64,000 nt of DNA from Candidatus Kaiserbacteria bacterium. Lineage in GTDB: Bacteria > Patescibacteriota > Minisyncoccia > Phycocordibacterales > Phycocordibacteraceae. The notes beneath the pieces were generated by a model. That model had not been told where the DNA came from. It worked only from the letters and a program-made list of their open reading frames with translations, and did not search any database. This document shows positions 1-64,000 of this stretch, piece by piece. The stretch is from the NCBI GenBank assembly GCA_963699165.1, contig OY969413.1:532562-596561 (forward strand), written 5' to 3'. The position numbers and the translations under genes are program-made. How positions within the stretch are numbered: position 1 is the first letter of the stretch; the number at the start of each line of letters is the position of its first letter.

Positions 1-921
1 CGATGACATTGCTCATAAAGCCGATCATGATAATCGGGAAAATGAGAATGAGCAGGTAGCTGTTGAATGCGGCAAAGTTGCCCAAACTCAAAGTTCCGCC
101 GATGACATAGCGTCCGCCGAGAAGCAGAATCGTGAGCGTCGCGAGCTCGGTTATGAAAAAGAGAACCGGCAAAAGCGCGGCAAAAAGGCGCAGAATGCTG
201 AAACCGATTTTCTGCGCCTCTTCATTGGCCGCCAAGAATTTTTTATACTCGGAGTCCCGTGCATATAAAAGACGGATAAGGCCTGCGCCCAAAATATTTT
301 CGGTGATGACTTTGTTAAGCCAATCGATGGCCTCCTGTGACTTTGTGAAAAAAGACCGCACGCGAAGAAGGAATCCGGCAAACGTGCCCGCAATGAGCGG
401 AACCATCACCAAGACCGCAAGGGCGAGCTTCCAGTCGATGAAAAGCAGAAGCACGCTCGCGCCGATGATGACAAAAATCGACGAGACGATTGTCGCGACC
501 GCCTGCGACACAAAGCTTTTTACGGCATCGACGTCGGAGGTGAGATTGGTGAGCAATTTCGACGGCGTAACTTCTTCAATATAGGAATAGTCCTGTCCGG
601 AAATCTTCGCGGTAAGCCGGACGCGCAAATCGCGGGCCACCCTTTCGGAGGTGTACGTCTGCAAAACCCCCTGCAGATAGCCGATGAGGAAAACGCTGAA
701 TACTATCGCAAAAAATTCTTCACCGATGAGCGTCAAATTAAACGCGCCCTGCGAGTACGTGTCGATAGCGCTCGAAATAATTTTCGGCACGATTAAGCTC
801 AGCGCATTGCTCCCGATGGTAAGCACGATGAGTACGCCCACCAAAAAAGCATAGGGTTTCAAAAGCCCGAAGAGATTTGCCTGCACGGCCGCCGGTGCGG
901 TTGTTTCGCTTTCTTTTTCCA
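1..921 (-). CDS. ABC exporter, transmembrane domain (type I, MsbA-like); partial, C-terminal ATPase lies beyond the window start
   Basis: Reverse translation from ATG at 919-921 gives MEKESETTAPAAVQANLFGLLKPYAFL... with six hydrophobic segments typical of an ABC exporter TMD. The ORF is open to position 1 and so was not in the ORF track. Confidence 0.6.
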
Positions 922-1007
922 TTGTATGTGCCGCCTAAGTAAGCCGTTTGATGCTAACACGAATTCCATGAACTCACCGTGGGGACTGTATTGCGTATAA
1001 AAATGAG

Positions 1008-1035
1008 CTCGCCGCGGTTTCCAAGCCGCGGCGAG
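1008..1035 (-). terminator. intrinsic terminator downstream of the PhoH-like gene
   Basis: 10-bp GC stem ctcgccgcgg / ccgcggcgag with a 7-nt loop. On the minus strand it is followed by TCATTTTTAT. Confidence 0.5.
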
Positions 1036-1051
1036 ATGACTGATGTATGTG

Positions 1052-2056
1052 CTAGAGGTACTTGTTCCCAAAGTCTGCGACTTCGGAGCGCTCGCAGTGC
1101 TTCAGAGTCAGTGCGGCTCCACGAGGGAAGTGCTTGATGGTGTTTCCAAGGTGGGTCAATCCTGAAGTCGTCGCATCGAGATCTTTGTTGTCGATTTGGT
1201 CAAGATTTCCGAGGAAGATCATCTTCGTGTTGAAACCAGCTCGCGTCACGACGCTCTTCATCAGCTTTGGCGACAGATTTTGCGCCTCGTCTACGATGAA
1301 GAAGTAGCCGCTCGGAGAACTCCCTCGGGCGAAAGCAAGCGCCCGCGGCTCGATGATTTCCTCAAGATCCCCTTGTCCGCAATACTTCGAGAGTTCCTTG
1401 AGATTGTCCCAGATGCACCTCAACCAGGCGTGAAGCTTTTCTGCTTCGGTGCCCGGGAGAGAGCCGGGGTCGGTGTCCATGGCCTGCAAAGATCTGGTCA
1501 CGATGATTTGGCTATAGCACCCGATTGTTTTGATCTGATGCATCGCCGCCGCCAAGGTCAGCAATGTCTTGCCCGTCCCGGCGACACCGGCAAGACTAAC
1601 GAGATGAACTTCCGGATCCAGCAACAGGTTCAGAGCGATCGACTGTTCGAGATTTCGGGCCTTGAAATCGCCGCAAATCTTGTTCGCCTTCTTCCGATAA
1701 TCCCGAATGCTCTCGAAAGTTACCGCGTCGCCATTGATTGCCCGAACAGTAGCAACAATTGAGTCGCCGTTTTGTTGAGGCAGAACAAGCGCCTGATTCG
1801 GTACGACACCTTTGAGTGCCGGACCAGACATCGTGTAGCTTGCGCGACTGTGGGCGTCGGTGTCGGACGATTCGAGAATTCGATGCGTTTCCCAGAAGTT
1901 GTCAGGCAGATGGAGAATACCGCTCGGCAGTCGATCGTTGTCATTACTTTGAGTCCCATTGCAACCGTTGAGTCGCGCGTGATCAAGATTCCCTCCGCCA
2001 TTTTGCCGGTCGAAAGGAACTGCAGTGACAAGCGAGTCTTTCCGCGAGCCATTCAT
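1052..2056 (-). CDS. PhoH-like ATPase
   Basis: Walker A GVAGTGKT, Walker B-like IVDEAQN, and the overall PhoH layout. Confidence 0.8.
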   Translation of the reverse strand: MNGSRKDSLVTAVPFDRQNGGGNLDHARLNGCNGTQSNDNDRLPSGILHLPDNFWETHRILESSDTDAHSRASYTMSGPALKGVVPNQALVLPQQNGDSIVATVRAINGDAVTFESIRDYRKKANKICGDFKARNLEQSIALNLLLDPEVHLVSLAGVAGTGKTLLTLAAAMHQIKTIGCYSQIIVTRSLQAMDTDPGSLPGTEAEKLHAWLRCIWDNLKELSKYCGQGDLEEIIEPRALAFARGSSPSGYFFIVDEAQNLSPKLMKSVVTRAGFNTKMIFLGNLDQIDNKDLDATTSGLTHLGNTIKHFPRGAALTLKHCERSEVADFGNKYL

Positions 2057-2250
2057 CGTATACGTTGTGGAGATGAGAATTCCCTCCTTATGGAATTACA
2101 AACCCTGTAAAGAACAAGGCGCTGCCGAAACCATACCCAATAAATCCGCCGCGCACAACATCCTTGACTGCGCTTCTAAAACTTTGGTAATCCGCACCAG
2201 CCGCGCACAAAAACGCTCGCGATGTTTGCTATACTTTTGTCAAAGCACCT

Positions 2251-2727
2251 ATGGAGGCGGAAACAATAACCAACGCACCGGCAGTCGGCGGCAGCACGCT
2301 CGAAGCATTCTTTTTTTGGTATGCATTTGTGGCGCCGCGGACGATTCTTCGCATCTGGAAGAACTATCTCGACGCAAATCTCAATTATTTTTCGATTCCT
2401 CTTTTGCTTCGCACCCTTCTCTACCCATGGCATCGCGATACGGAAAATTATGACGGACCGTTTGACCTCACCGGGTCCGCGCGCGCCATCGTCGTAAACG
2501 TGATGTCGAGCGTTGTCGGATGCATCATCCGCTCCGTCACTATCGTCATCGGGCTCATTGCGGAGTCCGTCATATTTTTACTCGGTCCCGCGGCCATCGT
2601 GCTCTGGTTTGCAACGCCGTTTCTTCTCCTTGCGGGATTTGCGTCTTATCCCGCGTCAACCTTTATGATGCCGCAGATTCCTCAGGTGCATCTGCCGGAT
2701 GTGCATAAATATCAGCTTCACCCATGA
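2251..2727 (+). CDS. hypothetical membrane protein (two or three TM helices)
   Basis: ORF with hydrophobic segments. Its stop overlaps the start of the downstream AAA+ gene (2724), so the two are translationally coupled. Confidence 0.45.
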   Translation: MEAETITNAPAVGGSTLEAFFFWYAFVAPRTILRIWKNYLDANLNYFSIPLLLRTLLYPWHRDTENYDGPFDLTGSARAIVVNVMSSVVGCIIRSVTIVIGLIAESVIFLLGPAAIVLWFATPFLLLAGFASYPASTFMMPQIPQVHLPDVHKYQLHP

Positions 2728-5162
2728 GCTACCTCGAACCAAGGAAGCCCCGTTTGTATCGCGCGGTCATAACGGCGGCCGTGTTCCCGACGCCTGTCGC
2801 GCGAATGGTCGCGCGCATTAGCGCAATCGTCGCGCTTCTTTTTTTCGTGCTTTGGTTTTTCAGAGTGTCGTCCGCACCCACGTGGACATTGGCAGTGACT
2901 GCGGCGGCGGTGGCGTACCTTTCGAAGCTCTATGATTTTTTCATCAGGACGTATCTTTCATCCGGACCAACCCCTGCCGCAGGCGAGGAGAATCTCGCCG
3001 AGTATCTCGACTATGAGGCGCTTCGCATCGTGAACGCTTCGGTTCTGAAAGAACCGACCGCTCTCCTTTTGCCGATGATTTCGGCTCCCGGCATGGGGTA
3101 TGTGCTTGCGCGGCTTGGAACGGTGCCGCAGAACTTCAAGCATGATGTACAGGCGTATCTGCAAAAACCGGTCGGACCGTCAAATCCGGATGCGCTCTCC
3201 CAATTCATTTACGCGTGCCTGAGCAAAGAAGGCGGCTCGAGAATCCTCTCCTGGCAGGACCTTTTTCTCGGGCTTTGCGTCGAGTCGCCGTTTTTAAAGC
3301 AATTTATTCTCGACCGCAAGCTCGACGTCAAGGAAATCGCTCTTCTGCTTGATTGGGAAAAGGAAATCGCGGAGCGCGAAGAAACACGGAGCGCTTTTTG
3401 GCGGCGCGAAAACCTCATGCGTACGCGGAGCATCGGACAATCGTGGTCGTCGGGCTACACGCCGCACCTTGAACAATATGCGGCCGACGTCGGTTTCGGC
3501 GACGCGGACTCCCCGCGCCTCTACGGACGGCAGGTCGAAACGGAAGCGATTGAGCGCGTGCTTGCGCGCGACGGAAGAAACAACGTGATTCTCGTCGGAG
3601 AACCGGGCGTCGGCAAGAAAGTCGTCGTGACCACGCTTGCGCAGCGGATTGCGCTCGGCGAGACGCTTCCCGCGCTCGCCCACAAGCGCGTGCTAAATCT
3701 TGAAGTGAGCACGCTTGCAAACGGCGTGAAAAGCAATCATGAACTTGAAGCGCGCCTGCAAACCCTTTTGAACGAAGCGGTTATGGCGGGAAATATCATA
3801 CTTTTCATAGACAACATTCACACGCTATTCAGCACCACGGAAGCCGCGGGCGCTCTCGATGCGACCGCCGTCCTTCTTCCCTTCCTCAACTCGGCTCATT
3901 TGCAAGTCATCGGCCTCACGACGCACGAAGGATTCCATGAAATGATTGCGAAACACCCCGAGCTCACGCATCTTTTCGAGAAAGTCGAGGCACACGAGCC
4001 GACGAAAGAGGAAGCGTATGCGATTTTGCGCGACGCCGTGCCGCACATCGAGGCGCACGACAAAGTGTGGATTCCTTTCCAAGCGATTTCCGCGGCTGTC
4101 GAGCTTTCCGACCGCTACATCAAAAATATGCCCTTCCCGGAAAAGGCGATTGACCTACTTCAGGAAGCGGCGGTTTTTGCAAGCACAAAAGCGAACAGTT
4201 CGGTCGTGACGGAGGAGCATATCGAAGCGGTCGTCCACCAGAAGACCGCGATTCCTGTCGGGCAGGTGAATGCGGACGAGCGCCAGATTCTTCTTCAGCT
4301 TGAGGACTCGCTTCACGCGCGGGTCATCGGCCAGGACGAGGCGATTACCACCATTTCAAATGCTTTGCGCCGCGTGCGTTCGGGACTCTCGTCCGCAAAA
4401 CGGCCTATCGGCAGTTTCCTTTTCCTTGGACCGACCGGCGTCGGAAAAACGGAGACCGCGAAAGCGCTCGCCGCGATTTACTTCGGTTCCGAGGAGCGCA
4501 TGATTCGCTTCGATATGTCGGAGTACCAGCAGGCGGATTCGGTCGAGCGTCTCATCGGCGGCGCTTCGGGAAGGGGCATTCTCACGACCGCGATAATGGA
4601 CAATCCGTTTTCGCTCGTGCTTCTCGACGAACTTGAAAAAGCCGAGCCAAATATTCTAAACATTTTCCTGCAGGTGCTTGACGATGGACGGCTCACCGAT
4701 GCGCTTGGGCGCACCGTCGACTTTACCAATACGCTCATTCTCGCCACTTCAAATGCGGGCGCGGAGCTCATCCGCGAGTCGGTCGGAAGCGGAGAAACCG
4801 AAGCGGCGCTCAAGGAGCGCATTCTCGACGCGATTCAGAAAGAAGGCATTTTCCATCCAGAATTTCTCAATCGTTTCGACGCCATCATTATGTTTAAGCC
4901 GCTCACGGAATCGGAAGTCGGACAAGTCGCAAAGCTCTTTATCGACGATTTGAATCGCCGGCTCGAAGAGAAAAGCATCACGGTCGTCGCCGATGCGGCC
5001 GTTTTGCAAAAACTCGCAAGCGAAGGATTCGACAAAGAATTCGGCGCCCGGCCGCTCCGCCACCTTGTGCAGGAGAAAGTGGAAAATCTAGTCGCAAAGA
5101 AGCTTCTGTCGGGCGAGCTCGCGAGCGGCCAAACGCTCGTCCTCACGCCCGAAGAGATTTAA
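2724..5162 (+). CDS. membrane-anchored two-ring AAA+ ATPase, ClpA/ClpC/ClpB family
   Basis: N-terminal about 250 aa with TM helices, then two Walker A motifs (GEPGVGKK and GPTGVGKT) about 275 aa apart. Clp D2 small-domain sequence (FGARPLRH). Confidence 0.85.
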   Translation: MSYLEPRKPRLYRAVITAAVFPTPVARMVARISAIVALLFFVLWFFRVSSAPTWTLAVTAAAVAYLSKLYDFFIRTYLSSGPTPAAGEENLAEYLDYEALRIVNASVLKEPTALLLPMISAPGMGYVLARLGTVPQNFKHDVQAYLQKPVGPSNPDALSQFIYACLSKEGGSRILSWQDLFLGLCVESPFLKQFILDRKLDVKEIALLLDWEKEIAEREETRSAFWRRENLMRTRSIGQSWSSGYTPHLEQYAADVGFGDADSPRLYGRQVETEAIERVLARDGRNNVILVGEPGVGKKVVVTTLAQRIALGETLPALAHKRVLNLEVSTLANGVKSNHELEARLQTLLNEAVMAGNIILFIDNIHTLFSTTEAAGALDATAVLLPFLNSAHLQVIGLTTHEGFHEMIAKHPELTHLFEKVEAHEPTKEEAYAILRDAVPHIEAHDKVWIPFQAISAAVELSDRYIKNMPFPEKAIDLLQEAAVFASTKANSSVVTEEHIEAVVHQKTAIPVGQVNADERQILLQLEDSLHARVIGQDEAITTISNALRRVRSGLSSAKRPIGSFLFLGPTGVGKTETAKALAAIYFGSEERMIRFDMSEYQQADSVERLIGGASGRGILTTAIMDNPFSLVLLDELEKAEPNILNIFLQVLDDGRLTDALGRTVDFTNTLILATSNAGAELIRESVGSGETEAALKERILDAIQKEGIFHPEFLNRFDAIIMFKPLTESEVGQVAKLFIDDLNRRLEEKSITVVADAAVLQKLASEGFDKEFGARPLRHLVQEKVENLVAKKLLSGELASGQTLVLTPEEI

Positions 5163-5165
5163 GTT

Positions 5166-5468
5166 TTATTTCTCCCCTTTTAAAATAATTCGTTTTTCGA
5201 AACCGCCGCGTTCGTCGCGCTTTTCATTTTGCAGTTGTTCCACATTCGCATACTCCGGCAAGCGCTTGCGAGCGGAAATGACCTCGAACACATCAGCAAG
5301 TTTTTCGGGCGCACCCGCTTCGCCAAACTCCACGGCTTCCTCTGCAAGCTTTTTCATTAGCTCAACTTTGTATTCCTCGGGCGTTGCGATGCGCTTTTCA
5401 TACTGAACTCCCTTCTTGTCCAGAATTTCCGGAATGTTGTCCCGCACAAGTTTTTCGTATTTGGCCAT
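5166..5468 (-). CDS. MazG-like / phosphoribosyl-ATP pyrophosphohydrolase-like NTP pyrophosphatase (about 100 aa)
   Basis: Small all-alpha protein EKLVRDNIPEI...EEAVEFGEA...KLADVFEVI, typical of the MazG/HisE fold. Confidence 0.6.
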   Translation of the reverse strand: MAKYEKLVRDNIPEILDKKGVQYEKRIATPEEYKVELMKKLAEEAVEFGEAGAPEKLADVFEVISARKRLPEYANVEQLQNEKRDERGGFEKRIILKGEK

Positions 5469-5511
5469 GCGTGTAGCGTATCACGGCGCGAGCTCCGCTC
5501 GAGAGCGATGC

Positions 5512-5540
5512 GTTGACACAAACTGAACGGCTCTGTATAC
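5512..5540 (+). promoter_or_regulatory. sigma70-like promoter (TTGACA-17-TATACC)
   Basis: -35 TTGACA at 5512-5517, a 17-nt spacer, -10 TATACC at 5535-5540. A GAAAGGAG RBS follows at 5548-5555. Confidence 0.45.
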
Positions 5541-5563
5541 CTGTACCAGAAAGGAGCAAGTGC

Positions 5564-5866
5564 TTGGTGCATAAAAACGGACATCCCATCGACCTGCGGC
5601 GCGAATTCAATGTTATGGTCGAACGGTACGGCGACCCTCAGCAGGAACCCGCCGGACAAGACGAGCAGGTTGTTCTCCGCGAGCTTTCAGGACTTGTCTT
5701 CCACAAAGGCACGCGCTTCGAAGTAAAAGTAGTAGCGGTGTTCTTTCGGGAACGAGGAGCCGTGCAGAGTATCACATACTTAAACGCGGCACCTCCCGAC
5801 GGGGTGGAAATCGACGAATTCGCGGAGAGACACCGCGTCTGGAGAACCACCGACAGCGGTGGGTGA
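5564..5866 (+). CDS. hypothetical protein (about 100 aa)
   Basis: ORF with in-frame TTG (5564) or GTG (5567), 7 nt after AGGAG. No recognizable domain. Confidence 0.3.
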   Translation: MVHKNGHPIDLRREFNVMVERYGDPQQEPAGQDEQVVLRELSGLVFHKGTRFEVKVVAVFFRERGAVQSITYLNAAPPDGVEIDEFAERHRVWRTTDSGG

Positions 5867-5992
5867 ACATTCTTTTTGCCCGGCGGATTACCGCCGGGCT
5901 GATGCTTTTTAACCCCGCCACGAACTGCTTCTGGACAATATGAAAAATGTGGATATACTCTCAAAAGTTCACTTTGAACCTTGGAGGTTTCC

Positions 5993-6298
5993 GTGACTCT
6001 TACTGTTAAATTACATCTTCCCGATATCCCGGTCTGGTGGTACGAAGTCCCATGGTCGCACCTGCTCGCCGAGGCAAAGCCGTTTCCCGGAGAGGACGAG
6101 GAATTTGCGGTGCGCGACCACGTCACAAATGTTCTCGGTGGATGCAAGCTCCGCATCCGAGAGGACTTCGTCATCGTCCGCACCGAAGAGGGGTTTCTTC
6201 TGAAGTTCTTCAGCCGGGACGGCGCCCGCTCTAGCGCAAACGCGCTTAATCTCCATTTGTCGTCGACCTTGCCGCAGGTCGAAAGTTCCGTCGCCTAG
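5993..6298 (+). CDS. hypothetical protein (about 100 aa)
   Basis: ORF with GTG start preceded by GGAGG. Possible promoter TGGACA-16-TATACT at 5932-5959. Confidence 0.3.
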   Translation: MTLTVKLHLPDIPVWWYEVPWSHLLAEAKPFPGEDEEFAVRDHVTNVLGGCKLRIREDFVIVRTEEGFLLKFFSRDGARSSANALNLHLSSTLPQVESSVA

Positions 6299-6371
6299 AC
6301 GCGAACGCCGGCACACAGAGAGACCAAGAGCCGCTCCATGGATGGGGCGGCTCCTTTAATTAAAATGTTCG

Positions 6372-6707
6372 CTAATACAACCGGCCGCCGATTACCGCAC
6401 CTTCCTTGTCCGGAACCGCGAGAATCACTTTGCCGTTTGCATCCGCAACGCCGAGCGTCAGCACTTCGGATTCAAACGGGCCGATTTTGCGCGGCGGGAA
6501 ATTCACGACGCCGAGCACGATTTTTCCGAGCAAATCCGCCTTTTCGTACCGCTCGGTAATTTGCGCCGAGGAATTTTTCACGCCGACTTCCGGTCCAAAA
6601 TCAATGCGCAGCTTATACGCCGGCTTGCGCGCCTCCGGAAAATCCCGCACATCGAGAATTTTCCCGACTCGAATATCGAGATGCTGAAAATCCTCGATCG
6701 TAGCCAT
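6372..6707 (-). CDS. tRNA-binding protein, CsaA/EMAP-II OB-fold type
   Basis: DIRVGKILDV...PEARKPAYKLRIDFG...LLGKIVLGVVNFPPRKIGPFESEVLTLG matches the tRNA-binding domain. Start placed at the MATIEDF methionine. Confidence 0.8.
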   Translation of the reverse strand: MATIEDFQHLDIRVGKILDVRDFPEARKPAYKLRIDFGPEVGVKNSSAQITERYEKADLLGKIVLGVVNFPPRKIGPFESEVLTLGVADANGKVILAVPDKEGAVIGGRLY

Positions 6708-6709
6708 CG

Positions 6710-7336
6710 TTAGTACGTATTCGAGAACACAATGCTGCTCGGAGGCGTGAAGAGGCCCGTCTTTTCTCCCCACGGATTGCAGGCGAAAGAAATGTTGGCC
6801 TCAGGATCAAAGCCGCCTCGGGTCGCGATAGCGCTTCCGTTTCCACTCGGCGCCGCAAGCAGTTTGAGTCCTTTTGTCGCGCCGTTCGTCCATACATATA
6901 GGTATGAACCGTCGTCAATCATCGTCGTATTTATTGTCCCCGCACTTGTCGAGGTCGTAAGATCGGCGCGCGTTTCGCCCTCGGCAATATAGAGCATGCC
7001 CGAACGCTTTGTGCCGGATGTCGTCTTTACGCTGCAGACCAATGCTTCTTTCAATCCCAAAAGATACGCGAGAGTATTTACGCCCATGACTTTCGGAGGA
7101 ATGACCGGTTCGGCTGCGGGCGGCGCTGCCGTCGTACCGACGTTATTTGTGCCGTGTGTTACGGGAATCGGCAGCGTCGTTTGCTGTGTCGACGTGCCAA
7201 CCGACGGCGTTGTCGTCGCGACCGTTACCTGCCCGCTTCCCTTCTCCTGACCCGAATAGAAATACCACGCACCGCACAGAACTATCACTATTGCGACCAG
7301 CCCCGCGATTATTTTGTTGTCCATGCGCTCAAGCAT
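6710..7336 (-). CDS. hypothetical secreted/membrane-anchored Thr/Ser-rich protein
   Basis: N-terminal TM/signal segment IIAGLVAIVIVLCGAWYF, then a low-complexity T/S-rich region. Confidence 0.5.
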   Translation of the reverse strand: MLERMDNKIIAGLVAIVIVLCGAWYFYSGQEKGSGQVTVATTTPSVGTSTQQTTLPIPVTHGTNNVGTTAAPPAAEPVIPPKVMGVNTLAYLLGLKEALVCSVKTTSGTKRSGMLYIAEGETRADLTTSTSAGTINTTMIDDGSYLYVWTNGATKGLKLLAAPSGNGSAIATRGGFDPEANISFACNPWGEKTGLFTPPSSIVFSNTY

Positions 7337-7399
7337 AGCACTGCCGTGTAGATGTCAATCTCTGGACAAAATGCCCATTTCTTTGTATAAAAATGCGAC

Positions 7400-8080
7400 C
7401 TACCACGGAAGTTTTTCGCCGTTGAACCAGAAAAATCCGCTTTCGGGTGACGTAACGGCGAATTCCGAAATATTTTTTGCCGCTTCTTCCGGCGTGATAT
7501 CCGCTTCCTCGCCGCCGATATCGGTCTTTACCCAGCCGGGATGCACCGACGACACGATAAGACCACTTCCGCCTTTTTGAAGCCGGATGGCAAGCGTGCG
7601 CATATACATATTGAGCGCGGCTTTTGAGATTTTGTACGCGGGATAGTGGAGTGGGTAGTGGTCCAAAAGATGCCCCGTGCAGTCGAGCGAACCCGCGCGC
7701 GAAGAAATGAAAATGATATGCCCGTCGCTCGCCATATCGGAAAGAATCTTCTCGGTGAAGGCGGCGGTTCCGATGAGATTCACCTCAAGCGTCGCGCGAA
7801 GCTTTTCGGGAATCAAAGTCGTTTCTTCCTCGTCGAGCATTACGCCCGCATTATTTATGAGAATGTCGATATTCTTGTTCAGAGCTTGAATCGACTTTGC
7901 GCATGCGTCGATGCTTTCAACGGAAGAAAGGTCGAGCGGCACGACGGAGAGATTTTCATGCGCAAAATCCACGCTTCCCGTCTTGGATGTTCCAATCACA
8001 AAAAAACCTTTCTCAAGAAATGCCTGCGCAAGCGCCTTTCCAATCCCTCGGCTGATTCCCGTGATAAGTACGTTTTTCAT
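7400..8080 (-). CDS. short-chain dehydrogenase/reductase (SDR)
   Basis: TGISRGIG glycine motif, NNAG, and the YKISK catalytic Tyr-Lys. Confidence 0.85.
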   Translation of the reverse strand: MKNVLITGISRGIGKALAQAFLEKGFFVIGTSKTGSVDFAHENLSVVPLDLSSVESIDACAKSIQALNKNIDILINNAGVMLDEEETTLIPEKLRATLEVNLIGTAAFTEKILSDMASDGHIIFISSRAGSLDCTGHLLDHYPLHYPAYKISKAALNMYMRTLAIRLQKGGSGLIVSSVHPGWVKTDIGGEEADITPEEAAKNISEFAVTSPESGFFWFNGEKLPW

Positions 8081-8138
8081 CGCTTCAAAGTATACAGCAC
8101 TGCAAACGATGTTCTTTATCGGGATTACGGCGAATCTT

Positions 8139-8798
8139 TTAGCCCAAATGCGAGTGGTCGTTGTAAATCCAAAAACGCCAGGTCGGTTCTTCTTCGAAAC
8201 CGCCGTGAAAACGCAACACCGAAATGCCCGTGTTTTCCATTGCCGCTATTCTTTGAAATCGCCTCAGGAGTTCTCCCGAGAGCAGGTCGCCCACAATCGT
8301 GCGCGCGACGATTGTCCGCAAAAAATATCCGTGCGTTACGACAACGAGCGATTTTTCGGGCCGCGCCGCCAAGTATTCGAGCGCCCTATCCGCGCGCGCA
8401 ACGTGGTCATCATAATTTTCTCCGTCGCCCGCCCGCATGCCGGTTATGTATAAACTCCTTTCCCACTCTCGCCAAAGCGCCGTCGCTTCTTTATCTTCGT
8501 ATGTCTTTCCGTTGACACTCGTCGGCTTCATACGCTCGACAAACAGGTCTGAAAATTCCGGCTCTTTCCCGGCCGCTTTTGCAATCACTTCGGCCGTTTG
8601 TTTCGCTCGCGGGTACGGACTTGAAATCAGCGCATCAAACGAAATTTTCGAAATGCGTTCGGCGATTCGCTCCGCCTGCTCCTTCCCTTTTTCGCTGAGC
8701 GGAGAATCCGGCGATTGAAAGACGGGGGTGATATTCCCGGTGCTTTGCCCGTGCCGGACAAAATAAACCATTTTCTCGATGTTTGATTCGTGTATCAT
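8139..8798 (-). CDS. histidine phosphatase family protein (phosphoglycerate mutase-like)
   Basis: RHGQS catalytic motif (VYFVRHGQSTGN) and a C-terminal His region. Alternative start at MVYFVRHG. Confidence 0.85.
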   Translation of the reverse strand: MIHESNIEKMVYFVRHGQSTGNITPVFQSPDSPLSEKGKEQAERIAERISKISFDALISSPYPRAKQTAEVIAKAAGKEPEFSDLFVERMKPTSVNGKTYEDKEATALWREWERSLYITGMRAGDGENYDDHVARADRALEYLAARPEKSLVVVTHGYFLRTIVARTIVGDLLSGELLRRFQRIAAMENTGISVLRFHGGFEEEPTWRFWIYNDHSHLG

Positions 8799-8847
8799 CG
8801 ATTTGATTATACCCGAGCAATTCGCAGCACCGAACGCCGATTAAAAA

Positions 8848-9252
8848 TCAGGTCTCGAGATACCTATCGATAAGTTCTATGTCCCGTATGTCTTTCGTTC
8901 TGCCGGAGGCCTCTTTCCATTTCCGCACGTCATCAATCGACGCGAATTGTATGCCGTCGATTTCCACGGCGTTCACGAGCAAATCCTTCAGCGTCGGATT
9001 GTAGAAGCTGAAGTCCCAATTGTTGTGCGCTTCGAAAACGCCATGCGAAAGCGCTTTGTCGTTCGGACCCTTTTCGATTTCCTGCCAGCCCTTGTCTTTC
9101 AAGTCGTCATACACTTCTTGCGTTACCAGCAAATCAATATCGTTTGCTTCCCGCAGGCCGGCAACGGCGAGCGGGCTTCCTCCAAACACGACAAAGGAGC
9201 CAGCCGGGAGATCCAGTTCTTTTACCTTGGCAATAATCTCGTCTTTGGTCAT
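8848..9252 (-). CDS. minimal nucleotidyltransferase-fold protein (Pol-beta superfamily)
   Basis: GSFVVFGGSPLAVAGLREANDIDLLV resembles the GS...DxD NTase signature. No HEPN partner nearby. Confidence 0.45.
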   Translation of the reverse strand: MTKDEIIAKVKELDLPAGSFVVFGGSPLAVAGLREANDIDLLVTQEVYDDLKDKGWQEIEKGPNDKALSHGVFEAHNNWDFSFYNPTLKDLLVNAVEIDGIQFASIDDVRKWKEASGRTKDIRDIELIDRYLET

Positions 9253-9303
9253 CTAAAGAATAATCGCAGTTTATTGTTTAAAATCAAGCGCCGCGTAATG
9301 GTT

Positions 9304-10217
9304 CAATAGCTTGGACGCGATATCATCGCGTCATGGCATACACACAAAACCCTCACATGCCCAAGGTCAGAAGGGATGCTGCAGACATGGTGAGGAGAGG
9401 ATATACGCCCACCGAGGTTGGCCGTCGGTTCGGCGTCGGGTCGAGTACGGTATGCAAATGGGTGAAGAAGGCGAAGATATACGGGTATCATCCGATTCCG
9501 ACGCTCTCATCAAAACCGAGGAATCATCCAAACGAGCTGCCGTCGAAGATTGTGAACAAGATTGTCGAGAAGCGTCTCGTACTCAAACGCTCGGCCGAGG
9601 TCGTACACCGGGCGCTCGAAGACGAGGGTGTCTCGGTGTCGCTCTCGTCGGTGAAGCGGACGCTCGGTCGTTTCGGCCTCATCAAAAAGCGGAGCCCGTG
9701 GAAACGGTACCACCCGCACTCGGAACGTCCGGAAGCCGCATATCCGGGCGCTCTTGTGGAGGTGGACACCATCCATCTGGCACTCCACGGCAAAACGGTT
9801 CTGTACGTGTATACACTAATCGATGTATACAGCCGTTGGGCGTACGCCTGGGCGACCCCGCGCATCAACTGCCGCGTCTCTCTCCTCTTCGTGAAGCGGG
9901 CACAGGTTGCGGCACCATTCCTGTTCGAGTGCGTGCAGACCGACAATGGCCCCGAGTTCTCCATGCACTTCACCGAACGCCTCTCGATACGCCATCGACA
10001 CACGAGAGTCAGGCAGAGCAACGACAATGCGCACGTCGAGCGATTCAATCGCACACTGCGTGAAGAGTGTCTTGATGCTCTTTCGATTGAGATACGGGCA
10101 ATCAATGCGATTCTGCCGACCTATCTGAGCGGGTACAACACCACCCGCCACCACTTCGGGCTCGACCTCAAAACGCCGCTCGCCATATTAACAGAATGCG
10201 TCCAAGCTATTGATTAG
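9304..10217 (+). mobile_element. IS481-family insertion sequence (copy A), intact
   Basis: 16-bp perfect terminal inverted repeats TCAATAGCTTGGACGC at 9304-9319 and the reverse complement at 10198-10213. Single transposase ORF. Confidence 0.75.
9333..10217 (+). CDS. IS481-family DDE transposase (HTH plus rve integrase core)
   Basis: N-terminal HTH. TDNGPEF and VERFNRTLREE motifs of the rve integrase core. Confidence 0.85.
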   Translation: MAYTQNPHMPKVRRDAADMVRRGYTPTEVGRRFGVGSSTVCKWVKKAKIYGYHPIPTLSSKPRNHPNELPSKIVNKIVEKRLVLKRSAEVVHRALEDEGVSVSLSSVKRTLGRFGLIKKRSPWKRYHPHSERPEAAYPGALVEVDTIHLALHGKTVLYVYTLIDVYSRWAYAWATPRINCRVSLLFVKRAQVAAPFLFECVQTDNGPEFSMHFTERLSIRHRHTRVRQSNDNAHVERFNRTLREECLDALSIEIRAINAILPTYLSGYNTTRHHFGLDLKTPLAILTECVQAID

Positions 10218-10293
10218 AAAACGGCGCCGCTGTGCGAAGTAAGTTGATGCGTTGCGCCGGCAATCAGCTGCGCGGCAACGGCTATCGGCTGTT

Positions 10294-10593
10294 TTAACCG
10301 CCCGGGATGAACGGTATGTCTTTCAAGACGCGCCGCGCATCATCGAGATCCTTCTCGAGCGACTCCTGTTTTCGTTTCATCTTGCGTATATACGCCGCGT
10401 CCTTTATAAAACTCGGAATCAAAAATGAGAGTGTGATAACCACTCCCGAGAGGACGGCAAGAATAAGCATTACCGCCAGCGAACTTCCAAACTGCCAGCC
10501 GAAAAATAGCACGACAACGGGAGCAACGTTCTGCGCTATGAAAATAACCAAAAGCACGCCGATGATAATGCAGGGAATGAGGGAATATATCAT
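10294..10593 (-). CDS. small membrane protein, LapA/DUF1049-like
   Basis: Two TM helices followed by a charged coiled tail. Confidence 0.4.
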   Translation of the reverse strand: MIYSLIPCIIIGVLLVIFIAQNVAPVVVLFFGWQFGSSLAVMLILAVLSGVVITLSFLIPSFIKDAAYIRKMKRKQESLEKDLDDARRVLKDIPFIPGG

Positions 10594-10764
10594 GGATATG
10601 GTAATGATGTGCGCCGGATACTACCTACCGATTTTACCACACGACGGAAACGGGAATTGCCTCTGAAAATTCCGGTTGGCGGGCACGCGGCCGAGGGGCT
10701 TGACATAAAACTGCCAAACGGCAAAGCTTGAGAGATAATACGCTCGTGCGAACACATTGACGGT

Positions 10765-11223
10765 TCAAAACGCCCGCGAATCGTACGCCCAGTGGAGCAA
10801 GGCCTGCCGTTGGCGGGGCCGACAAGTGACGTCTCCGCGACGGCAATTGTTTTTAATTTGCATGATGTGCCGCCGCATCGCGAGCCATCGTTTGATTTGC
10901 CGCTCATCGTCGGCGCTTCTGCGTCCCAAATAGTAGCGGCAATACCACTCGAACCATCCGCGCGGGTCCTGCGGACGTATCCAGCCTTTTGCCTGCCAAA
11001 CCGAGAGCGGCTGGCTCGCATTCACATTAAAATAATTGAACTCCTTGTGGCTCTTCCCGTCCGTCGATAGTGGTACGCCTGCAAACCAATCTTTCGGAAA
11101 CTCCTTCGGCTTGTCGGCAAAGTACAGTCCGCCGAAAACACCGAGCTTCAGCATTTGTTTTGGCGTCAGCTCCGGCTTGAAGCGCGGGTCAAATTTATTT
11201 TTTGTTGCGGTTTTTCGGGTCAT
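10765..11223 (-). CDS. hypothetical protein with a conserved GWFEWYCRYYLGRR...DDERQIKRW motif
   Basis: ORF. Start placed at the MTRK methionine, whose ATG overlaps the stop of the upstream YdeI-like gene in an ATGA arrangement. Family not recognized. Confidence 0.45.
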   Translation of the reverse strand: MTRKTATKNKFDPRFKPELTPKQMLKLGVFGGLYFADKPKEFPKDWFAGVPLSTDGKSHKEFNYFNVNASQPLSVWQAKGWIRPQDPRGWFEWYCRYYLGRRSADDERQIKRWLAMRRHIMQIKNNCRRGDVTCRPRQRQALLHWAYDSRAF

Positions 11224-11471
11224 CGACGGTGCGTGCAGCCGGCCCAGCAACAGGGCCGGCGCATTCCGCCAGAAAGCTTCGAGAGTCCCTTCTTGATGCG
11301 AATGTCCCGCGTCTCCGCTTTTTTGCCGGACGTGACCCAGCAAATCCATTCATTCCGCGCGAGCGGCGTAATGTCAGTCCATACAGCGAGAGCTTTCTGA
11401 GTCGAGAGCAGGGCCTTTCGCAAGTCCGCAGGCATTTTGTGTACGACACCTCCTGCAATTTTTACGGTCAT
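11220..11471 (-). CDS. YdeI/OmpD-associated (bacteriocin-protection) family protein
   Basis: LPADLRKAL...ALAVWTDITPLARNEWICWVTSGKKAETRDIRIKK matches the YdeI-like domain. Confidence 0.6.
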   Translation of the reverse strand: MTVKIAGGVVHKMPADLRKALLSTQKALAVWTDITPLARNEWICWVTSGKKAETRDIRIKKGLSKLSGGMRRPCCWAGCTHRR

Positions 11472-11480
11472 AAGTTTTTA

Positions 11481-11639
11481 TTAGACCTTAAACGCAAACG
11501 ATAAAAGCACGATGGTTAACGCGTTAAGAATCACTAACGCTGTTGCTGTTTGCCATTTTGCCGAAAAGGGATGCCATACGATATAGACCGTGTAGATGAT
11601 TGCAACAAGTGCCGCACCGATAAAATTTCCTCGTATCAT
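11481..11639 (-). CDS. possible small hydrophobic protein (52 aa)
   Basis: Unlisted short ORF MIRGNFIGAALVAIIYTVYIVWHPFSAKWQTATALVILNALTIVLLSFAFKV in an otherwise empty AT-rich spacer. Confidence 0.2.
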   Translation of the reverse strand: MIRGNFIGAALVAIIYTVYIVWHPFSAKWQTATALVILNALTIVLLSFAFKV

Positions 11640-11716
11640 ATTTTATGATTGTGTTTGGTGTGTGGCCGCAGTAGCAATTGTATCATTACAATTTACTTAG
11701 TATTTCTTATCAATTT

Positions 11717-12115
11717 TCAGAACGGGTAACTGCTCGTTATCTCTTCCCCTATTTGAATATCCCGAACGGCCACGTCAACCGATGTGCCCTTGGCATGAGG
11801 CATTCCTTCCATGTTCAGCAGACGGTCAGTGTCTTCTTTGCCAAACGTTTCAACGCGCCTTTTGTACACAATCTCGTACAGAGCTTTTGAACGATACCCT
11901 TCTTTAATAAACAACTTGTAGCCTCTCTTTTGAAATTCAGCATCAACCGCGAGCAACGGTTCCAAAATATCTCTGTGCACGTGCACGCGATCGCTCGTGA
12001 GGCCGACGGAAAGAATGTCTTCTTTCGTCAATCCTTTTGCTTCGTATTTGTGCCAGTAAAAATTGCTGCCGAGCAATCCGTGTTCGATGATGTCAATCGA
12101 CTCTTCTTCGGGCAT
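11717..12115 (-). CDS. peptidase M15 (VanY / D-Ala-D-Ala carboxypeptidase-like)
   Basis: EGYRSKALYEI and HAKGTSVDVAVRD match the YRS...Q and SxHxxGxAxD motifs of M15 peptidases. Confidence 0.6.
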   Translation of the reverse strand: MPEEESIDIIEHGLLGSNFYWHKYEAKGLTKEDILSVGLTSDRVHVHRDILEPLLAVDAEFQKRGYKLFIKEGYRSKALYEIVYKRRVETFGKEDTDRLLNMEGMPHAKGTSVDVAVRDIQIGEEITSSYPF

Positions 12116-12181
12116 TGGAGAATTGTATCAGACACTAGTAATTGCTCACCAGAGCGGCACGCTTCGAACGTAATACTTAAT

Positions 12182-12763
12182 CTAAGAATATTCAACGTCT
12201 AAATCTGCAGTATCAAGCGAGCCCTTGTACAAAATATGCGGCACGAGATGGAAAAGCAATGGTCGCACTCCTTCAGCTTTTTTCTGTTTGTAATATTCAA
12301 TCGTACCCTCCGGAACGATTCGGTAGGCATCCATTCGTGCAAGATCAAACGGCTCATACTCTTTAAAATTCGGAACGACATTCTCATCTCTGCGGTAGAT
12401 AAACGCGATGCTGTTTTCTCCCAGCAACAACGGCGCGGGAACTTTGAACCAGGCAACGGACGGCAATTCCGTATCCGCTTTAGCCAGATTTGCTTTTAGT
12501 GTTGCCGGTGCAACGGCTGTAAAGTGTAGTACATCGTTCCACAAACAATGCAGCGGCGGAATTTCAGTAGTGAGCAACTGTTCTCTGCCCTCATATTTTT
12601 TAACGTGTTCAGCGTATATCTCGGGATGTGTTTGCCGAAGACTATTGAGAGGACAGAGAATTGTCCCGACCATATTTTTTGGAACTCGATGATATACGTA
12701 TTCCATATGTACGTATTGTATCGCATGATACGAACTTGATTTTTCAACCAAGCAGAGCTTCAA
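12182..12763 (-). CDS. hypothetical protein
   Basis: ORF in an AT-rich segment; possible start at MEYVYHRV. No recognized domain. Confidence 0.4.
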   Translation of the reverse strand: MKLCLVEKSSSYHAIQYVHMEYVYHRVPKNMVGTILCPLNSLRQTHPEIYAEHVKKYEGREQLLTTEIPPLHCLWNDVLHFTAVAPATLKANLAKADTELPSVAWFKVPAPLLLGENSIAFIYRRDENVVPNFKEYEPFDLARMDAYRIVPEGTIEYYKQKKAEGVRPLLFHLVPHILYKGSLDTADLDVEYS

Positions 12764-13334
12764 CGGTGTCCCTTGTTTCTTCGAGACTGATGAACATGAA
12801 AGCGCGTATTCCCAAACTTTCCGCGGCCTTCAAGTTCTTTTCTTGGCCGTCAAAATAAATCGCTTCGGAAGGGTTCAGCGCAAAATCGTTCAGTACGAGC
12901 CGCCACGCTTCTACGTCCGGCTTCACGAGTCCGGTCTGCCAGGAAAAATACGCCTTATCAACCGCGTCATGCATCCATGGATAATGGCTATAGTGTTCCG
13001 CACGCTCCTTAAAATTATTTGAGAGCGTAATGACTTTGACTCCCTTCTGTTTTAATTCGCGGGCGAAAGAAATCATTTCTTCGGAGGGCGTCTCCGCACT
13101 AAACCAGTAGTTCCAAAATTCCGCTTCGGTCATATCAACATCCCACTCTTTAAGCACGTGTTCCCAATACGTAAACGCCGCCTTCGCTCCTGGCTTTCTA
13201 ACCTCATCCATTATCGCTCCGAGTTTTGGTAGAAATGCAGAAGGAGGAACGCCGAAATCCTTTTCAAAACGATCGCTCAATTTCGGACTTAGGATAAATA
13301 CGCCGTTTAAATCGAAGATGATTGCCTTGATCAT
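12744..13334 (-). CDS. HAD-superfamily hydrolase
   Basis: IIFDLNGV motif I; ITLSNN and KPD motifs. Confidence 0.8.
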   Translation of the reverse strand: MIKAIIFDLNGVFILSPKLSDRFEKDFGVPPSAFLPKLGAIMDEVRKPGAKAAFTYWEHVLKEWDVDMTEAEFWNYWFSAETPSEEMISFARELKQKGVKVITLSNNFKERAEHYSHYPWMHDAVDKAYFSWQTGLVKPDVEAWRLVLNDFALNPSEAIYFDGQEKNLKAAESLGIRAFMFISLEETRDTVEALLG

Positions 13335-13341
13335 AGTTAAC

Positions 13342-13986
13342 TTAAGACGGTGCAGTCGCCACTTCGGTAAAGTGTGCCTTAAGCCGCTCGTACTCGGGCC
13401 GTACCCTCTCCCTCAAATCCTCGTACGCAATCTTATTTGTAAAATCGCGGTCAATTTTGGGTAAAGCCCATTTTGCGACTTTTTGCGATGACAGGTGACC
13501 CAGATTGCCATTTTCGGCAAACTCATAAAAATTGCTTGTCATGTGCACGACACCGTCAGCCGCCGCCATCGCCTTCCCTTCTAGCGAAGCGGGACGAACA
13601 TCGCCATGGCAGCTGTGCTTGGCTATTGCATCGTCAACGATTATCGCTATTTCATCGTCGCTGAATCCGGTTTTTTGTAACAATTCCCGCGCAATACGAA
13701 AACTCTCCTGTTCGTGGTTCGGATCCTCTCTTTTCATGACAGCATCGGCAACATCGTGCAAAAGTCCTGCTGCTTCGGCGAGTTCCGGACTGCCTCCATA
13801 TTCATGGGCAATCTTTCTGGCCTCGTTACCAACGAGTACCACATGCCCTTCATAAAGCCAGTCAGCCCAATCGGCGCGCGAGAAACGCTTTTCTTCGTAT
13901 AACCTTTTAACTTCTTCTCTTAATTTTTCTATCCTTTCCATAATTACACTATACCAAAATGGTTGTCTACGGGTCAGGGACCGCAA
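13342..13986 (-). CDS. HD-domain phosphohydrolase
   Basis: LLHDVADAV HD motif. Likely true start at MERIEKL (about 13941). Confidence 0.7.
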   Translation of the reverse strand: MRSLTRRQPFWYSVIMERIEKLREEVKRLYEEKRFSRADWADWLYEGHVVLVGNEARKIAHEYGGSPELAEAAGLLHDVADAVMKREDPNHEQESFRIARELLQKTGFSDDEIAIIVDDAIAKHSCHGDVRPASLEGKAMAAADGVVHMTSNFYEFAENGNLGHLSSQKVAKWALPKIDRDFTNKIAYEDLRERVRPEYERLKAHFTEVATAPS

Positions 13987-14101
13987 ATACGCTTCTCGAA
14001 GATTACAGCTTCAGTACACCTTTCGCGTCTCGCTTCGCCTTCGGCTTTTCACGACATGCTCAAGGTCTTCGAGTCCCTGCCCCGCTAGCAACGGCAAAAC
14101 A

Positions 14102-14128
14102 AGAAATCCCCTGAACGGGGATTTCTTG
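14102..14128 (-). terminator. intrinsic terminator after tRNA-Gln
   Basis: Stem aagaaatcccc / ggggatttctt with loop tgaac; GTTTTGCC follows on the minus strand. Confidence 0.6.
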
Positions 14129-14138
14129 TGCCGATTGC

Positions 14139-14209
14139 TGCGGGTCAGGGACTCGAACCCCAATACTCGCCTCCAGAGGGCGATGTCCTACCATTAGACG
14201 AACCCGCAA
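14139..14209 (-). tRNA. tRNA-Gln (anticodon CUG)
   Basis: Cloverleaf: U1-A72 acceptor stem UGCGGGU/ACCCGCA, discriminator G, anticodon loop CUCUGGA, T-loop UUCGAGU. No encoded CCA. Confidence 0.7.
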
Positions 14210-14221
14210 TAACATCAGTAT

Positions 14222-14365
14222 CACACCCTATTGAAAATTCGTCTAATGGGAGGTGTCCTACTGCCAAGCGAGCCGAGTCATGAGCATATGTCTGCATATG
14301 CTCATGCGAGGCGAGCGCCGGCAGAAAGCCCGAAGGGCTTACCATTAGATGATTCCGCAATGGCG
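14222..14365 (-). other. tRNA-like palindromic element (tRNA-Gln 5'-half mimic with an ~80-nt structured insert)
   Basis: The minus strand reads TTGCGGAATCATCTAATGGTA [hairpin-rich insert containing the 12-bp palindrome CATGAGCATATG/CATATGCTCATG and a GCCC-TTCG-GGGC hairpin] AGGACA..., paralleling TTGCGGGTTCGTCTAATGGTAGGACA of tRNA-Gln. No matching 3' acceptor strand exists. Confidence 0.4.
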
Positions 14366-14384
14366 CGGCGCGAAGCGCCGCGCA
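14364..14384. repeat. GC-hairpin repeat copy (gcgcggcgc-gaa-gcgccgcgc)
   Basis: Member of a recurring GGCGGCGC-GAA/TTC-GCGCCGCC hairpin family found at five intergenic sites. Confidence 0.5.
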
Positions 14385-14422
14385 CTTCCATGCACGATAC
14401 TTGAAAACCGGCTTTTATTCAA

Positions 14423-14965
14423 CTACGGCTTAAGCGGCCAGAAGAGCGTATACACGAACGTCACGAACGGATTGAGGGTCGGGCCGTAGACGATAGCGGT
14501 CCCGAGCGCGGCCGTCACGATGACACCGACGAGACCCAGAAGTGCGAGCGCCGGCAACCAGCCCTTGTCGAGCGTGAGGTGCGTGACTTTTTTCTTCAAA
14601 CGCCATGAGGCATTCATCAGTTTATTTTGCCCGATGACGCGAACAGCCCATCCGTTGTTATCGAGAATGCGCACGAGATATGCCGCGCCGATGACGAAAT
14701 AAATGAAAGTCGTCGCAACGGCAAACGGCACGTGCACTTTCAAAATGAACGCCGTCGGGATTCCTGTAACGAGACCTTTGGCTATGCCGCCCGTTACAAG
14801 CGCGAGCAAAGCAGACACGAAACCGGAGAACAGCAGGAATGCATTCACCGGAAAGACCCACGACTGCCGACGGAGCGCCGGCCAAAAACCGGCGACAATT
14901 TCAAGAATCGAATACAATGCGAACACCGCTATCGGAAAATGCACGAACAAAGGGTGAATATTCAT
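14423..14965 (-). CDS. hypothetical polytopic membrane protein
   Basis: Five or six predicted TM helices; no catalytic motif. Confidence 0.5.
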   Translation of the reverse strand: MNIHPLFVHFPIAVFALYSILEIVAGFWPALRRQSWVFPVNAFLLFSGFVSALLALVTGGIAKGLVTGIPTAFILKVHVPFAVATTFIYFVIGAAYLVRILDNNGWAVRVIGQNKLMNASWRLKKKVTHLTLDKGWLPALALLGLVGVIVTAALGTAIVYGPTLNPFVTFVYTLFWPLKP

Positions 14966-15008
14966 ACCCTGATAGTATATACGATTTAAAACGCGCTAGA
15001 ATACAGGC

Positions 15009-15758
15009 ATGATTCGAAGCGTTTCGCAGCCGCAAAGTCCCGCATGGCGGCGCAGTCATCGCAGACGCCATCGCAGGGCATGGGTCATCATGGCCGGCGT
15101 CATCGGTTCCTTGATTCTTCTTGTCGCCCTCGGGCGCTTAAACGGATTCAGCTGGCTCGATCTTTCGAGCGCGGTCGCGAATACCACCTATCGCCTCCTG
15201 CTTGCATACGTCATCGCGCTTGTCGCCGGCGTATCGATTGCGCTTCTCGTCGGTTGGAGCTCGCTTTCCGACATCCTCTTCCCCGTCTTCGATATTTTGC
15301 AAAATATTCCGTCTTTCGCGCTTATCCCTTTTTTCATTTACTTTCTCGGCTACACCAATCTGATGATAATCATATTCTCGGTGAGTTCCATTGTGTGGCC
15401 GATTCTGTTTGCCGTACTTACCGCCATCAAGAACGCGCACTCGGACCTTAACGATGCCGCGACCATTTTCGGCGCGCGCGGATTTCGGCGCATTCCGTAC
15501 TATCTTGCGCCGCTTTCGTATCCCGCGATTCTTACCGGTTCAATCGTCGGCATCGCCATCGGGTGGGAATCGATTATCGGCGCGGAGATAATTACCAATG
15601 TCGCCGGCTTCGGCTCGTTTATCAAAAATGTGAGTTCCACCGGCATCAGCGAGGCGGCCGTTGCGGGCATGTTTTTGATTCTCATCATCGTGTTTATCAT
15701 CAACCGCATCGTATGGGCGCCGCTTCTCGCGCAGAGCAGCAGGCGGTACGCCGAATGA
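15009..15758 (+). CDS. ABC transporter permease (SsuC/TauC-like)
   Basis: Six-TM permease. The Arg-rich N-terminal extension may be over-called. Confidence 0.75.
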   Translation: MIRSVSQPQSPAWRRSHRRRHRRAWVIMAGVIGSLILLVALGRLNGFSWLDLSSAVANTTYRLLLAYVIALVAGVSIALLVGWSSLSDILFPVFDILQNIPSFALIPFFIYFLGYTNLMIIIFSVSSIVWPILFAVLTAIKNAHSDLNDAATIFGARGFRRIPYYLAPLSYPAILTGSIVGIAIGWESIIGAEIITNVAGFGSFIKNVSSTGISEAAVAGMFLILIIVFIINRIVWAPLLAQSSRRYAE

Positions 15759-16507
15759 GTATGGAACACACATCCGAAGCGGCACTCGTTCTCTCGCGCG
15801 TCTACGCACACTTCACCGACGAAGGGGTAAAAGAAGTCGCTGCGCTTGAGGACATTTCATTTTCGATTTCGAGCGGCTCGTTCGTATCGGTCATCGGACC
15901 ATCCGGCGCGGGCAAGTCGACGCTGATGCGGATGATATTGAATTTGATTCCGCATGCGCGCGGCACGGTTGTGCGGAATTTTTCAAAGCCCGCCATGGTA
16001 TTTCAAAACTACGCGCTTTTCCCGTGGCTCACAGCGATTGAAAACGCGGCATTCGGCCTGCAGATGGAAGGCATGAACAAAAAAGACCGCGAACGCATCG
16101 CGCGCGAAAAATTGAAGGAAGTCGGGCTTGACCGCTTGGAACACCATTACCCAGCCGCGCTTTCGGGCGGCCAGAGGCAGCGCGTCGGCCTTGCGCGCGC
16201 GCTTGCGATTTCTCCCGACTTTCTCATCATGGACGAACCGTTTTCAAATCTCGACACCATCACCTCCGAGGCGCTCAAGGCCGACCTGCTGAAAATTTGG
16301 CGCACCTACGGCATGACCATACTTATGGTGAACCATCTCATTCCGGACGCCATCGAACTCTCCGACCAAATCATCATCCTGGGCTCGCATCCCGGACATG
16401 TCGAAAAGATTTTGACGGTTGACCTGCCGCGCCCGCGCGACGCACGCAGCGCGCAATTTTTCAAACAGGTGGACGTTCTCACCGAGGCAATCCGAGCGAT
16501 TTCCTAG
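15755..16507 (+). CDS. ABC transporter ATP-binding protein (SsuB/TauB-like)
   Basis: Walker A GPSGAGKST, signature LSGGQRQR, Walker B IMDEP. Its ATG overlaps the permease stop (ATGA). Confidence 0.85.
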   Translation: MSMEHTSEAALVLSRVYAHFTDEGVKEVAALEDISFSISSGSFVSVIGPSGAGKSTLMRMILNLIPHARGTVVRNFSKPAMVFQNYALFPWLTAIENAAFGLQMEGMNKKDRERIAREKLKEVGLDRLEHHYPAALSGGQRQRVGLARALAISPDFLIMDEPFSNLDTITSEALKADLLKIWRTYGMTILMVNHLIPDAIELSDQIIILGSHPGHVEKILTVDLPRPRDARSAQFFKQVDVLTEAIRAIS

Positions 16508-16544
16508 ACGTCGATTTTCGAGAAGCAATACGAACCGTGCGGAA

Positions 16545-18203
16545 TTATCTTTTCTTTTTGCGGCCTGCGGCGGCGCGAATGAATTCGGTAAAAAGCGGGT
16601 GCGGCGCAAGCGGGCGCGCCTGAAGTTCCGGGTGGAATTGCGTGCCGAGCATGAACGGATGCTCCGAGGTCGGCAACTCCGCGATTTCCATGAGCACGCC
16701 GTCGGGACTGGTGCCGGAAAAAACAAGTCCCGCTTCCTCAAGCGGCTTCACGTAATGCGGATTGATTTCATACCGGTGGCGGTGGCGCTCTTCGACCAAT
16801 TCCTGTTTGTACGCGCCGCGCGCAATGGTCCCTTTTTTCAAATACGCCGGATACGAGCCGAGCCGCATGGTGCCGCCGTACTTATTGTCGGCAAGATGTT
16901 TCTTTTGCTCGAGCATGACGTCGACGACCGGGTCTTTCGCGGTCTTCTTGATTTCGGTCGTGTGCGCGTCTTTGAGTTTCAGAACGTGCCGCGCGTATTC
17001 GATGACCATGAGCTGCATGCCGTAGCACAGCCCGAAATACGGAATTTTGCGCTCGCGGGCATACCGTATGGCTTTAATTTTCCCTTCGATGCCCGTCTCG
17101 CCGAAACCGCCCGGTACGATGATACCGTGATAGTGCCCGAGAATCGCCGACGGTTTTGCGCCCTCGCGCTCGAGGTCTTTGGAGTTCACCCAGCTGATTT
17201 TCGCGCGCAGGCCGAGCTTTGCGGCGGAAAACTTGATTGCCTCAATGACCGAAAGGTATGCATCGGAGAGCACGAAGTCGCCCGTATCAAAATATTTCCC
17301 GACTACTGCAATCGAAACCTCCGGCGCTTTTTTGTTTGCGGCCGCGACAACGAATTTTTTCCAAGCGGCGAGCGATGCGGCGTGCTGCGCCGGAAGTTTA
17401 AGCGCATCAAGCAGCACGTCCCCGAGTTTGCTTTTTTCGAAATTGAGCGGCACTTCGTAAATACTCGAAATGTCCGGCGCGGCGATGATGCGCTCCTTGC
17501 TCACGTTGCAGGCGATTGATAGTTTTTCCTTTCGCTTGTCGTCAATCGGCTCTTTCGAGCGCGCCACGATGAAATCCGGCTGCACGCCGTAGCTGTTCAA
17601 ATCGCGCACGGCCATTTGCGTCGGCTTCGTTTTCATTTCGCCAAGCGTGCCGGGCGTCGGCAAGTACGAGACAATGACGAACAAAACGTCCTCGGGATGC
17701 TGCATTTTCAAAACGCGTGCGGCCTCGATAAACAGCGCATTCTGGAAATCGCCGATGGTGCCGCCGATTTCAATAACGGAAACGCGGCTGCCGTTGTAGG
17801 CAGCCGCGGCTTCGATGCGCCGAAGGATTTCATTGCGCACGTGCGGAATCGCCTCTACGCATTTGCCGCCGTATTCGAGCGCGCGCTCGCGCGCGATGAC
17901 CGACTGGTACACCATGCCGCTCGTCATGTAATCGTCGTTCGTGAGGTCGCGCCCGAGAAAACGCTCGTAGTTGCCCATGTCCTGGTCGGTTTCGAGGCCG
18001 CTCCGAAGCACGAACACTTCACCGTGCTCGGTCGGATTCATCGTGCCGGCATCCACATTCAAATAGGGATCGATTTTTACGAGATTTACCGGATATCCTT
18101 TTTGCTGCAATAAAAGACCGACCGAACTGCTGACGACGCCCTTCCCCACGCCGCTCATCACTCCCCCCAGCACAAAGATGTATTTATGCCCGTCTTTTGC
18201 CAT
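16545..18203 (-). CDS. pyrG: CTP synthase
   Basis: N-terminal synthetase domain (YIFVLGGVMSGVGKG) plus a C-terminal class I glutamine amidotransferase domain; 552 aa. Confidence 0.95.
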   Translation of the reverse strand: MAKDGHKYIFVLGGVMSGVGKGVVSSSVGLLLQQKGYPVNLVKIDPYLNVDAGTMNPTEHGEVFVLRSGLETDQDMGNYERFLGRDLTNDDYMTSGMVYQSVIARERALEYGGKCVEAIPHVRNEILRRIEAAAAYNGSRVSVIEIGGTIGDFQNALFIEAARVLKMQHPEDVLFVIVSYLPTPGTLGEMKTKPTQMAVRDLNSYGVQPDFIVARSKEPIDDKRKEKLSIACNVSKERIIAAPDISSIYEVPLNFEKSKLGDVLLDALKLPAQHAASLAAWKKFVVAAANKKAPEVSIAVVGKYFDTGDFVLSDAYLSVIEAIKFSAAKLGLRAKISWVNSKDLEREGAKPSAILGHYHGIIVPGGFGETGIEGKIKAIRYARERKIPYFGLCYGMQLMVIEYARHVLKLKDAHTTEIKKTAKDPVVDVMLEQKKHLADNKYGGTMRLGSYPAYLKKGTIARGAYKQELVEERHRHRYEINPHYVKPLEEAGLVFSGTSPDGVLMEIAELPTSEHPFMLGTQFHPELQARPLAPHPLFTEFIRAAAGRKKKR

Positions 18204-18212
18204 ACAAATGAA

Positions 18213-19139
18213 TTAGACCTTCAAGTACCTGCGGATTGCAAGCACCGACGCGACCGCGCCGAGCACGATGCCAGCAATGAGCAATATTCCCGAGATGAGC
18301 AGGAGGTGGCTTGCGTAATAATCGGCAAGATTGAATCCACCGAGCCACGCAGACGTTTTCGCACCGCCATACCACGTGAGCGGCCACAAGAAGAGCAAGA
18401 CAATGAACGCCGCGATGACTCCCGTGATGATGCCGGTCACGATAAACGGCCCTTGAATGTACGCATTGCTCGCGCCGACAAGCCGCATCACGGCGACCTC
18501 CTCTTTGGCGGTGTAAATGGAGAGGCGGATGGTCGCAAAGGCAATGAGAATCGACGCGATTGAGAACAAAATGACGACGGCGAGCCCGATTTCGCGCGTC
18601 GCCTGAATGGCGCTCGTGAGGCGGTCAATGGTCTGCTTGTTTTGTTGGTAATTTATGCGGTCGATGATGGACGTACCGGACGACGAGAGTACCGGCGACG
18701 CCTCGAGAAAACTCACGATGCTTTCGTATTCGGTCGGGTCTTTTGCGCGAATGGAGAGCGATGCGTCGAGCGGGTTGCCGCCGAGTTCGTCGAGCGCTTG
18801 GAGCGTCAGCTGGTCCGCCGCGTGGCGCGAGCGAAATGCCGCGAGTGCGTCCGCCGCGGATGTGTACGAGACGCTCGCAACCTGCGGCAATTTTTCAATT
18901 TGGTTTTGTACGGAGAGAATGTCCTGCTCGCTCGCGCTTGTGACGAAATAGACCGACACGTCGACTTTGTCTTTCAATCCGTTCAGTGTGAACGTAAGCA
19001 ACGCCGAAAGGAAAATGAGCGAGCTGATGATGCCGAGCGTGACCGTCATGATGAGCACGGTCGCGACGGAAACCGCGCCGCCGCGGGCGAAGTTTTTCCA
19101 ACCCGCAACTAGCATTCGTTTGAAAATCATCCAAGTCAT
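18213..19139 (-). CDS. ftsX: cell division permease FtsX
   Basis: Four-TM FtsX fold with a large extracytoplasmic loop, directly downstream of ftsE. Confidence 0.85.
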   Translation of the reverse strand: MTWMIFKRMLVAGWKNFARGGAVSVATVLIMTVTLGIISSLIFLSALLTFTLNGLKDKVDVSVYFVTSASEQDILSVQNQIEKLPQVASVSYTSAADALAAFRSRHAADQLTLQALDELGGNPLDASLSIRAKDPTEYESIVSFLEASPVLSSSGTSIIDRINYQQNKQTIDRLTSAIQATREIGLAVVILFSIASILIAFATIRLSIYTAKEEVAVMRLVGASNAYIQGPFIVTGIITGVIAAFIVLLFLWPLTWYGGAKTSAWLGGFNLADYYASHLLLISGILLIAGIVLGAVASVLAIRRYLKV

Positions 19140-19161
19140 ATGGTGAGTATATCAGCCGGCA

Positions 19162-19863
19162 TCATAAGCTGTACTTCCCGCCCGCATCGTCTCGGACCAG
19201 TTTCCCGCGGTCGATGGTGACGACGCGCTTTCCAATGGCGTCTACGACGCCCTTGTTGTGCGTCGTTATCACGATGGTCGTGCCAAGCTCGTTGATTTTT
19301 TTCAAAATCTCCACAACTTCGAAGGTGTTAATCGGGTCAAGATTTCCGGTCGGCTCGTCCGCGACAATGAGTTCCGGCTGATTGATGATGGCGCGGCCGA
19401 TGGCGATGCGCTGCTTTTCGCCGCCCGAGAGCTGGTCGGGGAAATGCGCCGCCTTGTCGCCCAAGTTTACGAGGTCGAGTATATACGGCACATCGCTCGC
19501 GATTTCTTCGTCGGTGCGGCCGGCCGCCTCCATCGCGAAAGCGATGTTTTCATAGGCGGTTTTGTTCGGTATAAGGCGAAAATCCTGAAAAACCATGCCG
19601 ATTTTGCGGCGATAGTGGTGGAGAGCCGAGCTCGGCAGGTCATTTACGTCTATTGATTCAAAAAAGACATTTCCTTCGCTTGGGCGTTCCTCCGCGAGCA
19701 AGAGTTTCAAAAGCGTCGTCTTGCCTGCGCCCGAGTGGCCGACGATGGTGACGAATTCTTTGGGGGCGACGGAGATGGTCACATCCTCGAGTGCGGCCAT
19801 GTCCCCGTATCGTTTCGTCACCTTGTCGAAATAAATCATGTGTCGCTCCTCATTGTACCCCAT
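19162..19863 (-). CDS. ftsE: cell division ATP-binding protein FtsE
   Basis: Walker A GHSGAGKTT, LSGGEKQR signature, ADEPTGNLD. Probable start at MIYFDKV (19839). Confidence 0.9.
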   Translation of the reverse strand: MGYNEERHMIYFDKVTKRYGDMAALEDVTISVAPKEFVTIVGHSGAGKTTLLKLLLAEERPSEGNVFFESIDVNDLPSSALHHYRRKIGMVFQDFRLIPNKTAYENIAFAMEAAGRTDEEIASDVPYILDLVNLGDKAAHFPDQLSGGEKQRIAIGRAIINQPELIVADEPTGNLDPINTFEVVEILKKINELGTTIVITTHNKGVVDAIGKRVVTIDRGKLVRDDAGGKYSL

Positions 19864-19933
19864 CTGATTCCTTCCCGTCTATCAAACCGCGTATTCACGC
19901 CCTGCGCGGGTGTGGATAAGCGTTTCCAAGGGC

Positions 19934-20812
19934 CTATTCAGCCCCTGCTTTCGCCGCCGCGTCGATAAACCCGTCCAAATCGCCCTCAAGCACCTTCTCC
20001 GGATTCGAGGATTCAAACTCCGTGCGGTGGTCTTTCACCATTTTGTACGGATGCAAAACGTAGGAGCGGATTTGGCTCCCCCACTCGTTGGCCGTCGTCG
20101 CGGCTATCGAGCGGCCCTTCGCGAGCGCCTCGCGCTCGGCTTCTTCTTTTGCAAAAATTTTCGCCTTCAAAAGCTCAAGAGCCTTCTCGCGGTTCGCGAG
20201 CTGGCTGCGTTCGCTTGAAACGTGCACAGAAAGATTGGTCGGCTTGTGGAGAATGCGCACTGCCGTCTCGCGCTTGTTCACGTTTTGCCCGCCCGCGCCG
20301 CCCGAGCGCGCAAATTGTATTTCAATGTCGTCCGGTTTGAGCGTGACCTTGTCGGCCGCAACAAGCGTCGGCAAAACTTCCACAAGCGCGAAACTCGTCT
20401 GCCGCTTTGCATTTGCATTAAAGGGCGACTGCCGCACAAGCCGATGCACGCCCGCTTCGTGCTTCAGTCGGCCGTACGCGCCGCTTCCAGTGATTTCAAT
20501 CATCACGTTTCGGTACCCGCCTTGGTCGTTCTCATTTGCATGAAGCTCATGCGTGCGCCAACCCTTGAGCGCGGCATACCCCTCGTACATGCGGCGAAGC
20601 ATGCGCGCAAAATCTTCGGCATCGTCGCCGCCCGCGCCCGCAAGTATCGCAAGCGTCGCATTTCCAGAATCATGAGGGTCGCCCGTCCCGCCGTCTTTGA
20701 GCGCCTGATACTCGCTAATGAAGGCCTGCGCCTTGTCTTTGTCCAACCAAAAATCCGGCGATGCCATCATCGCTTCGAGTTCGAGCAACCGCTGTTCCCT
20801 TTTCTCGTCCAT
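19934..20812 (-). CDS. prfB: peptide chain release factor 2 (short form)
   Basis: SPF tripeptide ([13 protein letters not shown]) and GGQ ([11 protein letters not shown]). A single uninterrupted ORF. Start set at MDEKREQ because the upstream part of the ORF overlaps tRNA-Thr. Confidence 0.85.
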
Positions 20813-20828
20813 ACGGGCGAGTATACCA

Positions 20829-20904
20829 CTGACTATTTTGGAGCCACCCCGGAGAATTGAACTCCGGACCTTCTCGTTACGAGTGAGATGCTCTACCAAC
20901 TGAG
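20829..20904 (-). tRNA. tRNA-Thr (anticodon CGU), CCA encoded
   Basis: GCCACCC/GGGTGGC acceptor stem, D-loop AGTTGGTA, anticodon loop CTCGTAA, T-arm CGGAG-TTCAATT-CTCCG, 3' TCCA. Confidence 0.85.
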
Positions 20905-20938
20905 CTAGGGTGGCACAACTGCGAACATGAATAAATTA

Positions 20939-21502
20939 TCACGATTTCCGCATTCGGGCGAGGAGTTGACCCTCCTTGGCTCGGTTGCTTGCCGCTCGAA
21001 GAGGTCTTCCATTCCCTTTATTCGAACCTGCAAAAGTTGGGCTCAACGAATCGCAATTCGGGCACACAAGCCGCAGATTCTCTTCCGTATTGTTTTTCCA
21101 ATTCCCGTCGATATGGTCCGCCACGAGCGGCACTTTTCCGGTTTTCGGATTGACTTTTGACCATCCGCAAAAACAGCACTTGTTATCGAATTTCTGGCGC
21201 AAATATCTTTTGACGGAATCAGATACGAGTCCGATGGAATTCAAACCGGAAATTTTTCCCTCTTTCCACTCCTTGATGTAGGTCTGGTACTGAAATTCGT
21301 GCTGGCATGCGTTACTGCAATATGTATAAATTGCTCGCGCTGGTTCTTTTTTGCAAACGGGACATTTTGTCCTCGGCTTCTTCGGATTCGGCATATGCCT
21401 AATTATATCGCAAATGCAGACCAATTTGCATAAATACAATTGGTCGCATGTTGATAACGTGCGGCAACCCCAACTTCCTTCCATTTTATTCCAGTCACAC
21501 AA
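20939..21502 (-). CDS. HNH endonuclease
   Basis: CCFCGW...VADHIDGNWKNNTEENLRLVCPNCDS is an HNH zinc-finger nuclease motif. Possible start at MPNPKK (about 21394). Confidence 0.7.
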   Translation of the reverse strand: MCDWNKMEGSWGCRTLSTCDQLYLCKLVCICDIIRHMPNPKKPRTKCPVCKKEPARAIYTYCSNACQHEFQYQTYIKEWKEGKISGLNSIGLVSDSVKRYLRQKFDNKCCFCGWSKVNPKTGKVPLVADHIDGNWKNNTEENLRLVCPNCDSLSPTFAGSNKGNGRPLRAASNRAKEGQLLARMRKS

Positions 21503-21571
21503 TCGCGTTCTGGAAAAGTCTGACGACCAGTAATGGGAGCGCTCTGCGCAAGGTCATTCACAATCGACCAA

Positions 21572-21596
21572 ACCGGCGGCGCGTAGCGCCGCCGGT
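21572..21596. repeat. GC-hairpin repeat copy (accggcggcgc-gta-gcgccgccggt)
   Basis: Same hairpin family as 14364-14384. Confidence 0.5.
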
Positions 21597-22037
21597 GCAG
21601 GTATAAATGCTTTCAAAATACAAGTATTTGTTGTATGGTGCGAAACAGAAGAACTGCACCGCCTTGCACAGGAGAGCATCCATCGTGATACCTCGGCCCA
21701 TTACCGATCCAGGCAAACTTTCGGAGCGCGACCGGCGAACCCTCGAGGTGCTTGATAAAAACTTCAACGCCGAGCTTCTCAGTCCGTCGGTCGGGAAGAT
21801 TCCGGTACGGTTGCGTTGTTCGAGTCGGCTTTCAAAGGCTGCGTCCGAAGCCTTGCTGGTCAAAATCGTTAGGCACCTGAGGGAAGGTCTTTTCCCAAAG
21901 ATCGAAACCCTTGTGGTGCTGTATTACGTCTAGCATTCCACCGCACGTCCGCTTACGAACCGTATCAGGATTAATCCCCCTGCTACGGTTCTTCGTTTAT
22001 ATAAGGTCGGCTCGAAGAGTCTGTACGAATTGCTCGG

Positions 22038-22052
22038 CGTCCATTCCAAAGA
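22038..22052. other. note: a weaker copy of this hairpin actually sits at 22238-22252 (cggcgc-ttc-gcgccg); entry included for completeness
   Basis: See the repeat finding. Coordinates for the degenerate copy are approximate, at 22238-22252. Confidence 0.2.
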
Positions 22053-22054
22053 CG

Positions 22055-22073
22055 GGCGGCGCGAAGCGCCGCC
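22055..22073. repeat. GC-hairpin repeat copy (ggcggcgc-gaa-gcgccgcc)
   Basis: Same family. Confidence 0.5.
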
Positions 22074-22173
22074 GGTGCATTTGCCCTGCATTAAAATCGC
22101 CCCGCTTTCGCCCGTGTGGATATCATTGATTTTTCATCCGAATCCGCTATAGTGTCAGTATCACCACGGGAAA

Positions 22174-22216
22174 GACCCCTGTACGGATACGTCCGCACCG
22201 GGGGCTTTTTTATTTT
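22174..22216 (+). terminator. intrinsic terminator (plus strand)
   Basis: GC-rich hairpin (CCCC...CGGATACGTCCG...GGGG) followed by TTTTTTATTTT. Confidence 0.5.
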
Positions 22217-22278
22217 GGAATTAAAATGCAACACGGGCGGCGCTTCGCGCCGGCTGGGTTGGGTTTGTACAAATTCGC

Positions 22279-23175
22279 TCAGTCGCCAGTTTCTTCGACA
22301 CCTATTTTCCACACACCCTTTTCAAGAAACGCCTCGATCGTTTGCCGAGTTGCTTTGTTAATCAAATTTGGGTGCGAAAGTTTTTTGCTTTTAGCGTATG
22401 CAACAAGCGGAATGATTTTTTTGCCCTCCAGATACGCTAACCGCTTGTGATAGCTGTTGGTAAGCGCTTTTGCAACAATTTCTTCCATGACCGCGGTCTC
22501 GCCTTTCGCATCAAATTCCTTAAAGGCCGCGTAGTATTTTACGCGGTCAACGACTTTAATATTTATCGGAACAAACCCTTCTCGAATCAGCAAATAATTA
22601 TTGAGAACGCGGCCAATACGGCCGTTGCCGTCTATAAACGGGTGCGTATATTCAAAAGCCAAATGCAGTCTCGCAATGCGTTTGACGATGCTTTCATGGC
22701 TCGCAGAATTATACTCGGCAAGCATCTTTTGGAGCCGTCCCTGAATTTCTTGCGGGGCCGGTGCGATGTGGCTCCCGACGCGAACGTACTCGTTTTCCTT
22801 TCTAAATCGTCCGGCAATATCGTCGCGAATGTTCGCGATAAGCATTTTGTGAAGCGACAGAATAACATCGAGCGACAGCTCCTGCTCTTTCGCCTTATTG
22901 TCTATGTATGCCACAACCCGTGCGAGATTTTTTGCCTCAAAAATCTCCCGTTCGCTGATGAACCTGTCGAGGTCAATCTGGAGGAGAATTTTTTCAGTTT
23001 CCTCAAGCGTAAGGGTGCTGTTTTCAATGGCGTTTGAGTTGTATACCTGATCGGCGATTTCCGCTTCGCTGATAAGCGAAATAAGCGCCTCCTTGCCGGT
23101 AGAAGCTTTGTAGTATCTCTCGCGAAGCGCGTTGATTTTATTGAAGACCGCCGGTGTCTTTGCCATTAACTCCAA
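22279..23175 (-). CDS. Fic/DOC family protein (AMPylation-type)
   Basis: Canonical HPFIDGNGRIGR Fic motif. Confidence 0.9.
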   Translation of the reverse strand: MELMAKTPAVFNKINALRERYYKASTGKEALISLISEAEIADQVYNSNAIENSTLTLEETEKILLQIDLDRFISEREIFEAKNLARVVAYIDNKAKEQELSLDVILSLHKMLIANIRDDIAGRFRKENEYVRVGSHIAPAPQEIQGRLQKMLAEYNSASHESIVKRIARLHLAFEYTHPFIDGNGRIGRVLNNYLLIREGFVPINIKVVDRVKYYAAFKEFDAKGETAVMEEIVAKALTNSYHKRLAYLEGKKIIPLVAYAKSKKLSHPNLINKATRQTIEAFLEKGVWKIGVEETGD

Positions 23176-23208
23176 GTATAGTCGTTTTCACTGTTTTGTC
23201 AACATAAC

Positions 23209-23332
23209 CGTGAAAATATCGATATTTTTACGATTTTTCACGTTTATGACCGCATATCGAGCGAGAAAACCATGTTTTACATCGATTTTCTTTGTTAACT
23301 TCCACGCATGGATAAGGTTAACAATTGTTAAC
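23209..23332. promoter_or_regulatory. putative operator region between divergent fic and secreted-protein genes
   Basis: Inverted repeat CGTGAAAAT(N15)ATTTTTCACG at 23209-23242. Perfect 16-bp palindrome GTTAACAATTGTTAAC at 23317-23332, with another GTTAAC at 23294. Confidence 0.35.
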
Positions 23333-23431
23333 CTGTAAATTTTGCAGGATTACAACCTCCCACAGCAAGAGCAGGGGTCAGACGTGAAGCTCCTTTGGGT
23401 CCGTGCAACGGAAAATTGATATACTTAACTC

Positions 23432-24082
23432 ATGAAAAAGTTTGCCCTCGCTGCGGCTGTGGTAGTGCTCGCCGCCGCAGGCGCGCTGTATTTGTTTATT
23501 GCCAATTCTTCGAAGCCCCAACCCGACGGTATGTTTTCAGCAACCTATGTACCGAGCGGATGGACGACACAGGGTGACTCCGCCACATCTGCGATTGTCA
23601 CGGCGTTCATATCGCCCGATTACCTTCTGGAAAATCCAGCGGTGGTGGAAGATTGCTCCGGCACCGCTTCCGACGGCGGCTCAAGCGAGGGTTGCGTCAT
23701 GAATGCCAATGAACAAGTTTTGGGGAGAGGCGCATATTTAGCGGTGGCCTACGACCCGTGCATTGCCGGAGACGTGACAGAGGCCCAGTTTAGGAAAAGA
23801 GAGCTCGAGAACAGCAAAGACTTACAAGGTTTGGTGGACCAAAAGCCAATCGTCATCGCGGGACATAAAGCGGTTTTGTTCCACACGCGAAATCTCACAA
23901 ATACGACGCATCCTGCGATGGAAGACAACTACCACTTTACGGTTGTTTCATCGGTGAAAAAATCCTTTTGCCAAGACGTTAACTTTGGTTTTGTAGAGTC
24001 TACGACAACAGACTATGGCGCAGAATACGAGAAATTTATCGACGGCCTGCGGTTTACGCCTGATAAAAGTGCAGAGCAATAG
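23432..24082 (+). CDS. hypothetical secreted/membrane-anchored protein
   Basis: N-terminal signal/TM segment MKKFALAAAVVVLAAAGALYLFIA; no known domain. Confidence 0.5.
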   Translation: MKKFALAAAVVVLAAAGALYLFIANSSKPQPDGMFSATYVPSGWTTQGDSATSAIVTAFISPDYLLENPAVVEDCSGTASDGGSSEGCVMNANEQVLGRGAYLAVAYDPCIAGDVTEAQFRKRELENSKDLQGLVDQKPIVIAGHKAVLFHTRNLTNTTHPAMEDNYHFTVVSSVKKSFCQDVNFGFVESTTTDYGAEYEKFIDGLRFTPDKSAEQ

Positions 24083-24112
24083 AAGGATTTAAAGTGGAAT
24101 TGAGAATATACC

Positions 24113-24143
24113 AAAGCGGGCGGCGCTTCGCGCCGCCCGCTTT
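24113..24143. terminator. bidirectional intrinsic terminator, the strongest copy of the GC-hairpin family
   Basis: 12-bp perfect stem AAAGCGGGCGGCGC-TTC-GCGCCGCCCGCTTT. T-rich on the plus strand (TTTGGGCTTTGTATTTTCTT) and on the minus strand. Confidence 0.6.
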
Positions 24144-24214
24144 GGGCTTTGTATTTTCTTCCTGACCCAGTAGGTCATTCTGCTGAATGACCACGTAGGT
24201 CACATTACTAAGTG

Positions 24215-24475
24215 AGCCGAGAGTCGGGATTGAACCGACGACCCCGTCCTTCGCTTTCACCTCCCCTTTCGATATACGGGAGGGCTAGACTGTATCTTTG
24301 TCCCACCAAATGCGGGAGACCCTTGTCAGTCGTTCGGGCGCATTTGATTGCGCCACGGTCTTGTCCACGATGTGGATATTAACCGTTATTCGGGATTCAC
24401 TGTTCCGTCGCTGGAACAGTGGGCAGGGGTTTGCGACCCACCATGGACGTGCTCTACCAACTGAGCTATCTCGGC
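24215..24475 (-). tRNA. tRNA-Thr (anticodon GGU) interrupted by a group I intron in the anticodon loop
   Basis: Exon 1 (24440-24475) is GCCGAGA-UA-GCUC-AGUUGGUA-GAGC-A-CGUCC-AUGGU. Exon 2 (24215-24251) is AA-GGACG-GGGUC-GUCGG-UUCAAUC-CCGAC-UCUCGGC-U. Joined, they give a 73-nt cloverleaf with anticodon loop AUGGUAA. Confidence 0.75.
24252..24439 (-). ncRNA. group I intron (about 188 nt) inserted between tRNA positions 36 and 37
   Basis: U precedes the 5' splice site and the intron ends in G. R-like element GAACGACUGACAAGG (24321-24336) and S-like element AAGAUACAGUCUAGCC (24283-24298) can form P7 (GACUG/CAGUC). No ORF inside. Confidence 0.65.
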
Positions 24476-24583
24476 CTAACGCCCGAACATTCGGCTTCCG
24501 AATGTTTTAGGGGTTAACGCACTGTCGCAGTGTAGCCGAAATCAGCCATTCTTTCAATTTTTGAAATCGGTTATACTGCCCAC

Positions 24584-24937
24584 ATGGAAGGACTCACCAA
24601 TTACCAGAAGGAGGAACGCCCGTGGGGTGATTTTGAACGATTTACGCTCAACGAAAAGACGACAGTGAAAATCATCACCGTGAAAGCGGGCGAAGAATTT
24701 AGTTTGCAAACGCACGAGCATCGCGACGAGTTTTGGCGCGTCGTGAAGGGTTCCGGCATCGTCCGCATCGGCGAGACGGAACACGATGCGAAAGAAGGCG
24801 ATGCTTTTTATAGTCCGCGCCATACCGAACACCGCGTCCACGGCGGTCCCGAAGGAATCTCATTTCTTGAAATAGCATTCGGCGAATTCGACGAAAACGA
24901 CATCAAACGCCTCGAAGACAAATACGGCAGGGCGTAA
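24584..24937 (+). CDS. cupin-domain protein (mannose-6-phosphate isomerase type II C-terminal-like)
   Basis: Cupin motifs: WGDFERF, HEHRDEFWRVVKGSG, RHTEHRVHG. The ATG sits 6 nt after a TATACT box with no SD, so the transcript may be leaderless. Confidence 0.75.
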   Translation: MEGLTNYQKEERPWGDFERFTLNEKTTVKIITVKAGEEFSLQTHEHRDEFWRVVKGSGIVRIGETEHDAKEGDAFYSPRHTEHRVHGGPEGISFLEIAFGEFDENDIKRLEDKYGRA

Positions 24938-26191
24938 TTACTCGTACCGCAGAGCGTCGATAGGATTTTTCTTTCCGGCTTTGCGCGCCGGATAAATGCC
25001 GAAGACGATGCCGGCGAGTCCCGACACGCCGAGACCGAGAATGACGGAGGAAATCGGAAATGCAAACGTCCATCCAAGCGACGGATTAAACGCATTGATG
25101 CCGAGATAGGCCGCGCCGACAACGAGCGCGCCAAAAGCGATGCCGATAACTCCGCCCGAAAACGTAAGCAACACCGATTCGATGAGGAATTGCTGGAGGA
25201 TATCGTTGTCGGTCGCGCCGACGGCTTTGCGCAGGCCGATTTCGCGCGTCCGCTCCGTGACCGAGACGAGCATGATATTCATGATGCCGATGCCGCCGAC
25301 AACGAGCGAGATGGATGCGATGGCGGCAAGAAACATCGTGAGCACCGACGTGATGGTGCCGAGAATGGAAAGAATGTCGGCCTGCGTCTGAATGGTGAAA
25401 TCGTCCTTGGTCGGATCGGTGATGCCGTGACTATTTTGCAGGATGAAGCTGATGCGCGATTTTACGAAATTAATATCGTAGTTTGCATTTGCCTGCACGA
25501 CGATGACATTGAAATAGGTGATGCCGAGCAGCTGTTTTTGCGCGACGGTTATCGGCATCACGACGATGTTCCCGATGTCAACGCCGAACGCTCCCGTGCC
25601 GCCCTTGGCCAGCACGCCGACAACGCGAAAGGATTCATTTTTCAGACGGATAAGCTTGTTTATCGGGTCAACGTTCGGACCGAACAGAGTTTTCGCGAGA
25701 TCGGGACCGATGACCACGACATGGTTCGCCGAATCGACGTCGCCTTTCGTAAAGGTCTGTCCGGTCGACACCTTTGCCAGATTGCTGACGACGTAGAAGT
25801 CCGCCGTGCTTCCGGTATAGCTCACCGTTTTTGTGGTATTGCCGTACACGACATCCGCCTGTCCGCGGACTTCCGGCACGGCGTAGTCGATGGTCGGGTC
25901 GCGCGAGAGCGAATCTACATCCTGCTGTTTCAAGCTGGCAATGATAATGCCCTGCGACGAAGCCGGCGCGGAAAGTCCCCCGCCGCTCGGTGCGCCCGGC
26001 ACGATAACGATGAGGTTGGAACCGACGCTTTGCACCTGCCCGAGAATGAGGTTCTGCGCCGACTGCCCTATCGACATCAAAATAATCACCGACGCGATGC
26101 CGATGACGACGCCGAGCATCGTCAAAATCGAACGCATTTTCCCGTGCGTTAAGCTTCTGGTTGCCGTTTTGAATGCATCGCGGAATAGCAT
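24938..26191 (-). CDS. MacB-type ABC transporter permease (FtsX domain with MacB periplasmic domain)
   Basis: N-terminal TM, a large extracytoplasmic domain, and a C-terminal FtsX-like four-TM bundle. C-terminal YPARKA...NPIDALRYE. Confidence 0.9.
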   Translation of the reverse strand: MLFRDAFKTATRSLTHGKMRSILTMLGVVIGIASVIILMSIGQSAQNLILGQVQSVGSNLIVIVPGAPSGGGLSAPASSQGIIIASLKQQDVDSLSRDPTIDYAVPEVRGQADVVYGNTTKTVSYTGSTADFYVVSNLAKVSTGQTFTKGDVDSANHVVVIGPDLAKTLFGPNVDPINKLIRLKNESFRVVGVLAKGGTGAFGVDIGNIVVMPITVAQKQLLGITYFNVIVVQANANYDINFVKSRISFILQNSHGITDPTKDDFTIQTQADILSILGTITSVLTMFLAAIASISLVVGGIGIMNIMLVSVTERTREIGLRKAVGATDNDILQQFLIESVLLTFSGGVIGIAFGALVVGAAYLGINAFNPSLGWTFAFPISSVILGLGVSGLAGIVFGIYPARKAGKKNPIDALRYE

Positions 26192-26193
26192 GA

Positions 26194-26898
26194 TTATTTA
26201 AGCGGACCGTGCAGACGGTGCGAGGTGATTGCCTGATCGCTTTCCTTCAAACCGTCGCGCATGCGGATGATGCGGTTCGCAAACTCGGCGGTCTGCGTCT
26301 CGTGCGTTACGAGAATGATGGTGCGGCCCTTTTCGTGAAGCGATTTGAGTATTTCCATAATTTGCAGACCGGACTGCGAATCAAGGTTGCCGGTCGGTTC
26401 ATCGGCAAAGATGACATTCGGGTCCGTCACAAGAGCGCGCGCTATGGCCACGCGCTGTTTTTGTCCGCCGGAAAGTTTCCCCGCTTCGGTATGTAGTTTT
26501 TCGCCGAGACCGACCGAGCGAACGGCTTCTTCAACAAATGTTCGCCGCTTCGCAGGCGCAACGGTGGAATACAGAAGCGGCACTTCCACATTGTCATACA
26601 CCGTCAAGCGCGACAGCAGGTTGAACGATTGAAAGACGAAGCCCATGTCTTTGTTGCGGACATGCGCGAGCTCGTGGTCGGTCATATCGTCGATACTTTT
26701 CCCCTGAAACTTGTACGAACCGCCCGTCGGTCGGTCGAGGAAGCTTAATATCTGCAGAAGCGTGGACTTCCCCGATCCGGATGGCCCCATGATTGAAACA
26801 AACTCGCCCTTGTCTATCGTGAACGTCACTCCCCGAAGCGCAAGCGTCGGCGTTTCTTCATCGACGTATTCTTTTTTTAGGTCGTTTACTTCAATCAT
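26194..26898 (-). CDS. MacB/LolD-type ABC ATP-binding protein
   Basis: [45 protein letters not shown]. Confidence 0.9.
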
Positions 26899-28460
26899 TT
26901 GGCTTTAAGTCCGATGTTGATGACTTTTTCCCCGAGCGTCACGCCGGAGAGGACTTCAACGTTGCCGTTTTGGTCTTGAATGCCGAGCGTTACCGGCGTC
27001 GTCGTAGTCGTTTTGCCGAACGGCGTTTCGACAAAGGTGCCGCTGTTATTTTGCAATATCGCGTATTGCGGGAGAATGAGCGCGTTGTCGTGCTTTTTTG
27101 TTTGGATGTCCATGTTTACCGTAAGACCGCTTTTGAGCCGCGGATCCGCTTTCGTAAATCCGGCTTTGATCTGATAGCTGATGACGCCCTGCACATTCGT
27201 TTCGGCAGGCGCAATGTAGAAGACCGTGCCCGTAAACGTCTCGCCCGGAAATGCGTCAATGGTCATCGACACGCTGTCGCCGACGGCTATTTTTCCGACG
27301 TCGGTGTCCGCCACGCCCGTGTCTACCTCAAAGCCGCTGTCGCCGATAATTGAAATGAGCGGCGTACCCGGAACTGCCTGCTGGCCGACTTTCGCATCCA
27401 TTTGCGTAATTACACCGCTTATCGGTGCAACGATTTGCGTATTTTGCAGATTGGCTTCGGCGCTCGCCACGCCCGCCAGTGCCTGTTCGACTTGCGCCTG
27501 CTGCGCGGCGATTGCCTGCGGGGTGGCGCCCGCTTGTTTGAGTGCAAGCTGTGCCTGCGCCTGTGCCACCAACTGCTGTTGCGACGCTATGTTTTGAGAA
27601 ATGGTATCGAGGTTTTTCTCTGCGGTATTTACTTCGCTCACTGCGACGGAGAGATTGCCTTTATAGGAAGCCAGCGTCGCGGCGCTTAAGCCGGTCGAAT
27701 TGCTGAGCGTCGTCGAAACGCTGTTGAGGAGCTGTTGCACGGATGCAAGGTACGCAATTTCATTTTGCGAAAGCGTTTGCAGCGCATCGCTCGACTGGCT
27801 GCCCGCCGTCAACTGGGTCTGCCAGGTATTGAGCGCCGCCGTAACCGATACTCGCTCGGTCTGCGCATCGTTTTGCGCCTGAAAATTCGCGGTGTTATAC
27901 GTAAGGGTCGGACTCGGCGTGTCGCCGTTCGTAAAGAATTGATTGAGCTCGGTCCGGACCGCGTCGTTTGCTTTCGCGTACGCGTCGACGGAGGCGTCGT
28001 TGATGCTCGCATACATGTTTGCAAGATCTTGGTTCGCCTTATCGACGGCCGCTTGCGATGCCGCAATGTCCGCCGGTTGCGCGCCTGCCTTCAAATTTGC
28101 AAGCTGCGCCTGCTGGGCGTCGACGTTTGCCTGGGCCTGCTGCAGCGCGGCGGACAAACTTGCCGTGTTCAATTCCGCAATGACCGAACCGGCGGTGACG
28201 CGGTCGCCGAGATTGTAATAGGCATGCGCGATCGTGCCGGAATTCTGAAATGCGAGCGAAACACTCTTCGTTGGCGCCGTGTTTCCGGTTGCTGAAACCG
28301 TTTCCGAAATCGAACCCTGCGTGACGGTTATGAACTGATAGGACGGTCCGCGGCTGCTTGCGTACCACCAATACCCTCCCCCGATGAGAAGCAGCGCGAT
28401 GATTGCGAGCGTCCATTTTGATTTGAAAAATCCCAAAATTTTATTTGAAGTTGCGGGCAT
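26895..28460 (-). CDS. HlyD-family periplasmic adaptor with a long coiled coil (paralog 1)
   Basis: N-terminal TM, a Q/A-rich coiled coil, and C-terminal beta-barrel/lipoyl segments. Overlaps the ATPase gene start. Confidence 0.85.
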   Translation of the reverse strand: MPATSNKILGFFKSKWTLAIIALLLIGGGYWWYASSRGPSYQFITVTQGSISETVSATGNTAPTKSVSLAFQNSGTIAHAYYNLGDRVTAGSVIAELNTASLSAALQQAQANVDAQQAQLANLKAGAQPADIAASQAAVDKANQDLANMYASINDASVDAYAKANDAVRTELNQFFTNGDTPSPTLTYNTANFQAQNDAQTERVSVTAALNTWQTQLTAGSQSSDALQTLSQNEIAYLASVQQLLNSVSTTLSNSTGLSAATLASYKGNLSVAVSEVNTAEKNLDTISQNIASQQQLVAQAQAQLALKQAGATPQAIAAQQAQVEQALAGVASAEANLQNTQIVAPISGVITQMDAKVGQQAVPGTPLISIIGDSGFEVDTGVADTDVGKIAVGDSVSMTIDAFPGETFTGTVFYIAPAETNVQGVISYQIKAGFTKADPRLKSGLTVNMDIQTKKHDNALILPQYAILQNNSGTFVETPFGKTTTTTPVTLGIQDQNGNVEVLSGVTLGEKVINIGLKAK

Positions 28461-28616
28461 GGCGGCATTCGTTTAATAGATGGTTGATATTGACAGTATA
28501 GCGCGAATCGGTTCATTTCGACAGCGTTGCCGCGGCTGCGGCAGTCCCTGCAAAAGAGAGAGACAATCCCCTCGCGAGGATTGCCCCTTCAAATCTTCCC
28601 GATCCGAGAAATGCGG

Positions 28617-28967
28617 CTAGTGCTTGATGCTCGTCGCTGTGTCGGCGCCGAATTGCGTCATGAACACGTTGAGTTCGTCTTTGGAAACCGAAAGAACAGG
28701 GGCGCCTTCCTTCGTGATGAGCACCGAGCCGCCGATCGTCGCGGCAACGATGCTGTGCACGCTTATTCCCGAAGTCGTCGTGCCGGAATAGTTGGTCCAA
28801 TTCGATACATCGTTCGGGTCGACGAACGCCGGCGTGCCGTCCACGATAATCGGCACCAACCGCTTGGACTTCTGATGAGAACCGCGCGACCTCTGAACGC
28901 CGTTTGACCCGCTAATTGTTCTTCCAAACCGATTTGCCATACTAAACTCCTCACTGTGTACGTTCAC
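28617..28967 (-). CDS. small hypothetical protein heading the HlyD-MacB operon (about 107 aa from MANRF)
   Basis: ORF immediately upstream of the adaptor on the same strand. Basic N-terminus with no TM. The C-terminal part is weakly similar to the beta-rich module of the 44747 and 47152 proteins. Confidence 0.4.
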   Translation of the reverse strand: MNVHSEEFSMANRFGRTISGSNGVQRSRGSHQKSKRLVPIIVDGTPAFVDPNDVSNWTNYSGTTTSGISVHSIVAATIGGSVLITKEGAPVLSVSKDELNVFMTQFGADTATSIKH

Positions 28968-29109
28968 AACTTTTCAGTGACGAACGCGGCCAAAATCGAC
29001 CGAACGCGAACTATACACAAAACCCCATGTGGATTGAGTGAGTGAATGAAATAAAAATCGCCAGTCGATTGGCCCCGCGTTCGCTTCGCCGCAGCGGATA
29101 TCAAAACCG

Positions 29110-30753
29110 TTATGCGGCCTCTGCGCGCGGCACGGAGGATTTTTGCCAGTATGCGAGCCGCCACGCGAAACTCAGCGGCGGGAAAAATTCAGACAGTTTT
29201 TTCGATAAGCCGTGTTCGTCCATCCATAGAGCATAAGCAACGTAGTCGGGATCGGCGGAGAGCAGCTCTTCTTCGGCGAGCGAACGCATGCAATAGATGC
29301 CGCATATGCATGCAAAAAGAATCGCTAGCCGCACGTCGTCAAACAAATTGACGCCCGAAACAAACGGCAGCCATATGAGCAGCCACACCATGCATTTGGA
29401 CGCGTAAATCGGATGCTTGCAAATGCGGAACGGACCCGTGGTTATAATGCCGCGATTGCTTAGGTTCGACGAGCGCAAGCCGAATTGCGCTTCGCCCCAC
29501 AGATGCACAAACGAAAAGAGAAGAATTGCACCGCCGACCGCCGCAAGCGCGAACGGTACGTTTTGCAGATGCGTAACCCATGGCTGCATCCATACCGGAT
29601 TCGGCACAGTCGGATTGTAGTCAAACCAGCTCACGAAAAATGCCGCCTCAAATGGCTGATAGCACGCAAGCGTAACCATCCAGCCGAACCAAGAATGGCT
29701 GACCGCTTTCGTCTCGGTGCGGATAAGGCGCGAACCGAAAAGATATCCCGGCGTGACCGCGGCGATAATGAGCGCATACACCATGACGAGCAGGTAGTAT
29801 TCGCCGGCGGCAAACGAATTCTGCAACAGAGAAAGTTCATTGCCGCGGAACATGCCGATGCTCCACACCAATTCGCAGAAATTTATCGGCAAGAAAAATC
29901 CGCGTATGAGCCACATGATGATGTCGTCGCGCACCGCATGCCAATCGACTTCGCGCGTGCGCCCGAGCACCACGAGTCCGAGCTGGTATCCCCCGCGCAT
30001 CGACGGACCGTATATGCAATCGGCGGCGAGAATGAAAAAGGCACTGACTGCGGGAGCGGCAATGAGAATGAGCGGCAACATCTGAAAGAACGGGGCGTAG
30101 TATGCGTTCTGATATTCCGCAAGCGTGCCCCATGCGGCGAGTATGACGGCTAGTCCCGCAAGCGTGCCGAGCCACGTGATTGCCGAATGCGGAAGGCACT
30201 GTCGGATTGAATATTTGAATGTGTGTTTCGGCCCGCGGAGCCACTCGATTGCCATCATGACAACGATGATTGTCGCAACGATAAGGATGGAAAGGGCTTC
30301 GTTTGATATCGAAGTGCCGGAAAAAACGCAATACACGGCTATCGCCGCGAAACACAAAACGAACGGGTCCGTCCATTTCGAAATTGATTCGGGCAATCGC
30401 TGCGGCTGGGACATGTCGGTTAAATCGTACCACGCTTCACGTATATTGTTTCTCGGGACGGCTTTTGCTAGTGTTAGCGGTACAGTCGATGTTGGCGTTA
30501 CTTGCGCGCTTTCATTCGGCTCGCTCGAAGGACAAAGCAAGAGGTTGCAGTGAACACGTGATCGGATTGCTCGCCGGTGTAGTTCAAGAGTCAGAACGAG
30601 GGACTCATAAACCCTAGACGGTGGCGCGACTCCACCCACCGGCACACGACATTTTTCGAAGATTTTGGTAGGATGGCGAAATGAGGTTTCGGACGCTTGG
30701 GGAGTAAGCAAAGCTTGCTCCCTTGGCGTTCGGCGAAACAGTGCCTGCGGCAC
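29110..30753 (-). CDS. polytopic membrane protein with a C-terminal isoprenylcysteine-carboxyl/phospholipid methyltransferase (ICMT/PEMT) domain
   Basis: GIITTGPFRICKHPIYASKCMVWL matches the ICMT motif. Many TM helices. Probable start at MSQPQ (about 30414). Confidence 0.65.
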   Translation of the reverse strand: MPQALFRRTPREQALLTPQASETSFRHPTKIFEKCRVPVGGVAPPSRVYESLVLTLELHRRAIRSRVHCNLLLCPSSEPNESAQVTPTSTVPLTLAKAVPRNNIREAWYDLTDMSQPQRLPESISKWTDPFVLCFAAIAVYCVFSGTSISNEALSILIVATIIVVMMAIEWLRGPKHTFKYSIRQCLPHSAITWLGTLAGLAVILAAWGTLAEYQNAYYAPFFQMLPLILIAAPAVSAFFILAADCIYGPSMRGGYQLGLVVLGRTREVDWHAVRDDIIMWLIRGFFLPINFCELVWSIGMFRGNELSLLQNSFAAGEYYLLVMVYALIIAAVTPGYLFGSRLIRTETKAVSHSWFGWMVTLACYQPFEAAFFVSWFDYNPTVPNPVWMQPWVTHLQNVPFALAAVGGAILLFSFVHLWGEAQFGLRSSNLSNRGIITTGPFRICKHPIYASKCMVWLLIWLPFVSGVNLFDDVRLAILFACICGIYCMRSLAEEELLSADPDYVAYALWMDEHGLSKKLSEFFPPLSFAWRLAYWQKSSVPRAEAA

Positions 30754-30838
30754 CGGTCTGCTTGAAGCGATAGAATGCGCACAGGTGCGATTCTCCCGCT
30801 TCTCGCATCCCGCGCTTCGCGTCTGTTTGCCTCACTTT

Positions 30839-30912
30839 GCGGGAGTAGCTCAACTGGTTAGAGCGCCGCCCTGTCACGGCGGAGGTTGCGGGTTCAAGTC
30901 CCGTCTCTCGCG
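30839..30912 (+). tRNA. tRNA-Asp (anticodon GUC)
   Basis: GCGGGAG acceptor stem, D-arm GCTC-AACTGGTTA-GAGC, anticodon loop CTGTCAC, T-arm GCGGG-TTCAAGT-CCCGT. No encoded CCA. Confidence 0.85.
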
Positions 30913-31440
30913 CAGAATAGGACGAAAGGTGGCGAAAGCCGCCTTTTGTCTTTGTAGACCCTCACTATTTTCCAGTTCTAACCGATGATATTCGCTTTCT
31001 ATAGCAGGATAGTCATTTTGGATAGGAACGAACCATTCGTTCGGTACAATAACGAGTTTTCCGTCTTTGAGCGTATAGTTCTGACCGAGTGCAGATAGTA
31101 TCTCTCTTTGTGTCTCAAGTATGCCTTTGCGAAACTCGTTCATGGCATAGCACGCGAAGATAAAGGTCTTCTCTGTAAGTTCAATCCAGTGCTCGGCTCT
31201 TTTCTCGGTTTCCCTCATTCCTTGGGAGATTTTGGCAATCTGGCTCTGTAGGTCCTTCCGTTCCTTCAAGAACTCCTCGTCGCTGATAAGCTCTCGATAG
31301 CGCATCTTGGTGAGTGTATCGAGCTGTCTCTGGGTGTTTGCGAGGGTAGCGTGCTGGGTCTCGTAGATACGGGTACGCTCTTCAATCTCCTTATCGTGGG
31401 GCTTTTGTGTTTTGCGCGAGAGTTTGAAGCGAAGCTTCAA
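30874..31440 (-). pseudogene. large serine recombinase, C-terminal fragment only (coiled-coil / DUF4368-like region); N-terminal catalytic domain absent
   Basis: RYRELISDEEFLKERKDLQSQIAKI...WIELTEKTFIFACYAMNEF...KDGKLVI matches the post-zinc-ribbon C-terminus of large serine recombinases. The ORF runs antisense into tRNA-Asp. Confidence 0.55.
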
Positions 31441-31565
31441 AAGGGACTTGAAAGCCGGAGGGCGACGGCCCGAGGAGGGTCGCGCAAAATCTCAGAAGAG
31501 ATTTATGCCTGACCAAGTCCCGTCTTTTGTTCGCGACGTGGCCGGCGCGCGGCCAAGCCCGAACA

Positions 31566-33176
31566 TCACGCCGGAAATTCAACCACGAACGTAGTGCCCT
31601 TCCCCGCACCTTCCGACTCGGCGCGAATACTGCCCCGATGCGCCTCGACGATGCTTTTCGCGGCGAAGAGACCGTATCCGGTCGAATGCACGTTTACCCG
31701 CTGCGAATCTTTCCCGTGGCCTCCTTCGGTGAAAAGCCGCTTCTTGTCTTCCTCCGTTATTCCTATACCGGTATCGGCCTCGGTGAAAATTATTTTGCCG
31801 TTTTCCTTTTTTAGCGAAACGGTTATGGAACCCGACGGCGTGTAATTCACCGCATTTTCAAGCAGATTCCGAAGCACGTGGTCACGGATTTCCTCCTTGT
31901 CGCCGATGCAGGTATAGGGCACTCCCGATTCATCTGCAGAGAACGTGAGCGCCAGTCCTTTTTGTTCCGCGGCGGACCGCGCATTCTCAACTGCTTCTTC
32001 TACAAGCGTTTTGAAATCAAAACTCTCCATCGTGTAGGACACTACGCCCTTTTTCAAATTCGATGCTTTCAAAATGCTCGCAACCGCGTCGGCGCCTTGC
32101 CTCGATTCGGCAAGCGCATGCTCGACAATCGGTTTAAGCGCATCGGGCAATGCGCCGAAATCACCGTCGGAAAGCGCCGCAAGCGCATCGGTGTCCTTCG
32201 TAAGAAATCCTTTCACTTCATGCCCGATGAAATGAATGAGCGCCTCCTGCCGTTCGTTGGTGTTTTGCAATTCTTCGGTGATTTTTGCCAGATTAAGTGT
32301 GTCTTGCACGATTTTGATGCTCCCGATTAACACTATAAGAAACGCGGTGATATTTATCACTATCTCGCTCGTTTGCGTCGAATACAAAATATTCACGACT
32401 GAAAATATCGTCACCATAAAACCGAGAAAAGCCGTTCCCGCAACCTTCAGATTAAAAAGATTATGGCGATAAATTGCGTATGAAATGAGCGCGGTAAACG
32501 GCAGCAAAAAGAGAGCCGCGAGCGGTATGAAACTGAGTTGATTGAGAAAGATGGGAAGGAACACATTAAAGAGCAAAATGAGCGCCGCGGTAAGCGCCAT
32601 ACCGACGGCAAAAAAGTATTCTTGATTTCGTTCTTCTACTTTCTTGTTTCGCCACGCTTTTATAAGAATCGTTACTACGCCGGCAATAAGAAGACCGAAC
32701 GCGACGACGGAGAACAGTGCGATGCCGGGACCTCGTTCGGGGTTCGTTACATAACCCTGAGGAGCGAGCGCAGCTATTCCGGAAACAATGAGCGGGGTGA
32801 GAGATAAAATCGCCGTGATTCCCACGACAGGAACGAGAAAAAATTTGTACCAACGAGGGAAGCGTGCCTTCCCCCGCGGGAAAACGTACGCCAGCTGGAA
32901 AAACACAAATGCGTGCAGTGTTGAAAGAAAGACGTGAATCCGAAACGCCCATAGCGTCGCTTCTATTGTTGTAAAGTGATATTCAAGATAATTCGATATG
33001 CCCCATATGGCGGTAAGAATGGAGAACAAAAGGAACGTCCGATTCGTAATGCTTCCCGTATTGTTAAAGAAAATGACGGTTCCGAGGAACAGCATGCTGG
33101 CAATCGCGATGCCGACGGAAAGCAAGTCAAAATTGGTTTGCACGAGTGCGGTGATATCCATGGAATAGGGGGACAA
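31566..33176 (-). CDS. sensor histidine kinase with a polytopic (7TM-like) N-terminal sensor
   Basis: HisKA H-box (HEVKGFL) and HATPase_c N/G boxes (NLLENAVNYT, DTGIGI, GYGLFAAKSIV). No adjacent response regulator. Confidence 0.85.
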   Translation of the reverse strand: MSPYSMDITALVQTNFDLLSVGIAIASMLFLGTVIFFNNTGSITNRTFLLFSILTAIWGISNYLEYHFTTIEATLWAFRIHVFLSTLHAFVFFQLAYVFPRGKARFPRWYKFFLVPVVGITAILSLTPLIVSGIAALAPQGYVTNPERGPGIALFSVVAFGLLIAGVVTILIKAWRNKKVEERNQEYFFAVGMALTAALILLFNVFLPIFLNQLSFIPLAALFLLPFTALISYAIYRHNLFNLKVAGTAFLGFMVTIFSVVNILYSTQTSEIVINITAFLIVLIGSIKIVQDTLNLAKITEELQNTNERQEALIHFIGHEVKGFLTKDTDALAALSDGDFGALPDALKPIVEHALAESRQGADAVASILKASNLKKGVVSYTMESFDFKTLVEEAVENARSAAEQKGLALTFSADESGVPYTCIGDKEEIRDHVLRNLLENAVNYTPSGSITVSLKKENGKIIFTEADTGIGITEEDKKRLFTEGGHGKDSQRVNVHSTGYGLFAAKSIVEAHRGSIRAESEGAGKGTTFVVEFPA

Positions 33177-33304
33177 CGGATGAATAGTACGAATCTCTCA
33201 ACGGTCGGAAGCCGGAGAGTCGGGACTGAAGATGCTTCTCCGCACCGGACGCAAATCAGCGACATTCCAGGGCCGTCTATTCCCGGTAAAGGCAATTCCT
33301 TCAA

Positions 33305-34480
33305 TCATAAGCCGAAACCCTTAGCGAAATCCTCGGAAACCTTCCGCCGGCGCGCTACGGCATCGACGGTGTCGTACTCGGGAACGAGTTTTTCATCGAG
33401 AGAAACGAGCGCGCGATCCATTTCAAGCGGTTGTCCGTTTAGAATCTTGCGCACGCAGTAGGCGACGGCCGCGCCGTTTACGAGCGCCGCGCCGCCGAGC
33501 TGCGGCCACGAGACGATGGTCTTCCCCATTTGCATGAGCGACTGCTGCATTCGTTCGGTCACGTTCTCCGGCCCGACGAGCTTTGTAATCAGTTTTCCGA
33601 TGCCGAACTTGTCCAGATTCTTTAGCGAATCATACGAGACCTCGCCCATACGCCCGTGAAAAAATGCCGTCTGCGAATCAATGTCATACCGCTCGATATC
33701 AACAACGGCATTGTCGCCGTTGTCCGCCGCCATAACAACCGCAATACGATGCTTCTTCGCCTGTTCGCGGATAAGATATTTGACCGCGAGATTGTCGATT
33801 TCATCGATGACGATGTCGAGTCCTTGAAAGAACTGTTCGAGGTTTTCCGAGGTTAGACCGTCCGAATACAGTTCGAGTTCGGCATACGGATTAATCTCGT
33901 AAATGGTTCGCGCCGCCATCTCGACCTTCAGCATGCCGAGCCGGTCGGCGCCCGCGAGAACCCGATTCGTGTTTGAAAGCGCTAGACGGTCCATATCGGC
34001 GAGCTTCATCCGCTTGCCGCCGCCGCCGAGCGCGATTGCCAGGGCGACCGAAGAGCCGACCGAGAGTCCGCCGATGCCTATCGTCGCATCGTAAAATTTC
34101 TTCTGCTCCTCTTTTGTTATTAAATTTTGATTGCGCGCCGTGCGGACCAAAAAATATTCGTCCTCGCGCAAAATGTGCGCGGCAAGATATCGCCACGGGA
34201 AATACGCCCATCGCCCGTGATGCGAATGAGGGCTATCTGCCGCAAGTGCGCGATAGTATTCCTGGAATGCGTCTTCGAAGCCCGGGGCATATACGCGCAC
34301 CGGATTTCTTACGCCGAAAAGCTCGCGCTGTTGCTCTTCATAATCATCGGAAATCCGCTTAATCGCTCCTTCGGCCACAAGCGTCTCAAAACGAGTCCGG
34401 TCTTTCAAATCGGAGAAGTCGAAGATGAGCGGTTTCAGCCCCGTTTCTTCATGGCGAAGCGCCTGAAAAGTTTCTTCCAT
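33305..34480 (-). CDS. ThiF/MoeB/HesA-family E1-like adenylyltransferase with an unrecognized ~120-aa N-terminal domain
   Basis: Nucleotide-binding loop IGIGGLSVGS, DIVIDEIDN, and the ThiF fold. The N-terminal domain has no recognizable motif. Confidence 0.7.
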   Translation of the reverse strand: MEETFQALRHEETGLKPLIFDFSDLKDRTRFETLVAEGAIKRISDDYEEQQRELFGVRNPVRVYAPGFEDAFQEYYRALAADSPHSHHGRWAYFPWRYLAAHILREDEYFLVRTARNQNLITKEEQKKFYDATIGIGGLSVGSSVALAIALGGGGKRMKLADMDRLALSNTNRVLAGADRLGMLKVEMAARTIYEINPYAELELYSDGLTSENLEQFFQGLDIVIDEIDNLAVKYLIREQAKKHRIAVVMAADNGDNAVVDIERYDIDSQTAFFHGRMGEVSYDSLKNLDKFGIGKLITKLVGPENVTERMQQSLMQMGKTIVSWPQLGGAALVNGAAVAYCVRKILNGQPLEMDRALVSLDEKLVPEYDTVDAVARRRKVSEDFAKGFGL

Positions 34481-34502
34481 ATAGTCATGCTAGCACGTCC
34501 GG

Positions 34503-36074
34503 CTACGGCCGTATGACCCATTTTTGCTTAATGCCGGGAGGAAAATATTTCGGATGCTCGTGCGGCCAAAACACGATGCGCGGAGTTATTTTTTCGCGAA
34601 TAGAACCCGATAGATACCGATACTCATCGCTTGAGGCCGATAAACTTTTCATGACGCTTTCGATAAGCGCCGACCGCATCGTCTCGCCATCCGTAGCGCC
34701 ATGCTGAAGTTCAACGTTCAATTCGAGGAACTCGTTGTGCTGCGCATCGTGTTCGGTCGCCATGGTAAAGCGTCCCGTAATGTGCTGTTCGAGCAACGGG
34801 TTTTGAAGGCCAATCTTCACGTGCTCGGGATAAATAATGGCACCGTAGAGCTTCGTCGAAAGATCGGAGCGCTCATAGAGATACACGAACGGAAGGTCCA
34901 TTATCGTGTCGGCAATGCCTGCGCGTTTTGCTTCGGCGGCAAGATTGATGCCGACCTTTTCACAACTGTCCGCTGCGTCCGCATAGGTGAAGACGCCTCC
35001 TTGATCGCCGATGTCATACCGAATAAACGGGAGCGACGAGCCGCCGGTCGCGTAAATCTCGCCGTTCTTCCCAACCTCAAATGCCGTGAAGTCCGGTATG
35101 AATTGCGCGAGCGTCGGCAAACGATGCGCTTCGCTGAAAAGATTCCGATAGAGCGCCTCATGTCGAACTGCAAGGCGGCGAAGCAGTATCGAGACCGGCG
35201 TCTCGGTCGCCATCGTGCCGAGTTCAGCGCTGCCATACACATTCATCACGCTGCGATACGGATTTTTCATACCCGTCTTCTCCATAAGGTACTCGCGGAA
35301 ATGTTCCGAGAAGGCCTCGGCGGCGCAGACGATGCGCATATCCCAACGGTTCCATGCGACGCCGTGTTCCGGAGCATCATCGATGACGTCTTTCACAAAA
35401 GGCGGGTAGCCGCAGAGGATTATCTGCTCAAACGAGGGCGCAATGCGCGTCAGTGCTTCGAAAATCTCTTTCTTGCTTACGCCCGGAGTGATAATGGTCA
35501 GCGGCCATTCATTTTCCGAGATGCGGCGAAATGCCTCGTAGGTGAGCAGCCCGCCTATCCATACGCCCATGCCGAATCCGACAATAATCAGCGTCGGTTT
35601 CTTCGGATTGAGCCCGCTCCGTTCTATAAAGAGCCGATGGAACACCATCGACGCATCGTGAATTTCATCGGTGCGCGGAATATAGAACGGTTGTCCAGTC
35701 GAACCGGAAGTCGCGGTAAGAATAAGCGGTTCATGGGCAAGCGCCCCGGCCCGGCAGAGCTCGTCCCAGGGATGCATCCGCAGATAATTCGCTTTCGTGA
35801 TGGGCGGAATACGCTTGATGTCCCGCCTTGTCGTGATTGAAGAAGCATTGATGCCGAGATGTTCGAGAAACTGCCGATATGCGGGAACATTTTTATACGC
35901 GTCTTTAAATCGCTTGAGGATAGTCGCGTATGTCGCGCGCGACCAATCCGCACTCTCATTGGTGCGCAACTTCGCGATGAAGGATGGAGAAACGGCAAAA
36001 GAACGCGTTCGCACGTATATTTTCTTTTTTTGTGTTCGAGCCGATGCACGGTTAAGATGCATGATCTTTTTCAT
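34503..36074 (-). CDS. PaaK/CapK/F390-synthetase-like adenylate-forming enzyme
   Basis: TSGSTGQPF AMP-binding motif and the PaaK-like N-terminal arrangement. Confidence 0.7.
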   Translation of the reverse strand: MKKIMHLNRASARTQKKKIYVRTRSFAVSPSFIAKLRTNESADWSRATYATILKRFKDAYKNVPAYRQFLEHLGINASSITTRRDIKRIPPITKANYLRMHPWDELCRAGALAHEPLILTATSGSTGQPFYIPRTDEIHDASMVFHRLFIERSGLNPKKPTLIIVGFGMGVWIGGLLTYEAFRRISENEWPLTIITPGVSKKEIFEALTRIAPSFEQIILCGYPPFVKDVIDDAPEHGVAWNRWDMRIVCAAEAFSEHFREYLMEKTGMKNPYRSVMNVYGSAELGTMATETPVSILLRRLAVRHEALYRNLFSEAHRLPTLAQFIPDFTAFEVGKNGEIYATGGSSLPFIRYDIGDQGGVFTYADAADSCEKVGINLAAEAKRAGIADTIMDLPFVYLYERSDLSTKLYGAIIYPEHVKIGLQNPLLEQHITGRFTMATEHDAQHNEFLELNVELQHGATDGETMRSALIESVMKSLSASSDEYRYLSGSIREKITPRIVFWPHEHPKYFPPGIKQKWVIRP

Positions 36075-36094
36075 GATAGCAATATAACGAACGA

Positions 36095-37117
36095 TTAACG
36101 CGGGGATTTCCGAAAAATGTTCACAACAAACGCTTCGGATTCGGGAGCCGGAACGGCAATACGCACGGTATCTTTCAGAAGCTTTAGCGCATCGGGGAAA
36201 CGACTCATGGAGTCGCCGAGCGCGACACGAATATTTTCCTCAAGAAGCGCCTCGCGGACGCGCACAGCATTTGGAACACGCGCAAGGACAAAATTCGTCT
36301 TAGAAGGATATGCTACCACGCCGGGAATCGTCTGCAACGTTTGTATGAAATGTTCCCGGGCGGAAATAACGGCCTCTCGTCGCACCGCAACATCCTCGGC
36401 ACGCGCAAGAAGAGCAAGAGCGGCGGTGACGCTCGAGTGTGCGACCGGCCACGGCAGCATGCGCCGTTCAAGACACTTGATAATCTTTGGCGCGGCAATG
36501 ACATATCCGACACGCGCCCCGGCAAGCGCAAATGCTTTCGAGAATGTCCGAAGAACAATTAGGTTCGGGAGTTCCGCGCCGTACGGCAAAAGCGTAGTGC
36601 CGGAAGAAAATTCAAAATAGGCCTCATCGGATACAAGCACAATGTTGTGCTCGCGCGCCGCCGCAACCAGCGCCGAAATATCGCCGTTCGCAATCGGGCA
36701 GCCGAGCGGATTGTTTGGATGGCAAAGAAAAAGCATCTTTCCGGGATTTTCCGCCATTGCTTCAATCGTCGCTGCAAGTGGAAATATAAAATGATTATTC
36801 CGTTCTTCATATGCGAGCGGAAGCATCTCGATTTCCGCGCGTTCAAGAATCGACTCGTATCCGTAAAACGTCGGCACGGGAAGCATCGCTTTCCCGCCTG
36901 CTCCTATGTATGCACGCGCAATATGTTCTATTGCCGCATCCGAACCGGGAGTAATGAGTATGTGCTCCCGGGCAACGCCTGCGTACGCGGCAACCGCATC
37001 TCTCAGTTCGCTATAGTCAGGATAGGTTGAAAATTCCCGTGTGCCGAAACCGTTCGCCGCTTGTAGTAACTCGTCATCAAGCATCCAATAACTCTCGTTC
37101 CTATCAAGCGGCAGCAT
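36095..37117 (-). CDS. class I/II PLP-dependent aminotransferase (HisC/CobD-like)
   Basis: LVSDEAYFEF and FSKAFALAGARVGY (Schiff-base lysine region). Confidence 0.8.
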   Translation of the reverse strand: MLPLDRNESYWMLDDELLQAANGFGTREFSTYPDYSELRDAVAAYAGVAREHILITPGSDAAIEHIARAYIGAGGKAMLPVPTFYGYESILERAEIEMLPLAYEERNNHFIFPLAATIEAMAENPGKMLFLCHPNNPLGCPIANGDISALVAAAREHNIVLVSDEAYFEFSSGTTLLPYGAELPNLIVLRTFSKAFALAGARVGYVIAAPKIIKCLERRMLPWPVAHSSVTAALALLARAEDVAVRREAVISAREHFIQTLQTIPGVVAYPSKTNFVLARVPNAVRVREALLEENIRVALGDSMSRFPDALKLLKDTVRIAVPAPESEAFVVNIFRKSPR

Positions 37118-37134
37118 GATATGCGGGGATGCGG

Positions 37135-37917
37135 CTACGAAGACGAGAGCGCATATGCGGCAAAACCGCTCGTGTGCGTCGCGATGCCGCTCGAATCGAT
37201 GGAATATCCCTCAAAGCCGTCGAGGTTTTCGATAAATGCGATGCCCTCCTTCCCCATCGCAAACGCTCCCGTTGCGAAACGGTCCGCCTCAAGCACGTCG
37301 GGACCGATAACGGTCAAGCTCACAATCTCCCCGATTTTTTGTTCCGGCGCGTACGGATTGTAAATATGGTCGCCACGGACATACGAACCGGATGTCGCGA
37401 TGCCTTTGCCGCGCGGATATACGATTTTTATGATTTGTTCGATGTTGAACGGATTGCGGATGCCGACACTCCAATCCTTTCCATCGAAATTTTTTCCGTT
37501 CATGGCAATGTCGCCGCCGGCGTTCACAAAATAATTTTCATATCCCGCTTTTCGAATAAGCGCTGCGGTGTTGAGTATCGCCCACCCTTTTACGATGCCG
37601 GACGGGTCGAGATGGCCGTCCGGATGGCGGATATCGAAATAGCCCTTTGTCTCTATTTTGGTCTTTTCGGCGAGCGCCAGCACTTCTTCCATTTCGGCGC
37701 TCACCGAGTGCCGGTCGATTTCGCCGCGATTGAGCTGCGAAATCTCGCTGTCTTCTTTGTAGGTGCTGAAGCGGGCGTCGACTTTCGCAAGATAGTCATA
37801 CGCCGCCTGAAGCTGCGCGGAGGCCTCATCGGCAACGATTTCGATTTCGATTGGCATGCCCATGATGATGCGGGTGTCTTTCATCGCCTCTATCATACTC
37901 CACAGGCGTACTCGCAA
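37135..37917 (-). CDS. apbE: FAD:protein FMN transferase ApbE
   Basis: ApbE-family sequence over its whole length; short form without a lipoprotein signal peptide. Confidence 0.8.
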   Translation of the reverse strand: MRVRLWSMIEAMKDTRIIMGMPIEIEIVADEASAQLQAAYDYLAKVDARFSTYKEDSEISQLNRGEIDRHSVSAEMEEVLALAEKTKIETKGYFDIRHPDGHLDPSGIVKGWAILNTAALIRKAGYENYFVNAGGDIAMNGKNFDGKDWSVGIRNPFNIEQIIKIVYPRGKGIATSGSYVRGDHIYNPYAPEQKIGEIVSLTVIGPDVLEADRFATGAFAMGKEGIAFIENLDGFEGYSIDSSGIATHTSGFAAYALSSS

Positions 37918-37946
37918 AAAGACCGATTACATACTATTGTGACAGT

Positions 37947-38957
37947 ATGAAAATCCATTATTTTTCGAGCGAACCGTGGGAGGGGGCGTACGTCCGAGCA
38001 AAACTCCCCGGAGAAGACATTGCGTTTTATGAAAAACCGTTCGCCGAATATCCCGAGTTGACCGATTCAGACGCGGACGTACTGTGCATTTTTATGGAAT
38101 CGCATGTCGGCGAAGCGGAACTGAACCGCTTCCCCTCCCTCAAGCTTATCGCGACGCGTTCGACCGGTTTCGACCATATCGATCTCGCCGCCGCGAAAGC
38201 GCACAACGTCGCCGTGGTCAACGTGCCGTTCTACGGCGAAAATACCGTCTCCGAATTCGCATTCGCGCTCATCCTCGCGCTTTCGCGGCGCATTATCGAA
38301 GCGGATACGCACGTGCGCGAAACCGGACTCTTCTCGCCGAACGGGTTGCGCGGTTTTGACCTCGCGGGCAAAACCATCGGCGTCGTCGGCACCGGCCATA
38401 TCGGACAGCACGTCATCCGAATGGCAAACGGTTTCGATATGAAGGTGCTCGGCTTCGACGCATATCCGAACGAAGCAAGCACCAAAACGCTCAATTTTAC
38501 GTATACATCTCTGCCGGAGCTGCTCGCGGCCTCGGACGTCATCTCGCTGCATGTTCCGTACAACGAACAAACGCACCATCTCATCAACCGGGACAACATC
38601 GGTTCCATAAAGAAGGGCGCGATTCTCGTAAACACCGCGCGAGGCGCCGTCATCGATACGGAAGCGCTTATCGAGGCGCTCCAAAAAGACATTCTCGCGG
38701 GCGCCGGACTCGATGTGCTTGAGAACGAGGGCGAACTGAACGACGAGCTGGCGCTGCTTATGGCACCGCATCCGCAGGAGGAGGAAATCCGCGTCGCGCT
38801 CGAAAATAATTATCTCATCAAGCATCCGCGCGTTATCGTGACGCCGCATGTCGCCTTCAACACCATTGAAGCCGTTGAGCGCATCATCGACACGAGCATT
38901 GAAAATATTCGTAAGTTTGAAGCGGGAACTCCGGTCAATCTTGTCGGCAAAGCGTAA
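37947..38957 (+). CDS. D-isomer-specific 2-hydroxyacid dehydrogenase
   Basis: NAD-binding GKTIGVVGTGHIGQ, catalytic His region, and the D-2-HADH fold. Confidence 0.9.
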   Translation: MKIHYFSSEPWEGAYVRAKLPGEDIAFYEKPFAEYPELTDSDADVLCIFMESHVGEAELNRFPSLKLIATRSTGFDHIDLAAAKAHNVAVVNVPFYGENTVSEFAFALILALSRRIIEADTHVRETGLFSPNGLRGFDLAGKTIGVVGTGHIGQHVIRMANGFDMKVLGFDAYPNEASTKTLNFTYTSLPELLAASDVISLHVPYNEQTHHLINRDNIGSIKKGAILVNTARGAVIDTEALIEALQKDILAGAGLDVLENEGELNDELALLMAPHPQEEEIRVALENNYLIKHPRVIVTPHVAFNTIEAVERIIDTSIENIRKFEAGTPVNLVGKA

Positions 38958-38977
38958 CTATCAGTAACATTCTTCAT

Positions 38978-39427
38978 ATGCCCCCTCCAAAAAAACCGTT
39001 TATCGGGAGTCGGATTCTGCTTTGGGCGGGATTCGTCGCCGTCGCCATTGCATACGTCGCGTGGCAAAACTTCGGTTCCAGAAGACCGGCGCCGACACAG
39101 ACGCCCGCAACGAACCCCGCCCAAACGACCGCGACAACCGTTGCCTATAAAGACGGCGCATATACCGGCACGGCCGCAAATGCGTTTTACGGCATCCTGC
39201 AAGTGAAGGCGGTTATTTCGGGCGGCAAGCTCGCGGATGTGCAATTTCTGCAGTACCCGAGCGATCGAAGCGCCTCGCTCGCAAAAAGCAACCAGGCGAT
39301 GCCGATTCTGAAACAGGAAGCCATCGCCGCGCAAAGCGCGAATGTGGACATTGTTTCCGGAGCGACGCAAACCAGCCAGGCATTTCAAACATCGCTCGCC
39401 TCCGCGCTCTCGCAGGCGGCAAGCTAA
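38978..39427 (+). CDS. membrane-anchored FMN-binding domain protein (ApbE flavinylation substrate type)
   Basis: N-terminal TM, FMN_bind domain with the flavinylation-site motif DIVSGATQTS. Confidence 0.75.
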   Translation: MPPPKKPFIGSRILLWAGFVAVAIAYVAWQNFGSRRPAPTQTPATNPAQTTATTVAYKDGAYTGTAANAFYGILQVKAVISGGKLADVQFLQYPSDRSASLAKSNQAMPILKQEAIAAQSANVDIVSGATQTSQAFQTSLASALSQAAS

Positions 39428-39469
39428 CCCGTCATTCGCCCCGGTCGCATACGGCGGTACAATGCACGC

Positions 39470-40039
39470 ATGGACGCATCGGATGAGGAATTGATTGCGG
39501 AATACCTTGCCGGCCGCGAGGAATCGTTTGCCGTCCTCGTACAGCGGCACGTTAAAGGTGTCTATTCCTTTATAGCGCGTTCCGTCGGTGAGGAAGCGGA
39601 CGACATTGTCCAAGAAACGTTTTTTCGGGCGTGGAAAAATCTGAAATCGTACGATTCCGCCGAAGCGAAATTCAAAACGTGGCTCATGCGCATCGCGCGA
39701 AACGCTACGATTGATTATTTGCGCAAAAAGAAACCCGCGCTTTTCTCGGCATTCGAAAATGACGAGGGCGAAAGTTTTCTGTTGGACACGCCCGACACGG
39801 AGCCGCTTCCGGACGAATTGGTCGCTCGCGCGAACGACGCGCGTGAAGTTCAGACGGTCCTGGAAGGGTTGTCCCCCGCGTACCGCGAAGTGCTTCTGCT
39901 CCGGTATATGAACCAATTGACCTTCGAAGAGATAAGCGCGGTACTCGGCATGCCCGCAAATACGGTTCGGAGCCGCCACCACCGCGGCCTTGCGCAACTC
40001 CGGAAACGTCTTCAAGAAACGCATCAAAAACGCAAGTAA
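39470..40039 (+). CDS. ECF (group IV) sigma-70 factor
   Basis: Region 2 (FRAWKNL...WLMRIARN) and region 4 (LTFEEISAVLGMPANTVRSR). Confidence 0.9.
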   Translation: MDASDEELIAEYLAGREESFAVLVQRHVKGVYSFIARSVGEEADDIVQETFFRAWKNLKSYDSAEAKFKTWLMRIARNATIDYLRKKKPALFSAFENDEGESFLLDTPDTEPLPDELVARANDAREVQTVLEGLSPAYREVLLLRYMNQLTFEEISAVLGMPANTVRSRHHRGLAQLRKRLQETHQKRK

Positions 40040-40064
40040 TTCGTATATACTTACAATAACGCCT

Positions 40065-40463
40065 ATGCCCAACAACGCCGCACCGCTTTTCAGGGAAATC
40101 GAACCGCCGCAGGGGCTTGTACCGGCGATTTTGGTGCGCATTGCCCGCGCACGTCAAAATGCCGCCCGTCTGCGCATGGCGGCGTTCGGCACGGTTGCCC
40201 TCGTGTCGCTCGTTACGCTCGTGCCCGTATTTCAGTACGCCGCAACCGAATTCAGCACCTCCGGCTTTGTTCAATACGCGTCTCTTTTCTTCGATAGCTT
40301 CTCGCGCGGATATTGGCAGGAGATTCTGTATTCGCTCGGCGATTCTCTGCCCTCCTTCGCGCTCCTGCTTCTCGCGGCGATTATCAGCATCGGCGCATCG
40401 TCGTTGTGGTATGCAAGCCGCAACGCGCGAATCGCGTTCACCCGCGTGGCGCTCGGGACATAA
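40065..40463 (+). CDS. putative membrane anti-sigma factor
   Basis: Immediately downstream of, and overlapping, the ECF sigma gene. Short cytoplasmic N-terminus, then TM helices. No zinc-finger motif. Confidence 0.4.
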   Translation: MPNNAAPLFREIEPPQGLVPAILVRIARARQNAARLRMAAFGTVALVSLVTLVPVFQYAATEFSTSGFVQYASLFFDSFSRGYWQEILYSLGDSLPSFALLLLAAIISIGASSLWYASRNARIAFTRVALGT

Positions 40464-40472
40464 CATTCATTC

Positions 40473-40919
40473 ATGAAAACACTTGAGGACTTTTTCGCTT
40501 CCAAAAAAGTGCGTCTAACCGCCATTGTTTTCGGCGGCATTATTCTCGCATTTCTTATTTTCCACGCGGGAGTCGAAATCGGAGAGCACGGCGGTGAATT
40601 TGACCGGCGCGGTCCGGACCGCGATTTCCGCCATCCACTCTTGCCCGGCGTCGCGCTGCCGCACGAGTTCATTCAAAACGGGCACGGGGCCGTCGGCACG
40701 ATAACCAATGTGTCGCTTCCGACCCTCACCGTTTCGACGCCGGACGGCAGAAACGAAACGATTCTCGTCAGTTCTTCAACGATGGTTCGGAGCATAGATG
40801 GTCCGGCAACCCAGCATTTTTCGGTGGGAAGTCAGATTGTCGTGCTCGGAGAGCCGGACAATCAGAACCGGATTGACGCAACCTTTATACGCATACTACC
40901 CGCAACAACAACGCCATGA
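40473..40919 (+). CDS. small single-pass membrane protein carrying one copy of a beta-rich ~60-aa module (possibly DUF5666-like)
   Basis: N-terminal TM (AIVFGGIILAFLIF), then GAVGTITNVSLPTLTVSTPDGRNETILV...SVGSQIVVLGEP...IDATFIRILP. Its stop overlaps the adaptor start. Confidence 0.5.
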   Translation: MKTLEDFFASKKVRLTAIVFGGIILAFLIFHAGVEIGEHGGEFDRRGPDRDFRHPLLPGVALPHEFIQNGHGAVGTITNVSLPTLTVSTPDGRNETILVSSSTMVRSIDGPATQHFSVGSQIVVLGEPDNQNRIDATFIRILPATTTP

Positions 40920-42733
40920 ACACTTCCGTACCTAAACCGGCCGCAACGACCAACCGATTTACCGCAGTAAAAACATATATTGCGGGGCACAAATGGCTGA
41001 GCGGAATCATACTGCTCGCGCTCATCGGCGGCGGCTACTATGCCTACAAAGTGTTCGACGCGCCATCGGGCGCGACTCGATACGTAACGACCGTCGCCGC
41101 GACTGGCACGGTCGTCGCATCCATGTCGGAAACCGGACAGGTTTCCGCGAGTTCAAACGTCAGCATCGAATCGCAATCGTCCGGCGAAGTCCTTTCCATT
41201 CCGGTGCAGGCCGGAGAACATGTGAGCGCGGGAACCGCGCTCGCTTACCTCGATCCGACGACGGCGCAGCAAAACGTCGAAAGCGCGAAACAAGCCCTTG
41301 AGGCGGCGCAACTCTCGCTCGCGATGCTTCAGGAACCGACCGCTACATCGACACTTACTTCCACGCAAAACTCGGTCGCAACGGCGCAGGCGAATCTGGT
41401 GCAGGCGCACCAAACCAGCTATAACGACATTTCCGTCGCATTCCTGAATCTTCCGACCGTCATCACCGGCCTTGATTCCGTTTTGCACGGCTCAACGGTT
41501 CCGGGCCGCACAAGCGAGCAGAATGAAAACGCGTATAGCGATATGGTCGAGCCATATGACTCGACCGTCGTGCAATACCGCACCACGGCCGAAAGTTCCT
41601 ATCAGACGGCATACGCCGCCTACACGAAAACGCTCGCCGATTTCAAAGCGACTCCTCGAACGGCGGATGATGCGACGATTGAAGCCCTCATAAATGAATC
41701 CTATCAAACGGCGGCAGACATCTCCGACGCGCTCAAGGCCTCGACGAGTTTTCTAAATTTCGTCGATACGACGCTTACGTATCACAACCTTTCGCTTCCC
41801 TCGACCTTAAACGGCCACCTCAATACGCTCACCGGATACACGACGACGACAAATCAGTACGTCGCGACGCTCGCGAGCGACGCGGCAAACATCACGAGTT
41901 CCGAGCGCTCCCTTGCGGCCGCACAGGCATCTCTTCAACAATTGCAAGCCGGAGCCGATCCTCTTTCGGTTCAGTCGAGCCAGCTCTCCATTCAAGGAAA
42001 AGAGGACGCGCTCGCGCAGGCCGAGCAGGCGCTCGCCGAAACCGTCGTGCGCGCGCCGTTTGACGGCACGGTCGCGCAGACGAGCGTACAGCAGTATCAA
42101 ACCATCGGAAACGGCACCGCCGTTGCAACCATGGTGAGCGACAATCAGAACGTCAATATCTCGGTAAACGAAGTGGATGCCGCAAAACTTAAGGTTGGTC
42201 AGAAAGCGACCATCACGTTCGATGCGCTGCCGAATATCTCGATTGCGGGCACCGTTTCCTCTGTAAATTCCATCGGCACGGTTTCTTCGGGCGTCGTCTC
42301 CTACGGCGCGGTTGTGACCTTTGACACGCCAAACACGAGCGTGAAGCCGGGCATGAGCGCGACCGTTGACATCGTTACGAGCACCGAAACCGGAATCGAG
42401 ATTCCAAGCAGTGCCGTGAAAACATCGGGCACGCAAAGTTATGTGCAGATATTCAATCCGCCTCTCGCAAATAGCAGCGGAAGCACCGGGGCCGCTTCGG
42501 CAGTAGCGCCAACGCGCAAAACGGTCACGACCGGCCTCACTGACAACACGAACATCATCATTGAAAGCGGTTTGTCTGCCGGCGATCAGGTCGTCACAAA
42601 GACGATTGCGGGAACCGCGACTGCTGCAGCATCAACCGCTTCAAGAACCACGACCACATCGCTCTTCGGAGCAGGCGGCGGTCCTGGCGGTGTTGGCGGC
42701 AGCGCGGGAGCGGTGCGCGCACTTACACGATGA
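40916..42733 (+). CDS. HlyD-family adaptor with a long coiled coil (paralog 2)
   Basis: N-terminal TM, Q/A/T-rich coiled coil, beta-barrel, and a Gly-rich C-terminal tail. Confidence 0.85.
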   Translation: MNTSVPKPAATTNRFTAVKTYIAGHKWLSGIILLALIGGGYYAYKVFDAPSGATRYVTTVAATGTVVASMSETGQVSASSNVSIESQSSGEVLSIPVQAGEHVSAGTALAYLDPTTAQQNVESAKQALEAAQLSLAMLQEPTATSTLTSTQNSVATAQANLVQAHQTSYNDISVAFLNLPTVITGLDSVLHGSTVPGRTSEQNENAYSDMVEPYDSTVVQYRTTAESSYQTAYAAYTKTLADFKATPRTADDATIEALINESYQTAADISDALKASTSFLNFVDTTLTYHNLSLPSTLNGHLNTLTGYTTTTNQYVATLASDAANITSSERSLAAAQASLQQLQAGADPLSVQSSQLSIQGKEDALAQAEQALAETVVRAPFDGTVAQTSVQQYQTIGNGTAVATMVSDNQNVNISVNEVDAAKLKVGQKATITFDALPNISIAGTVSSVNSIGTVSSGVVSYGAVVTFDTPNTSVKPGMSATVDIVTSTETGIEIPSSAVKTSGTQSYVQIFNPPLANSSGSTGAASAVAPTRKTVTTGLTDNTNIIIESGLSAGDQVVTKTIAGTATAAASTASRTTTTSLFGAGGGPGGVGGSAGAVRALTR

Positions 42734-43467
42734 TTGAAATAAAAAACATTACAAAAACCTACGGTTCCGGCATCGAAGCGTACACCGCGCTGCGCGGCGT
42801 TTCCTTCACCATAGATGAAGGAGAATTCGTCGCCATTATGGGTCCTTCCGGAAGCGGAAAATCGACGCTCATGCACATTCTCGGCTGTCTCGACACGCCG
42901 ACGTCCGGCACCTACATTCTCGACGGCAAAGACGTATCGACGATGACCGATGACGAACTTGCCGAAATCCGCAAGGACAAAATCGGCTTCGTCTTCCAGT
43001 CCTTCAATCTTCTCTCGCGCACTACCGTGATTCGCAATGTCATGCTGCCGCTCGTCTACGCCGGCGTGTCATCCGAAGAACGGCACGAACGCGCCGCGGA
43101 GGCGCTCGCATCTGCCGGCCTTGCGGAAGAATATTTTTCGCATCTTTCGAATCAGCTTTCCGGCGGGCAAATTCAGCGCGTCGCCATCGCGCGTGCGCTC
43201 GTAAATAATCCGGCACTCATCCTCGCCGATGAGCCGACCGGCAACCTTGATTCAAAAACAAGTTTAATCGTGCTCGGAACGCTGCAAAAATTGAATAAGG
43301 ATTTCGGCCGCACTATCGTGCTTATCACCCACGAACCGGACATCGCCGAACATGCAAACCGCATCATTCGCCTCCGCGATGGAGTCATTGTGTCGGATGA
43401 GAAAAACAAATCTCCGCGCGACGCCGTGCTCGAAACACAACTCTATGACGAGAGCAAAACCGTCTGA
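42730..43467 (+). CDS. MacB/LolD-type ABC ATP-binding protein
   Basis: [44 protein letters not shown]. Confidence 0.9.
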   Translation: MIEIKNITKTYGSGIEAYTALRGVSFTIDEGEFVAIMGPSGSGKSTLMHILGCLDTPTSGTYILDGKDVSTMTDDELAEIRKDKIGFVFQSFNLLSRTTVIRNVMLPLVYAGVSSEERHERAAEALASAGLAEEYFSHLSNQLSGGQIQRVAIARALVNNPALILADEPTGNLDSKTSLIVLGTLQKLNKDFGRTIVLITHEPDIAEHANRIIRLRDGVIVSDEKNKSPRDAVLETQLYDESKTV

Positions 43468-43470
43468 CCT

Positions 43471-44706
43471 ATGAAAACCCGCGACCTAATCGACGAAACA
43501 TATGCCGCGCTTTCCGCAAACAAAGTGCGGTCCGGCCTCACCGTGCTCGGCATCGTCATCGGAATCGCGTCCGTCATCGCGCTCACGGCCATCGGCCAGG
43601 GAGCGCAGGCATCGATTCAAAAATCAATTCAGTCCCTCGGCTCGAACCTTATCGAAGTAACGCCCGGTGCGGCGCGCCAAATCGGCTTCGGCGTCTCCGG
43701 CGGGCGCGGCACGGCCCGTTCGCTCACCCCCGGCGACGAAAACGCTATTGCGCAAGTCGACAACGTGGCGGCCGTCTCGGGCGAATATTCAAGCCGCTCT
43801 CAAGTCGCGGCGTCGGGCGCTAACACCAACACGACCGTCGACGGCGTTAACGCGGCCTATGCAACCATCCGCAACGTAACGATTGACCAGGGGGCTTTCA
43901 TTACCGACAGCGAATCGGCATCACTCGCAAAAGTCGCGGTCATCGGCCCGACCGTCGTCACCGATTTGTTCGGTTCAACCGCAACGGCATCCGATGCTAT
44001 TGGCCAGCACATTCGCATCAACAACATCGAGTTCACCATCATCGGCGTTACGGTAACGGCCGGAACGAGCGGTTTCAATAGTCCGGATACCTTTGTGTAT
44101 GTTCCGCTTGGCACGGCATTTCAATACTTCGCAGGAACGGGCAATCAATTCCTTTCGACCATCGACATTCAGGCGACAAGCCAAGACGCGATGACACAGG
44201 TCCAAAACGATGTCACTTCCCTTTTGCTTACGCGCCATAACATTACGGACCCGACGAAAGCCGATTTCAGCATCCTCAATCAGGCGCAAATCGTTTCGGC
44301 GGCTTCAAGCGTGACGGGAACGCTTACGGCGCTGCTTGCGGCGGTCGCGGGCATCTCGCTCGTCGTCGGCGGCATCGGCATCATGAATATGATGCTCACC
44401 ACCGTCACCGAACGCATGCGCGAAATCGGACTGCGCAAAGCCATCGGCGCAACGAAGAAAGACATCAATAATCAATTCCTCGCCGAGGCCATTGCGCTCA
44501 CGTTTACCGGAGGCGCAATCGGCATTGCGCTCGGCTGCGGGATATCCTTCATCGTAAGCGCAACGGGCGTCGAAGCCGCACAAATAACGCTCCCGTCAAT
44601 TCTGCTTGCATTCGGCGTCTCGGCGGCAATCGGCATCATCTTCGGCTGGTATCCCGCGCGCCGAGCATCAAACCTTAATCCTATCGACGCCCTGCGCTAT
44701 GAATGA
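43471..44706 (+). CDS. MacB-type ABC permease (FtsX domain)
   Basis: Paralog of the 24938-26191 protein, with the same architecture and the C-terminal NPIDALRYE. Confidence 0.9.
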   Translation: MKTRDLIDETYAALSANKVRSGLTVLGIVIGIASVIALTAIGQGAQASIQKSIQSLGSNLIEVTPGAARQIGFGVSGGRGTARSLTPGDENAIAQVDNVAAVSGEYSSRSQVAASGANTNTTVDGVNAAYATIRNVTIDQGAFITDSESASLAKVAVIGPTVVTDLFGSTATASDAIGQHIRINNIEFTIIGVTVTAGTSGFNSPDTFVYVPLGTAFQYFAGTGNQFLSTIDIQATSQDAMTQVQNDVTSLLLTRHNITDPTKADFSILNQAQIVSAASSVTGTLTALLAAVAGISLVVGGIGIMNMMLTTVTERMREIGLRKAIGATKKDINNQFLAEAIALTFTGGAIGIALGCGISFIVSATGVEAAQITLPSILLAFGVSAAIGIIFGWYPARRASNLNPIDALRYE

Positions 44707-44746
44707 AAAGTGCCATGGGCGCGATTACACATAATTATTTTTACCT

Positions 44747-45169
44747 ATGAATACAACAACTATCGGTACGGGAATCATCGCGCTTATCATCGGCATTGGC
44801 ATCGGCTACTTCGGCGGCAATGCCCTGCATCCGGCTGCGGCGCCGAGCGCGCGCGGAAGCTTTGCGGGAACGGGCGGAAGCGGTTTCGCCGGAGCGCGCG
44901 GCGGCGCGGCCGGCGGCGGATTTCTCTCGGGCACCGTTTCGGCAGCTGATTCCGGAAGCATCACGCTCAACACGCGCGACGGCAGTTCGCACGTTGTTCT
45001 CGTCACGCCGGCAACGACCGTCTCAAAGAGCGTATCCGGAGCATTGTCCGATGTGTCGGTCGGTTCAAATGTATTGATTACCGGAACGACCAACAGCGAC
45101 GGAAGCGTTACGGCGGCCGTGATTCAACTGCGTCCCGCGACACCGGCTGCGGCGCCGACTCCGCAATAA
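44747..45169 (+). CDS. small single-pass membrane protein with a Gly-rich linker and one beta-rich module
   Basis: N-terminal TM (GIIALIIGIGIGYF), Gly-rich stretch, then SGSITLNTRDGSSHVVLVTPATTVSKSVSGALSDVSVGSNVLITGTTNSDGSVTAAVI. Confidence 0.5.
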   Translation: MNTTTIGTGIIALIIGIGIGYFGGNALHPAAAPSARGSFAGTGGSGFAGARGGAAGGGFLSGTVSAADSGSITLNTRDGSSHVVLVTPATTVSKSVSGALSDVSVGSNVLITGTTNSDGSVTAAVIQLRPATPAAAPTPQ

Positions 45170-45235
45170 GCGGCGGAAAATAAAAAAGGCGGCACGGGTG
45201 CCGGCACCCGTGCCGCCTTTTTTATTTTCCGCCGC
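45170..45235. terminator. bidirectional intrinsic terminator (66-bp perfect palindrome)
   Basis: GCGGCGGAAAATAAAAAAGGCGGCACGGGTGCC|GGCACCCGTGCCGCCTTTTTTATTTTCCGCCGC between convergent genes. Confidence 0.7.
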
Positions 45236-45236
45236 G

Positions 45237-47042
45237 TTATTGACCGGACAACTGCGAGATGCGGGCCAGCGCTTGTGTGAGTTGCGATTCCAAAGATTGC
45301 ACCTGCGCCTGCAATTGGCTCAAGGTCATACTCGAAATTGCTGTTCCGCTCGGTGCGGCGACGGATGTGGCATTCGCGGCTTTTGTCGTTTCAATCTGAT
45401 TGAGCGCGGCTCGGGTCCCGGGACCGACAACACCGAGCTGAGTCAGACCATGCGCGGCCTGAAATTGCAAAACCGCAGCTTCGGTCAAAGAACCGAAATA
45501 TCCCGTCGGGGCGGCGGAAAGAAATCCTTGCGCGGCGAGCACTGTCTGAAGCTGCGTCACGTCTGTTCCCGTCGAACCGGGCACGAGATATTTTGTAAAC
45601 GTGAATGCGGGGGTTGCCGATGGTTGCGATACCATCGCTGGCACAGAAACTGTCGGTGCAACAGCCGCCGGAGCCGTCGCACCATTTACCGTCACCGTTA
45701 GCGGAGCGCACCCGCCGCCCGAAGAACAAACACTGACGGACGATACGCCTGACGCAACGCCGTACACGGTCAGCGTGCTGCCGTTCAGCGTTTCCTGCGA
45801 GACGGAATTCGTCCCGCCGGAAACAAAGTACGGCGGCGTGCCGCCGGAAATCGCGATTGTGGAATTTTGTCCCGAAAGCAGCGATAGCGCATTTTGACTG
45901 ATGGTGATATTGTTGCCGGTCGACGCGTATTGAACGGTCACGTTCACCGATGCGCATGTTCCGGTCGAGGCACACACCGAAATACTTGAAGTTCCTTGCG
46001 CGATGCCGGTCAGAGTCAGTGTTGTTCCGGAAAGATTCGCCTGCACGATGCTCGGGCTCGAATTCGAGGAAACGTAAAATTGCACGCCCGAGGGACCGTA
46101 AATATTCAGGGTCGTACTTTGACCCGTCGACACAACCGGCGCACTGCTGCTAAATGATACTGCTAAAGAACTCGAACTTCCGGCCGCTGCAACGACGATG
46201 CCGCACGATGCCATGTCGGACGAACACACCGTTATGGACGACGAACCGCTTGTGGAGCCGGTGCTGAGAGTTAGAACCGAGCCGCTGATACTCGCCTGTA
46301 TCACGCTCGAATTGGAATCGTTTTGTACCTGGTATATGCCGTTTCCTCCGCTGAGCGTAATCGGCAAATTTTGTCCGCTCACTACCATTGCGTTTGTTTG
46401 GCTCAAATTCAATTGAGAAGCGCCCGCCGGCAGGACGGTCACGTACACGCTCGGACAAGTCGTCGCATTGCCGACCTGGCAAAGCGTTACCGTCGTCGAC
46501 CCCGCCGTGTTGCCGGAGATTGTCACCTGCGTGCCGTTAATGCTGACATTTGCAATCGACGAATTCGAATTATTCGAAACATAGAGCGCGGTTGAGCCGA
46601 TGTTGCTCGCGGTTATGCTTGCGCTTGAACCGGCATCGATCACAATCGCATTTTGGCTCAATGAGAGCGCATTGGTCGAAGAAACGGTCGGCCACGCGAC
46701 GGTCGGCGATTTCGGTCCGCCCGTGCCGTTTAGAATCGCGGTTACGAGCGTACCGGAAGTAAGACCGTATGTCGCACTCGATACCGTCGTCGTAAAGTTT
46801 CCACTTCCGTCCGTCGTGCCGAGAGACACGATTTGGGCACCGGAACCGGCCTCGGTATACGACAGAAGCACACTGACGTTCGGGTCGCCGTAGACCGTTA
46901 TCTGTACATTATCGCCGCTCCCCGTTGCTAAAAGAGACAATGTCGGCGGTACGGTGGCAAAAGCAAAAACAGGAATGAACAAACCGATAAAACTTAGGAA
47001 TAAAAAGGTGAGAACCGATGTAGTTGTGAAGGTTCGTTGCAT
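45237..47042 (-). CDS. cell-surface protein: signal peptide, repeated Ig-like (Big_2-type) modules, C-terminal PG_binding_1 peptidoglycan-binding domain
   Basis: Start at MQRTF with a signal peptide. Repeated roughly 80-aa S/T-rich beta modules. C-terminal GSTGTDVTQLQTVLAAQGF...GYFGSLTEAAVLQFQAAHGLTQLGVVGPGTRAALN. Confidence 0.7.
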   Translation of the reverse strand: MQRTFTTTSVLTFLFLSFIGLFIPVFAFATVPPTLSLLATGSGDNVQITVYGDPNVSVLLSYTEAGSGAQIVSLGTTDGSGNFTTTVSSATYGLTSGTLVTAILNGTGGPKSPTVAWPTVSSTNALSLSQNAIVIDAGSSASITASNIGSTALYVSNNSNSSIANVSINGTQVTISGNTAGSTTVTLCQVGNATTCPSVYVTVLPAGASQLNLSQTNAMVVSGQNLPITLSGGNGIYQVQNDSNSSVIQASISGSVLTLSTGSTSGSSSITVCSSDMASCGIVVAAAGSSSSLAVSFSSSAPVVSTGQSTTLNIYGPSGVQFYVSSNSSPSIVQANLSGTTLTLTGIAQGTSSISVCASTGTCASVNVTVQYASTGNNITISQNALSLLSGQNSTIAISGGTPPYFVSGGTNSVSQETLNGSTLTVYGVASGVSSVSVCSSGGGCAPLTVTVNGATAPAAVAPTVSVPAMVSQPSATPAFTFTKYLVPGSTGTDVTQLQTVLAAQGFLSAAPTGYFGSLTEAAVLQFQAAHGLTQLGVVGPGTRAALNQIETTKAANATSVAAPSGTAISSMTLSQLQAQVQSLESQLTQALARISQLSGQ

Positions 47043-47151
47043 ATGTTGCTCAGTATAATATACGCAAAAGACAAGGGAACGTTCCGGTTCCCACAACGTA
47101 TATACACTTGTACACGCTTTGTACATGATTAGTAGATAGAACGATTCAACC

Positions 47152-48006
47152 ATGCATACATTATCTAAATCTGCCCGGCAGGCCCTCGCGGTCGGATTGA
47201 CACTCATAGGCTTATTCGCAATAACATCAAGCGCATTCGCAGCCGAACCGGCTGGCAGAGCGGGCTTCGGCGGATTCCGAGGCGGCCCGAACATGCCGCG
47301 TCCCGCAGTCGTTGGCACGGTTGCGTCCATTTCCGGCAACACGCTTACCGTGACGTCGAGAGCGTGGGCAGGCGGCCGCGGACATGCGACAACCACCCCG
47401 GCGACATCTTCCGTCTCGACCACCTACACGGTCGATGCAACAAATGCGACCGTCACTAAAAACGGCGCAGCTTCCACCGTCTCGGCCATCGCTACCGGCG
47501 ATACCGTCATGGTTGAAGGCACTGTAAGCGGGACCAGCGTCACCGCCACCGCAATTCGCGACGGCATGATGGGCCGCGGCGGACCGGGCGGGTTTGGAGG
47601 AAAACAGGGACAGGGACCGCGATTCGGTTCCAATACACCAGCCACCAATACACCGGTTATCACCGGCAACGGGCAGCCGGTCATCGGCGGAAACGTGACG
47701 GCAATTAGTGGAAACACGCTCACCGTCACAAATAAAAGCAGCGTCACCTACTCCGTCGACGCAACTTCGGCGAAGATTGTGAAGCACGGCGTCGCAACCT
47801 CAACCATCTCGAACGTATCGGTCGGAGACAGCGTCGTCGTTCAGGGCACCGTGAACGGAACTTCGATCACCGCATCGACCGTCATTGATAACGGGACGCC
47901 TCCGGCCGCACCGGCGGGCACCGCAAGCGGAACGCCGCCAGCTAAACACGGCGGATTCCTCGGCGCTATCGGCGGATTCTTCTCGCACCTCTTCGGATTC
48001 TTTTAA
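47152..48006 (+). CDS. secreted protein with two tandem copies of the same beta-rich module and Gly-rich linkers
   Basis: Signal peptide. Repeats VGTVASISGNTLTVT...TYTVDATNATVTKNG...ATGDTVMVEGTVSGTSVTATAI and IGGNVTAISGNTLTVT...YSVDATSAKIVKHG...VGDSVVVQGTVNGTSITAST. Confidence 0.55.
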   Translation: MHTLSKSARQALAVGLTLIGLFAITSSAFAAEPAGRAGFGGFRGGPNMPRPAVVGTVASISGNTLTVTSRAWAGGRGHATTTPATSSVSTTYTVDATNATVTKNGAASTVSAIATGDTVMVEGTVSGTSVTATAIRDGMMGRGGPGGFGGKQGQGPRFGSNTPATNTPVITGNGQPVIGGNVTAISGNTLTVTNKSSVTYSVDATSAKIVKHGVATSTISNVSVGDSVVVQGTVNGTSITASTVIDNGTPPAAPAGTASGTPPAKHGGFLGAIGGFFSHLFGFF

Positions 48007-48019
48007 TCCGACCTCCGAT

Positions 48020-48060
48020 GAAAACGCGAAAACCGCCCTCCGGGCGGTTTTCGCGTTTTC
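48020..48060. terminator. bidirectional intrinsic terminator
   Basis: GAAAACGCGAAAACCGCC-CTCC-GGGCGGTTTTCGCGTTTTC. Confidence 0.65.
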
Positions 48061-48064
48061 GGTC

Positions 48065-48460
48065 TTACTCGATCGTCACGCCGTCAAACGGCTCATCGCT
48101 TGCGAGAGCATCCGCTTTCGTTTTATGTATAACGCCGTCTTTATGATCGGGCGGCGCGTAAATCGTATACAGTTTGAGCGCGTCGGTTCCGGACGTGTTG
48201 ATAATGTTGTGGCGCGTGCCTTTTGGAACCACGACGGCCCACCCATCGCGAATTTCGTGCTCGACGCCGTCCAGCACGGCTTTCCCTTCACCTTTCTCGA
48301 CGCGAAAAAACTGATCGAGCTCATGCACTTCCTCGCCGATGTCTTCGTTCGGCAGCAAACTCATGACCACCAGCTGCACATGCTCATCCGTGTACAACAC
48401 TTCTCTAAAATATTCATTTGAAATCGCTTTCTCTTCAATGTTTGAAGTATATCCTTTCAT
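48065..48460 (-). CDS. cupin 2 domain protein
   Basis: Conserved barrel with His/Glu motifs (HELDQFFRVEKGEG, VPKGTRHNIIN). Confidence 0.8.
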   Translation of the reverse strand: MKGYTSNIEEKAISNEYFREVLYTDEHVQLVVMSLLPNEDIGEEVHELDQFFRVEKGEGKAVLDGVEHEIRDGWAVVVPKGTRHNIINTSGTDALKLYTIYAPPDHKDGVIHKTKADALASDEPFDGVTIE

Positions 48461-48544
48461 GAAAATATCGTAACAAATGGAACGGAAGATTGGATTAAAA
48501 AGAACCCCCGTCTCGCATAAAGCCAGGGGTTCTCTGCACTCTCG

Positions 48545-49135
48545 TCACACACCGTTACCTTTCGGTGCCATTTGCACTTTATAGTTCGGGATGATGACGT
48601 GCTGTCCCGGCGGGAAATGTGTATCCATCGAACGGGGGACGGGGCTCCAGTCGTTCTGCGAACAGTATTGCATGTTTAGCAATATCAGACGCCCAGCACT
48701 TTCAATAAAGAAAAAATTACCCCGGTCGAAGTGCAACGGAAGTCTTTCCCCGTTTTTGAATGCTTCCATGCTTCGAGTAAGCACGTAATCGGCAAGCGCT
48801 GCAGCTTGACCGAGCGTGCATAGATAATTGCGCGCCTTTAGTTGCGCGAAGATTTCTGCTTCGCACGTAGTAAAGGTGAGACCCGTCACAGCTTCGACCC
48901 ATTCTCGTGGCGTCGTCCGCATCGCTGTCGTGAACACCCTCAACGGGGTTGCGGGGGTGTCCTTTTCTTCTAACCGCGTGACACCCGCGTCAATTGGCCT
49001 AATCCACTTGAGATTCGGGTATCTTTTGCCGGAGAAGATGTCCGCTGCCATACCTCCCTGCACTGCAGGAAGGATATGGTCCATAAAGGGAACAAGTGTC
49101 ATGCGCCCTCTTTCGGGGGCAAAGGATTGCACCAT
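48545..49135 (-). CDS. hypothetical protein
   Basis: ORF; no motif recognized. Confidence 0.4.
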   Translation of the reverse strand: MVQSFAPERGRMTLVPFMDHILPAVQGGMAADIFSGKRYPNLKWIRPIDAGVTRLEEKDTPATPLRVFTTAMRTTPREWVEAVTGLTFTTCEAEIFAQLKARNYLCTLGQAAALADYVLTRSMEAFKNGERLPLHFDRGNFFFIESAGRLILLNMQYCSQNDWSPVPRSMDTHFPPGQHVIIPNYKVQMAPKGNGV

Positions 49136-49257
49136 GATGCCTTCAATTCAATTCTCTAAAAAGGAAAAGCTCCTTTCCTTATCAGAATCAAGGAGCAACT
49201 TTTGAAATTATACTCGCGAAATTAAAGTATGTCAACAAATTTTGTACGTTAGTATCG

Positions 49258-50170
49258 GGTTGTTGACACTTTTCGCGTCGACGAGTTCATTGAAAGCGCA
49301 AAAGGCGCGGTACGATTTTGGTGTTCAGACCATTTAATCGTTAGCGCCTCTTGCATGCACAAGAATACCAAATTGTTGCCGTACCAACGGCGTGAGATGT
49401 TCCGCAGATGGGGTATGGGAGCTCAAGCGACCCATTTGGCCCGAGAATACAAAGTCTCCCGAGAAACCGTATACGAGACACTTAAAGATGCCCGACTGAA
49501 CGTCTTCGAGAATCGTTCCTCGATGAATCACCGATATCGCACCATCCTGTACGGGTTCCAAAAGCTTGCTCGCACCGAAAAGCGCGTGGGAGAGAAGCTC
49601 GCCCGCAAAGCCCATCGATTGAACCGATACGAGAAATCGATACCGGGTGAAATGCTGCATCTCGATACCAAGCGCCTGCCGCTCCTGCGAGGAGAAGCCG
49701 CCGCGCAACCGAGAGAATACCTATTTGTCGCCATTGACGACTACTCTCGTACCGCCTTTGCCGATATCTTCCCCGACAAGACCGCATACTCGGCCGCCAT
49801 GTTCCTCGCCGAGAGCAAGCGAGTATTGCCGTTCCCCGTGACCGGCATCTATTCCGACAACGGGAGCGAGTACCGGGGACGACCGGATCATCCGGTGGCG
49901 GCACTCTGCAGGGAAACGGGCATGAGCCAAGCGTTCACGAAAGTGAAGCATCCCTGGACCAATGGAAAAGCGGAGCGATTCATCAAAACCCTCATGACCG
50001 AATGGCACGGGAAGACACGTTCCAATCACATCTCTCGAGCCCATCGCCGACGCTATTTGTATGCGTTTGTGGACTGGTACAACCAGACCCGCATTCACCA
50101 ATCGCTCGGAACAACTCCATTCGGAAGACTCGAGGCGTACCTAGAAAGTGTCAACAACGCGTTGACTTAG
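49258..50170 (+). mobile_element. IS481-family insertion sequence (copy B), with terminal inverted repeats different from copy A
   Basis: Terminal inverted repeats G(G/C)GTTGTTGACACTTT at 49258-49272 and the reverse complement at 50145-50160. Single transposase ORF. Confidence 0.7.
49355..50170 (+). CDS. IS481-family DDE transposase
   Basis: HTH N-terminus; rve core with DDYSRTAF, SDNGSEY and NGKAERFIKTL motifs. Confidence 0.85.
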   Translation: MHKNTKLLPYQRREMFRRWGMGAQATHLAREYKVSRETVYETLKDARLNVFENRSSMNHRYRTILYGFQKLARTEKRVGEKLARKAHRLNRYEKSIPGEMLHLDTKRLPLLRGEAAAQPREYLFVAIDDYSRTAFADIFPDKTAYSAAMFLAESKRVLPFPVTGIYSDNGSEYRGRPDHPVAALCRETGMSQAFTKVKHPWTNGKAERFIKTLMTEWHGKTRSNHISRAHRRRYLYAFVDWYNQTRIHQSLGTTPFGRLEAYLESVNNALT

Positions 50171-50245
50171 TACACAAATTTTCACCTTTCTCGAAATTAT
50201 CCTGTATTTACTTGTTTTCTTTCTCCTTAATTTCTCTACCCTGCC

Positions 50246-51145
50246 TTAGCGCGGAAGCCATTTGCGAACGCCGGCGGCGATGATTTTCTCTCTGCCCTTA
50301 AACCCGTGTGTTGCTCCGGAAATCACGTGCATCGCAAATTGCTTTGAGCGCGTATGTTTTGCCATCCAGGCGCCAATATCTTCCGCAGGGCGGTCACCGT
50401 ATTCATCTTCCTTCGCCAAAAAGACGAGCGTCGGAATCTCAATCGACTTGAATGCGGACGGATTCTTTTTCGGCGAGGCATAACAAAAAATCTCTTCCGC
50501 GCTTTCGGGCGTGAAGAGACTCACGAAGCGCTGCGCATCGATTGGGCTTACGGCAATCTCTATCGGAAGCAATTGATGCTTCTTCCCCGCTTTGATTAAC
50601 TCCCGCGCAAACTTCGTTGATTTCTCCAACTTTCCATCGGTATCAAACTTCACCGCCGCGGCATAATCGCTTAGCGGTGCAAGCAAAACGAGCCCTTTGA
50701 TATGTTTCTGATTCCCTTTTCGGCTCGCATAGTAGACCGACTTCTGGCAGCCGGTTGAATGCCCCGCGAGATAGATGTCGCGAACGCCAGCGCCTCGAAC
50801 GAAGTTTACCGCGCCTTGAATATCGTCGGCGCATTCGGTGAACACTTCATGCGCCTGACCCGCAAGCACGGAGTGCTCGCCTTTCTTCGTATTGTCGAGA
50901 CGGTATGCTTTCGTGATTTTGTCGTGTCCGCGATTGTTAAAGGTTATAACTGCAGTATCTTTGTCGACAAATGATTCCGCAAGCGGTATCCAAAACGCGG
51001 AACCGGCAAGACCATGCACAAAAATGATGGCGCGTTTCGGTTTCGCCGGACCGAACCAAAGCCCGTTCAATTTGTATTTCTTCGGCGTAACGATATTGAT
51101 GAGAAAACATGGTTTCAATTTTGCAGCAGTGATCATGCAATTCAA
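50246..51145 (-). CDS. alpha/beta hydrolase
   Basis: Nucleophile elbow GHSTG, and C-terminal Asp and His of the catalytic triad. Confidence 0.7.
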   Translation of the reverse strand: MNCMITAAKLKPCFLINIVTPKKYKLNGLWFGPAKPKRAIIFVHGLAGSAFWIPLAESFVDKDTAVITFNNRGHDKITKAYRLDNTKKGEHSVLAGQAHEVFTECADDIQGAVNFVRGAGVRDIYLAGHSTGCQKSVYYASRKGNQKHIKGLVLLAPLSDYAAAVKFDTDGKLEKSTKFARELIKAGKKHQLLPIEIAVSPIDAQRFVSLFTPESAEEIFCYASPKKNPSAFKSIEIPTLVFLAKEDEYGDRPAEDIGAWMAKHTRSKQFAMHVISGATHGFKGREKIIAAGVRKWLPR

Positions 51146-51243
51146 AAAGTTATTAGTGGGACCATCTTAACATTTCTCAATATTGCGGGAATCTTATCCT
51201 TGACAAATCGATTTACAAAGCTAACATAAGTATATGAATCGAA

Positions 51244-52305
51244 AGGCACCCAAACCCCTCAATTCGAACGACGGTTTTTTGCGCTCCTCTGAGCGCGTTG
51301 TTTCTTTTCCGCAGCATACGCCTCATCTGGCGTGAGTGAACCGAGCACATCCATGAAGCGGCGATTCATCTTTGCTTCGAGTTTCTGCACAAATCTTTTT
51401 GAATACTTTGAAATATCCGAGCTTTTCGGGATGTACCGCCGCAAGTCCTTGTTCAGATTCTCGATTGATGGCTTCTCCCATGGCGCATGCACATGACAGA
51501 AATATATCTTCACCCCAAGCACCTTCTCTAGCCGTTTGTGTTCGAGAAAGAGAATATCGTTGTCGAATGTGATGGTCTGCATCTCGGGATACCGCTTTTT
51601 CATTCTGCGAAGCGCTCGCTCCACGTTTCGCACTGACACTGGCAGGATCCGCTCCAGCAGGTTTTTGCGCACCCTGCGATCCCGCAGACCAAGAATGATG
51701 CCTTGACCGCTCTTGCCCGACACGATGAAGTCGCCCTCCATGTGACCCAATCCCCATCGCTTGTTGATTTTGCTCGGTCGTTTGTCGATCAGGCGCTTGT
51801 CGGCAATGTGTGGTTTCGATGGCCGAGAGCGTCGCCTCTTCTTGAATACCTTTGCTCGATGCGACTCGATCCGTCTGCCATACGGGCTCTTGATATATCG
51901 GCGTATAGCCGAGGATGAAGCATATCCGATATCCTTCTCGATCCGCTTCAATCGAAGTGAGATGTTTTCGGGCGACTGATCGTCGAAGAGATGCGCCTCG
52001 ATGAACTTCCGGAGCTTCGGGTCGAGAGCAATCATCTTGCCGACCGCTCGGCTGTATTTCCTTCGTACGTATGAAATGTGATGCGCATATGCAGCATCAT
52101 ACGGCCGTCCCTTCCTCTTCTTTTGCGTCTCGTACCATATGACACTCTTCGGTCGGTCGAGTGCATCTCCGACATCTTGCAAAGAGTATCCCTTCGCTAA
52201 CAGTATCTGTATTTCGTCTCGTTCGGACTTTGTGAAGTGCGCACCGCCGGAGGTTTTTTCATTCGCTCAATGTATCAAACGTTCGAATTCAAAAGACCAG
52301 TCGCC
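51244..52305 (-). mobile_element. IS30-family insertion sequence, copy 1 (about 1062 bp), flanked by AA/AA dinucleotides
   Basis: Boundaries defined by where identity with copy 2 (57792-58854) stops: ends GGCGACTGG... and ...GGGTGCCT, with imperfect terminal inverted repeats. Confidence 0.75.
51259..52182 (-). CDS. IS30-family DDE transposase
   Basis: GHMEGDFIV, TFDNDILF and HAPWEKPSIENLN correspond to the IS30 D-D-E regions. Differs from copy 2 at 2 of 307 residues. Confidence 0.85.
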   Translation of the reverse strand: MQDVGDALDRPKSVIWYETQKKRKGRPYDAAYAHHISYVRRKYSRAVGKMIALDPKLRKFIEAHLFDDQSPENISLRLKRIEKDIGYASSSAIRRYIKSPYGRRIESHRAKVFKKRRRSRPSKPHIADKRLIDKRPSKINKRWGLGHMEGDFIVSGKSGQGIILGLRDRRVRKNLLERILPVSVRNVERALRRMKKRYPEMQTITFDNDILFLEHKRLEKVLGVKIYFCHVHAPWEKPSIENLNKDLRRYIPKSSDISKYSKRFVQKLEAKMNRRFMDVLGSLTPDEAYAAEKKQRAQRSAKNRRSN

Positions 52306-52409
52306 AAATTGCGGATTTATGCGCGAAATGATCGAGGCTTCGTTCCTCGGTGTTTCAGTTTGCGCATAGCCGCGATTTTTCTTCTCCTCACTAGCAACCT
52401 GTAAAGAAA

Positions 52410-52440
52410 AACCTCGGCTCTGCGGAAGCCGAGGTTTTCT
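52410..52440 (+). terminator. intrinsic terminator
   Basis: AACCTCGGCT-CTGCGGA-AGCCGAGGTT followed by TTTTCT. Confidence 0.55.
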
Positions 52441-52480
52441 CGTCTATCGCGGCAGGGCATCTTCCTTAAAGGAGAACTGC

Positions 52481-53083
52481 ATGAACGGCAACCCGAGTAC
52501 CGAACGAGTCGTATTCCTCGACGGCAACCGCCTGTATCTGCGGCCGCACTGCGCATCGGACGTCCCCCTTCTGGTTCGCTGGATGAACGATCCTAACATT
52601 CGGATATTCGTAAACAGGCGGTATCCGCTCGGTGCAAAAGAGGAAGAACGGTGGATTGAACGTCTCGCGGAATTAAAAAACGACATTGTCCTCATGATTG
52701 TTCTGAAAGGTCAAACGCCCGCGGATGATAGACCGATAGGCAACATCGGTTTGCATAATATCGAACTCGAAAACGGGATTGCGACGACGGGAGCGGTCAT
52801 CGGCGAAAAGGAATGTTGGGGCAAGGGGTACGGAACCGAAGCGAAAATGATTCTACTCAATCATGCCTTCAATACGCTAAATTTGCGGAAGATCTATTCC
52901 CGCGTTCTCGCCCTTAACCCGCGTAGCCGCAGATACAGCGAAAAATGCGGCTATACGCTCATCGCGACGCTTCCCGACAAACATTTCCGCGACGGACGCT
53001 TCGTCGATGAACTCGTTCTTGAAGTCAACGCAGATACATGGCGGATGCTTTGGGAGGAAACGAAAGAAAGATTCCTGCCGTAG
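52481..53083 (+). CDS. GNAT N-acetyltransferase (RimJ/RimL-like)
   Basis: GNAT motifs A/B (IGNIGLHNIE, WGKGYGTEA, YSRVLALNPRSRRYSEKCGY). Confidence 0.85.
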   Translation: MNGNPSTERVVFLDGNRLYLRPHCASDVPLLVRWMNDPNIRIFVNRRYPLGAKEEERWIERLAELKNDIVLMIVLKGQTPADDRPIGNIGLHNIELENGIATTGAVIGEKECWGKGYGTEAKMILLNHAFNTLNLRKIYSRVLALNPRSRRYSEKCGYTLIATLPDKHFRDGRFVDELVLEVNADTWRMLWEETKERFLP

Positions 53084-53090
53084 CAACCGC

Positions 53091-53122
53091 AGTCGCCGCC
53101 TTCTTAGGCGGCGACTTTTACT
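53091..53122. terminator. bidirectional terminator between the convergent GNAT and MarR genes
   Basis: AGTCGCCGCC-TTCTTAG-GCGGCGACT followed by TTTT. Confidence 0.55.
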
Positions 53123-53140
53123 CTTTATCTGAAATACCGG

Positions 53141-53605
53141 CTACTGCCCCGTCTCGGTTTCCTTAATGCGCTCGAGCGCGCTTGTGAATGCGGCAAGTTC
53201 GGAAGGGGTCAGACCGTTGAAAAGTCCGCCCAACACTTTTCTGCCGCGCACCATGGCTTTTTTCAAATCGTTCTTCCCTTCTTGCGTGAGCAGGAGACGC
53301 GAGGTGCGTTTGTCTTTTTTGTCGGCGTGACACTCGACGCGGCCGCTCTTCACGAGGTCGCCGATGAGCGATGTGGTCGAAGGCGCGGTGATGGAAAGAT
53401 ACTCTGCAACGTCTTTCATTTTCGGTTCGGGATGCTCCGAAATAAATTTCATCGTTTCAACCCAGAGCCACGTCGACGGATCGAGCTTTGCGCCCTTCGG
53501 AAGCTGCTTCGCGAGTTCGGTTCGCATAACGCGGCGTATAACAAAAAGCAGCGATACGACGCGCGAGATGTCTTCAAATGAATGCTTGTGTGAGCGTGAA
53601 GTCAT
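53141..53605 (-). CDS. MarR-family transcriptional regulator
   Basis: Winged-helix region (ISEHPEPKMKDVAEYLSITAPSTTSLIGDLVKSGRVECHADKKDKR). Start placed at MTSRS, downstream of the MFS stop. Confidence 0.8.
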   Translation of the reverse strand: MTSRSHKHSFEDISRVVSLLFVIRRVMRTELAKQLPKGAKLDPSTWLWVETMKFISEHPEPKMKDVAEYLSITAPSTTSLIGDLVKSGRVECHADKKDKRTSRLLLTQEGKNDLKKAMVRGRKVLGGLFNGLTPSELAAFTSALERIKETETGQ

Positions 53606-53612
53606 AGCTGTA

Positions 53613-55142
53613 TTATCCACCCGCGGCGGCTTCGGCGAGCATCTCGGGCGGGATATCTTTTTTTTCTTTGCGGGTGACGCGCAAAAGCAGGAGCGCGACA
53701 AGCGCACCGAAAATCATCGCCGCCGCCGCATCTTTGAAAACGGTTCCGTACGCGAGCAGGTCGGCTTTCATAATGATTAACTGTTGCGCCTCCGCGAGGA
53801 TGGTCGGCGTCGAACCGTTGATGTGCGAATTCTGCGCAACGACAAGCACATTTGCATTTGTCGCATTTTCAAGCACCGTTCCAAAGATTGCAATGCCGAA
53901 CGCTCCGCCGATGTTGCGGGTGAGATTCAAAAGTCCGGATGACATGCCGATTTCATTCATCGGCACGGCCGACGTGGCGGCGGTAGTAAGCGGCGCCATG
54001 CCGAGGCCGAGACCCGCTCCGAACAAAACGAGCGGTAAAACGAAACTCATCGATATCATCGTCGGGTCAAGATGCACGAGCTGGTACAGGCCGAGCGCCG
54101 ACAGCGCCATGCCGAAGGAAACCGTGTAGCGCGGATTGATTGAAAGCGCGAGCCGCGCTCCGAGCGGCGCAAAAATCGGCATCGCAAGCCCCATCGGCAC
54201 GAACAAGTATCCGCTTTGCGTCGCCGTATACTGCAAAAACGTCTGCGCGAATACCGGCAACAGGAAGAGCGCGCCCATCATGCCGCCGAAAGAAATAAAC
54301 GAAACAATGAGCACCGACACGATGACCGGATTTTTGAAAAATTTGAAGTCGATGATGGGGTGCGTATGGCGCGTTTCCCATTGGTACACGAGCAATCCGA
54401 ATACCACGGTGCAGATGTAGCAGATGACGCTCGCATTCGAGGTCCAGCCCCACGTCTGCCCGCGGTCGACGACAAGCACCAAACTCGAAATCGCACCCGA
54501 GAGAAGTACCGCGCCAAACCAGTCGAATGTCCCGCGCTCGCCCGGACGGTCATGCGGCAAGAAAAGCAGCGTCATGATAAGACCCGCGATGCCGATGGGC
54601 AGATTGATGTAAAAAACGGAACGCCATGAAAAATTATCGACGAGATATCCTCCGAGCAAAGGGCCGAGCACGGCGGATACCGCGAATGAAGACGACCAGA
54701 TGCCGAGCGCCTGCGCGCGCGCCTTCGGGTCGCTAAACGATTTTGCGATAAGCGACATTGCGGTCGGATACACGGCTGCGCCGACGAGCCCTTGCACGAT
54801 GCGAAAGAATACGAGCGAATCGAAATTCCACGCAAGTCCGGCAAACATCGAAATGATGATGAACCCGACGAAGCTCCAAAGATAAATGATGCGGTTGCCG
54901 AAAAGATCGCCGAGTTTCCCGAAGACCGGCACGAAAATCGCATTGCTGATGATGTAGGCGGTCGAAATCCATGCGGCGGTGGACACCGTGATGCTGAAGT
55001 CATTGATGATTTTCGGCACGGCGAGGCCGACCACCGTGCGGTCGAGCCCGATAAGCAGCGTGCCGACCATCACCGTGGTCAGAACGAGCCACGGATGCCC
55101 CGTGAGTCGATGCGCTTGAGGCCGTGCGGCTAGTTCTGCCAT
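53613..55142 (-). CDS. MFS transporter, DHA2 (EmrB/QacA) 14-TM drug:H+ antiporter type
   Basis: 14 predicted TM helices, the MFS motif A region, 509 aa. Confidence 0.85.
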   Translation of the reverse strand: MAELAARPQAHRLTGHPWLVLTTVMVGTLLIGLDRTVVGLAVPKIINDFSITVSTAAWISTAYIISNAIFVPVFGKLGDLFGNRIIYLWSFVGFIIISMFAGLAWNFDSLVFFRIVQGLVGAAVYPTAMSLIAKSFSDPKARAQALGIWSSSFAVSAVLGPLLGGYLVDNFSWRSVFYINLPIGIAGLIMTLLFLPHDRPGERGTFDWFGAVLLSGAISSLVLVVDRGQTWGWTSNASVICYICTVVFGLLVYQWETRHTHPIIDFKFFKNPVIVSVLIVSFISFGGMMGALFLLPVFAQTFLQYTATQSGYLFVPMGLAMPIFAPLGARLALSINPRYTVSFGMALSALGLYQLVHLDPTMISMSFVLPLVLFGAGLGLGMAPLTTAATSAVPMNEIGMSSGLLNLTRNIGGAFGIAIFGTVLENATNANVLVVAQNSHINGSTPTILAEAQQLIIMKADLLAYGTVFKDAAAAMIFGALVALLLLRVTRKEKKDIPPEMLAEAAAGG

Positions 55143-55155
55143 GGTGAGGCTAACG

Positions 55156-55815
55156 TTACTTCGTATAAATCCACATGCGCGCCGACATGCCGTTTTTCAA
55201 TTGCGGGTAGGTCGTAGTATCGAAGCGCACTTTGATATCAAACTGCTGCGTCTGACGCTGGTCCGAAATGTTGAACACGATGCCCGACTGGTTCGACGAT
55301 GGCGCGATTTCGTCCACGACGCCGTTGAATTTCTCCGACCCGAACGCATCGACCGTAAAAGTCACCGGGTCGCCGACTTTAATTTGCGCAAGACCTTTAT
55401 TTTCATCGATTTTCCCGACCACGCGCAATTGCGACGGGTCAATCATTTCCACAACCGGCTGACCGGGAGCGATTTGCGCGCCGATGGTGTTGTTTACCTG
55501 CACGACGAGTCCGGCGACTTTCGTTTTCACGACTTCCGTTCCGACAAGAGCGACCGGAGAGTTTGCGGGAAGCATATCGCCTTCGTTTGCATAAATTGCA
55601 TTCAAGCGTCCCGCCGAAATCGGCGAGAGGTCGATGAGCGGCGCCGAAATCGAAGACGTATCGATGGCGACTTCTTTTGCCGAAAAAATGAAGTATGCGG
55701 CGATGCCGGCGGCGGCAAGAATAATGACGCCGATGCTACCGAAAATCGCAAGGCGGCGGCGCATCTCCGGCGTAAATACTTTTGCTTTTTCGTGTGTGTT
55801 TGCGTGCGTGGTCAT
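55156..55815 (-). CDS. short HlyD/EmrA-like adaptor (no extended coiled coil)
   Basis: N-terminal TM, then biotinyl/lipoyl-like and beta-barrel segments; about 219 aa. Confidence 0.7.
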   Translation of the reverse strand: MTTHANTHEKAKVFTPEMRRRLAIFGSIGVIILAAAGIAAYFIFSAKEVAIDTSSISAPLIDLSPISAGRLNAIYANEGDMLPANSPVALVGTEVVKTKVAGLVVQVNNTIGAQIAPGQPVVEMIDPSQLRVVGKIDENKGLAQIKVGDPVTFTVDAFGSEKFNGVVDEIAPSSNQSGIVFNISDQRQTQQFDIKVRFDTTTYPQLKNGMSARMWIYTK

Positions 55816-55834
55816 GGTAGTTTTTTCAATGCGA

Positions 55835-57367
55835 TTATTGCGCGGCCTGCGCTCCGAACGTCAGCACGCTGTCCCCCGCGGCAAGTCCGGAAACGATTTC
55901 CGTCATGCCCGCGGCACTTCCTATGCCGGTCGTCACGGGCGTCTTCACGGGATTTTTTCCGTTTTCGACATACACGAATTGCCGGCTGCCGTTTGTTATG
56001 ATGGCGCTCGTCGGCACCTGAAGCGCCGCCGCTTTGGTCGCGGTAATGATGCGCAGGTTCGCGGAAAGTCCCGGCTTCAATCGCGGGTCGTTTTGCGTAA
56101 AGGTTACCGTAATGCCGTAAGACGAGACGCCTCCGTTTGTGTCTGCGGAAGGATTGACGGTCGTAACTGTTGCGGGGAACGTTACGCCCGGATACGAATC
56201 AAACGTCGCATCGACCGTGTCGTTCATTTTTATTTTCGCAATGTCGGTTTCGGAAACCTCCGCATCGGCCTCGTATTTCCCGTCCGCAATCATCGAGACA
56301 AGCGGTGAGCCCGGCACGACCGTCTCGCCAAGATTGGCGTTCTGCGCGGTGATGGTGCCGGACACCGGTGCGACGATGACCGTTTGCGATGCGGCGGCCT
56401 GCGCAGCGGCAAGCGAGGCCTTTGCGGCATCTACTGCGGCCTGCTGCGCATCGATGTCGTTTTGCGTTGCACCCGCCTTTGCGAGCGTAAGAGCGCCGTT
56501 CGCCGATTTGTACGCCGTGTCTGCGCCGATAAGCGCGGAAAGCGAACCCGATACGTTCAAGCGCGCGACATTCGTAGTGGTCTGGTATCCGACAAGGGAC
56601 TGTGCCGTGACGGAACCGCCCGGCTGCGTCTCTGCGAGCGCCGTCGTGAGGTCGTTAAGAAATGCCGAAATAGTACTCAGATTCGCCTCCGATTGCGCGA
56701 CGACGCTTTCGGGATTATTCCCGGCGGCGGCAAGCGAAGCATTCCATGAGGAAAAAAGCGGCTCGATTGCGATTCGTTCCGTCTGCAATTTATTTACGAG
56801 CGTCGCGTCCGGAACCGTGACAATCAACTGCGCGGTCGAATTTCTCGGATTGCTGAATACCTGGTCGGCTTTCGCATGCACGGCATCATCGGCATTTGTG
56901 TAGGCCGACTGCAATGCGCTCGAAAGCGCGTTCTGCGCCTGCGTTACGTTTGTCTGATTTATCGCAAGCTGCTCGGGACGCGTGCCGGCCACAAGCGAAG
57001 CGAGTTTCGCCTCCTGCGCTTCGAGATTCGCCTGTGCGAGTGCGACGCCCGCCTCCTGAGTCGAACCGTCGAGCACGATGAGCGACTGTCCCGCACCCAC
57101 ATGGTCGCCGACCTGAACATTGATTCCGACAACGCGGCCGGGTGTCTGAAACGCTAGGTCGGTGCTATGCGCGGCCTTCACTGCGCCGGTCACATCCACC
57201 TCCTCGGTAATCGGGGCGAGCGTCACACGGGCGTAACTGCCGGACGGCGAGACCGTGGTGGCATACCACGCAATCCCGACAATGCCGGCACCGATAACAA
57301 GCGCGCCGCCAACGGCGACTGCGGGTTTCGAAAGAAATGCAAGAAAAGAGACGAATCGTTCGCGCAT
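55835..57367 (-). CDS. HlyD-family adaptor with a long coiled coil (paralog 3)
   Basis: Same architecture as, and clear similarity to, the 26895-28460 and 40916-42733 products. Confidence 0.85.
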   Translation of the reverse strand: MRERFVSFLAFLSKPAVAVGGALVIGAGIVGIAWYATTVSPSGSYARVTLAPITEEVDVTGAVKAAHSTDLAFQTPGRVVGINVQVGDHVGAGQSLIVLDGSTQEAGVALAQANLEAQEAKLASLVAGTRPEQLAINQTNVTQAQNALSSALQSAYTNADDAVHAKADQVFSNPRNSTAQLIVTVPDATLVNKLQTERIAIEPLFSSWNASLAAAGNNPESVVAQSEANLSTISAFLNDLTTALAETQPGGSVTAQSLVGYQTTTNVARLNVSGSLSALIGADTAYKSANGALTLAKAGATQNDIDAQQAAVDAAKASLAAAQAAASQTVIVAPVSGTITAQNANLGETVVPGSPLVSMIADGKYEADAEVSETDIAKIKMNDTVDATFDSYPGVTFPATVTTVNPSADTNGGVSSYGITVTFTQNDPRLKPGLSANLRIITATKAAALQVPTSAIITNGSRQFVYVENGKNPVKTPVTTGIGSAAGMTEIVSGLAAGDSVLTFGAQAAQ

Positions 57368-57420
57368 GAATTCTGTGTTAATTAGTTAGGTAGTCGAAGT
57401 ATATCATACCACACTTTTAA

Positions 57421-57789
57421 ATGCAAGCCGCGCACCCGGAAGGTCTGACTTTCCGTGGGCGCGGCTGCATAAGTTCAGATACATTTGGCAGTCCTCATAA
57501 CCGAGGATATATGCGCATCAGAAGCAATTTCAGGGGTACGAAGGGCTGGTTGAGCATGTGGGAAAGGACGATACGATTGCGGCATATGCGGAAACCAAAG
57601 GAAGTCGACAGACGGGTGAAGATATTGGGATTCTGGGACATGCACGGGACGGAGGCCGCATACGACGCCTTTGGCACCTCGGAGCGCACCTTGTATCGCT
57701 GGAAGGAGGAACTCAAAGCCCACGAGGGCCGCATTGATGCACTTGACCCGAAGAGCACTGCGCCGAAGGCGCGTCGAAGGAGGACTGTT
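57421..57789 (+). pseudogene. IS481 transposase, N-terminal HTH fragment (disrupted)
   Basis: See the copy C element. The reading frame runs into the IS30 sequence. Confidence 0.65.
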
Positions 57790-57791
57790 CT

Positions 57792-58854
57792 GGCGACTGG
57801 TCTTTTGAATTCGAACGTTTGATACATTGAGCGAATGAAAAAACCTCCGGCGGTGCGCACTTCACAAAGTCCGAACGAGACGAAATACAGATACTGTTAG
57901 CGAAGGGATACTCTTTGCACGATGTCGGAGATGCACTCGACCGACCGAAGAGTGTCATATGGTACGAGACGCAAAAGAAGAGGAAGGGACGGCCGTATGA
58001 TGCTGCATATGCGCATCACATTTCATACGTACGAAGGAAACACAGCCGAGCGGTCGGCAAGATGATTGCTCTCGACCCGAAGCTCCGGAAGTTCATCGAG
58101 GCGCATCTCTTCGACGATCAGTCGCCCGAAAACATCTCACTTCGATTGAAGCGGATCGAGAAGGATATCGGATATGCTTCATCCTCGGCTATACGCCGAT
58201 ATATCAAGAGCCCGTATGGCAGACGGATCGAGTCGCATCGAGCAAAGTTATTCAAGAAGAGGCGACGCTCTCGGCCATCGAAACCACACATTGCCGACAA
58301 GCGCCTGATCGACAAACGACCGAGCAAAATCAACAAGCGATGGGGATTGGGTCACATGGAGGGCGACTTCATCGTGTCGGGCAAGAGCGGTCAAGGCATC
58401 ATTCTTGGTCTGCGGGATCGCAGGGTGCGCAAAAACCTGCTGGAGCGGATCCTGCCAGTGTCAGTGCGAAACGTGGAGCGAGCGCTTCGCAGAATGAAAA
58501 AGCGGTATCCCGAGATGCAGACCATCACATTCGACAACGATATTCTCTTTCTCGAACACAAACGGCTAGAGAAGGTGCTTGGGGTGAAGATATATTTCTG
58601 TCATGTGCATGCGCCATGGGAGAAGCCATCAATCGAGAATCTGAACAAGGACTTGCGGCGGTACATCCCGAAAAGCTCGGATATTTCAAAGTATTCAAAA
58701 AGATTTGTGCAGAAACTCGAAGCAAAGATGAATCGCCGCTTCATGGATGTGCTCGGTTCACTCACGCCAGATGAGGCGTATGCTGCGGAAAAGAAACAAC
58801 GCGCTCAGAGGAGCGCAAAAAACCGTCGTTCGAATTGAGGGGTTTGGGTGCCTC
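57792..58854 (+). mobile_element. IS30-family insertion sequence, copy 2, flanked by CT/CT
   Basis: Near-identical to copy 1 in inverted orientation. CT dinucleotide at 57790-57791 and at 58855-58856. Confidence 0.75.
57915..58838 (+). CDS. IS30-family DDE transposase
   Basis: 307 aa, 2 substitutions relative to the 51259-52182 product. Confidence 0.85.
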   Translation: MHDVGDALDRPKSVIWYETQKKRKGRPYDAAYAHHISYVRRKHSRAVGKMIALDPKLRKFIEAHLFDDQSPENISLRLKRIEKDIGYASSSAIRRYIKSPYGRRIESHRAKLFKKRRRSRPSKPHIADKRLIDKRPSKINKRWGLGHMEGDFIVSGKSGQGIILGLRDRRVRKNLLERILPVSVRNVERALRRMKKRYPEMQTITFDNDILFLEHKRLEKVLGVKIYFCHVHAPWEKPSIENLNKDLRRYIPKSSDISKYSKRFVQKLEAKMNRRFMDVLGSLTPDEAYAAEKKQRAQRSAKNRRSN

Positions 58855-58856
58855 TG

Positions 58857-59654
58857 CCCGAGGTCGAGGATTTCATCATCCGCGAACGACAGGCGCATCC
58901 CCGGCTTGGGAAAGCAAAGCTTGCCGTTCTCCTGCGCGAAGAAGGGTACTCCGTGTCGGAGTCATACGTTGGGCGGGTCATTCTGGATTTGAAGAACCGC
59001 GGTCTGCTCCCGCAGCAGAGCCGGCTCTCGTTCCACGCACGTACGGGCAATCACACGGAAACACCGCAGAAACGCCGTACCAAGCTTCGCCGCACCGGCA
59101 AGCGCGGCATGGAGCTCGATACCGTCGTCCGCTTCATCGACGGCGTGAAGCGGTACGTCCTCACGGCAGTGGACGTGGAGCGGAAGTTCGCCTTTGCGGG
59201 CGCGTATACGAACCACTCGTCGAGAAGCGCGGACGACTTCCTTCGCCGAGTCATCGAGGTCTGTCCCTTCGATATCGACGAGTTGCAGACCGACAACGGG
59301 AGCGAGTTCGCCAAACACTTCGAGGATGCCTGTGCCGAACTCGGGCTCACGCACTTTCACACCCGCCCCCGCACTCCCAAGATGAATGCCCACGTCGAAC
59401 GATTCAATCGCACCGTCTCCGAGGACTTCATCATGCTGAATCGGGGCCTGCTGCGGGACGATATTCATTCCTTCAATCTGAAGCTTGTCGACTGGCTGAT
59501 CTGGTACAACACCAAACGCCCGCACCAGTCGCTCGGCATGGTGTCCCCCTTGCGGTATATTGTGTGTACATTAACCGTCGGGGACTGCCAAAAGTACTGG
59601 ACGCGTACAGCGGCTTGTCGGCCTATTTCCCGGGAATGTATAATGCCCTCATGA
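58857..59654 (+). pseudogene. IS481 transposase, C-terminal rve-core fragment (disrupted)
   Basis: DTVVRFIDG...TDNGSEFAKHF...VERFNRTVSEDF...KRPHQSLG. It lacks the HTH region, which lies upstream of the IS30 insertion. Confidence 0.65.
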
Positions 59655-60511
59655 AAAACGACTCTTCCCTTCTTGTCCGCTACGCATTTCTCGGCATTGT
59701 TCTCATTGTGTCTTTGGGTCTCACGACATTTGTTACCGGCAAATCGCTTTTAAAGGAGCAGGAAAACCTCTCGGAACCGGACACCGATTTTGCCACTGCC
59801 GATGGCGGCGGCTGCAACATCGCCGTCATTCCGGTGGTCGGACAACTTTGGGCATCCGAGGCCGATGCGACCGCACAAACTGCGAGCGATAACAGCTCGA
59901 ACGTTTCAGCCGAGGACATTCTCCAAAAAATCGAGCGCGCGCAAGATGACTCTTCGATTAAAGGCGTGGTGCTTCGCATCGATTCGCCCGGCGGCTCGGC
60001 CGTGGGCGGCAATCTCATCGCAAACGCCTTGAAGCGGCTCGACAAACCGTCGGTCGCGCTCATCTGGGACGAAGGCGATTCCGCGGCATACCTCGCCGCA
60101 ACCGGCGCAAACGAAATCATCGCTTCCCCGTCGTCAAACATCGGCGACATAGGCGTGACTAGCTCATATCTCGACCAGAGCCAAGCGGACGCGAAAAACG
60201 GACAGAAATTTATTTCGATTGCCGCGGGAGAATTTAAAGATGTGGGCGATCCCGACAATCCGCTTACGCCCGCGGGATACGCGCTTTTGCAAAAACAGGT
60301 GGACGAAATGTATCAAAACTTCGTGGATGAAGTCGCGCAAAACCGCTCGCTCTCGGTCGGCGCGGTCAAGCAACTCGCAAACGGCGTTCCCTACATTGCC
60401 TCCGCCGCCTCGAGCACGGGACTCATTGATGCTCTCGGAGATTCCGAAACCGCGCGTGCATGGTTTGAGCAAAAATTGGGCAAGGGCTCCGACCCGGTCT
60501 TGTGCGAGTAG
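59652..60511 (+). CDS. sppA: signal peptide peptidase SppA (S49 family)
   Basis: N-terminal TM; VLRIDSPGGS, and the catalytic region EGDSAAYLAA. Confidence 0.75.
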
Positions 60512-60514
60512 GGT

Positions 60515-61126
60515 TTACAGCACCGCCAACACTTCTTCGGTCGAACGAACGCGGCCGATGCGGGGAAACGTCTTCTCCACCGGAAACGAGTGGTCTTCGT
60601 TTGACATCGACGCCATCGCGTCTTCAACGAAAATTTGGTTGTACCCGAGTTCGAACGCGTCGCGCGCCGTGCTCTCGACGCCGATGTTCGTTGCAATGCC
60701 GCACAGCACAATCGTATCGATGCCGCGGCGGCGCAATTGCAGGTCTAGTTCCGTTCCATAAAACGCGCCCCACTGATGCTTCGTTATGACGAAATCACCC
60801 TCCTTTGGGCACATTTCGGAAACAATATCGGCCCAGTCGGGCGCAGGCGCCGTGCGCGTCGCCATAGCGCCATCTGCAAGAGGATGCAGAGCATCTTTGC
60901 CGTCAGGCGATGGCGTCACGCGCACCAGAAACACGGGCATGCCGTTTTTTCGGAACGCCACGGCAAGAGCTGCGGCGTTTTTCACGACAGTTTCCGAAGA
61001 ATGCGGTGCGCCCCGCATTGCCACAATCCCCTTCTGCAAGTCGATGACGACAAGCGCTGTCTTTGTTTTTTCTATGGAAAGATTGCTCATGATATTTTTT
61101 AGATTACTACTTTCGGGTACATCCAC
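60515..61126 (-). CDS. isochorismatase-family cysteine hydrolase (PncA-like)
   Basis: TALVVIDLQKGIV (catalytic Asp region), FLVRV, and a catalytic Cys region IVLCGIATN. Confidence 0.8.
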   Translation of the reverse strand: MDVPESSNLKNIMSNLSIEKTKTALVVIDLQKGIVAMRGAPHSSETVVKNAAALAVAFRKNGMPVFLVRVTPSPDGKDALHPLADGAMATRTAPAPDWADIVSEMCPKEGDFVITKHQWGAFYGTELDLQLRRRGIDTIVLCGIATNIGVESTARDAFELGYNQIFVEDAMASMSNEDHSFPVEKTFPRIGRVRSTEEVLAVL

Positions 61127-61881
61127 GCACTAATTATCGACACTATGAGTGAAGCGGCAATGAGCATGCCCATGTCGAGAGCGACGCCTGTCGTTGTGCC
61201 CGTAAGCATCAGCGCACGCAAACCATCCACCATATAACTCAGCGGATTGACGGTCGCGACCACCTGCAGCCATGTCGGCATAATCGAAATCGGATAAATC
61301 GCATTCGATGCAAAAAACAACGGCAGCGTGATGACCTGGCCGATGCCCATAAAGCGCTCGCGCGTTTTCACTATCGACGCGATAATCATCGAAAGTCCCG
61401 TGAAGAAACTGGCGCCGAGCATGATAATGATAATCACGCCGATAACCGAGAACAGCGTGATATGCAGTTGAATACCCAAAATGAGCGCAAAAATGTATAT
61501 GATGAGCGCCTGACTCAAACCGCGTATGCCCGCTGCAATCATTTTGCCCCACACAAGCGCCAATCGCGGCGTCGGCGTGACGAGCAATTTCTGCAAAATG
61601 CCCGTGTCGCGGTCCATGATGACGTAAAGGCCATAAAAGATGGCGACGAAGACGACCGACTGCGTGAGAATGCCCGGCACGATGAATTGCAAATACGTCA
61701 GTCCCTGCGTCGGAATCGCCCGCACATTGCTGAGCGCTTCTCCGAAAATGCCGAGCCATAAAATCGGCTGCACGGCACGGGAAATAAGTTCGGTCGGGTC
61801 GTGCAAAAGTTTGCGCGTCTCCATTTCCGCGAGAATGTATGACTTTTTAAACGTTTGGAAAATGTATTCAAACATAGGCAT
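61099..61881 (-). CDS. ABC-2 type transporter permease
   Basis: Six-TM ABC-2 permease, directly downstream of its ATPase. Confidence 0.8.
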   Translation of the reverse strand: MPMFEYIFQTFKKSYILAEMETRKLLHDPTELISRAVQPILWLGIFGEALSNVRAIPTQGLTYLQFIVPGILTQSVVFVAIFYGLYVIMDRDTGILQKLLVTPTPRLALVWGKMIAAGIRGLSQALIIYIFALILGIQLHITLFSVIGVIIIIMLGASFFTGLSMIIASIVKTRERFMGIGQVITLPLFFASNAIYPISIMPTWLQVVATVNPLSYMVDGLRALMLTGTTTGVALDMGMLIAASLIVSIISAWMYPKVVI

Positions 61882-62696
61882 TATCCGAGCCGACGCTCAA
61901 GCTGCCGCGTCCGACGTATTTCTTTGAAATTTCCCGTTTGCTGCAATTCGTTGCCCGTGAAGAAAATAAACGCATCTTCAAGCGTCGCACCCGGTTTCCC
62001 CGTTTTCGCCTTCAGTTCTTCCGCCTTCCCCATCGCCGCGATTTTGCCTTTATTCATCACGACGACTCGGTCGCTGACTTCGTCGGCTTCTTCCATGTCG
62101 TGCGTCGAAAAGAAAATCGTTGTGCCGAATTTCTCTCGCAATTCGGAAAGATGTCCCCAGACGCTCTGGCGCGCAACCGGATCGAGGCCGGTCGTCGGTT
62201 CGTCAAGCAGAAGCACTTTCGGATGATGCAACATGGCCTGACCGACTTCCATTTTGCGGATCATGCCGCCCGAAAAAGTCCGCACAAGCGAATCAGCATG
62301 GTCTTCAAGCTTCAAAAAGGAAAGCATTTCCTCCACGCGCCCTTTTCTGTCGGAGCGCGGAATGTCGTACAGCCGCGCCATAAGCATCAAATTTTCATAC
62401 GCTGTCAGCGTGCCGTCCACGGAAATCATCTGCGACACATAGCCGATTGTGTGCCGCACTTCCGAAGCGTTCCGCACAACGTCGTATCCGGCAATCGTCG
62501 CCGTACCGCTCGTGGGAGCGAGCAGGGTGATAAGCATTTTGATGGTCGTCGATTTCCCCGCCCCGTTCGGGCCGAGAAATGCGAAAATTTCACCGGGTTC
62601 AACCGTAAAAGAAATGTCGTCGACTGCCGCGAATTTCTTAAAGCGCCTCACGAGGTGAGAAACTTCGATGATTGAAGACGTTTGCTGCGGTTCCAT
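61881..62696 (-). CDS. ABC transporter ATP-binding protein (DrrA-like)
   Basis: GPNGAGKSTT, LSGGMIRKMEVGQAM, LLDEPTTGLD. Confidence 0.9.
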   Translation of the reverse strand: MEPQQTSSIIEVSHLVRRFKKFAAVDDISFTVEPGEIFAFLGPNGAGKSTTIKMLITLLAPTSGTATIAGYDVVRNASEVRHTIGYVSQMISVDGTLTAYENLMLMARLYDIPRSDRKGRVEEMLSFLKLEDHADSLVRTFSGGMIRKMEVGQAMLHHPKVLLLDEPTTGLDPVARQSVWGHLSELREKFGTTIFFSTHDMEEADEVSDRVVVMNKGKIAAMGKAEELKAKTGKPGATLEDAFIFFTGNELQQTGNFKEIRRTRQLERRLG

Positions 62697-62739
62697 TAAT
62701 GCGCGGGGTTCTCGGGGATTAAGTATACCACTGCCGGTT

Positions 62740-63648
62740 TTACAACCGTATCACTTCCTCAAATCGGCCCTCCGCGCCGCTTACAATCCGGAATAATGTC
62801 GGCGTTAAGAAAACCCGAGCTCGGCGAACATGAACGGACGGGGCACCACTTCCGCCGCCTCCGCCACGCCGAAAGCCGCCGCGGCCGTCACCGCGCACCG
62901 TGCGAGGGGCCACATTTGCAGAGATGGAAGATCGCGTCACCGTAAAGCTTGAGCCGTCACCACCGAGCGACGACGTCGTAGCAAGCGCCTGGTTCGCGCT
63001 CGCAATCATCGTCAGCGAATACGCATTCGCATCGGCCGGCGTCACTCCCGACCCGTTTTTAATGGCGGTCGCACCGGTAAATGAAACCGAACCGAAGCTG
63101 TCGAGCGGAATGTATCCCAACTGATCGCTCGGCATTTCTTCAATCCATTCGGCGGACGAAAGCGACGATGAGTACGAAAGAGTCGTTGAAAAACTTTGGT
63201 CGTTCGTGTTGTCATGAATCGACACGAGCCACGAACCGGTTCCCTGCTGCAAAATAGAGGCGCTCATTACATCGCCGGCATTAACCTGCATCGAAATCGG
63301 AATCGACGTCCCGGGCAGAAGTTCATACCACGCCTCGTACGAAGTGCCATCGCTTTGCGCGATTGCCTGCGTGCCGATTTGGATGAGATCGCTTGAAGAA
63401 ACGCCGCCGATGCCTACCCATGTCGCGTCCGCTTGCGCGCTCTCCGAGGGTGCGACTGCCGGCACCGTCCAAGAACCGGAAACGCCGGTAAACGTGCCAT
63501 TTGTTGCCACATAGCCCGACCAATTGCGCGAGGTTCCCGCGGCATCGCCGACATTCGCCGCCGGATTTTCGGCGGCGAATGCAAAAGCCGGAATAGTGAA
63601 GAAAATAGCGAGTAAAATCGACGTCATCCACGCATAAAGGTGCCTCAT
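62740..63648 (-). CDS. secreted protein, possibly peptidase G1/A4 (eqolisin)-like, with a Gly/Arg-rich C-terminal tail
   Basis: Signal peptide, then SRNWSGYVATNGTFTGVSGSWTVP, which resembles the eqolisin N-terminal signature. Start placed at MRHLY. Confidence 0.4.
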   Translation of the reverse strand: MRHLYAWMTSILLAIFFTIPAFAFAAENPAANVGDAAGTSRNWSGYVATNGTFTGVSGSWTVPAVAPSESAQADATWVGIGGVSSSDLIQIGTQAIAQSDGTSYEAWYELLPGTSIPISMQVNAGDVMSASILQQGTGSWLVSIHDNTNDQSFSTTLSYSSSLSSAEWIEEMPSDQLGYIPLDSFGSVSFTGATAIKNGSGVTPADANAYSLTMIASANQALATTSSLGGDGSSFTVTRSSISANVAPRTVRGDGRGGFRRGGGGGSGAPSVHVRRARVFLTPTLFRIVSGAEGRFEEVIRL

Positions 63649-64000
63649 ATACTTACTATACGAACTCAATCGTGAATTGTTCCACAATGAAGATTGGCGG
63701 CCGCCCGCCTTCTTCGAGTAATTCAAAGATTGAAAATCGTGCCCGCCCCCCTTTCCCCGTCTGGGGAGCAAAAATTGAGCTCAAACAGGAAGTGAAAGGA
63801 GGCAAAGAGCGGACTCTACATTTTTTCTTGGACGGTATACCAGAAAGCAGTTTGTTTGAAGCCGTCTCATCAATTCAGAACAGAGTAAACGACTTCACGC
63901 AGATTCTCGGAGAAGACTACTTGGAGCAAATTAAGCACCTTGGGTTTTCCTACGAGGACGGGGCATGGAAAATGATTGGTGTTGAAAAATTTAACGGAGA

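What the first reader, a model, noticed from the sequence alone, without database searches (positions are those of the whole stretch)
24215..24475. Group I intron splitting the anticodon loop of tRNA-Thr(GGU)
The two halves of a tRNA-Thr lie 188 nt apart on the minus strand. Joined, exon 1 (24440-24475) and exon 2 (24215-24251) give a 73-nt cloverleaf: acceptor GCCGAGA/UCUCGGC, D-arm GCUC-AGUUGGUA-GAGC, anticodon stem CGUCC/GGACG with loop AUGGUAA (anticodon GGU, U33, A37), T-arm GUCGG-UUCAAUC-CCGAC.

The insert has several group I intron hallmarks:
- it lies between positions 36 and 37, as in the Azoarcus tRNA-Ile intron;
- a U immediately precedes the 5' splice site;
- its last base is G (omega G);
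- it contains R-like (GAACGACUGACAAGG) and S-like (AAGAUACAGUCUAGCC; consensus AAGAUAUAGUC) elements able to pair as P7 (GACUG/CAGUC);
- it has no ORF.

At about 188 nt it would be among the smallest group I introns. Bacterial tRNA group I introns are best known in cyanobacteria and a few proteobacteria (tRNA-Leu, tRNA-fMet, tRNA-Ile, tRNA-Arg). One in tRNA-Thr of this kind of genome would be unusual. A second, uninterrupted tRNA-Thr(CGU) is present at 20829-20904.
Basis: partly seen in the sequence, partly recalled or inferred. Interest (0 to 1): 0.85.

Follow-up and report, generated by a model that had tools for sequence, protein, structure and literature searches.

The report
Known group I intron in tRNA-Thr
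A 188-base intron of the self-splicing (group I) type does interrupt the anticodon loop of a threonine tRNA gene here, but this exact arrangement is already published as a feature of Patescibacteria (CPR) genomes, so this copy is an ordinary member of a known family.

Summary
On the minus strand, 24475-24440 and 24251-24215 join into a 73-nt tRNA-Thr(GGU). They are separated by a 188-nt insert (24439-24252) that follows U36 and ends in G.

The group I interpretation holds, although Rfam RF00028 gives no hit even at E<=10. One capped genome scan returned about 96 species-level genomes, mostly Patescibacteria, with the same insert at the same site. In a 96-sequence alignment:
- the group I fold (P1-P9, P3/P7 pseudoknot, P9.0 before the terminal G) is 90.5% paired, against 32-45% in slid controls;
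- 38 of 54 pairs show compensatory changes;
- the U·G pair at the 5' splice site never varies.

A covariance model built from this family scores the window copy at 204 bits. It also cross-hits RF00028-positive group I introns in other tRNA genes.

The rarity claim fails. Nakagawa et al. [quoted passage not shown] They state that RF00028 misses them and that ARAGORN miscalls them as Arg(GCG) 34/35, which I reproduced. Self-splicing of the Thr class is inferred, not shown.

Side finding: the same RF00028-invisible lineage occurs inside protein genes on viral contigs.

The parts
24440..24475 (-). tRNA-Thr(GGU) exon 1, tRNA positions 1-36, ending in anticodon G34 G35 U36
   Evidence: Sequence. The joined exons give a 73-nt tRNA-Thr(GGU) by ARAGORN.
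24252..24439 (-). 188-nt group I intron of the divergent tRNA-Thr type
   Evidence: Model R1 scores it at 203.9 bits over its full length. The structure is supported by covariation. There is no RF00028 hit.
24215..24251 (-). tRNA-Thr(GGU) exon 2, positions 37-73, discriminator U, no encoded CCA
24422..24442 (-). P1. Exon G34 G35 U36 plus intron G1-G3 pair with the internal guide CCUGCC (intron 13-18). U36·G16 is the splice-site wobble pair.
   Evidence: GC, GC and UG are invariant in 94/94 distinct sequences. The three intron-side pairs covary, for example GGG/CCU to UAU/AUA. In viral relatives the guide changes with the 5' exon.
24398..24421 (-). P2 hairpin (9 bp) capped by the GNRA-type loop GCGA
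   Evidence: All 9 pairs show compensatory changes. The loop G and A are at least 90% conserved.
24392..24394 (-). P3 5' strand (CCC), intron positions 46-48
   Evidence: Pairs with 24320-24322. The helix is 99.3% paired and all 3 pairs have double changes.
24355..24386 (-). P4 (ACGGUU/GACCGU), the A-rich J4/5 and J5/4 joints, and the P5 hairpin
   Evidence: P4 is invariant apart from U·G to C-G at one pair. P5 covaries.
24337..24354 (-). P6 hairpin (GGCGCA/UGCGCC)
   Evidence: 5 of 6 pairs show compensatory changes.
24327..24336 (-). J6/7 (CGAAC) and the P7 5' strand (GACUG): the 'R' element, presumed to form the guanosine-binding helix
   Evidence: Invariant across the family. It pairs with 24288-24292 and is shared with RF00028-positive introns.
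24320..24322 (-). P3 3' strand (GGG), intron positions 118-120. It closes the P3/P7 pseudoknot.
24301..24317 (-). P8 hairpin
   Evidence: All 6 pairs show compensatory changes. The inner pairs are partly misaligned by MAFFT.
24288..24300 (-). J8/7 (CAAAGAUA) and the P7 3' strand (CAGUC): the 'S' element
   Evidence: AAGAUANAGUC is present in 83/98 family members. It aligns to AAGAUAUAGUC in a canonical intron.
24252..24285 (-). P9.0 (GC at 24285-24284 with GC at 24254-24253) enclosing the P9 hairpin, then the terminal G at 24252
   Evidence: Both P9.0 pairs covary in 25-28 sequences (GC/GC, GU/AC, AC/GU, AU/AU). P9 is 96% paired.
24529..24557 (-). Promoter-like site (TTGAAA, 17-nt spacer, TACACT) about 54 nt upstream of the tRNA
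   Evidence: Consensus scan only. One site was found against 0.8 expected by chance, so support is weak.
24111..24145 (.). 16-bp GC-rich bidirectional terminator-like hairpin about 70 nt downstream of the tRNA

Best explanation
The insert is a group I intron of the 'divergent' lineage that occupies position 36/37 of tRNA-Thr(GGU) in Patescibacteria.

Inferred mechanism, which is the standard group I pathway:
1. The pre-tRNA is transcribed whole.
2. The intron folds into P1-P9. P1 presents the 5' splice site as a U36·G16 wobble pair, formed by exon G34-G35-U36 with the guide G16-C17-C18.
3. A free guanosine bound in the invariant P7 helix (GACUG/CAGUC) attacks after U36.
4. The terminal G188, positioned by P9.0, then takes the guanosine site.
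5. The 3'-OH of U36 attacks the G188|A37 bond.
6. This joins the exons into a mature tRNA-Thr(GGU) and releases the intron. The anticodon stem (CGUCC/GGACG) helps hold the exons together.

Shown here: the split gene, the conserved and covarying group I architecture, and homology to canonical group I introns. Inferred: catalysis, and whether splicing needs no protein.
For: - Split tRNA and splice-site features: the exons join to a tRNA-Thr(GGU), with U at -1 and a terminal G.
- Homologues: about 96 genomes carry a 175-266 nt insert at exactly the same site, all ending in G and all giving anticodon GGU.
- Covariation: 90.5% of cells are paired against 32-45% in slid controls, and 38/54 pairs have compensatory changes. 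The pseudoknotted P3 and P9.0 both covary, and the U·G pair is invariant.
- Family model R1: 203.9 bits on the window. There is one hit per locus, always in tRNA-Thr.
- Link to canonical group I: R1 aligns full-length to an RF00028-positive intron (61.7 bits) in another tRNA gene at 23.6 bits, rough E about 2e-6, with shared core motifs.
- Precise excision in a relative: on viral contig L122, removing the intron at the predicted U|...G| boundaries restores a 1528-codon open frame (it runs back to an in-frame stop; no start codon assigned) through an SLT-domain motif. Left unspliced, the frame stops 3 codons after the junction.
- Literature: PMC13011429 Table 1 and text describe Thr(GGU) 36/37 introns in Patescibacteria. 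RF00028 misses them, tFind's gpI_bact_tRNA model finds them, and ARAGORN miscalls them as Arg(GCG) 34/35. [quoted passage not shown]
Against: - RF00028 gives no hit on the window at E<=10, nor at its gathering score on the 18 homologous loci. On the nine loci searched at E<=0.01, its only match over a Thr intron is one sub-threshold 26.9-bit hit.
- P3 is only 3 bp. P7 has no variation, so it has no covariation support.
- As drawn, P7 lacks the bulged nucleotide seen in many group I introns. This comparison rests on my own knowledge, not on a test.
- In the papers I could read, no splicing experiment or transcript evidence exists for the Thr class.
- Only 64 kb of the genome is visible, so an intact second tRNA-Thr(GGU) elsewhere cannot be excluded.
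Confidence: 0.9

Rival explanations
1. It is a group I-derived intron that no longer splices on its own. It would need a host protein (a chaperone or maturase-like factor) or special conditions.
For: The core is pared down, with a 3-bp P3 and members as short as 175 nt. RF00028 does not recognise it. I found no published splicing assay for the Thr class.
Against: All catalytic-core elements are conserved, and the tertiary-contact loops (GNRA-type L2 and L9) are kept. Related Patescibacteria tRNA introns self-splice in vitro (PMC13011429). Patescibacteria have reduced proteomes and no intron-encoded protein is present here.
Confidence: 0.08
2. The tRNA gene is a pseudogene, disrupted by a dead insertion that is never removed.
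For: Standard tRNA finders do not call the gene. No transcript data are available.
Against: The exons are intact and the insert is conserved with compensatory changes across about 96 species-level genomes. That requires selection on the RNA structure. PMC13011429 reports that genomes rarely hold both an intron-containing and an intron-less copy of the same anticodon.
Confidence: 0.01
3. The true junction is G34|C35, as ARAGORN places it, so the product is tRNA-Arg(GCG).
For: ARAGORN with introns allowed reports Arg(GCG) with a 188-nt intron that also ends in G.
Against: - That junction puts G, not U, at position -1 and breaks the invariant U·G pair of P1.
- Across the family the same shift yields inconsistent identities on one conserved tRNA body: Arg 47, His 16, Pro 6. 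The 36/37 junction always gives GGU.
- The body shares its D-arm, the 1-72 and 2-71 pairs and discriminator U with the neighbouring tRNA-Thr(CGU).
- The literature documents this same ARAGORN miscall.
Confidence: 0.01

Closest known systems
Patescibacteria tRNA-Thr(GGU) 36/37 'divergent group I introns' (name attributed to Castelle et al. 2018 by Nakagawa et al., mSystems 2026, PMC13011429; detected by tFind, Williams 2020 bioRxiv)
   Same: Same host gene, same insertion site and same host phylum. RF00028 fails in the same way, ARAGORN makes the same Arg(GCG) 34/35 miscall, and the size range matches.
   Different: Nothing of substance. This is one more copy. The published survey found 3 in 95 complete genomes. 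My capped scan found about 96 species-level genomes, so the family looks more widespread than that sample suggests.
Patescibacteria tRNA-Asn and tRNA-Asp group I introns at 35/36 (subgroup IA, self-splicing shown in vitro; PMC13011429)
   Same: Same phylum, also in the tRNA anticodon loop, also without an endonuclease gene. The core motifs are shared. The Thr-family model cross-hits RF00028-positive tRNA introns in the same loci. I did not determine which tRNA these interrupt: ARAGORN calls the best-matched one, in L095, Tyr(GUA) with the insert after the second base of its anticodon, and the paper's Table 1 lists one Asn(GUU) 35/36 intron that ARAGORN calls Tyr(GUA) 36/37. The paper places the Thr introns in the same clade, on long branches.
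   Different: Different tRNA and different position (36/37 against 35/36). RF00028 detects those introns but not this one. The Thr class has no published splicing assay that I could read.
Classical bacterial IC3 tRNA introns at 36/37 (Azoarcus tRNA-Ile, Agrobacterium tRNA-Arg; Reinhold-Hurek & Shub 1992)
   Same: Same insertion position after the third anticodon base, and a short three-base exon contribution to P1. The architecture is compact, with P2 and GNRA-type L2 and L9 loops and no ORF (comparison from my own knowledge).
   Different: The core sequence is of the AAGAUAYAGUC / AACGACU kind rather than IC3-like. The literature assigns no Patescibacteria tRNA intron to subgroup IC. Members as short as 175 nt are smaller than the 205-nt Azoarcus intron (Azoarcus size from my own knowledge).
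Group I introns in phage protein-coding genes
   Same: The Thr-family model hits 30 sites on 26 IMG/VR viral contigs at 43-128 bits; several are duplicate sequences, 24 distinct. They lie inside long open frames, and the guide sequence changes with the 5' exon. One sits in an SLT-domain motif and its removal restores the frame.
   Different: The host gene is a protein gene rather than a tRNA, and there can be up to three copies within 1.5 kb of one contig. No blastn match was found in deposited GenBank phage genomes.

Membership tests
Group I intron (self-splicing ribozyme class) | 5' splice site follows a U that forms a U·G wobble pair in P1 with an internal guide sequence | tested here: met
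   U36·G16 is invariant in 94/94 sequences. The flanking P1 pairs covary. In viral relatives the guide changes with the exon.
Group I intron (self-splicing ribozyme class) | The intron ends in G (omega G) | tested here: met
   G at 24252. All family introns found without requiring a G also end in G.
Group I intron (self-splicing ribozyme class) | Core helices in the order P3-P4-P5-P6-P7-P3'-P8-P7'-P9, with a P3/P7 pseudoknot | tested here: met
   90.5% paired against 32-45% in slid controls. P3 is 99.3% paired with double changes at all 3 pairs. P4 and P7 are invariant, so they are uninformative.
Group I intron (self-splicing ribozyme class) | P9.0 pairing just before omega G, which helps place the 3' splice site | tested here: met
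   Both pairs are about 96% paired, with 25-28 double changes.
Group I intron (self-splicing ribozyme class) | Significant match to the curated family model (Rfam RF00028) | tested here: not met
   No hit on the window at E<=10 and none at the gathering score on the 18 homologous loci. The positive control works on other tRNA introns. The literature reports the same miss for this lineage.
Group I intron (self-splicing ribozyme class) | Sequence and structure homology to accepted group I introns | tested here: met
   Family model R1 aligns full-length to the RF00028-positive intron at L095 7059-7261 (23.6 bits, rough E about 2e-6), sharing the P4, P7 and J8/7 core.
Group I intron (self-splicing ribozyme class) | Guanosine-dependent self-splicing | not testable with these tools
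   Needs an in vitro splicing assay or RNA data.
Patescibacteria tRNA-Thr(GGU) 36/37 divergent group I introns | Located in tRNA-Thr(GGU) between positions 36 and 37 | tested here: met
Patescibacteria tRNA-Thr(GGU) 36/37 divergent group I introns | The host is a member of Patescibacteria | tested here: met
   The gene order tRNA-Thr(GGU), tRNA-Thr(CGU), FtsE, FtsX, PyrG is shared with Paceibacterota MAG loci, with FtsE 88-89% identical. The nearest intron relatives come from Paceibacterota, one MAG labelled Saccharibacteria, one labelled only 'bacterium', and Kaiserbacteria MAGs. No rRNA or marker-gene phylogeny was run.
Patescibacteria tRNA-Thr(GGU) 36/37 divergent group I introns | Detected by tFind's gpI_bact_tRNA covariance model | not testable with these tools
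   That model is not available here. My own family model was used instead.
Subgroup IC3 bacterial tRNA introns | IC3-type core recognised by standard models | tested here: inconclusive
   The compact architecture is similar, but RF00028 gives no hit. The literature places Patescibacteria tRNA introns in IA, not IC. No subgroup-specific models were available.
Archaeal/eukaryal protein-spliced tRNA introns (bulge-helix-bulge type) | Canonical position 37/38 with a bulge-helix-bulge motif cut by a splicing endonuclease | tested here: not met
   The position is 36/37, not 37/38. The insert has a covarying group I fold. The BHB motif itself was not searched for.

The most novel reading that the evidence does not exclude
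The Thr-type intron may not be a tRNA-confined relic. It may belong to a larger, RF00028-invisible group I lineage that is active in phage protein genes.

Support for a wider lineage: 30 hits (24 distinct sites) on 26 viral contigs, up to three per gene region, with guide sequences retargeted to each exon. Patescibacteria tRNA-Thr(GGU) could have acquired or exchanged the intron with phages.

A free-standing HNH endonuclease gene sits immediately downstream in 12 of 77 loci, including this window's neighbourhood. It could mobilise or stabilise the intron, in the manner of 'collaborative homing' by an endonuclease-less intron and a neighbouring endonuclease.
Probability: 0.2. Interest if true: 0.5.

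Novelty: already known. Interest (0 to 1): 0.25.

Why it matters
For genome annotation, this is a real and probably sole tRNA-Thr(GGU) gene. Default tRNA finders miss it, and intron-aware ARAGORN mislabels it as tRNA-Arg(GCG). Unless this intron class is handled, a Patescibacteria genome would appear to lack a decoder for ACC/ACU codons.

For RNA biology the case adds little, because the class is published. It does confirm by covariation on about 96 genomes that the 'divergent' Thr introns keep a complete group I core. Members as short as 175 nt would make them attractive minimal ribozymes if self-splicing is shown.

Tried and rejected
- Rfam RF00028 found nothing on the window at the gathering score, nor at E<=10 on 501 nt and on 201 nt, nor at the gathering score on the 18 homologous loci. 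I rejected this as a refutation after the positive control and the literature.
- blastn of the 5-kb neighbourhood against GenBank phages gave only trivial hits, so the window is not a phage.
- blastn of the intron, and of a viral relative, against GenBank phages gave no match.
- A first literature search on 'tRNA-Thr' plus 'group I intron' found nothing relevant. Adding 'Patescibacteria' found the key paper.
- Castelle et al. 2018 is not held, so I could not check whether it contains a splicing experiment.
- The supplementary tables of PMC13011429 are truncated. I could not count Thr(GGU) introns across all phyla, nor map the published accessions to my loci.
- Exact 3' splice sites for the viral relatives could not be fixed from open-frame restoration alone, because several G positions and frames fit.
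- The ARAGORN junction giving Arg(GCG) was considered and rejected (see rival explanations).

Full report
**1. What is in the sequence**

Reading the minus strand:
- 24475-24440 is GCCGAGAUAGCUCAGUUGGUAGAGCACGUCCAUGGU.
- 24251-24215 is AAGGACGGGGUCGUCGGUUCAAUCCCGACUCUCGGCU.

Joined, ARAGORN calls them a 73-nt tRNA-Thr(GGU) with a regular cloverleaf. The 188 nt between them (24439-24252) begin GGGUCG and end AAAGCG.

Default ARAGORN and the Rfam tRNA model do not report the gene. They find only Gln, Thr(CGU) at 20839-20914, Met and Asp. With introns allowed, ARAGORN finds a split tRNA with a 188-nt intron, but it places the junction two bases upstream and calls it Arg(GCG).

Both junctions leave an intron that ends in G. 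Only the 36/37 junction has U at position -1.

**2. The obvious test fails**

Rfam RF00028 (Intron_gpI) gives no hit:
- at the gathering score on the whole window;
- at E<=10 on 501 nt;
- at E<=10 on 201 nt.

**3. Relatives**

One scan of 185,579 species-representative genomes looked for a tRNA-Thr(GGU) 5' half followed by a non-A at position 37.

- In about 96 of these loci the matching 3' half lies 175-266 nt downstream.
- Every insert ends in G, and every joined product has anticodon GGU.
- The record titles are overwhelmingly Patescibacteria/CPR: Saccharibacteria, Paceibacterota, Kaiser-, Wolfe-, Nomura-, Moranbacteria and others.
- A few truncated cases are simply cut by locus ends.

The window itself is Patescibacteria-like. 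Its gene order (tRNA-Thr(GGU), tRNA-Thr(CGU), FtsE, FtsX, PyrG) and its proteins match Paceibacterota MAG loci, with FtsE 88-89% identical. Its pre-tRNA is 83-84% identical to theirs. An identical MacB-like neighbour protein is encoded in NCBI assembly GCA_049279115.1.

**4. Structure**

A 96-sequence alignment has an almost invariant core:
- CCCGAAUAACGGUUAA
- AAGACCGUGGC
- CGAACGACUGACAAGGG
- AAGAUACAGUCUAG
- GAGGUGUAAGCG

Between these lie variable hairpins.

I drew the group I secondary structure on the window copy and counted pairs across the alignment. The elements, in intron numbering, are:

| Element | Positions / sequence |
|---|---|
| P1 | exon GGU + G1-G3 with C13-C18 |
| P2 | 19-42, GNRA-type loop |
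| P3 | CCC 46-48 with GGG 118-120 |
| P4 | ACGGUU / GACCGU |
| P5, P6 | variable hairpins |
| P7 | GACUG 109-113 with CAGUC 148-152 |
| P8 | variable hairpin |
| P9.0 | GC 155-156 with GC 186-187 |
| P9 | hairpin |
| omega G | G188 |

Results of the pair count:
- 90.5% of cells are standard pairs, against 32-45% when partners are slid by 1-3 columns.
- 38 of 54 pairs show changes on both sides.
- None of 500 column shuffles reaches the observed values.
- The pseudoknot-forming P3 is 99.3% paired, with compensatory changes at all three pairs.
- P9.0 covaries in 25-28 sequences (GC/GC, GU/AC, AC/GU, AU/AU).
- The splice-site U·G and the two exon G-C pairs never vary.
- P4 and P7 are invariant, so they say nothing either way.

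The helix order is the defining group I topology. L2 and, in the shortest members, L9 are GNRA tetraloops. This is the usual way compact bacterial group I introns brace their core (my own knowledge).

**5. Link to accepted group I introns**

RF00028 does work on this kind of genome. In nine of the fetched CPR loci it detects other tRNA introns, at 34-62 bits (five at or above its 50-bit gathering score). Over a Thr intron it gives only one sub-threshold 26.9-bit match.

I built a covariance model, R1, from the Thr alignment.
- It scores the window copy at 203.9 bits, the only hit in the 64 kb.
- It finds exactly one copy per homologous locus, always in tRNA-Thr.
- It aligns full-length to the RF00028-positive intron at L095 7059-7261, at 23.6 bits (rough E about 2e-6).
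- That alignment shares AUAACGGU-AAA, UAA-ACCGUGG, GACU and UAAAGAUAUAGUC.

So the Thr introns are divergent relatives of canonical group I introns, not a look-alike.

**6. Literature**

Nakagawa et al., mSystems 2026 (PMC13011429), describe this arrangement.
- Three of 95 complete Patescibacteria genomes have tRNA-Thr(GGU) introns at 36/37.
- RF00028 does not detect them. tFind's gpI_bact_tRNA model (Williams 2020) does.
- ARAGORN calls two of them Arg(GCG) 34/35.
- The authors call them 'divergent group I introns', citing Castelle et al. 2018, and place them on long branches within the IA clade of Patescibacteria tRNA introns.

The class is therefore already known. What remains inferred is catalysis by the Thr class.

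**7. Mechanism**

The best-supported reading is ordinary group I self-splicing.
1. Guanosine bound in P7 attacks after U36, which is presented by the U·G wobble in P1.
2. G188, placed by P9.0, then enters the guanosine site.
3. U36 attacks the G188|A37 bond, joining the exons.

Independent support that this lineage is excised exactly at U|...G| comes from viral contig L122. An R1 hit of 84 bits there (RF00028 gives only 13.9 bits) interrupts a long gene. Removing 5926-6119 restores a 1528-codon open frame (no start codon assigned) through the SLT-domain motif GLLQV|IDP. Left in place, the frame stops after 3 codons.

**8. Rivals**

- A dead insertion is excluded by selection on the RNA structure across about 96 genomes.
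- The Arg(GCG) junction breaks the invariant U·G pair. Applied across the family it gives inconsistent identities (Arg 47, His 16, Pro 6), whereas 36/37 always gives Thr.
- Protein-assisted splicing cannot be excluded without an experiment.

**9. Wider lineage (side finding)**

Core-motif scans of IMG/VR returned 26 viral contigs.
- They carry 30 R1 hits at 43-128 bits, up to three within 1.5 kb (L140). Several contigs are duplicates; 24 sites are distinct.
- RF00028 misses all those in the eight loci tested, yet finds a canonical intron 500 nt from one of them.
- Their guide sequences change with the 5' exon: GGU with GCC, GCU with GGC, GAU with GUC.
- About half of the 24 distinct sites have at least 100 open codons on both sides; some have as few as 18-40 on one side.

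**10. Verdict**

The claim of rarity is wrong. This is one more copy of a published family, so interest is low. It has modest added value from the covariation analysis and from the phage relatives.

Noticed in passing
window 20939-21502 (-), likely start near 21394: A roughly 150-aa HNH endonuclease (CxxC...DH...N...N...CxxC; weak Pfam HNH_3 hit) lies just upstream of tRNA-Thr(CGU). Homologues at 58-69% identity fill the spacer between the intron-containing tRNA-Thr(GGU) and tRNA-Thr(CGU) in 12 of 77 loci. Elsewhere that spacer is 2-30 nt or holds unrelated genes. This patchy pattern suits a free-standing homing endonuclease next to an endonuclease-less intron.
   Followed up: partly
window about 21500-24210: A roughly 2.7-kb stretch of lower G+C (0.48 against about 0.54) separates tRNA-Thr(GGU) from the HNH gene. 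It carries a Fic/DOC-family gene (22279-23175, -) and a 216-aa ORF with no family match (23432-24082, +). In close relatives such as L061 the two tRNA-Thr genes are 2 nt apart, so this looks like an inserted island.
   Followed up: partly
window 24110-24208 (-): There is a sub-threshold PrrB/RsmZ-like Rfam match (22.5 bits against a gathering score of 44) directly downstream of the tRNA. It covers a hairpin with a repeated GACCUAC motif and the 16-bp bidirectional terminator at 24111-24145.
   Followed up: no
window 30573-30645 (+): tRNA-Met(CAU) has an unusual T-arm, GGUGG-CGCGACU-CCACC, without the usual UUC in the T-loop. It still scores 57.5 bits on the tRNA model.
   Followed up: no
L122 5926-6119; L140 6274-7754; L123-L147 (IMG/VR viral contigs): The same RF00028-invisible intron lineage occurs in viral contigs inside long open frames. 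One sits in the GLLQV|IDP motif of an SLT domain at the end of a 1528-codon open frame, and its removal restores the frame. L140 and L145 have three copies within 1.5 kb. L128 has a canonical RF00028 intron (78.5 bits) 500 nt from a divergent one. There is no blastn match in GenBank phages.
   Followed up: partly
L043 5228-5420 (Niastella populi CCTCC AB 208238, 300-kb contig); L056, L070, L108, L073: The Thr-type intron also sits in tRNA-Thr(GGU) of a cultured Bacteroidota isolate (R1 184 bits). It also appears in MAGs labelled Gammaproteobacteria or Bdellovibrionales, some of which may be mis-binned CPR contigs.
   Followed up: no
L095 7051-7263, L078 6208-6406, L037 1907-2126, L108 1937-2207 and 5483-5753, L106 1738-1996, L052 2750-2950, L089 6400-6633: Other tRNA genes in the same CPR loci carry canonical group I introns that RF00028 matches at 34-62 bits (five at or above its 50-bit gathering score). 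ARAGORN labels them Tyr, Met, Leu or Asp with doubtful junctions.
   Followed up: partly
all family loci (L002-L121): ARAGORN with introns allowed assigns the correct identity to only 25 of the Thr(GGU) intron genes. It Arg(GCG), 16 His(GUG) and 6 Pro(GGG), because it shifts the junction by 1-2 nt.
   Followed up: yes
L004 and L017 (Solirubrobacteraceae), L050 1576-2874 (Solirubrobacterales): In these Actinomycetota MAGs a tRNA-Thr(GGU) 5' half is followed at the same 36/37 point by sequence that R1 does not match. My half-finder put a candidate 3' half 1287 nt downstream in L050 and none within 2.5 kb in L004/L017. This could be a different intron or an integrated element.
   Followed up: no
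L007 5194-5510: Two intron-containing tRNA-Thr(GGU) genes lie in tandem, about 260 nt apart start to start. Their acceptor stems differ but their intron starts are identical. The second is cut by the contig end.
   Followed up: no

Follow-up and report, generated by a model that had tools for sequence, protein, structure and literature searches.

The YknWXYZ pump of Bacillus, which is connected with SdpC-resistance, operates in a monoderm host through a separate ATPase (YknY), a MacB-like permease (YknZ) and an anchored HlyD adaptor (YknX), and it requires a fourth, small membrane protein (PMC4887032); its genes form a core operon of the SigW regulon and are thus placed under ECF-sigma control (PMC3498285). 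Pumps relying on HlyD-type adaptors can also be equipped with OB-fold accessories, as exemplified by the free CusF protein and the fused C-terminal domain of SilB (PMC4446572), barrels that are encoded together with the pump and hand over its substrate (PMC4446572, PMC6235853). On the regulatory side, CnrYXH from Cupriavidus metallidurans joins an ECF sigma factor to a short membrane anti-sigma factor, of which very little reaches into the cytoplasm, and to an extracytoplasmic sensor, a distinct protein of about 150 aa held by a membrane anchor; together they control the adjoining, adaptor-containing pump encoded by cnrCBA (PMC6851896).

The window, by which we mean the entire stretch of 64,000 nucleotides that we analyzed, stems from a MAG of an ultra-small bacterium of the Minisyncoccia/Patescibacteria. 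Judged by comparison with the systems described above, its region from 39470 to 45215 may represent a self-contained patescibacterial sense-and-pump cassette, composed of a YknXYZ-like pump, a lineage-specific, tethered OB-fold accessory protein, and a paralogue of this accessory in the role of a CnrYXH-like sensor; we give this reading an even chance. The first-pass annotation had positioned the finding at 24938-28967, an interval that covers the minus-strand pump operon only and holds no module protein; the core of the finding lies at 39470-45215.

Domain searches bore out both sets of HlyD adaptor, ATPase and MacB permease genes that had been proposed, one on the plus strand (40916-44706) and one on the minus strand (24938-28460). 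The plus-strand set consists of the YknX/MacA-like adaptor HlyD2 (40916-42733; HlyD_3, HlyD_D23), whose hairpin region is long and whose C-terminal tail is rich in Gly, a MacB/LolD/YknY-like ABC ATPase (42730-43467; ABC_tran; best NCBIfam model the N-terminal half of MacB, E = 1.8e-76), and a MacB-type (type VII ABC) permease (43471-44706; MacB_PCD, E = 3e-42; FtsX, E = 1.5e-21). The minus-strand set (HlyD1, 26895-28460; ATPase, 26194-26898; MacB permease, 24938-26191) was likewise recognized by its domain matches, with MacB_PCD and FtsX present in both permeases of the window (E 1e-40 to 1e-42), and it shares 40% identity with its counterpart in the permease, 55% in the ATPase and 27% in the adaptor. 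HlyD2 scores 144 bits against TIGR01730 (cut-off 94.9); its alignment with MacA is confined to residues 31-128 and 324-561, leaving about 180 extra residues in HlyD2, and its lipoyl halves lie approximately 263 aa apart.

The suggested analogy of this pump to YknXYZ is a reasonable one: orthologues of the plus-strand adaptor carry the Pfam families Beta-barrel_YknX and YknX_C, and the ECF sigma factor of the cassette attains its best scores, below cut-off, with models of SigW, the regulator of yknWXYZ. Like YknWXYZ, the cassette belongs to a monoderm and combines a separate ATPase, a permease and an anchored adaptor with a fourth small membrane protein and with an ECF sigma factor. It differs in that the fourth protein is a single-pass, OB-like DUF5666 protein and not a multi-pass member of the Yip1 family, in that the corresponding gene comes after the permease gene and not first, in its adaptors of 585-640 aa, whose hairpin region is roughly double that of MacA in length, and in the presence of a sigma/anti-sigma pair inside the cassette itself at about two thirds of the loci. 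Since no homologue of Yip1/YknW was found, the DUF5666 accessory proteins can be analogues of YknW at most.

Other parts of the window turned out to stand apart from this arrangement. The second MacB operon (24938-28460) lacks a DUF5666 partner, and the open reading frame at 28617-28967, previously taken as its head, is separated from HlyD1 by a terminator-like hairpin on the minus strand (28588-28559; a 13-bp stem, then CTCTTTTGCA), carries neither a DUF5666 module nor a TM helix, and is unrelated to the pump. It nevertheless is a real gene with 24 representative homologues of 75-107 aa, whose annotated start corresponds to residue 10. The third long adaptor (55835-57367, minus strand) was confirmed, and the three long adaptors are indeed paralogous (27-35% pairwise identity). 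However, because it is followed on the same strand by a short HlyD protein without hairpin (55156-55815), an MFS transporter (53613-55142) and a MarR regulator (53141-about 53605), we assign this third operon (53141-57367) to an EmrAB-like and not to a MacB system; the same four-gene order recurs at loci L001, L017, L023, L034 and L036.

Exactly three proteins of the window share a module of about 60 aa, as had been noticed before, yet this module is not a new family: our profile search identified it as Pfam DUF5666 (PF18914). The protein encoded upstream of the adaptor gene ('up') scores 25.2 bits, that encoded downstream of the permease gene ('down') 24.4 bits, and a two-repeat protein 32.9 bits, so that only the last exceeds the cut-off of 27; all three cover 58 of the 60 PF18914 positions, and many of their homologues are already annotated with DUF5666. 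The 'down' protein is 32% identical to 'up' over 72 aa (E = 9e-8) and 34% identical to the two-repeat protein over 77 aa (E = 3e-4). In the searchable literature, we found DUF5666 in passing mentions only, as a family without an assigned function; the pump-linked 'up' and 'down' subfamilies, with their architecture of anchor, tether and single domain, are not described there. The secreted two-repeat protein (47152-48006, plus strand), in which two stretches match PF18914 and a GGFLGAIGGFFSHLFGFF tail forms the C-terminus, had been counted among the pump-associated proteins as well. In all three other genomes that we examined (L009, L114, L115), its homologues reside in unrelated contexts, and it behaves as a generic secreted DUF5666 paralogue without a link to the pump.

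The 'down' gene (44747-45169, plus strand; PF18914 E = 3.7e-5) encodes an N-terminal TM helix, a Gly-rich linker of about 35 aa, the DUF5666 domain and a Pro-rich tail; the motif ..NTRDGSSHVV.. is present in more than 100 homologues. Both single-module proteins are membrane-anchored, in keeping with the earlier description, but the Gly-rich linker ascribed to both is a feature of 'down' (26% Gly) and not of 'up', which has a Pro/Arg/His-rich juxtamembrane stretch in its place. When modeled with AF2, the 'down' domain (residues 58-128) was predicted to adopt an OB-like beta-barrel of 5-6 strands (pLDDT about 83); the 'up' protein yielded a poor model (pLDDT 48). Foldseek searches of the PDB returned the C-terminal domain of SilB as the best match (2l55; E = 7e-3, TMt 0.64), along with CusF (1zeq; E = 1.5e-2, TMt 0.63) and then generic OB folds, with which sub-threshold Pfam OB matches agree; these are weak matches (E about 1e-2), and a similar list is to be expected from any OB fold. 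DUF5666 models as an OB-like beta-barrel. Sequence homology between 'down' and CusF/SilB was not detectable, and the Met/Trp metal ligands of CusF do not appear in the consensus of the DUF5666 'down' family. In contrast to CusF and SilB, 'down' has no Met/His/Trp metal site, its partner pump is of the ABC/MacB and not of the RND type, its host is a monoderm, and its domain is tethered to the membrane via the Gly-rich linker. In its role, 'down' would resemble the CusF/SilB domain or the assembly factor YknW, without being homologous to them.

The association of 'down' with MacB/HlyD genes proved to be conserved when the gene neighborhoods were inspected from both sides. Starting from 'down', a HlyD-ABC-MacB set was found immediately upstream in 21 of the 22 informative species-representative GTDB loci. 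Starting from the permease, a DUF5666 gene was situated directly downstream at 53 of 67 informative metagenome loci, selected by permease similarity alone and with permeases only 57-66% identical, and within 2.5 kb, past inserted ABC genes, at three more. The two genes share their strand and are separated by a median of 42 nt; in the window, no terminator was flagged in the 40-nt gap between them, and a bidirectional terminator-like hairpin (GGTGCCGGCACCCGTGCC then a T-run; 45197-45215) ends the cassette after 'down'. The pairing is not obligatory, as 'down' is missing at 11 of the 67 pump loci (16%) and locus L031 contains 'down' without a pump.

Proteins as cargo of such transporters have precedents: LolCDE extracts lipoproteins, MacAB exports the enterotoxin STII, and in the lactococcin-972 system an FtsX-type ABC transporter goes with a small secreted protein rich in beta structure. 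'Down' might be cargo, namely a small envelope protein of beta-rich structure or a factor akin to bacteriocins, which the pump extracts from the membrane or exports; this proposal we regard as distinctly improbable. It would agree with the match of the pump ATPase to a lactococcin-972-type exporter model (E = 5e-61, below the cut-off), with the promoter-like motif that 'down' possesses on its own in many relatives, and with the handling of substrates at the external face of the membrane by MacB-family transporters (PMC5985334). An A-x-A-like site behind the N-terminal hydrophobic segment would permit cleavage and release in about half of the 'down' homologues, but the other half lacks it, and a lipobox Cys was not found in 'down'. 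Moreover, 'down' is single-copy, and its conservation, which equals that of the adaptor (median identity 43% versus 38% for the adaptor; 57-85% among more than 100 close homologues), is more readily expected of a housekeeping partner than of a bacteriocin or antigen. The design of tether plus domain fits a permanently anchored protein, and so does the correlation between the lengths of the 'down' linker (28-59 aa) and the adaptor hairpin region (226-373 aa), for which a Spearman rho of 0.35 was obtained without phylogenetic correction (n = 66, p = 0.004).

Upstream of the pump, the predicted ECF sigma/anti-sigma pair (39470-40463) stood as far as the sigma factor is concerned (39470-40039, plus strand; Pfam Sigma70_r2 and r4_2; TIGR02937 at 114 bits versus a cut-off of 42.9); SigW was its best named model, with 142 bits below the cut-off of 209. 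Its partner of about 132 aa is a putative anti-sigma factor that starts more likely at 40065 than at 39990 (40065-40463, plus strand) and comprises a basic cytoplasmic N-terminus of about 35 aa, two TM helices and an outer loop of about 45 aa. This 2-TM protein matched no Pfam or NCBIfam model and no known anti-sigma family; its 31 distinct homologues share the motifs LF..PP.GL...RI, SGF..Y.SL.FSD and LESLP. An open reading frame of this kind (about 130-150 aa) is always found between the sigma and 'up' genes, with divergent copies at all eight loci that phmmer had missed.

The 'up' gene (40473-40919, plus strand; PF18914 E = 2e-5), whose stop overlaps the adaptor start in the window, encodes an N-terminal TM helix, the Pro/Arg/His-rich stretch and one DUF5666 domain; among its 44 distinct homologues, His residues are conserved in close relatives and not in the wider family. 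Its linkage is conserved as well: among 47 informative loci, 'up' directly precedes the adaptor gene at 31, and the ECF sigma gene is present at 30 of these, forming the triad of sigma, 2-TM and 'up'; a sigma gene lies within 1.8 kb at only five of the 16 loci without 'up' (30/1/5/11; Fisher p = 2.6e-6). 'Up' therefore tracks the sigma pair and not the pump, which indicates a specific regulatory role. Because little of the 2-TM protein is exposed on either side, its cytoplasmic segment being short and its outer loop small, we infer that it may form a two-protein anti-sigma/sensor together with 'up', in the manner of CnrY and CnrX with CnrH. No homology to CnrYXH was detected; the sensor domain of CnrX centers on a four-helix bundle and binds Ni/Co, whereas 'up' is a predicted beta-barrel without conserved metal ligands, and unlike CnrY, the putative anti-sigma factor has two TM helices. 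The relatedness of 'up' and 'down', their common design of anchor plus barrel, and the clear company of 'up' with the sigma pair might be taken to mean that both are sensors or regulators, with 'down' feeding pump regulation, e.g., through BceAB-type flux or substrate sensing. We consider this very improbable, as ten 'down'-positive, 'up'-negative metagenome loci and most GTDB loci lack a nearby sigma pair, and no kinase or other transducer adjoins 'down'.

The sigma gene is preceded by a TACAAT -10 element, about 8 nt before its ATG, which is of the housekeeping type (TAnAAT) and conserved at the equivalent position in relatives; a target promoter of the cassette's own sigma factor was not identified. 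Sigma-less relatives carry a bipartite, ECF-like motif, GAA(C/T)rAAA-N11-13-GCGTAGTA (equivalent to AAC-N17-CGTA), 30-60 nt before the adaptor start; neither the window nor other cassettes with sigma and 'up' yielded it. When a PWM was built from these adaptor sites alone, it also matched 25-39 nt before 'down' (L008, L011, L012, L016, L021, L023, L026, L027, L029, L030, L031, L032), 18 nt before the first possible 'down' start at L083, and, at L038, within the 'down' reading frame itself, 43 nt downstream of the first position at which it could start. Matches of at least 15 bits number 60 in 2.39 Mb, and 35 of these fall at adaptor or 'down' positions. The shared motif implies co-regulation of adaptor and 'down', with the reservation that its conservation upstream of 'down' is partly coding, because the -35 half coincides in part with the conserved end (Glu-stop) of the permease gene. 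The 'up' slot behind the same motif is filled at two loci, L085 and L111, by secreted proteins that are helical and unrelated.

Such occupants suggest that the slot may hold stress-induced envelope proteins, and the DUF5666 proteins might be mere envelope constituents (e.g., OB-fold proteins of the wall or S-layer that respond to the envelope stress which also induces the pump) that share neighborhood and regulon with the pump and take no direct part in transport or signaling. The two-repeat protein with its unrelated contexts, the pump-free 'down' gene of L031 and the pump loci devoid of 'down' are compatible with this notion, which we nonetheless hold to be unlikely: the adjacency is tight and strand-consistent despite the divergence of the permeases, in the window, the 'up' gene runs into the start codon of the adaptor gene, and 'up' follows the sigma pair and not the pump.

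We therefore return to the sense-and-pump cassette, for which the following course can be envisaged. The long-hairpin HlyD adaptor, the ATPase and the MacB permease constitute a type VII ABC exporter of the YknXYZ/MacAB kind, which most likely clears a membrane- or envelope-active compound (an antimicrobial peptide, a toxin or similar) from the external face of the membrane via the adaptor tube. 'Down' would serve as its dedicated fourth component, a membrane-anchored OB-like barrel that binds substrate or adaptor beside the pump on a flexible Gly-rich tether. 'Up' would represent the regulatory half, its tethered barrel sensing a signal outside, upon which the 2-TM protein may hold or release the ECF sigma factor inside the cell. 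Through its linkage to this pump, the orphan domain DUF5666 gains a first testable role.

Both HlyD-ATPase-MacB sets and the additional long adaptor that the first-pass annotation had read from the sequence are present in the window according to our ORF listing and family scans. The minus-strand operon encodes the adaptor HlyD1 (26895-28460), its ATPase (26194-26898) and a permease with MacB_PCD and FtsX domains (24938-26191); the plus-strand set encodes the adaptor HlyD2 (40916-42733), an ATPase matching ABC_tran (42730-43467) and a second MacB_PCD/FtsX permease (43471-44706). With E values of 3e-42 and 3e-40 for MacB_PCD and of 1e-21 for FtsX, the two permeases possess the MacB core and the FtsX-type C-terminal TM domain by which type VII exporter permeases are recognized; the cognate ATPase and HlyD/MFP adaptor are encoded in the same operon by overlapping or abutting genes, and the adaptors exceed the TIGR01730 cut-off. 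HlyD2 can be aligned with Escherichia coli MacA at both ends only; from the roughly 180 additional residues of its hairpin region, we predict a long hairpin. The YknX-type domains Beta-barrel_YknX (PF25990) and YknX_C (PF25989) are precomputed for orthologous adaptors, whereas a Pfam scan of HlyD2 itself returns generic HlyD families only. In its core, the pump is an ordinary MacAB/YknXYZ relative.

The three adaptors of the window are indeed paralogous, with pairwise identities of 27-35%, and the third (HlyD3; 55835-57367, minus strand) is long as well, but the operon that it heads is of the MFS/MarR and not of the MacB kind. In this operon of a monoderm (53141-57367, minus strand), two adaptors, one of about 510 amino acids with a long hairpin and one of about 219 amino acids without it, are encoded together with a MarR regulator and an MFS pump resembling EmrB; the arrangement is unusual for an MFS system and is conserved in five related loci (L001, L017, L023, L034 and L036). 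On one metagenome contig (L055, 1067-13230), all three systems lie contiguously on one strand as an efflux island, in the order sigma, 2-TM, 'up', HlyD2, ABC, MacB and 'down', followed by HlyD1, ABC and MacB, and then by HlyD3, short HlyD and MFS.

A small ORF (28617-28967, minus strand; annotated start at residue 10, position 28940) had been thought to head the minus-strand operon. It is a genuine gene with 24 representative homologues of 75-107 amino acids, and its product of 107 amino acids is cytoplasmic-looking, has a basic N-terminus and belongs to a rare family lacking a Pfam assignment that is marked by the motifs ..W..(Y/H)(S/H)G.(T/S)..G..V.S.. and LSVSKDELEVF. Between it and HlyD1 lies a terminator-like hairpin of 13 bp, and it has neither a TM helix, nor the module discussed below, nor a family assignment. 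We therefore rejected it as a pump accessory and treat it as unrelated to the pump.

The beta-rich module that had been noticed in three small plus-strand proteins is shared by exactly these proteins: 'up' (40473-40919), 'down' (44747-45169) and a secreted repeat protein (47152-48006). Our search within the window found it nowhere else, and their mutual homology is evident by BLASTP (E = 9e-8 and 3e-4) and in agreement with HMM comparison. All three match Pfam DUF5666 (PF18914) over 58 of its 60 positions; the repeat protein (32.9 bits) alone exceeds the gathering threshold of 27 bits, while 'up' (25.2 bits) and 'down' (24.4 bits) stay just below it with full-length matches (E = 2-4e-5), and homologues of both carry a pre-annotated PF18914 domain. 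Hence, the module is DUF5666 and not a new family.

Homologue searches divided the module proteins into three groups. Proteins of the 'up' type consist of a TM helix, a stretch rich in Pro, Arg and His, an HGAVG motif and the domain; those of the 'down' type, which is both highly abundant and well conserved, have a TM helix, a Gly linker and an NTRDGSSHVV motif; those of the third type are secreted, multi-repeat proteins with a GxIGGFFxHLFGFF tail. The latter, in the form G(A/S)IG(G/N)FF(S/Q/H)HLFGFF, terminates both the window's repeat protein and seven homologous secreted multi-DUF5666 proteins (P0012-P0014, P0020, P0102, P0121 and P0123), and this aromatic-hydrophobic sequence has the appearance of a sorting signal or C-terminal anchor that is peculiar to these Patescibacteria. 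HlyD2 ends in a Gly-rich tail (..SLFGAGGGPGGVGGSAGAVRALTR; 42610-42733, residues ~566-605), the composition of which resembles that of the Gly/Arg/Phe-rich linkers of 'down' (44840-44920) and of the repeat proteins; these Gly-rich elements may represent a shared wall-spanning or interaction element.

The proposed linkage of the module to the pump was borne out for the single-module proteins. When we started from 'down' and scanned one genome per GTDB species, 24 loci were returned, nearly all from MAGs titled as Patescibacteria-group or unclassified and one labelled Victivallales, and 'down' directly followed HlyD2-ABC-MacB in 21 of the 22 loci with upstream sequence. The exception, L031, lacks the pump genes in a neighborhood that is otherwise kept: in its positions 1-4114, 'down' and its promoter motif stand between genes for an FAD-linked oxidase and a DoxX-like membrane protein upstream and an RRM protein downstream. 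The existence of 'down' without the three pump genes in L031 points to loss of the pump or else to a role that 'down' has on its own. Starting from the permease, we took 80 of 584 confirmed metagenome loci, with permeases that are 57-66% identical; a DUF5666 gene lies directly downstream of the permease in 53 of the 67 informative loci, follows inserted ABC genes in three more, and is missing in 11. Pairing of 'down' with the pump is consequently not obligatory, as witnessed by these 11 loci, by L031, and by the HlyD1/ABC/MacB operon of the window, which has no DUF5666 partner. The length of the 'down' linker correlates with that of the adaptor hairpin (rho = 0.35, p = 0.004, n = 66), a modest hint of physical coupling; these statistics are uncorrected for phylogeny.

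Of 47 informative loci, 31 have the 'up' gene directly before that of the adaptor, and 'up' goes together with the ECF sigma gene: 30 loci have both, one has 'up' only, five have sigma only and 11 have neither (Fisher p = 2.6e-6). An ORF of 130-150 codons for a 2-TM protein is always found between sigma and 'up', including loci in which a similarity search had missed it. The repeat type, by contrast with what had been proposed for it, does not belong to the pump-linked members, since it occurs amid unrelated genes in three other genomes. In this lineage, the pump has two DUF5666 paralogues stably attached to it, of which one goes with the transport genes and the other with the sigma/2-TM genes. 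We regard this observation as solid, with strong statistics for the linkage; what the proteins do biochemically is our inference. One might envisage 'down' as cargo or as a bacteriocin-like substrate of the pump, or take both DUF5666 copies as sensors; each of these readings fits the conservation, and the split behavior of 'up' and 'down', less well than a division of labor between a pump partner and a sensor.

The sigma factor of the cassette (39470-40039) consists of sigma-70 regions 2 and 4 only, matches TIGR02937 and is thereby of the ECF type; with 142 bits against the SigW equivalog, for which the cut-off is 209, it appears SigW-like but below cut-off. The 2-TM protein (40065-40463) matches no family in Pfam or NCBIfam, and no anti-sigma domain, be it a class I ASD or a class II CnrY-like one, is recognizable in it, so that we designate it a putative anti-sigma factor by position and topology only. 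In most of 34 related loci, a TAnAAT -10 box lies 7-11 nt upstream of the start of the ECF sigma gene (TACAAT about 8 nt before the ATG in the window, within 39455-39469), and this recurrence suggests a leaderless or near-leaderless sigma transcript from a housekeeping-type promoter. A second ECF sigma gene, followed by one for a 236-aa multi-pass membrane protein, is located near the adaptor gene in L001 (4660-5914), L023 (2733-3990) and L030 (4706-5994), in the latter directly before it. We considered the beta-rich C-terminal part of this membrane protein as a DUF5666-like sensor domain and rejected it (no Pfam match, hhalign probability of 4%).

In the window, the stop codon of 'up' overlaps the start of the adaptor gene, 40 nt separate the permease gene from 'down', and 'down' is followed by a bidirectional terminator-like hairpin; therefore, we delimit the unit as 39470-45215. 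Between the cassette and the repeat-protein gene lies an ORF on the minus strand (45237-47423, probable start near 47045), the product of which is large and secreted: it has a signal peptide (MQRTF...AFA) and several Ig-like repeats rich in Ser/Thr, and a PG_binding_1 domain stands at its C-terminus.

In relatives lacking sigma and 'up', the adaptor start is preceded at a distance of 30-60 nt by a bipartite motif, GAA(C/T)rAAA-N11-13-GCGTAGTA. A weight matrix for which these adaptor sites were the sole training set finds the motif 25-39 nt before 'down' in twelve loci, and near or just inside the called 'down' start in two further ones (L083 and L038); of the 60 matches scoring 15 bits or more in 2.39 Mb, 35 are at adaptor or 'down' positions. 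The occurrence of the motif before both genes argues that the pump and 'down' are co-regulated. The DUF5666 proteins might alternatively be co-regulated bystander envelope proteins, a reading that accounts less well for their conservation and for the different behavior of 'up' and 'down' than does a functional attachment to the pump. In its AAC-N17-CGTA geometry, the motif resembles ECF promoters; the consensus of Bacillus subtilis SigW is TGAAAC-N16-CGTA. It also precedes genes for secreted proteins in the 'up' slot and for an FMN-binding protein, and GAAY.AAA-N12-GCGTAGTA marks a small regulon in L008, L012, L027, L029 and other sigma-less relatives that comprises the adaptor operon, 'down', the FMN-binding protein gene (which is homologous to window 38978-39427) and genes for secreted, helical proteins with Gly tails that replace 'up' before the adaptor; sites include L082:1636, L085:1087 and L111:3828. 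The weight matrix did not detect the motif at the window cassette, which keeps the -35-like half only, overlapping the Glu and stop codons of the permease gene. An autoregulatory ECF promoter of sigma was dismissed as no AAC-N15-19-CGT is present within 200 nt upstream in six loci, and the one GAAAC-N15-18-CGTA match that the window contains is irrelevant and no more than chance would give; motif searches of the window and the six loci yielded no promoter that would be a target for the sigma of the window itself.

An AlphaFold model of 'down' built on 114 sequences predicts with confidence a barrel of 5-6 strands for residues 58-128 (pLDDT ~83); a TM helix and a disordered tether rich in Gly lie N-terminal to it. 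Foldseek places this modeled barrel among OB folds in the PDB, with the CusF-like C-terminal domain of SilB and CusF ranking first (TMt 0.63-0.64 to 2l55 and 1zeq) at weak E values; although the five-stranded OB-like barrel is a feature of CusF, we consider this a weak, generic match. When the 'down' family was run as a profile against the sequences of the PDB, nothing significant was returned, neither CusF nor a solved relative. The model of 'up', from 10 sequences, was unusable (pLDDT 48), and a metal site in 'up' was discarded since its TM/juxtamembrane His residues are conserved in 10 close homologues but not in the 44-sequence family.

Among known systems, YknWXYZ offers an analogy. The yknWXYZ operon is a core member of the SigW regulon (PMC3498285), which, together with the SigW-like, if below cut-off, sigma of the cassette, supports the analogy; AAC-N17-CGTA is found in the sigma-less relatives and not in the window. 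The fourth component, the Yip1-family protein YknW, is an assembly factor (PMC4887032); a scan of the cassette's proteins revealed none, and DUF5666 proteins are present instead. As a tethered binding module beside the adaptor, 'down' would play a role akin to that of YknW, CusF or the C-terminal domain of SilB (PMC4446572). Yet 'down' has neither the Met/His/Trp site for Cu(I)/Ag(I) of the CusF-type metallochaperones nor, by the PDB profile search, sequence homology to CusF: the domain consensus of 104 'down' sequences contains no Met, Trp or Cys, and the metal ligands of CusF are absent. In our reading, 'up' and the 2-TM protein would form a split anti-sigma/sensor comparable to CnrX/CnrY with CnrH (PMC6851896), a likeness that is functional only, given that the membrane-anchored periplasmic sensor CnrX is based on a metal-binding four-helix bundle and 'up' is a DUF5666 beta domain. 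The two paralogues could even be a matched pair for the same extracellular ligand, an idea that we regard as rather improbable: 'up' would report the ligand to the minimal 2-TM anti-sigma factor and thereby switch on the cassette, while 'down', swinging from a Gly-rich tether that varies in length with the adaptor, would catch the ligand and deliver it to the long tube that the adaptor of the MacB pump provides. If true, this would constitute an undescribed principle of substrate delivery and sensing in ABC/MacB pumps of Patescibacteria, which are monoderm and host-dependent, and provide the first function for DUF5666.

In the searchable literature, DUF5666 receives passing mentions only, with no function described, and Patescibacteria combined with MacB leads to no description of the cassette; a term search of the ECF re-classification paper retrieved nothing on Patescibacteria, HlyD or FtsX. 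What is new about this MacB/YknXYZ-type pump is its lineage-specific accessories of predicted OB fold and a putative three-protein ECF switch within the cassette. DUF5666 thereby gains a concrete, testable context with a putative pump-partner and a putative ECF-switch sensor subfamily, adaptor-containing pumps a third kind of fourth component beside YknW and CusF, and experimenters a compact candidate sensor/anti-sigma/sigma/pump module that could be reconstituted in Bacillus. Patescibacteria (CPR), whose genomes are tiny, account for a large share of bacterial diversity and are mostly uncultured; that a seven-gene cassette is kept across many of them makes it likely to matter for survival on host cells or in their vicinity, and for withstanding the antimicrobials of these cells.

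Follow-up and report, generated by a model that had tools for sequence, protein, structure and literature searches.

Insertion sequences of the IS30 family, exemplified by E. coli IS30 and ISApl1, are thought to use a plain single ORF, and their target duplications fall in the range of 2–3 bp. The copy-out-paste-in model of transposition uses an IRL–IRR junction. A known arrangement of two such elements is Tn6330 (ISApl1-mcr-1-ISApl1), for which the birth model invokes two separate insertions of an IS30-family element that come to flank a chromosomal gene, with their own duplications at the inside ends (PMC5821093). ISApl1 makes a 2-bp target duplication, and in the 31 complete catalogued copies of Tn6330 it is directly repeated (PMC5821093). 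A literature search returned no relevant description of insertion sequences in Patescibacteria.

Here we analyze a 64-kb stretch of DNA (hereafter, the window) from a Patescibacteria genome of about 1 Mb, in which two IS30-family copies bracket genes for an efflux pump. The initial annotation read this layout as a composite-transposon-like resistance module. Our analysis indicates that the locus is very probably an inherited efflux operon near which two IS30 copies inserted separately, and not a mobile cassette.

Two inverted copies of an IS30-family element

A repeat search of the window detected a 1063-nt inverted repeat with arms at 51244–52306 and 57791–58853. The true ends of the element, GGCGACT...GGGTGCC, are common to 12 related metagenome copies and correct the extents first given (51244–52305 and 57792–58854). 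The terminal inverted repeats are 26 bp long and imperfect, with 16 of 26 positions identical. The features of the two copies are as follows.

51242..51244 (left) and 52306–52308 (right), target-site duplication AAA of copy 1, read from the sequence
51245..52305, minus strand, IS30-family copy 1 (1061 bp), intergenic, between the divergent alpha/beta-hydrolase and GNAT genes
51259..52266, minus strand, copy 1 transposase frame, open from 52266, first ATG/GTG/TTG being TTG at 52182 (307 aa); mirrored from copy 2
57789..57791 (left) and 58853–58855 (right), target-site duplication TCT of copy 2, read from the sequence
57792..58852, plus strand, IS30-family copy 2 (1061 bp), nested inside the element IS481b
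57831..58838, plus strand, copy 2 transposase frame, 335 codons open, first canonical start TTG at 57915

These are the only two copies of the element in the window, and the inverted repeat bears out their description as a near-identical inverted pair. Base-by-base comparison shows three mismatches (51849/58248, 52056/58041 and 52177/57920; 99.7% identity), and the transposases differ at three residues (Q2H, Y43H and V112L) instead of the two of 307 counted initially. Copy 1 has the outgroup state at all three variable sites, and we infer that every difference, each of them nonsynonymous, is derived in copy 2. Window positions 52135–57589 are matched at 100% by another public assembly of this organism (JBAPNL010000035.1), which verifies the inner junction of copy 1 and its copy-specific base.

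That each copy has a flank of its own, pointing to independent insertions, had been recognized from the start, and this part stands; the duplications are 3 bp long (AAA and TCT), not 2 bp (AA and CT). The same length is seen at three independent insertions of the element, the third being TCC in L029, L030, L032 and L037. No empty-site allele of copy 1 was found in related loci, where its hydrolase and GNAT flanks have no counterparts. It was likewise absent from a metagenome scan with the IS30 left end, which returned four contigs of one already-seen lineage.

The transposase matches the IS30 profile NF033563 at 168.2 bits (cutoff 80) over profile positions 2–264 of 267. In the open frame the catalytic triad is D179, D235 and E269, 55 residues separating the two aspartates and 33 the second aspartate from the glutamate, and a Pfam search places HTH_38 at residues 10–46. 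The profile score and the DD(33)E motif uphold the family assignment. Like E. coli IS30 and ISApl1, the window element has a single DDE transposase, with HTH_38 in the N-terminal part of the open frame and 55 residues between the aspartates, and its size (about 1.06 kb), terminal inverted repeats and 3-bp duplication also agree with the family. It differs in its host, a Patescibacteria genome, in an HTH-coding N-terminus that lacks an in-frame ATG, GTG or TTG, and in giving no match to Pfam rve (PF00665) at E <= 0.001. The element has no assigned name in the resources used, and exact-protein look-ups of both 307-aa ORFs returned no match. For a 98% identical copy the public gene call is P0012 (258 aa), gene callers having picked other starts.

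Copy 2 interrupts an IS481-like element

Copy 2 lies within a second insertion sequence, IS481b.

57461..57466 (left) and 59610–59615 (right), probable 5–6 bp target duplication GCGGC(T) of IS481b
57467..57791, plus strand, left part of IS481b, transposase N-terminus; 5' third of an IS481-like element that IS30 copy 2 interrupts
58856..59609, plus strand, right part of IS481b, transposase C-terminus; the ORF extends to 59654, past the element end

Deleting 57792–58855 (copy 2 and one TCT) restores a single IS481-like ORF. Over 327 aa this ORF matches P0145 at 100%; P0145 is a 347-aa transposase with recorded rve and rve_3 domains, whose gene lies intact at another place on the same contig (993,452 bp). 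The native length of IS481b is about 1.08 kb, its boundaries being drawn only from the inverted repeat, the GCGGC(T) duplication and the C-terminal divergence of P0145 from the window ORF. The length, the duplication size and the rve/rve_3 domains of P0145 are like those of the IS481 family, and NF033577 (IS481) is the best NCBIfam match of the interrupted transposase. Its score (182.7 bits) lies under the curated cutoff of 224, and for this reason we call the element only IS481-like.

The bracketed genes include a probable efflux operon

Between the two IS30 copies, and upstream of the 5' third of IS481b, are the following features.

52481..53083, plus strand, GNAT acetyltransferase, 200 aa (PF13302, 91 bits)
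53091..53116, GC-rich hairpin in the gap where GNAT and MarR converge, stem of 11 pairs, 8 of them G-C, then a T-rich tail
53141..53605, minus strand, MarR-family regulator, 154 aa in the public gene call (L001), last operon gene (PF12802, 27.6 bits, just over cutoff)
53613..55142, minus strand, DHA2-family (EmrB-type) MFS efflux permease, 509 aa (TIGR00711, 337.7 bits; cutoff 230.2)
55156..55815, minus strand, short membrane-anchored HlyD-type adaptor, 219 aa, without a long coiled coil (PF13437, PF16576)
55835..57367, minus strand, long HlyD/YknX-type adaptor, 510 aa, first operon gene (TIGR01730, 170 bits; cutoff 94.9)

Pfam and NCBIfam profiles agree with all five gene identities proposed earlier, a list that was correct as far as it went and omitted the IS481-like fragment at 57467–57791. 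The hairpin is probably a terminator shared by GNAT and MarR. The GNAT protein has only sub-threshold NCBIfam matches to PseH and AAC(6'). Barrel and C-terminal domains of the YknX type are recorded for the long adaptor, as in YknX-type adaptors of monoderm bacteria, and it passes only the generic RND_mfp model. As had been suggested, it is paralogous to two adaptors elsewhere in the window, at 26895–28460 (35% identity, E 1e-73) and 40916–42733 (27%, E 3e-35), each with an ABC ATPase gene and a gene for a MacB_PCD/FtsX permease after it.

The operon resembles EmrAB-type pumps in having a DHA2 permease above the subfamily cutoff, neighboring HlyD-type adaptors and a MarR-family regulator. Unlike EmrAB, it has two adaptors instead of one, and neither reaches the EmrA/EmrK cutoff (TIGR00998, 390.8 bits): the short adaptor scores 45 bits, with EmrA/EmrK nonetheless its best NCBIfam match, and the long adaptor 64. 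The MarR gene is the last of the operon and not a divergent gene upstream of it, and, in contrast to EmrAB-TolC, the window operon includes no gene for an outer-membrane channel. Patescibacteria are generally believed to have no outer membrane. Judging by family membership, the pump would most likely be a MarR-controlled, proton-driven exporter, in which the two membrane-anchored adaptors would form an extracytoplasmic conduit.

The operon is conserved in related species

Another 19 Patescibacteria species representatives show the same arrangement of the long HlyD, short HlyD and MFS genes, in both order and orientation, and in 11 of these loci MarR is directly downstream of the MFS gene. The permease is 75–85% identical in 12 related species, and L021, a second contig of one of these 12 genomes, matches it at 88% over a partial alignment. 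The short adaptor is kept beside the MFS gene in 23 related loci at 42–79% identity. The related loci are all from other species than the window, and none of the operon loci in the 19 species representatives has an IS30 or IS481 match. In L005 and L008 the adjacent MacAB-like operon is also retained, convergent with MarR; L008 is collinear with window positions 39.4–45.2 kb plus the operon, and L005 has the same neighbors. The chromosomal position is therefore conserved too. Clusters at 90% identity for the MFS protein, the long adaptor and GNAT contain only sequences of this organism, and neither these clusters nor the related loci revealed a copy of the segment elsewhere.

The composition of the operon is also unremarkable. 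Its GC content is 0.568, compared with 0.538 for the window (ORF standard deviation 0.035), and its tetranucleotide distance of 0.203 is below the 95th percentile of the null (0.214). GC, GC3 and tetranucleotide frequencies are all within the window's own spread. A compositional difference from the flanking DNA is thus absent, and a module first regarded as unusual for such a genome has the same gene order in 19 related species representatives. Relatives carry the efflux genes at the equivalent site free of IS30. Both outcomes, this one and the ordinary composition, had been named in advance by the initial annotation itself as contrary to its proposal.

This genome is set apart by a block that separates MarR from a cupin gene and comprises GNAT, IS30 copy 1, the hydrolase gene, another IS481-like element and a hypothetical gene. 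Beyond copy 1, this block includes:

48461..51241, remaining part of the window-specific block that separates the cupin gene from MarR
48545–49135, minus strand, hypothetical gene, 196 aa
49355–50170, plus strand, second IS481-like transposase (Pfam/NCBIfam), unrelated to IS481b
50246–51145, minus strand, alpha/beta hydrolase (Pfam/NCBIfam)

None of the 26 related loci has any of the last three genes, or a GNAT orthologue beside MarR. In L003, L007 and L013, MarR directly adjoins the cupin gene. GC skew rises locally over 52–59 kb. We considered this rise as a sign of inversion and rejected it: the duplications and synteny speak against it, and the skew tracks the IS30 copies and membrane-protein composition.

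Origin of the arrangement

Two copies of one insertion sequence around a set of genes are one mark of a composite transposon, and this feature is present. A shared outer duplication is absent, since the outer flanks are AAA (51242–51244) at one end and TCT (58853–58855) at the other. The passenger genes are neither missing from the site in relatives nor found elsewhere with the same element, and their composition does not differ from that of the host. Together, the separate duplications, the ancestral operon and its ordinary composition contradict the composite-transposon interpretation. That the efflux genes were acquired horizontally along with the IS30 copies, as true cargo, is scarcely tenable: IS copies on both sides and an IS-rich setting (five transposase genes in 64 kb) are what such cargo might leave, yet all three observations just named, including neighbors conserved without IS in related species, already contradict it.

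The possibility that two independent insertions have only just created a unit able to move the operon deserves more attention. The present state corresponds to the starting state of the Tn6330 model (PMC5821093), and the high identity of the copies would suit it. As in Tn6330 (ISApl1-mcr-1-pap2-ISApl1), two IS30-family copies surround chromosomal genes and have their own ancestral duplications at the inside ends. Nevertheless, such a nascent transposon is improbable. The window copies are inverted, whereas ISApl1 is in direct repeat in the 31 complete Tn6330 copies (PMC5821093), and both outer ends are right ends, from which an IRL–IRR junction could not form. Unlike in Tn6330, the outer ends lack a shared duplication, meaning that no move as a unit has taken place, and the flanked genes are ancestral at the site with no mobilized copy found. 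Moreover, copy 2 has three nonsynonymous changes.

The inverted pair, about 1 kb of nearly identical sequence, would be an ample substrate for homologous recombination, and the segment might be invertible or deletable, with both orientations present in the population. We regard this as highly unlikely. Inverted repeats yield inversion, not deletion; the orientation at the inner junction of copy 1 is the same in both assemblies; and, with the MacAB-like operon as reference, the segment has the orientation seen in L005 and L008. Matching duplications at each copy and the intact polarity of the IS481b halves point to the original orientation, and thus to no net inversion. An assembly artefact in which one IS30 copy was placed twice is practically inconceivable. 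Insertion sequences are a common source of misassembly, and related copies on short metagenome contigs often have mismatched flanks, but here three positions distinguish the copies, the 3-bp duplications match on the two sides of each, the ORF broken by copy 2 is cut cleanly, and an independent contig spans the inner junction of copy 1.

The history that we favor, an inherited operon with two separate insertions, would run as follows. In this Minisyncoccia (Patescibacteria) lineage, the MarR/DHA2-MFS/short-HlyD/long-HlyD operon would be chromosomal and passed on vertically. A single active IS30-family element would have placed two copies near it in separate events, as each copy has its own target duplication. 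Copy 1 would have entered the region between the hydrolase and GNAT genes, and copy 2 the IS481-like transposase gene already sitting in the divergent promoter region of the operon and sppA, each insertion producing a 3-bp duplication. By analogy with the family, transposition would have been of the IS30-type copy-out-paste-in kind, through a circular or dimer intermediate. The bracketed segment would never have moved as a unit, and any inversions of it since the insertions would be even in number.

A possible case of recoding in the IS30 element

The start of the transposase frame has an unexpected structure. Upstream of HTH_38 there is no in-frame ATG, GTG or TTG; a TGA comes just before the conserved start position, which reads GCG. 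Copy 2 has an ATG at 57835, out of frame, with a run of six A residues (A6, 57838–57843) after it. The pattern extends to four diverged relatives (70–87% amino acid identity). In all five elements, none of the 21–28 codons for the initial part of the HTH is an ATG, GTG or TTG; at the position of the GTG, TTG or ATG of other homologues there is a GCG or ACG, whose preceding codon is a stop; and the sole nearby ATG is one base out of frame, immediately 5' of an A-run (A4–A7). More distant IS30 lineages have the same frame layout with other A-run lengths. The dN/dS ratio of the N-terminal region is 0.1–0.4, with dS saturated; as judged from sequence comparison, the HTH region is kept under purifying selection.

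Several simpler accounts were rejected. Reading TGA as sense (code 25) disagrees with 21 of 53 long window ORFs, including the IS30 transposase, that end in TGA, and in one related IS30 lineage TAA replaces the TGA before the start position. A sequencing error in A6 is unlikely, as the run is present in both copies, in the second assembly and in the 98% identical metagenome copy L035. Extension of the ORF over a circle junction is excluded by an in-frame stop within the element.

The missing canonical start in a conserved region suggests recoding or near-cognate initiation. Tentatively, and with somewhat less than even confidence, we propose that this IS30 clade may make its full-length, HTH-bearing transposase solely by non-standard decoding. 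Transposase output would be very low under any of three routes: near-cognate initiation, slippage during transcription, or a -1 slip on the A-run just after initiation. The recoding surveys searched mention neither IS30 nor such control of it.

Implications

An efflux operon flanked by insertion sequences should not be taken as a mobile resistance cassette before relatives are checked. Here the pump is very probably a lineage-typical inherited operon, and the IS30 insertions reflect ordinary insertion-sequence activity. The locus offers a clean, datable record of that activity in a Patescibacteria genome of about 1 Mb, including a nested insertion of one element in another (copy 2 in IS481b) whose empty site survives in the same genome (P0145). 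If programmed recoding or near-cognate initiation does operate in this element, it would represent a new way of throttling the transposase in the IS30 family.

Two separate insertions of one IS30-family element

A repeat search of the window returned a single long inverted repeat, whose arms (51244-52306 and 57791-58853) differ at three positions in a base-by-base comparison (51849/58248, 52056/58041 and 52177/57920). The near-identical inverted IS30 pair described in the initial annotation is therefore real, but the count of 2 differing residues out of 307 given there should be three (Q2H, Y43H and V112L, in ORFs read from the first TTG). Self-comparison revealed no third IS30 copy within the 64-kb window. 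The family assignment also held: the open frame scores 168 bits against the IS30 transposase model of NCBIfam (cutoff 80), contains an HTH_38 domain and has catalytic residues D179, D235 and E269, whose spacings of 55 and 33 are those of an IS30-type DD(33)E motif. The element is a new, unnamed IS30-family member in the genome of an organism that public records class as a Minisyncoccia bacterium (Patescibacteria). The following features lie between its two copies.

Features between copy 1 and copy 2
52481-53083, plus strand, GNAT
53091-53116, strong hairpin
53141-53605, minus strand, MarR
53613-55142, minus strand, DHA2 MFS
55156-55815, minus strand, HlyD adaptor, 219 aa
55835-57367, minus strand, HlyD adaptor, 510 aa
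Native upstream DNA of about 100 bp, separating the long adaptor gene from the IS481-like element IS481b
Left 325 bp of IS481b, next to copy 2

Since 12 related copies on metagenome contigs have the same termini (GGCGACT... and ...GGGTGCC) and unrelated flanks, the element can be delimited to 1061 bp (51245-52305 and 57792-58852). Each window copy is bordered by a perfect 3-bp direct repeat, AAA for copy 1 and TCT for copy 2, and a third independent insertion (L029/L030/L032/L037) by TCC. Separate duplications had been correctly recognized at the outset, but the 2-bp flanks proposed then (AA and CT) were one base short. Because the outer flanks of the pair are unlike (AAA versus TCT), the 7.6-kb unit was never inserted here whole. 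On several short metagenome contigs with a related IS30 (L031, L033, L034, L035, L036, L039, L028 and L040), left and right flanks do not match, for example, ATG and TCC in L031 or TCC and ATG in L036; the assembly may have joined different insertion sites in these contigs, or real inter-copy recombination may have occurred.

Copy 2 is nested in an IS481-like element

One rve-type transposase is split between the ORFs at 57421-57822 and 58848-59654. Removal of 57792-58855 (the IS30 element plus one TCT) fuses both halves in frame; searched against a database, the reconstructed protein retrieved P0145 (347 aa), which is identical across all 327 query residues (100%) and continuous through the junction (...RRRTVLPEVEDF...). 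P0145 is encoded on a 993,452-bp contig together with the MFS, adaptor, GNAT and cupin proteins of the window; therefore, the same genome has an uninterrupted copy of IS481b, an empty-site control for copy 2. Judged by transposase sequence, the host element is IS481-like; its best match is NF033577, with a score of 182.7 bits that does not reach the cutoff (224).

Based on the inverted repeat, the direct repeat and the point of divergence between P0145 and the window ORF, IS481b extends over approximately 57467-59609 and has a native length of 1079 bp. The sequence GCGGC(T), directly repeated at 57461-57466 and 59610-59615, is probably its target duplication. IS481b occupies the intergenic region that separates two divergent genes, the long adaptor gene (start 57367) and sppA (start 59651). 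The intact P0145 on the same contig, coupled with the 73 member sequences of its 90% cluster, indicates that IS481b itself is multi-copy and widespread. A GC-rich hairpin with a 20-bp stem (57426-57466; AGCCGCGCACCCGGAAGGTC / GACTTTCCGTGGGCGCGGCT) abuts the left end of IS481b, and the IS481b duplication falls inside its 3' arm; this hairpin could be a target signal or a terminator.

Insertion history and mobility

One element thus inserted twice, separately, and copy 2 went into an IS481b that was already in place. Copy 1 carries the outgroup base (L035, L028, L029 and L040) at each of the three variable sites, so all three changes, each of them nonsynonymous, are derived in copy 2. We infer that copy 2 in its present state did not give rise to copy 1. 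The divergence of 0.28% suggests that both insertions are recent. JBAPNL010000035.1 (5455 bp), a contig from a second assembly that is public for this organism, matches window positions 52135-57589 at 100%; it spans the inner junction of copy 1, carries the copy 1 diagnostic base and ends ~120 bp inside IS481b, as expected, since short-read assemblies break in multi-copy elements.

The segment between the copies appears to have undergone no net inversion, because the duplications match, the IS481b halves are correctly polarised and orientation is conserved relative to the MacAB-like operon (adaptor, ABC ATPase and MacB-type permease genes, convergent with MarR). In Tn6330, a catalogued IS30-family composite, the copies are directly repeated, and the copy-out-paste-in model for the family bridges left end to right end (PMC5821093). 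In contrast, the window copies are inverted, which leaves a right end on either outer side, and moving the whole IS30-bounded unit would therefore be mechanistically unfavoured.

The start region of the IS30 transposase

In both copies the transposase frame is open from 57831 (mirror 52266) and codes for the first part of the HTH (ANEKTSGGAHFTKSERDEIQILLAKGYSL). There is no in-frame ATG, GTG or TTG in the HTH-coding N-terminus (57819-57915 in copy 2, mirror 52182-52278 in copy 1), the first such codon of the frame being a TTG at 57915 (mirror 52182), in the middle of the HTH domain. The same start-less layout is present in L028, L029, L040, L041-L047, L049 and L052-L054. Full-length homologues have GTG (L048/P0010), TTG (P0001) or ATG at the conserved start position, which is GCG in the window element and L028 and ACG in L029, L040 and L041-L047, in every case with a TGA or TAA immediately before it; this genome uses TGA as an ordinary stop codon. 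Within AAT-GAA-AAA there is an ATG that is out of frame by one base and followed by an A-run (A6 in the window, A5 in L028 and L029, A4 in L040 and A7 in L041), such that the main frame is reachable by a -1 slip after ATG-AAA. L049, a sixth lineage, requires a +1 shift on A6 instead. The second assembly and a metagenome copy of 98% identity have the same A6 run as the two window copies.

The 28 upstream codons are under purifying selection in five lineages (dN/dS 0.1-0.4, with dS saturated), indicating that they have long been translated. Among the 120 closest database homologues, the gene call begins at the conserved N-terminus in only 17. In the IS1 and IS3 families, the tetramers A_AA.A and A_AA.G and the heptamers A_AA.A_AA.C are established sites of -1 frameshifting (PMC4066793); IS30 goes unmentioned in that study and in a survey that covers transcriptional slippage among IS elements. 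The layout may reflect frameshifting, transcriptional slippage, near-cognate initiation or an N-truncated product.

The efflux operon and its genomic setting

From the families of its proteins, the operon is predicted to encode a DHA2 exporter that is driven by protons, controlled by MarR and equipped with two adaptors anchored in the membrane. The long adaptor has YknX-type domains and, as had been proposed, is paralogous to the two adaptors preceding ABC-ATPase/MacB-type permease pairs at 24938-28460 and 40916-44706. Both adaptors score below the EmrA/EmrK cutoff, and the operon contains no channel gene. The predicted pump would act in the manner of the EmrAB- or YknX-type exporters that are assisted by adaptors in monoderm cells; it does not count as an established EmrAB-TolC member.

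Compared with relatives in which the cupin gene and MarR are adjacent, the window has an additional 4.7-kb block separating the two genes (48461-53140). It comprises a hypothetical 196-aa gene, an IS481-like transposase gene (IS481a, 49355-50170), an alpha/beta hydrolase (DUF1749 / Hydrolase_4), copy 1 and GNAT, the only gene of the block enclosed by the IS30 pair. Its non-IS genes have no counterpart in any of 26 related loci, and it looks like a local variable spot. The 90% cluster of IS481a has 36 members, which come from several Patescibacteria MAGs. Both IS481a and a further rve-type (IS481/IS3-like) transposase gene at 9333-10217 are unrelated to IS481b at the DNA level. Altogether, the 64-kb window contains five transposase genes, in a genome of approximately 1 Mb. 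An 80-bp near-perfect palindrome at 45164-45242 (GCGGCGGAAAATAAAAAAGGCGGCACGGGTGCC / GGCACCCGTGCCGCCTTTTTTATTTTCCGCCGC), between convergent genes, is most simply a bidirectional terminator.

The 26 loci came from a scan for MFS relatives with one genome per species, and window proteins were mapped onto them for gene order. Almost all are Patescibacteria MAGs; MFS identity is 75-85% in 12 species and reaches 88% across a partial match in L021, a second contig of one of these 12 genomes. The pair of short HlyD and DHA2 MFS also occurs, at 47-50% identity, in MAGs with archaeal labels (L018, L019 and L022; uncultured archaeon LFW-170_1 and LFW-165_1, and a Woesearchaeota MAG), which could represent mislabelling, a binning error or cross-domain sharing.

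The bracketing IS30 copies had led the initial annotation to propose a composite-transposon-like resistance module. However, the long HlyD, short HlyD and MFS genes keep the same order and strand in 19 of the 26 loci, the short HlyD and MFS pair is found in 23, and MarR is directly downstream in 11, while IS30 and IS481 queries had zero matches in these loci. Conservation extends to the position. Directly after the operon, L008 has homologues of window genes 44747, 43471, 42730, 40916, 40473 and 39470, ordered and oriented relative to one another as in the window; L005 has the same neighbours, and in L003, L007 and L013 the cupin gene comes directly after MarR. Nor is the operon set apart from the window by composition: its GC content is 0.568 versus 0.538 (ORF sd 0.035), its GC3 0.65-0.71 versus a mean of 0.617 (sd 0.073), and its tetranucleotide distance from the remaining window sequence, 0.203, is inside the null range (95th percentile 0.214). 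Conserved order and position without IS, together with ordinary composition, do not support the view of the operon as transposon cargo; these are the two results that the initial annotation had named as counting against its proposal. The efflux operon is ancestral, and it merely attracted insertions nearby.
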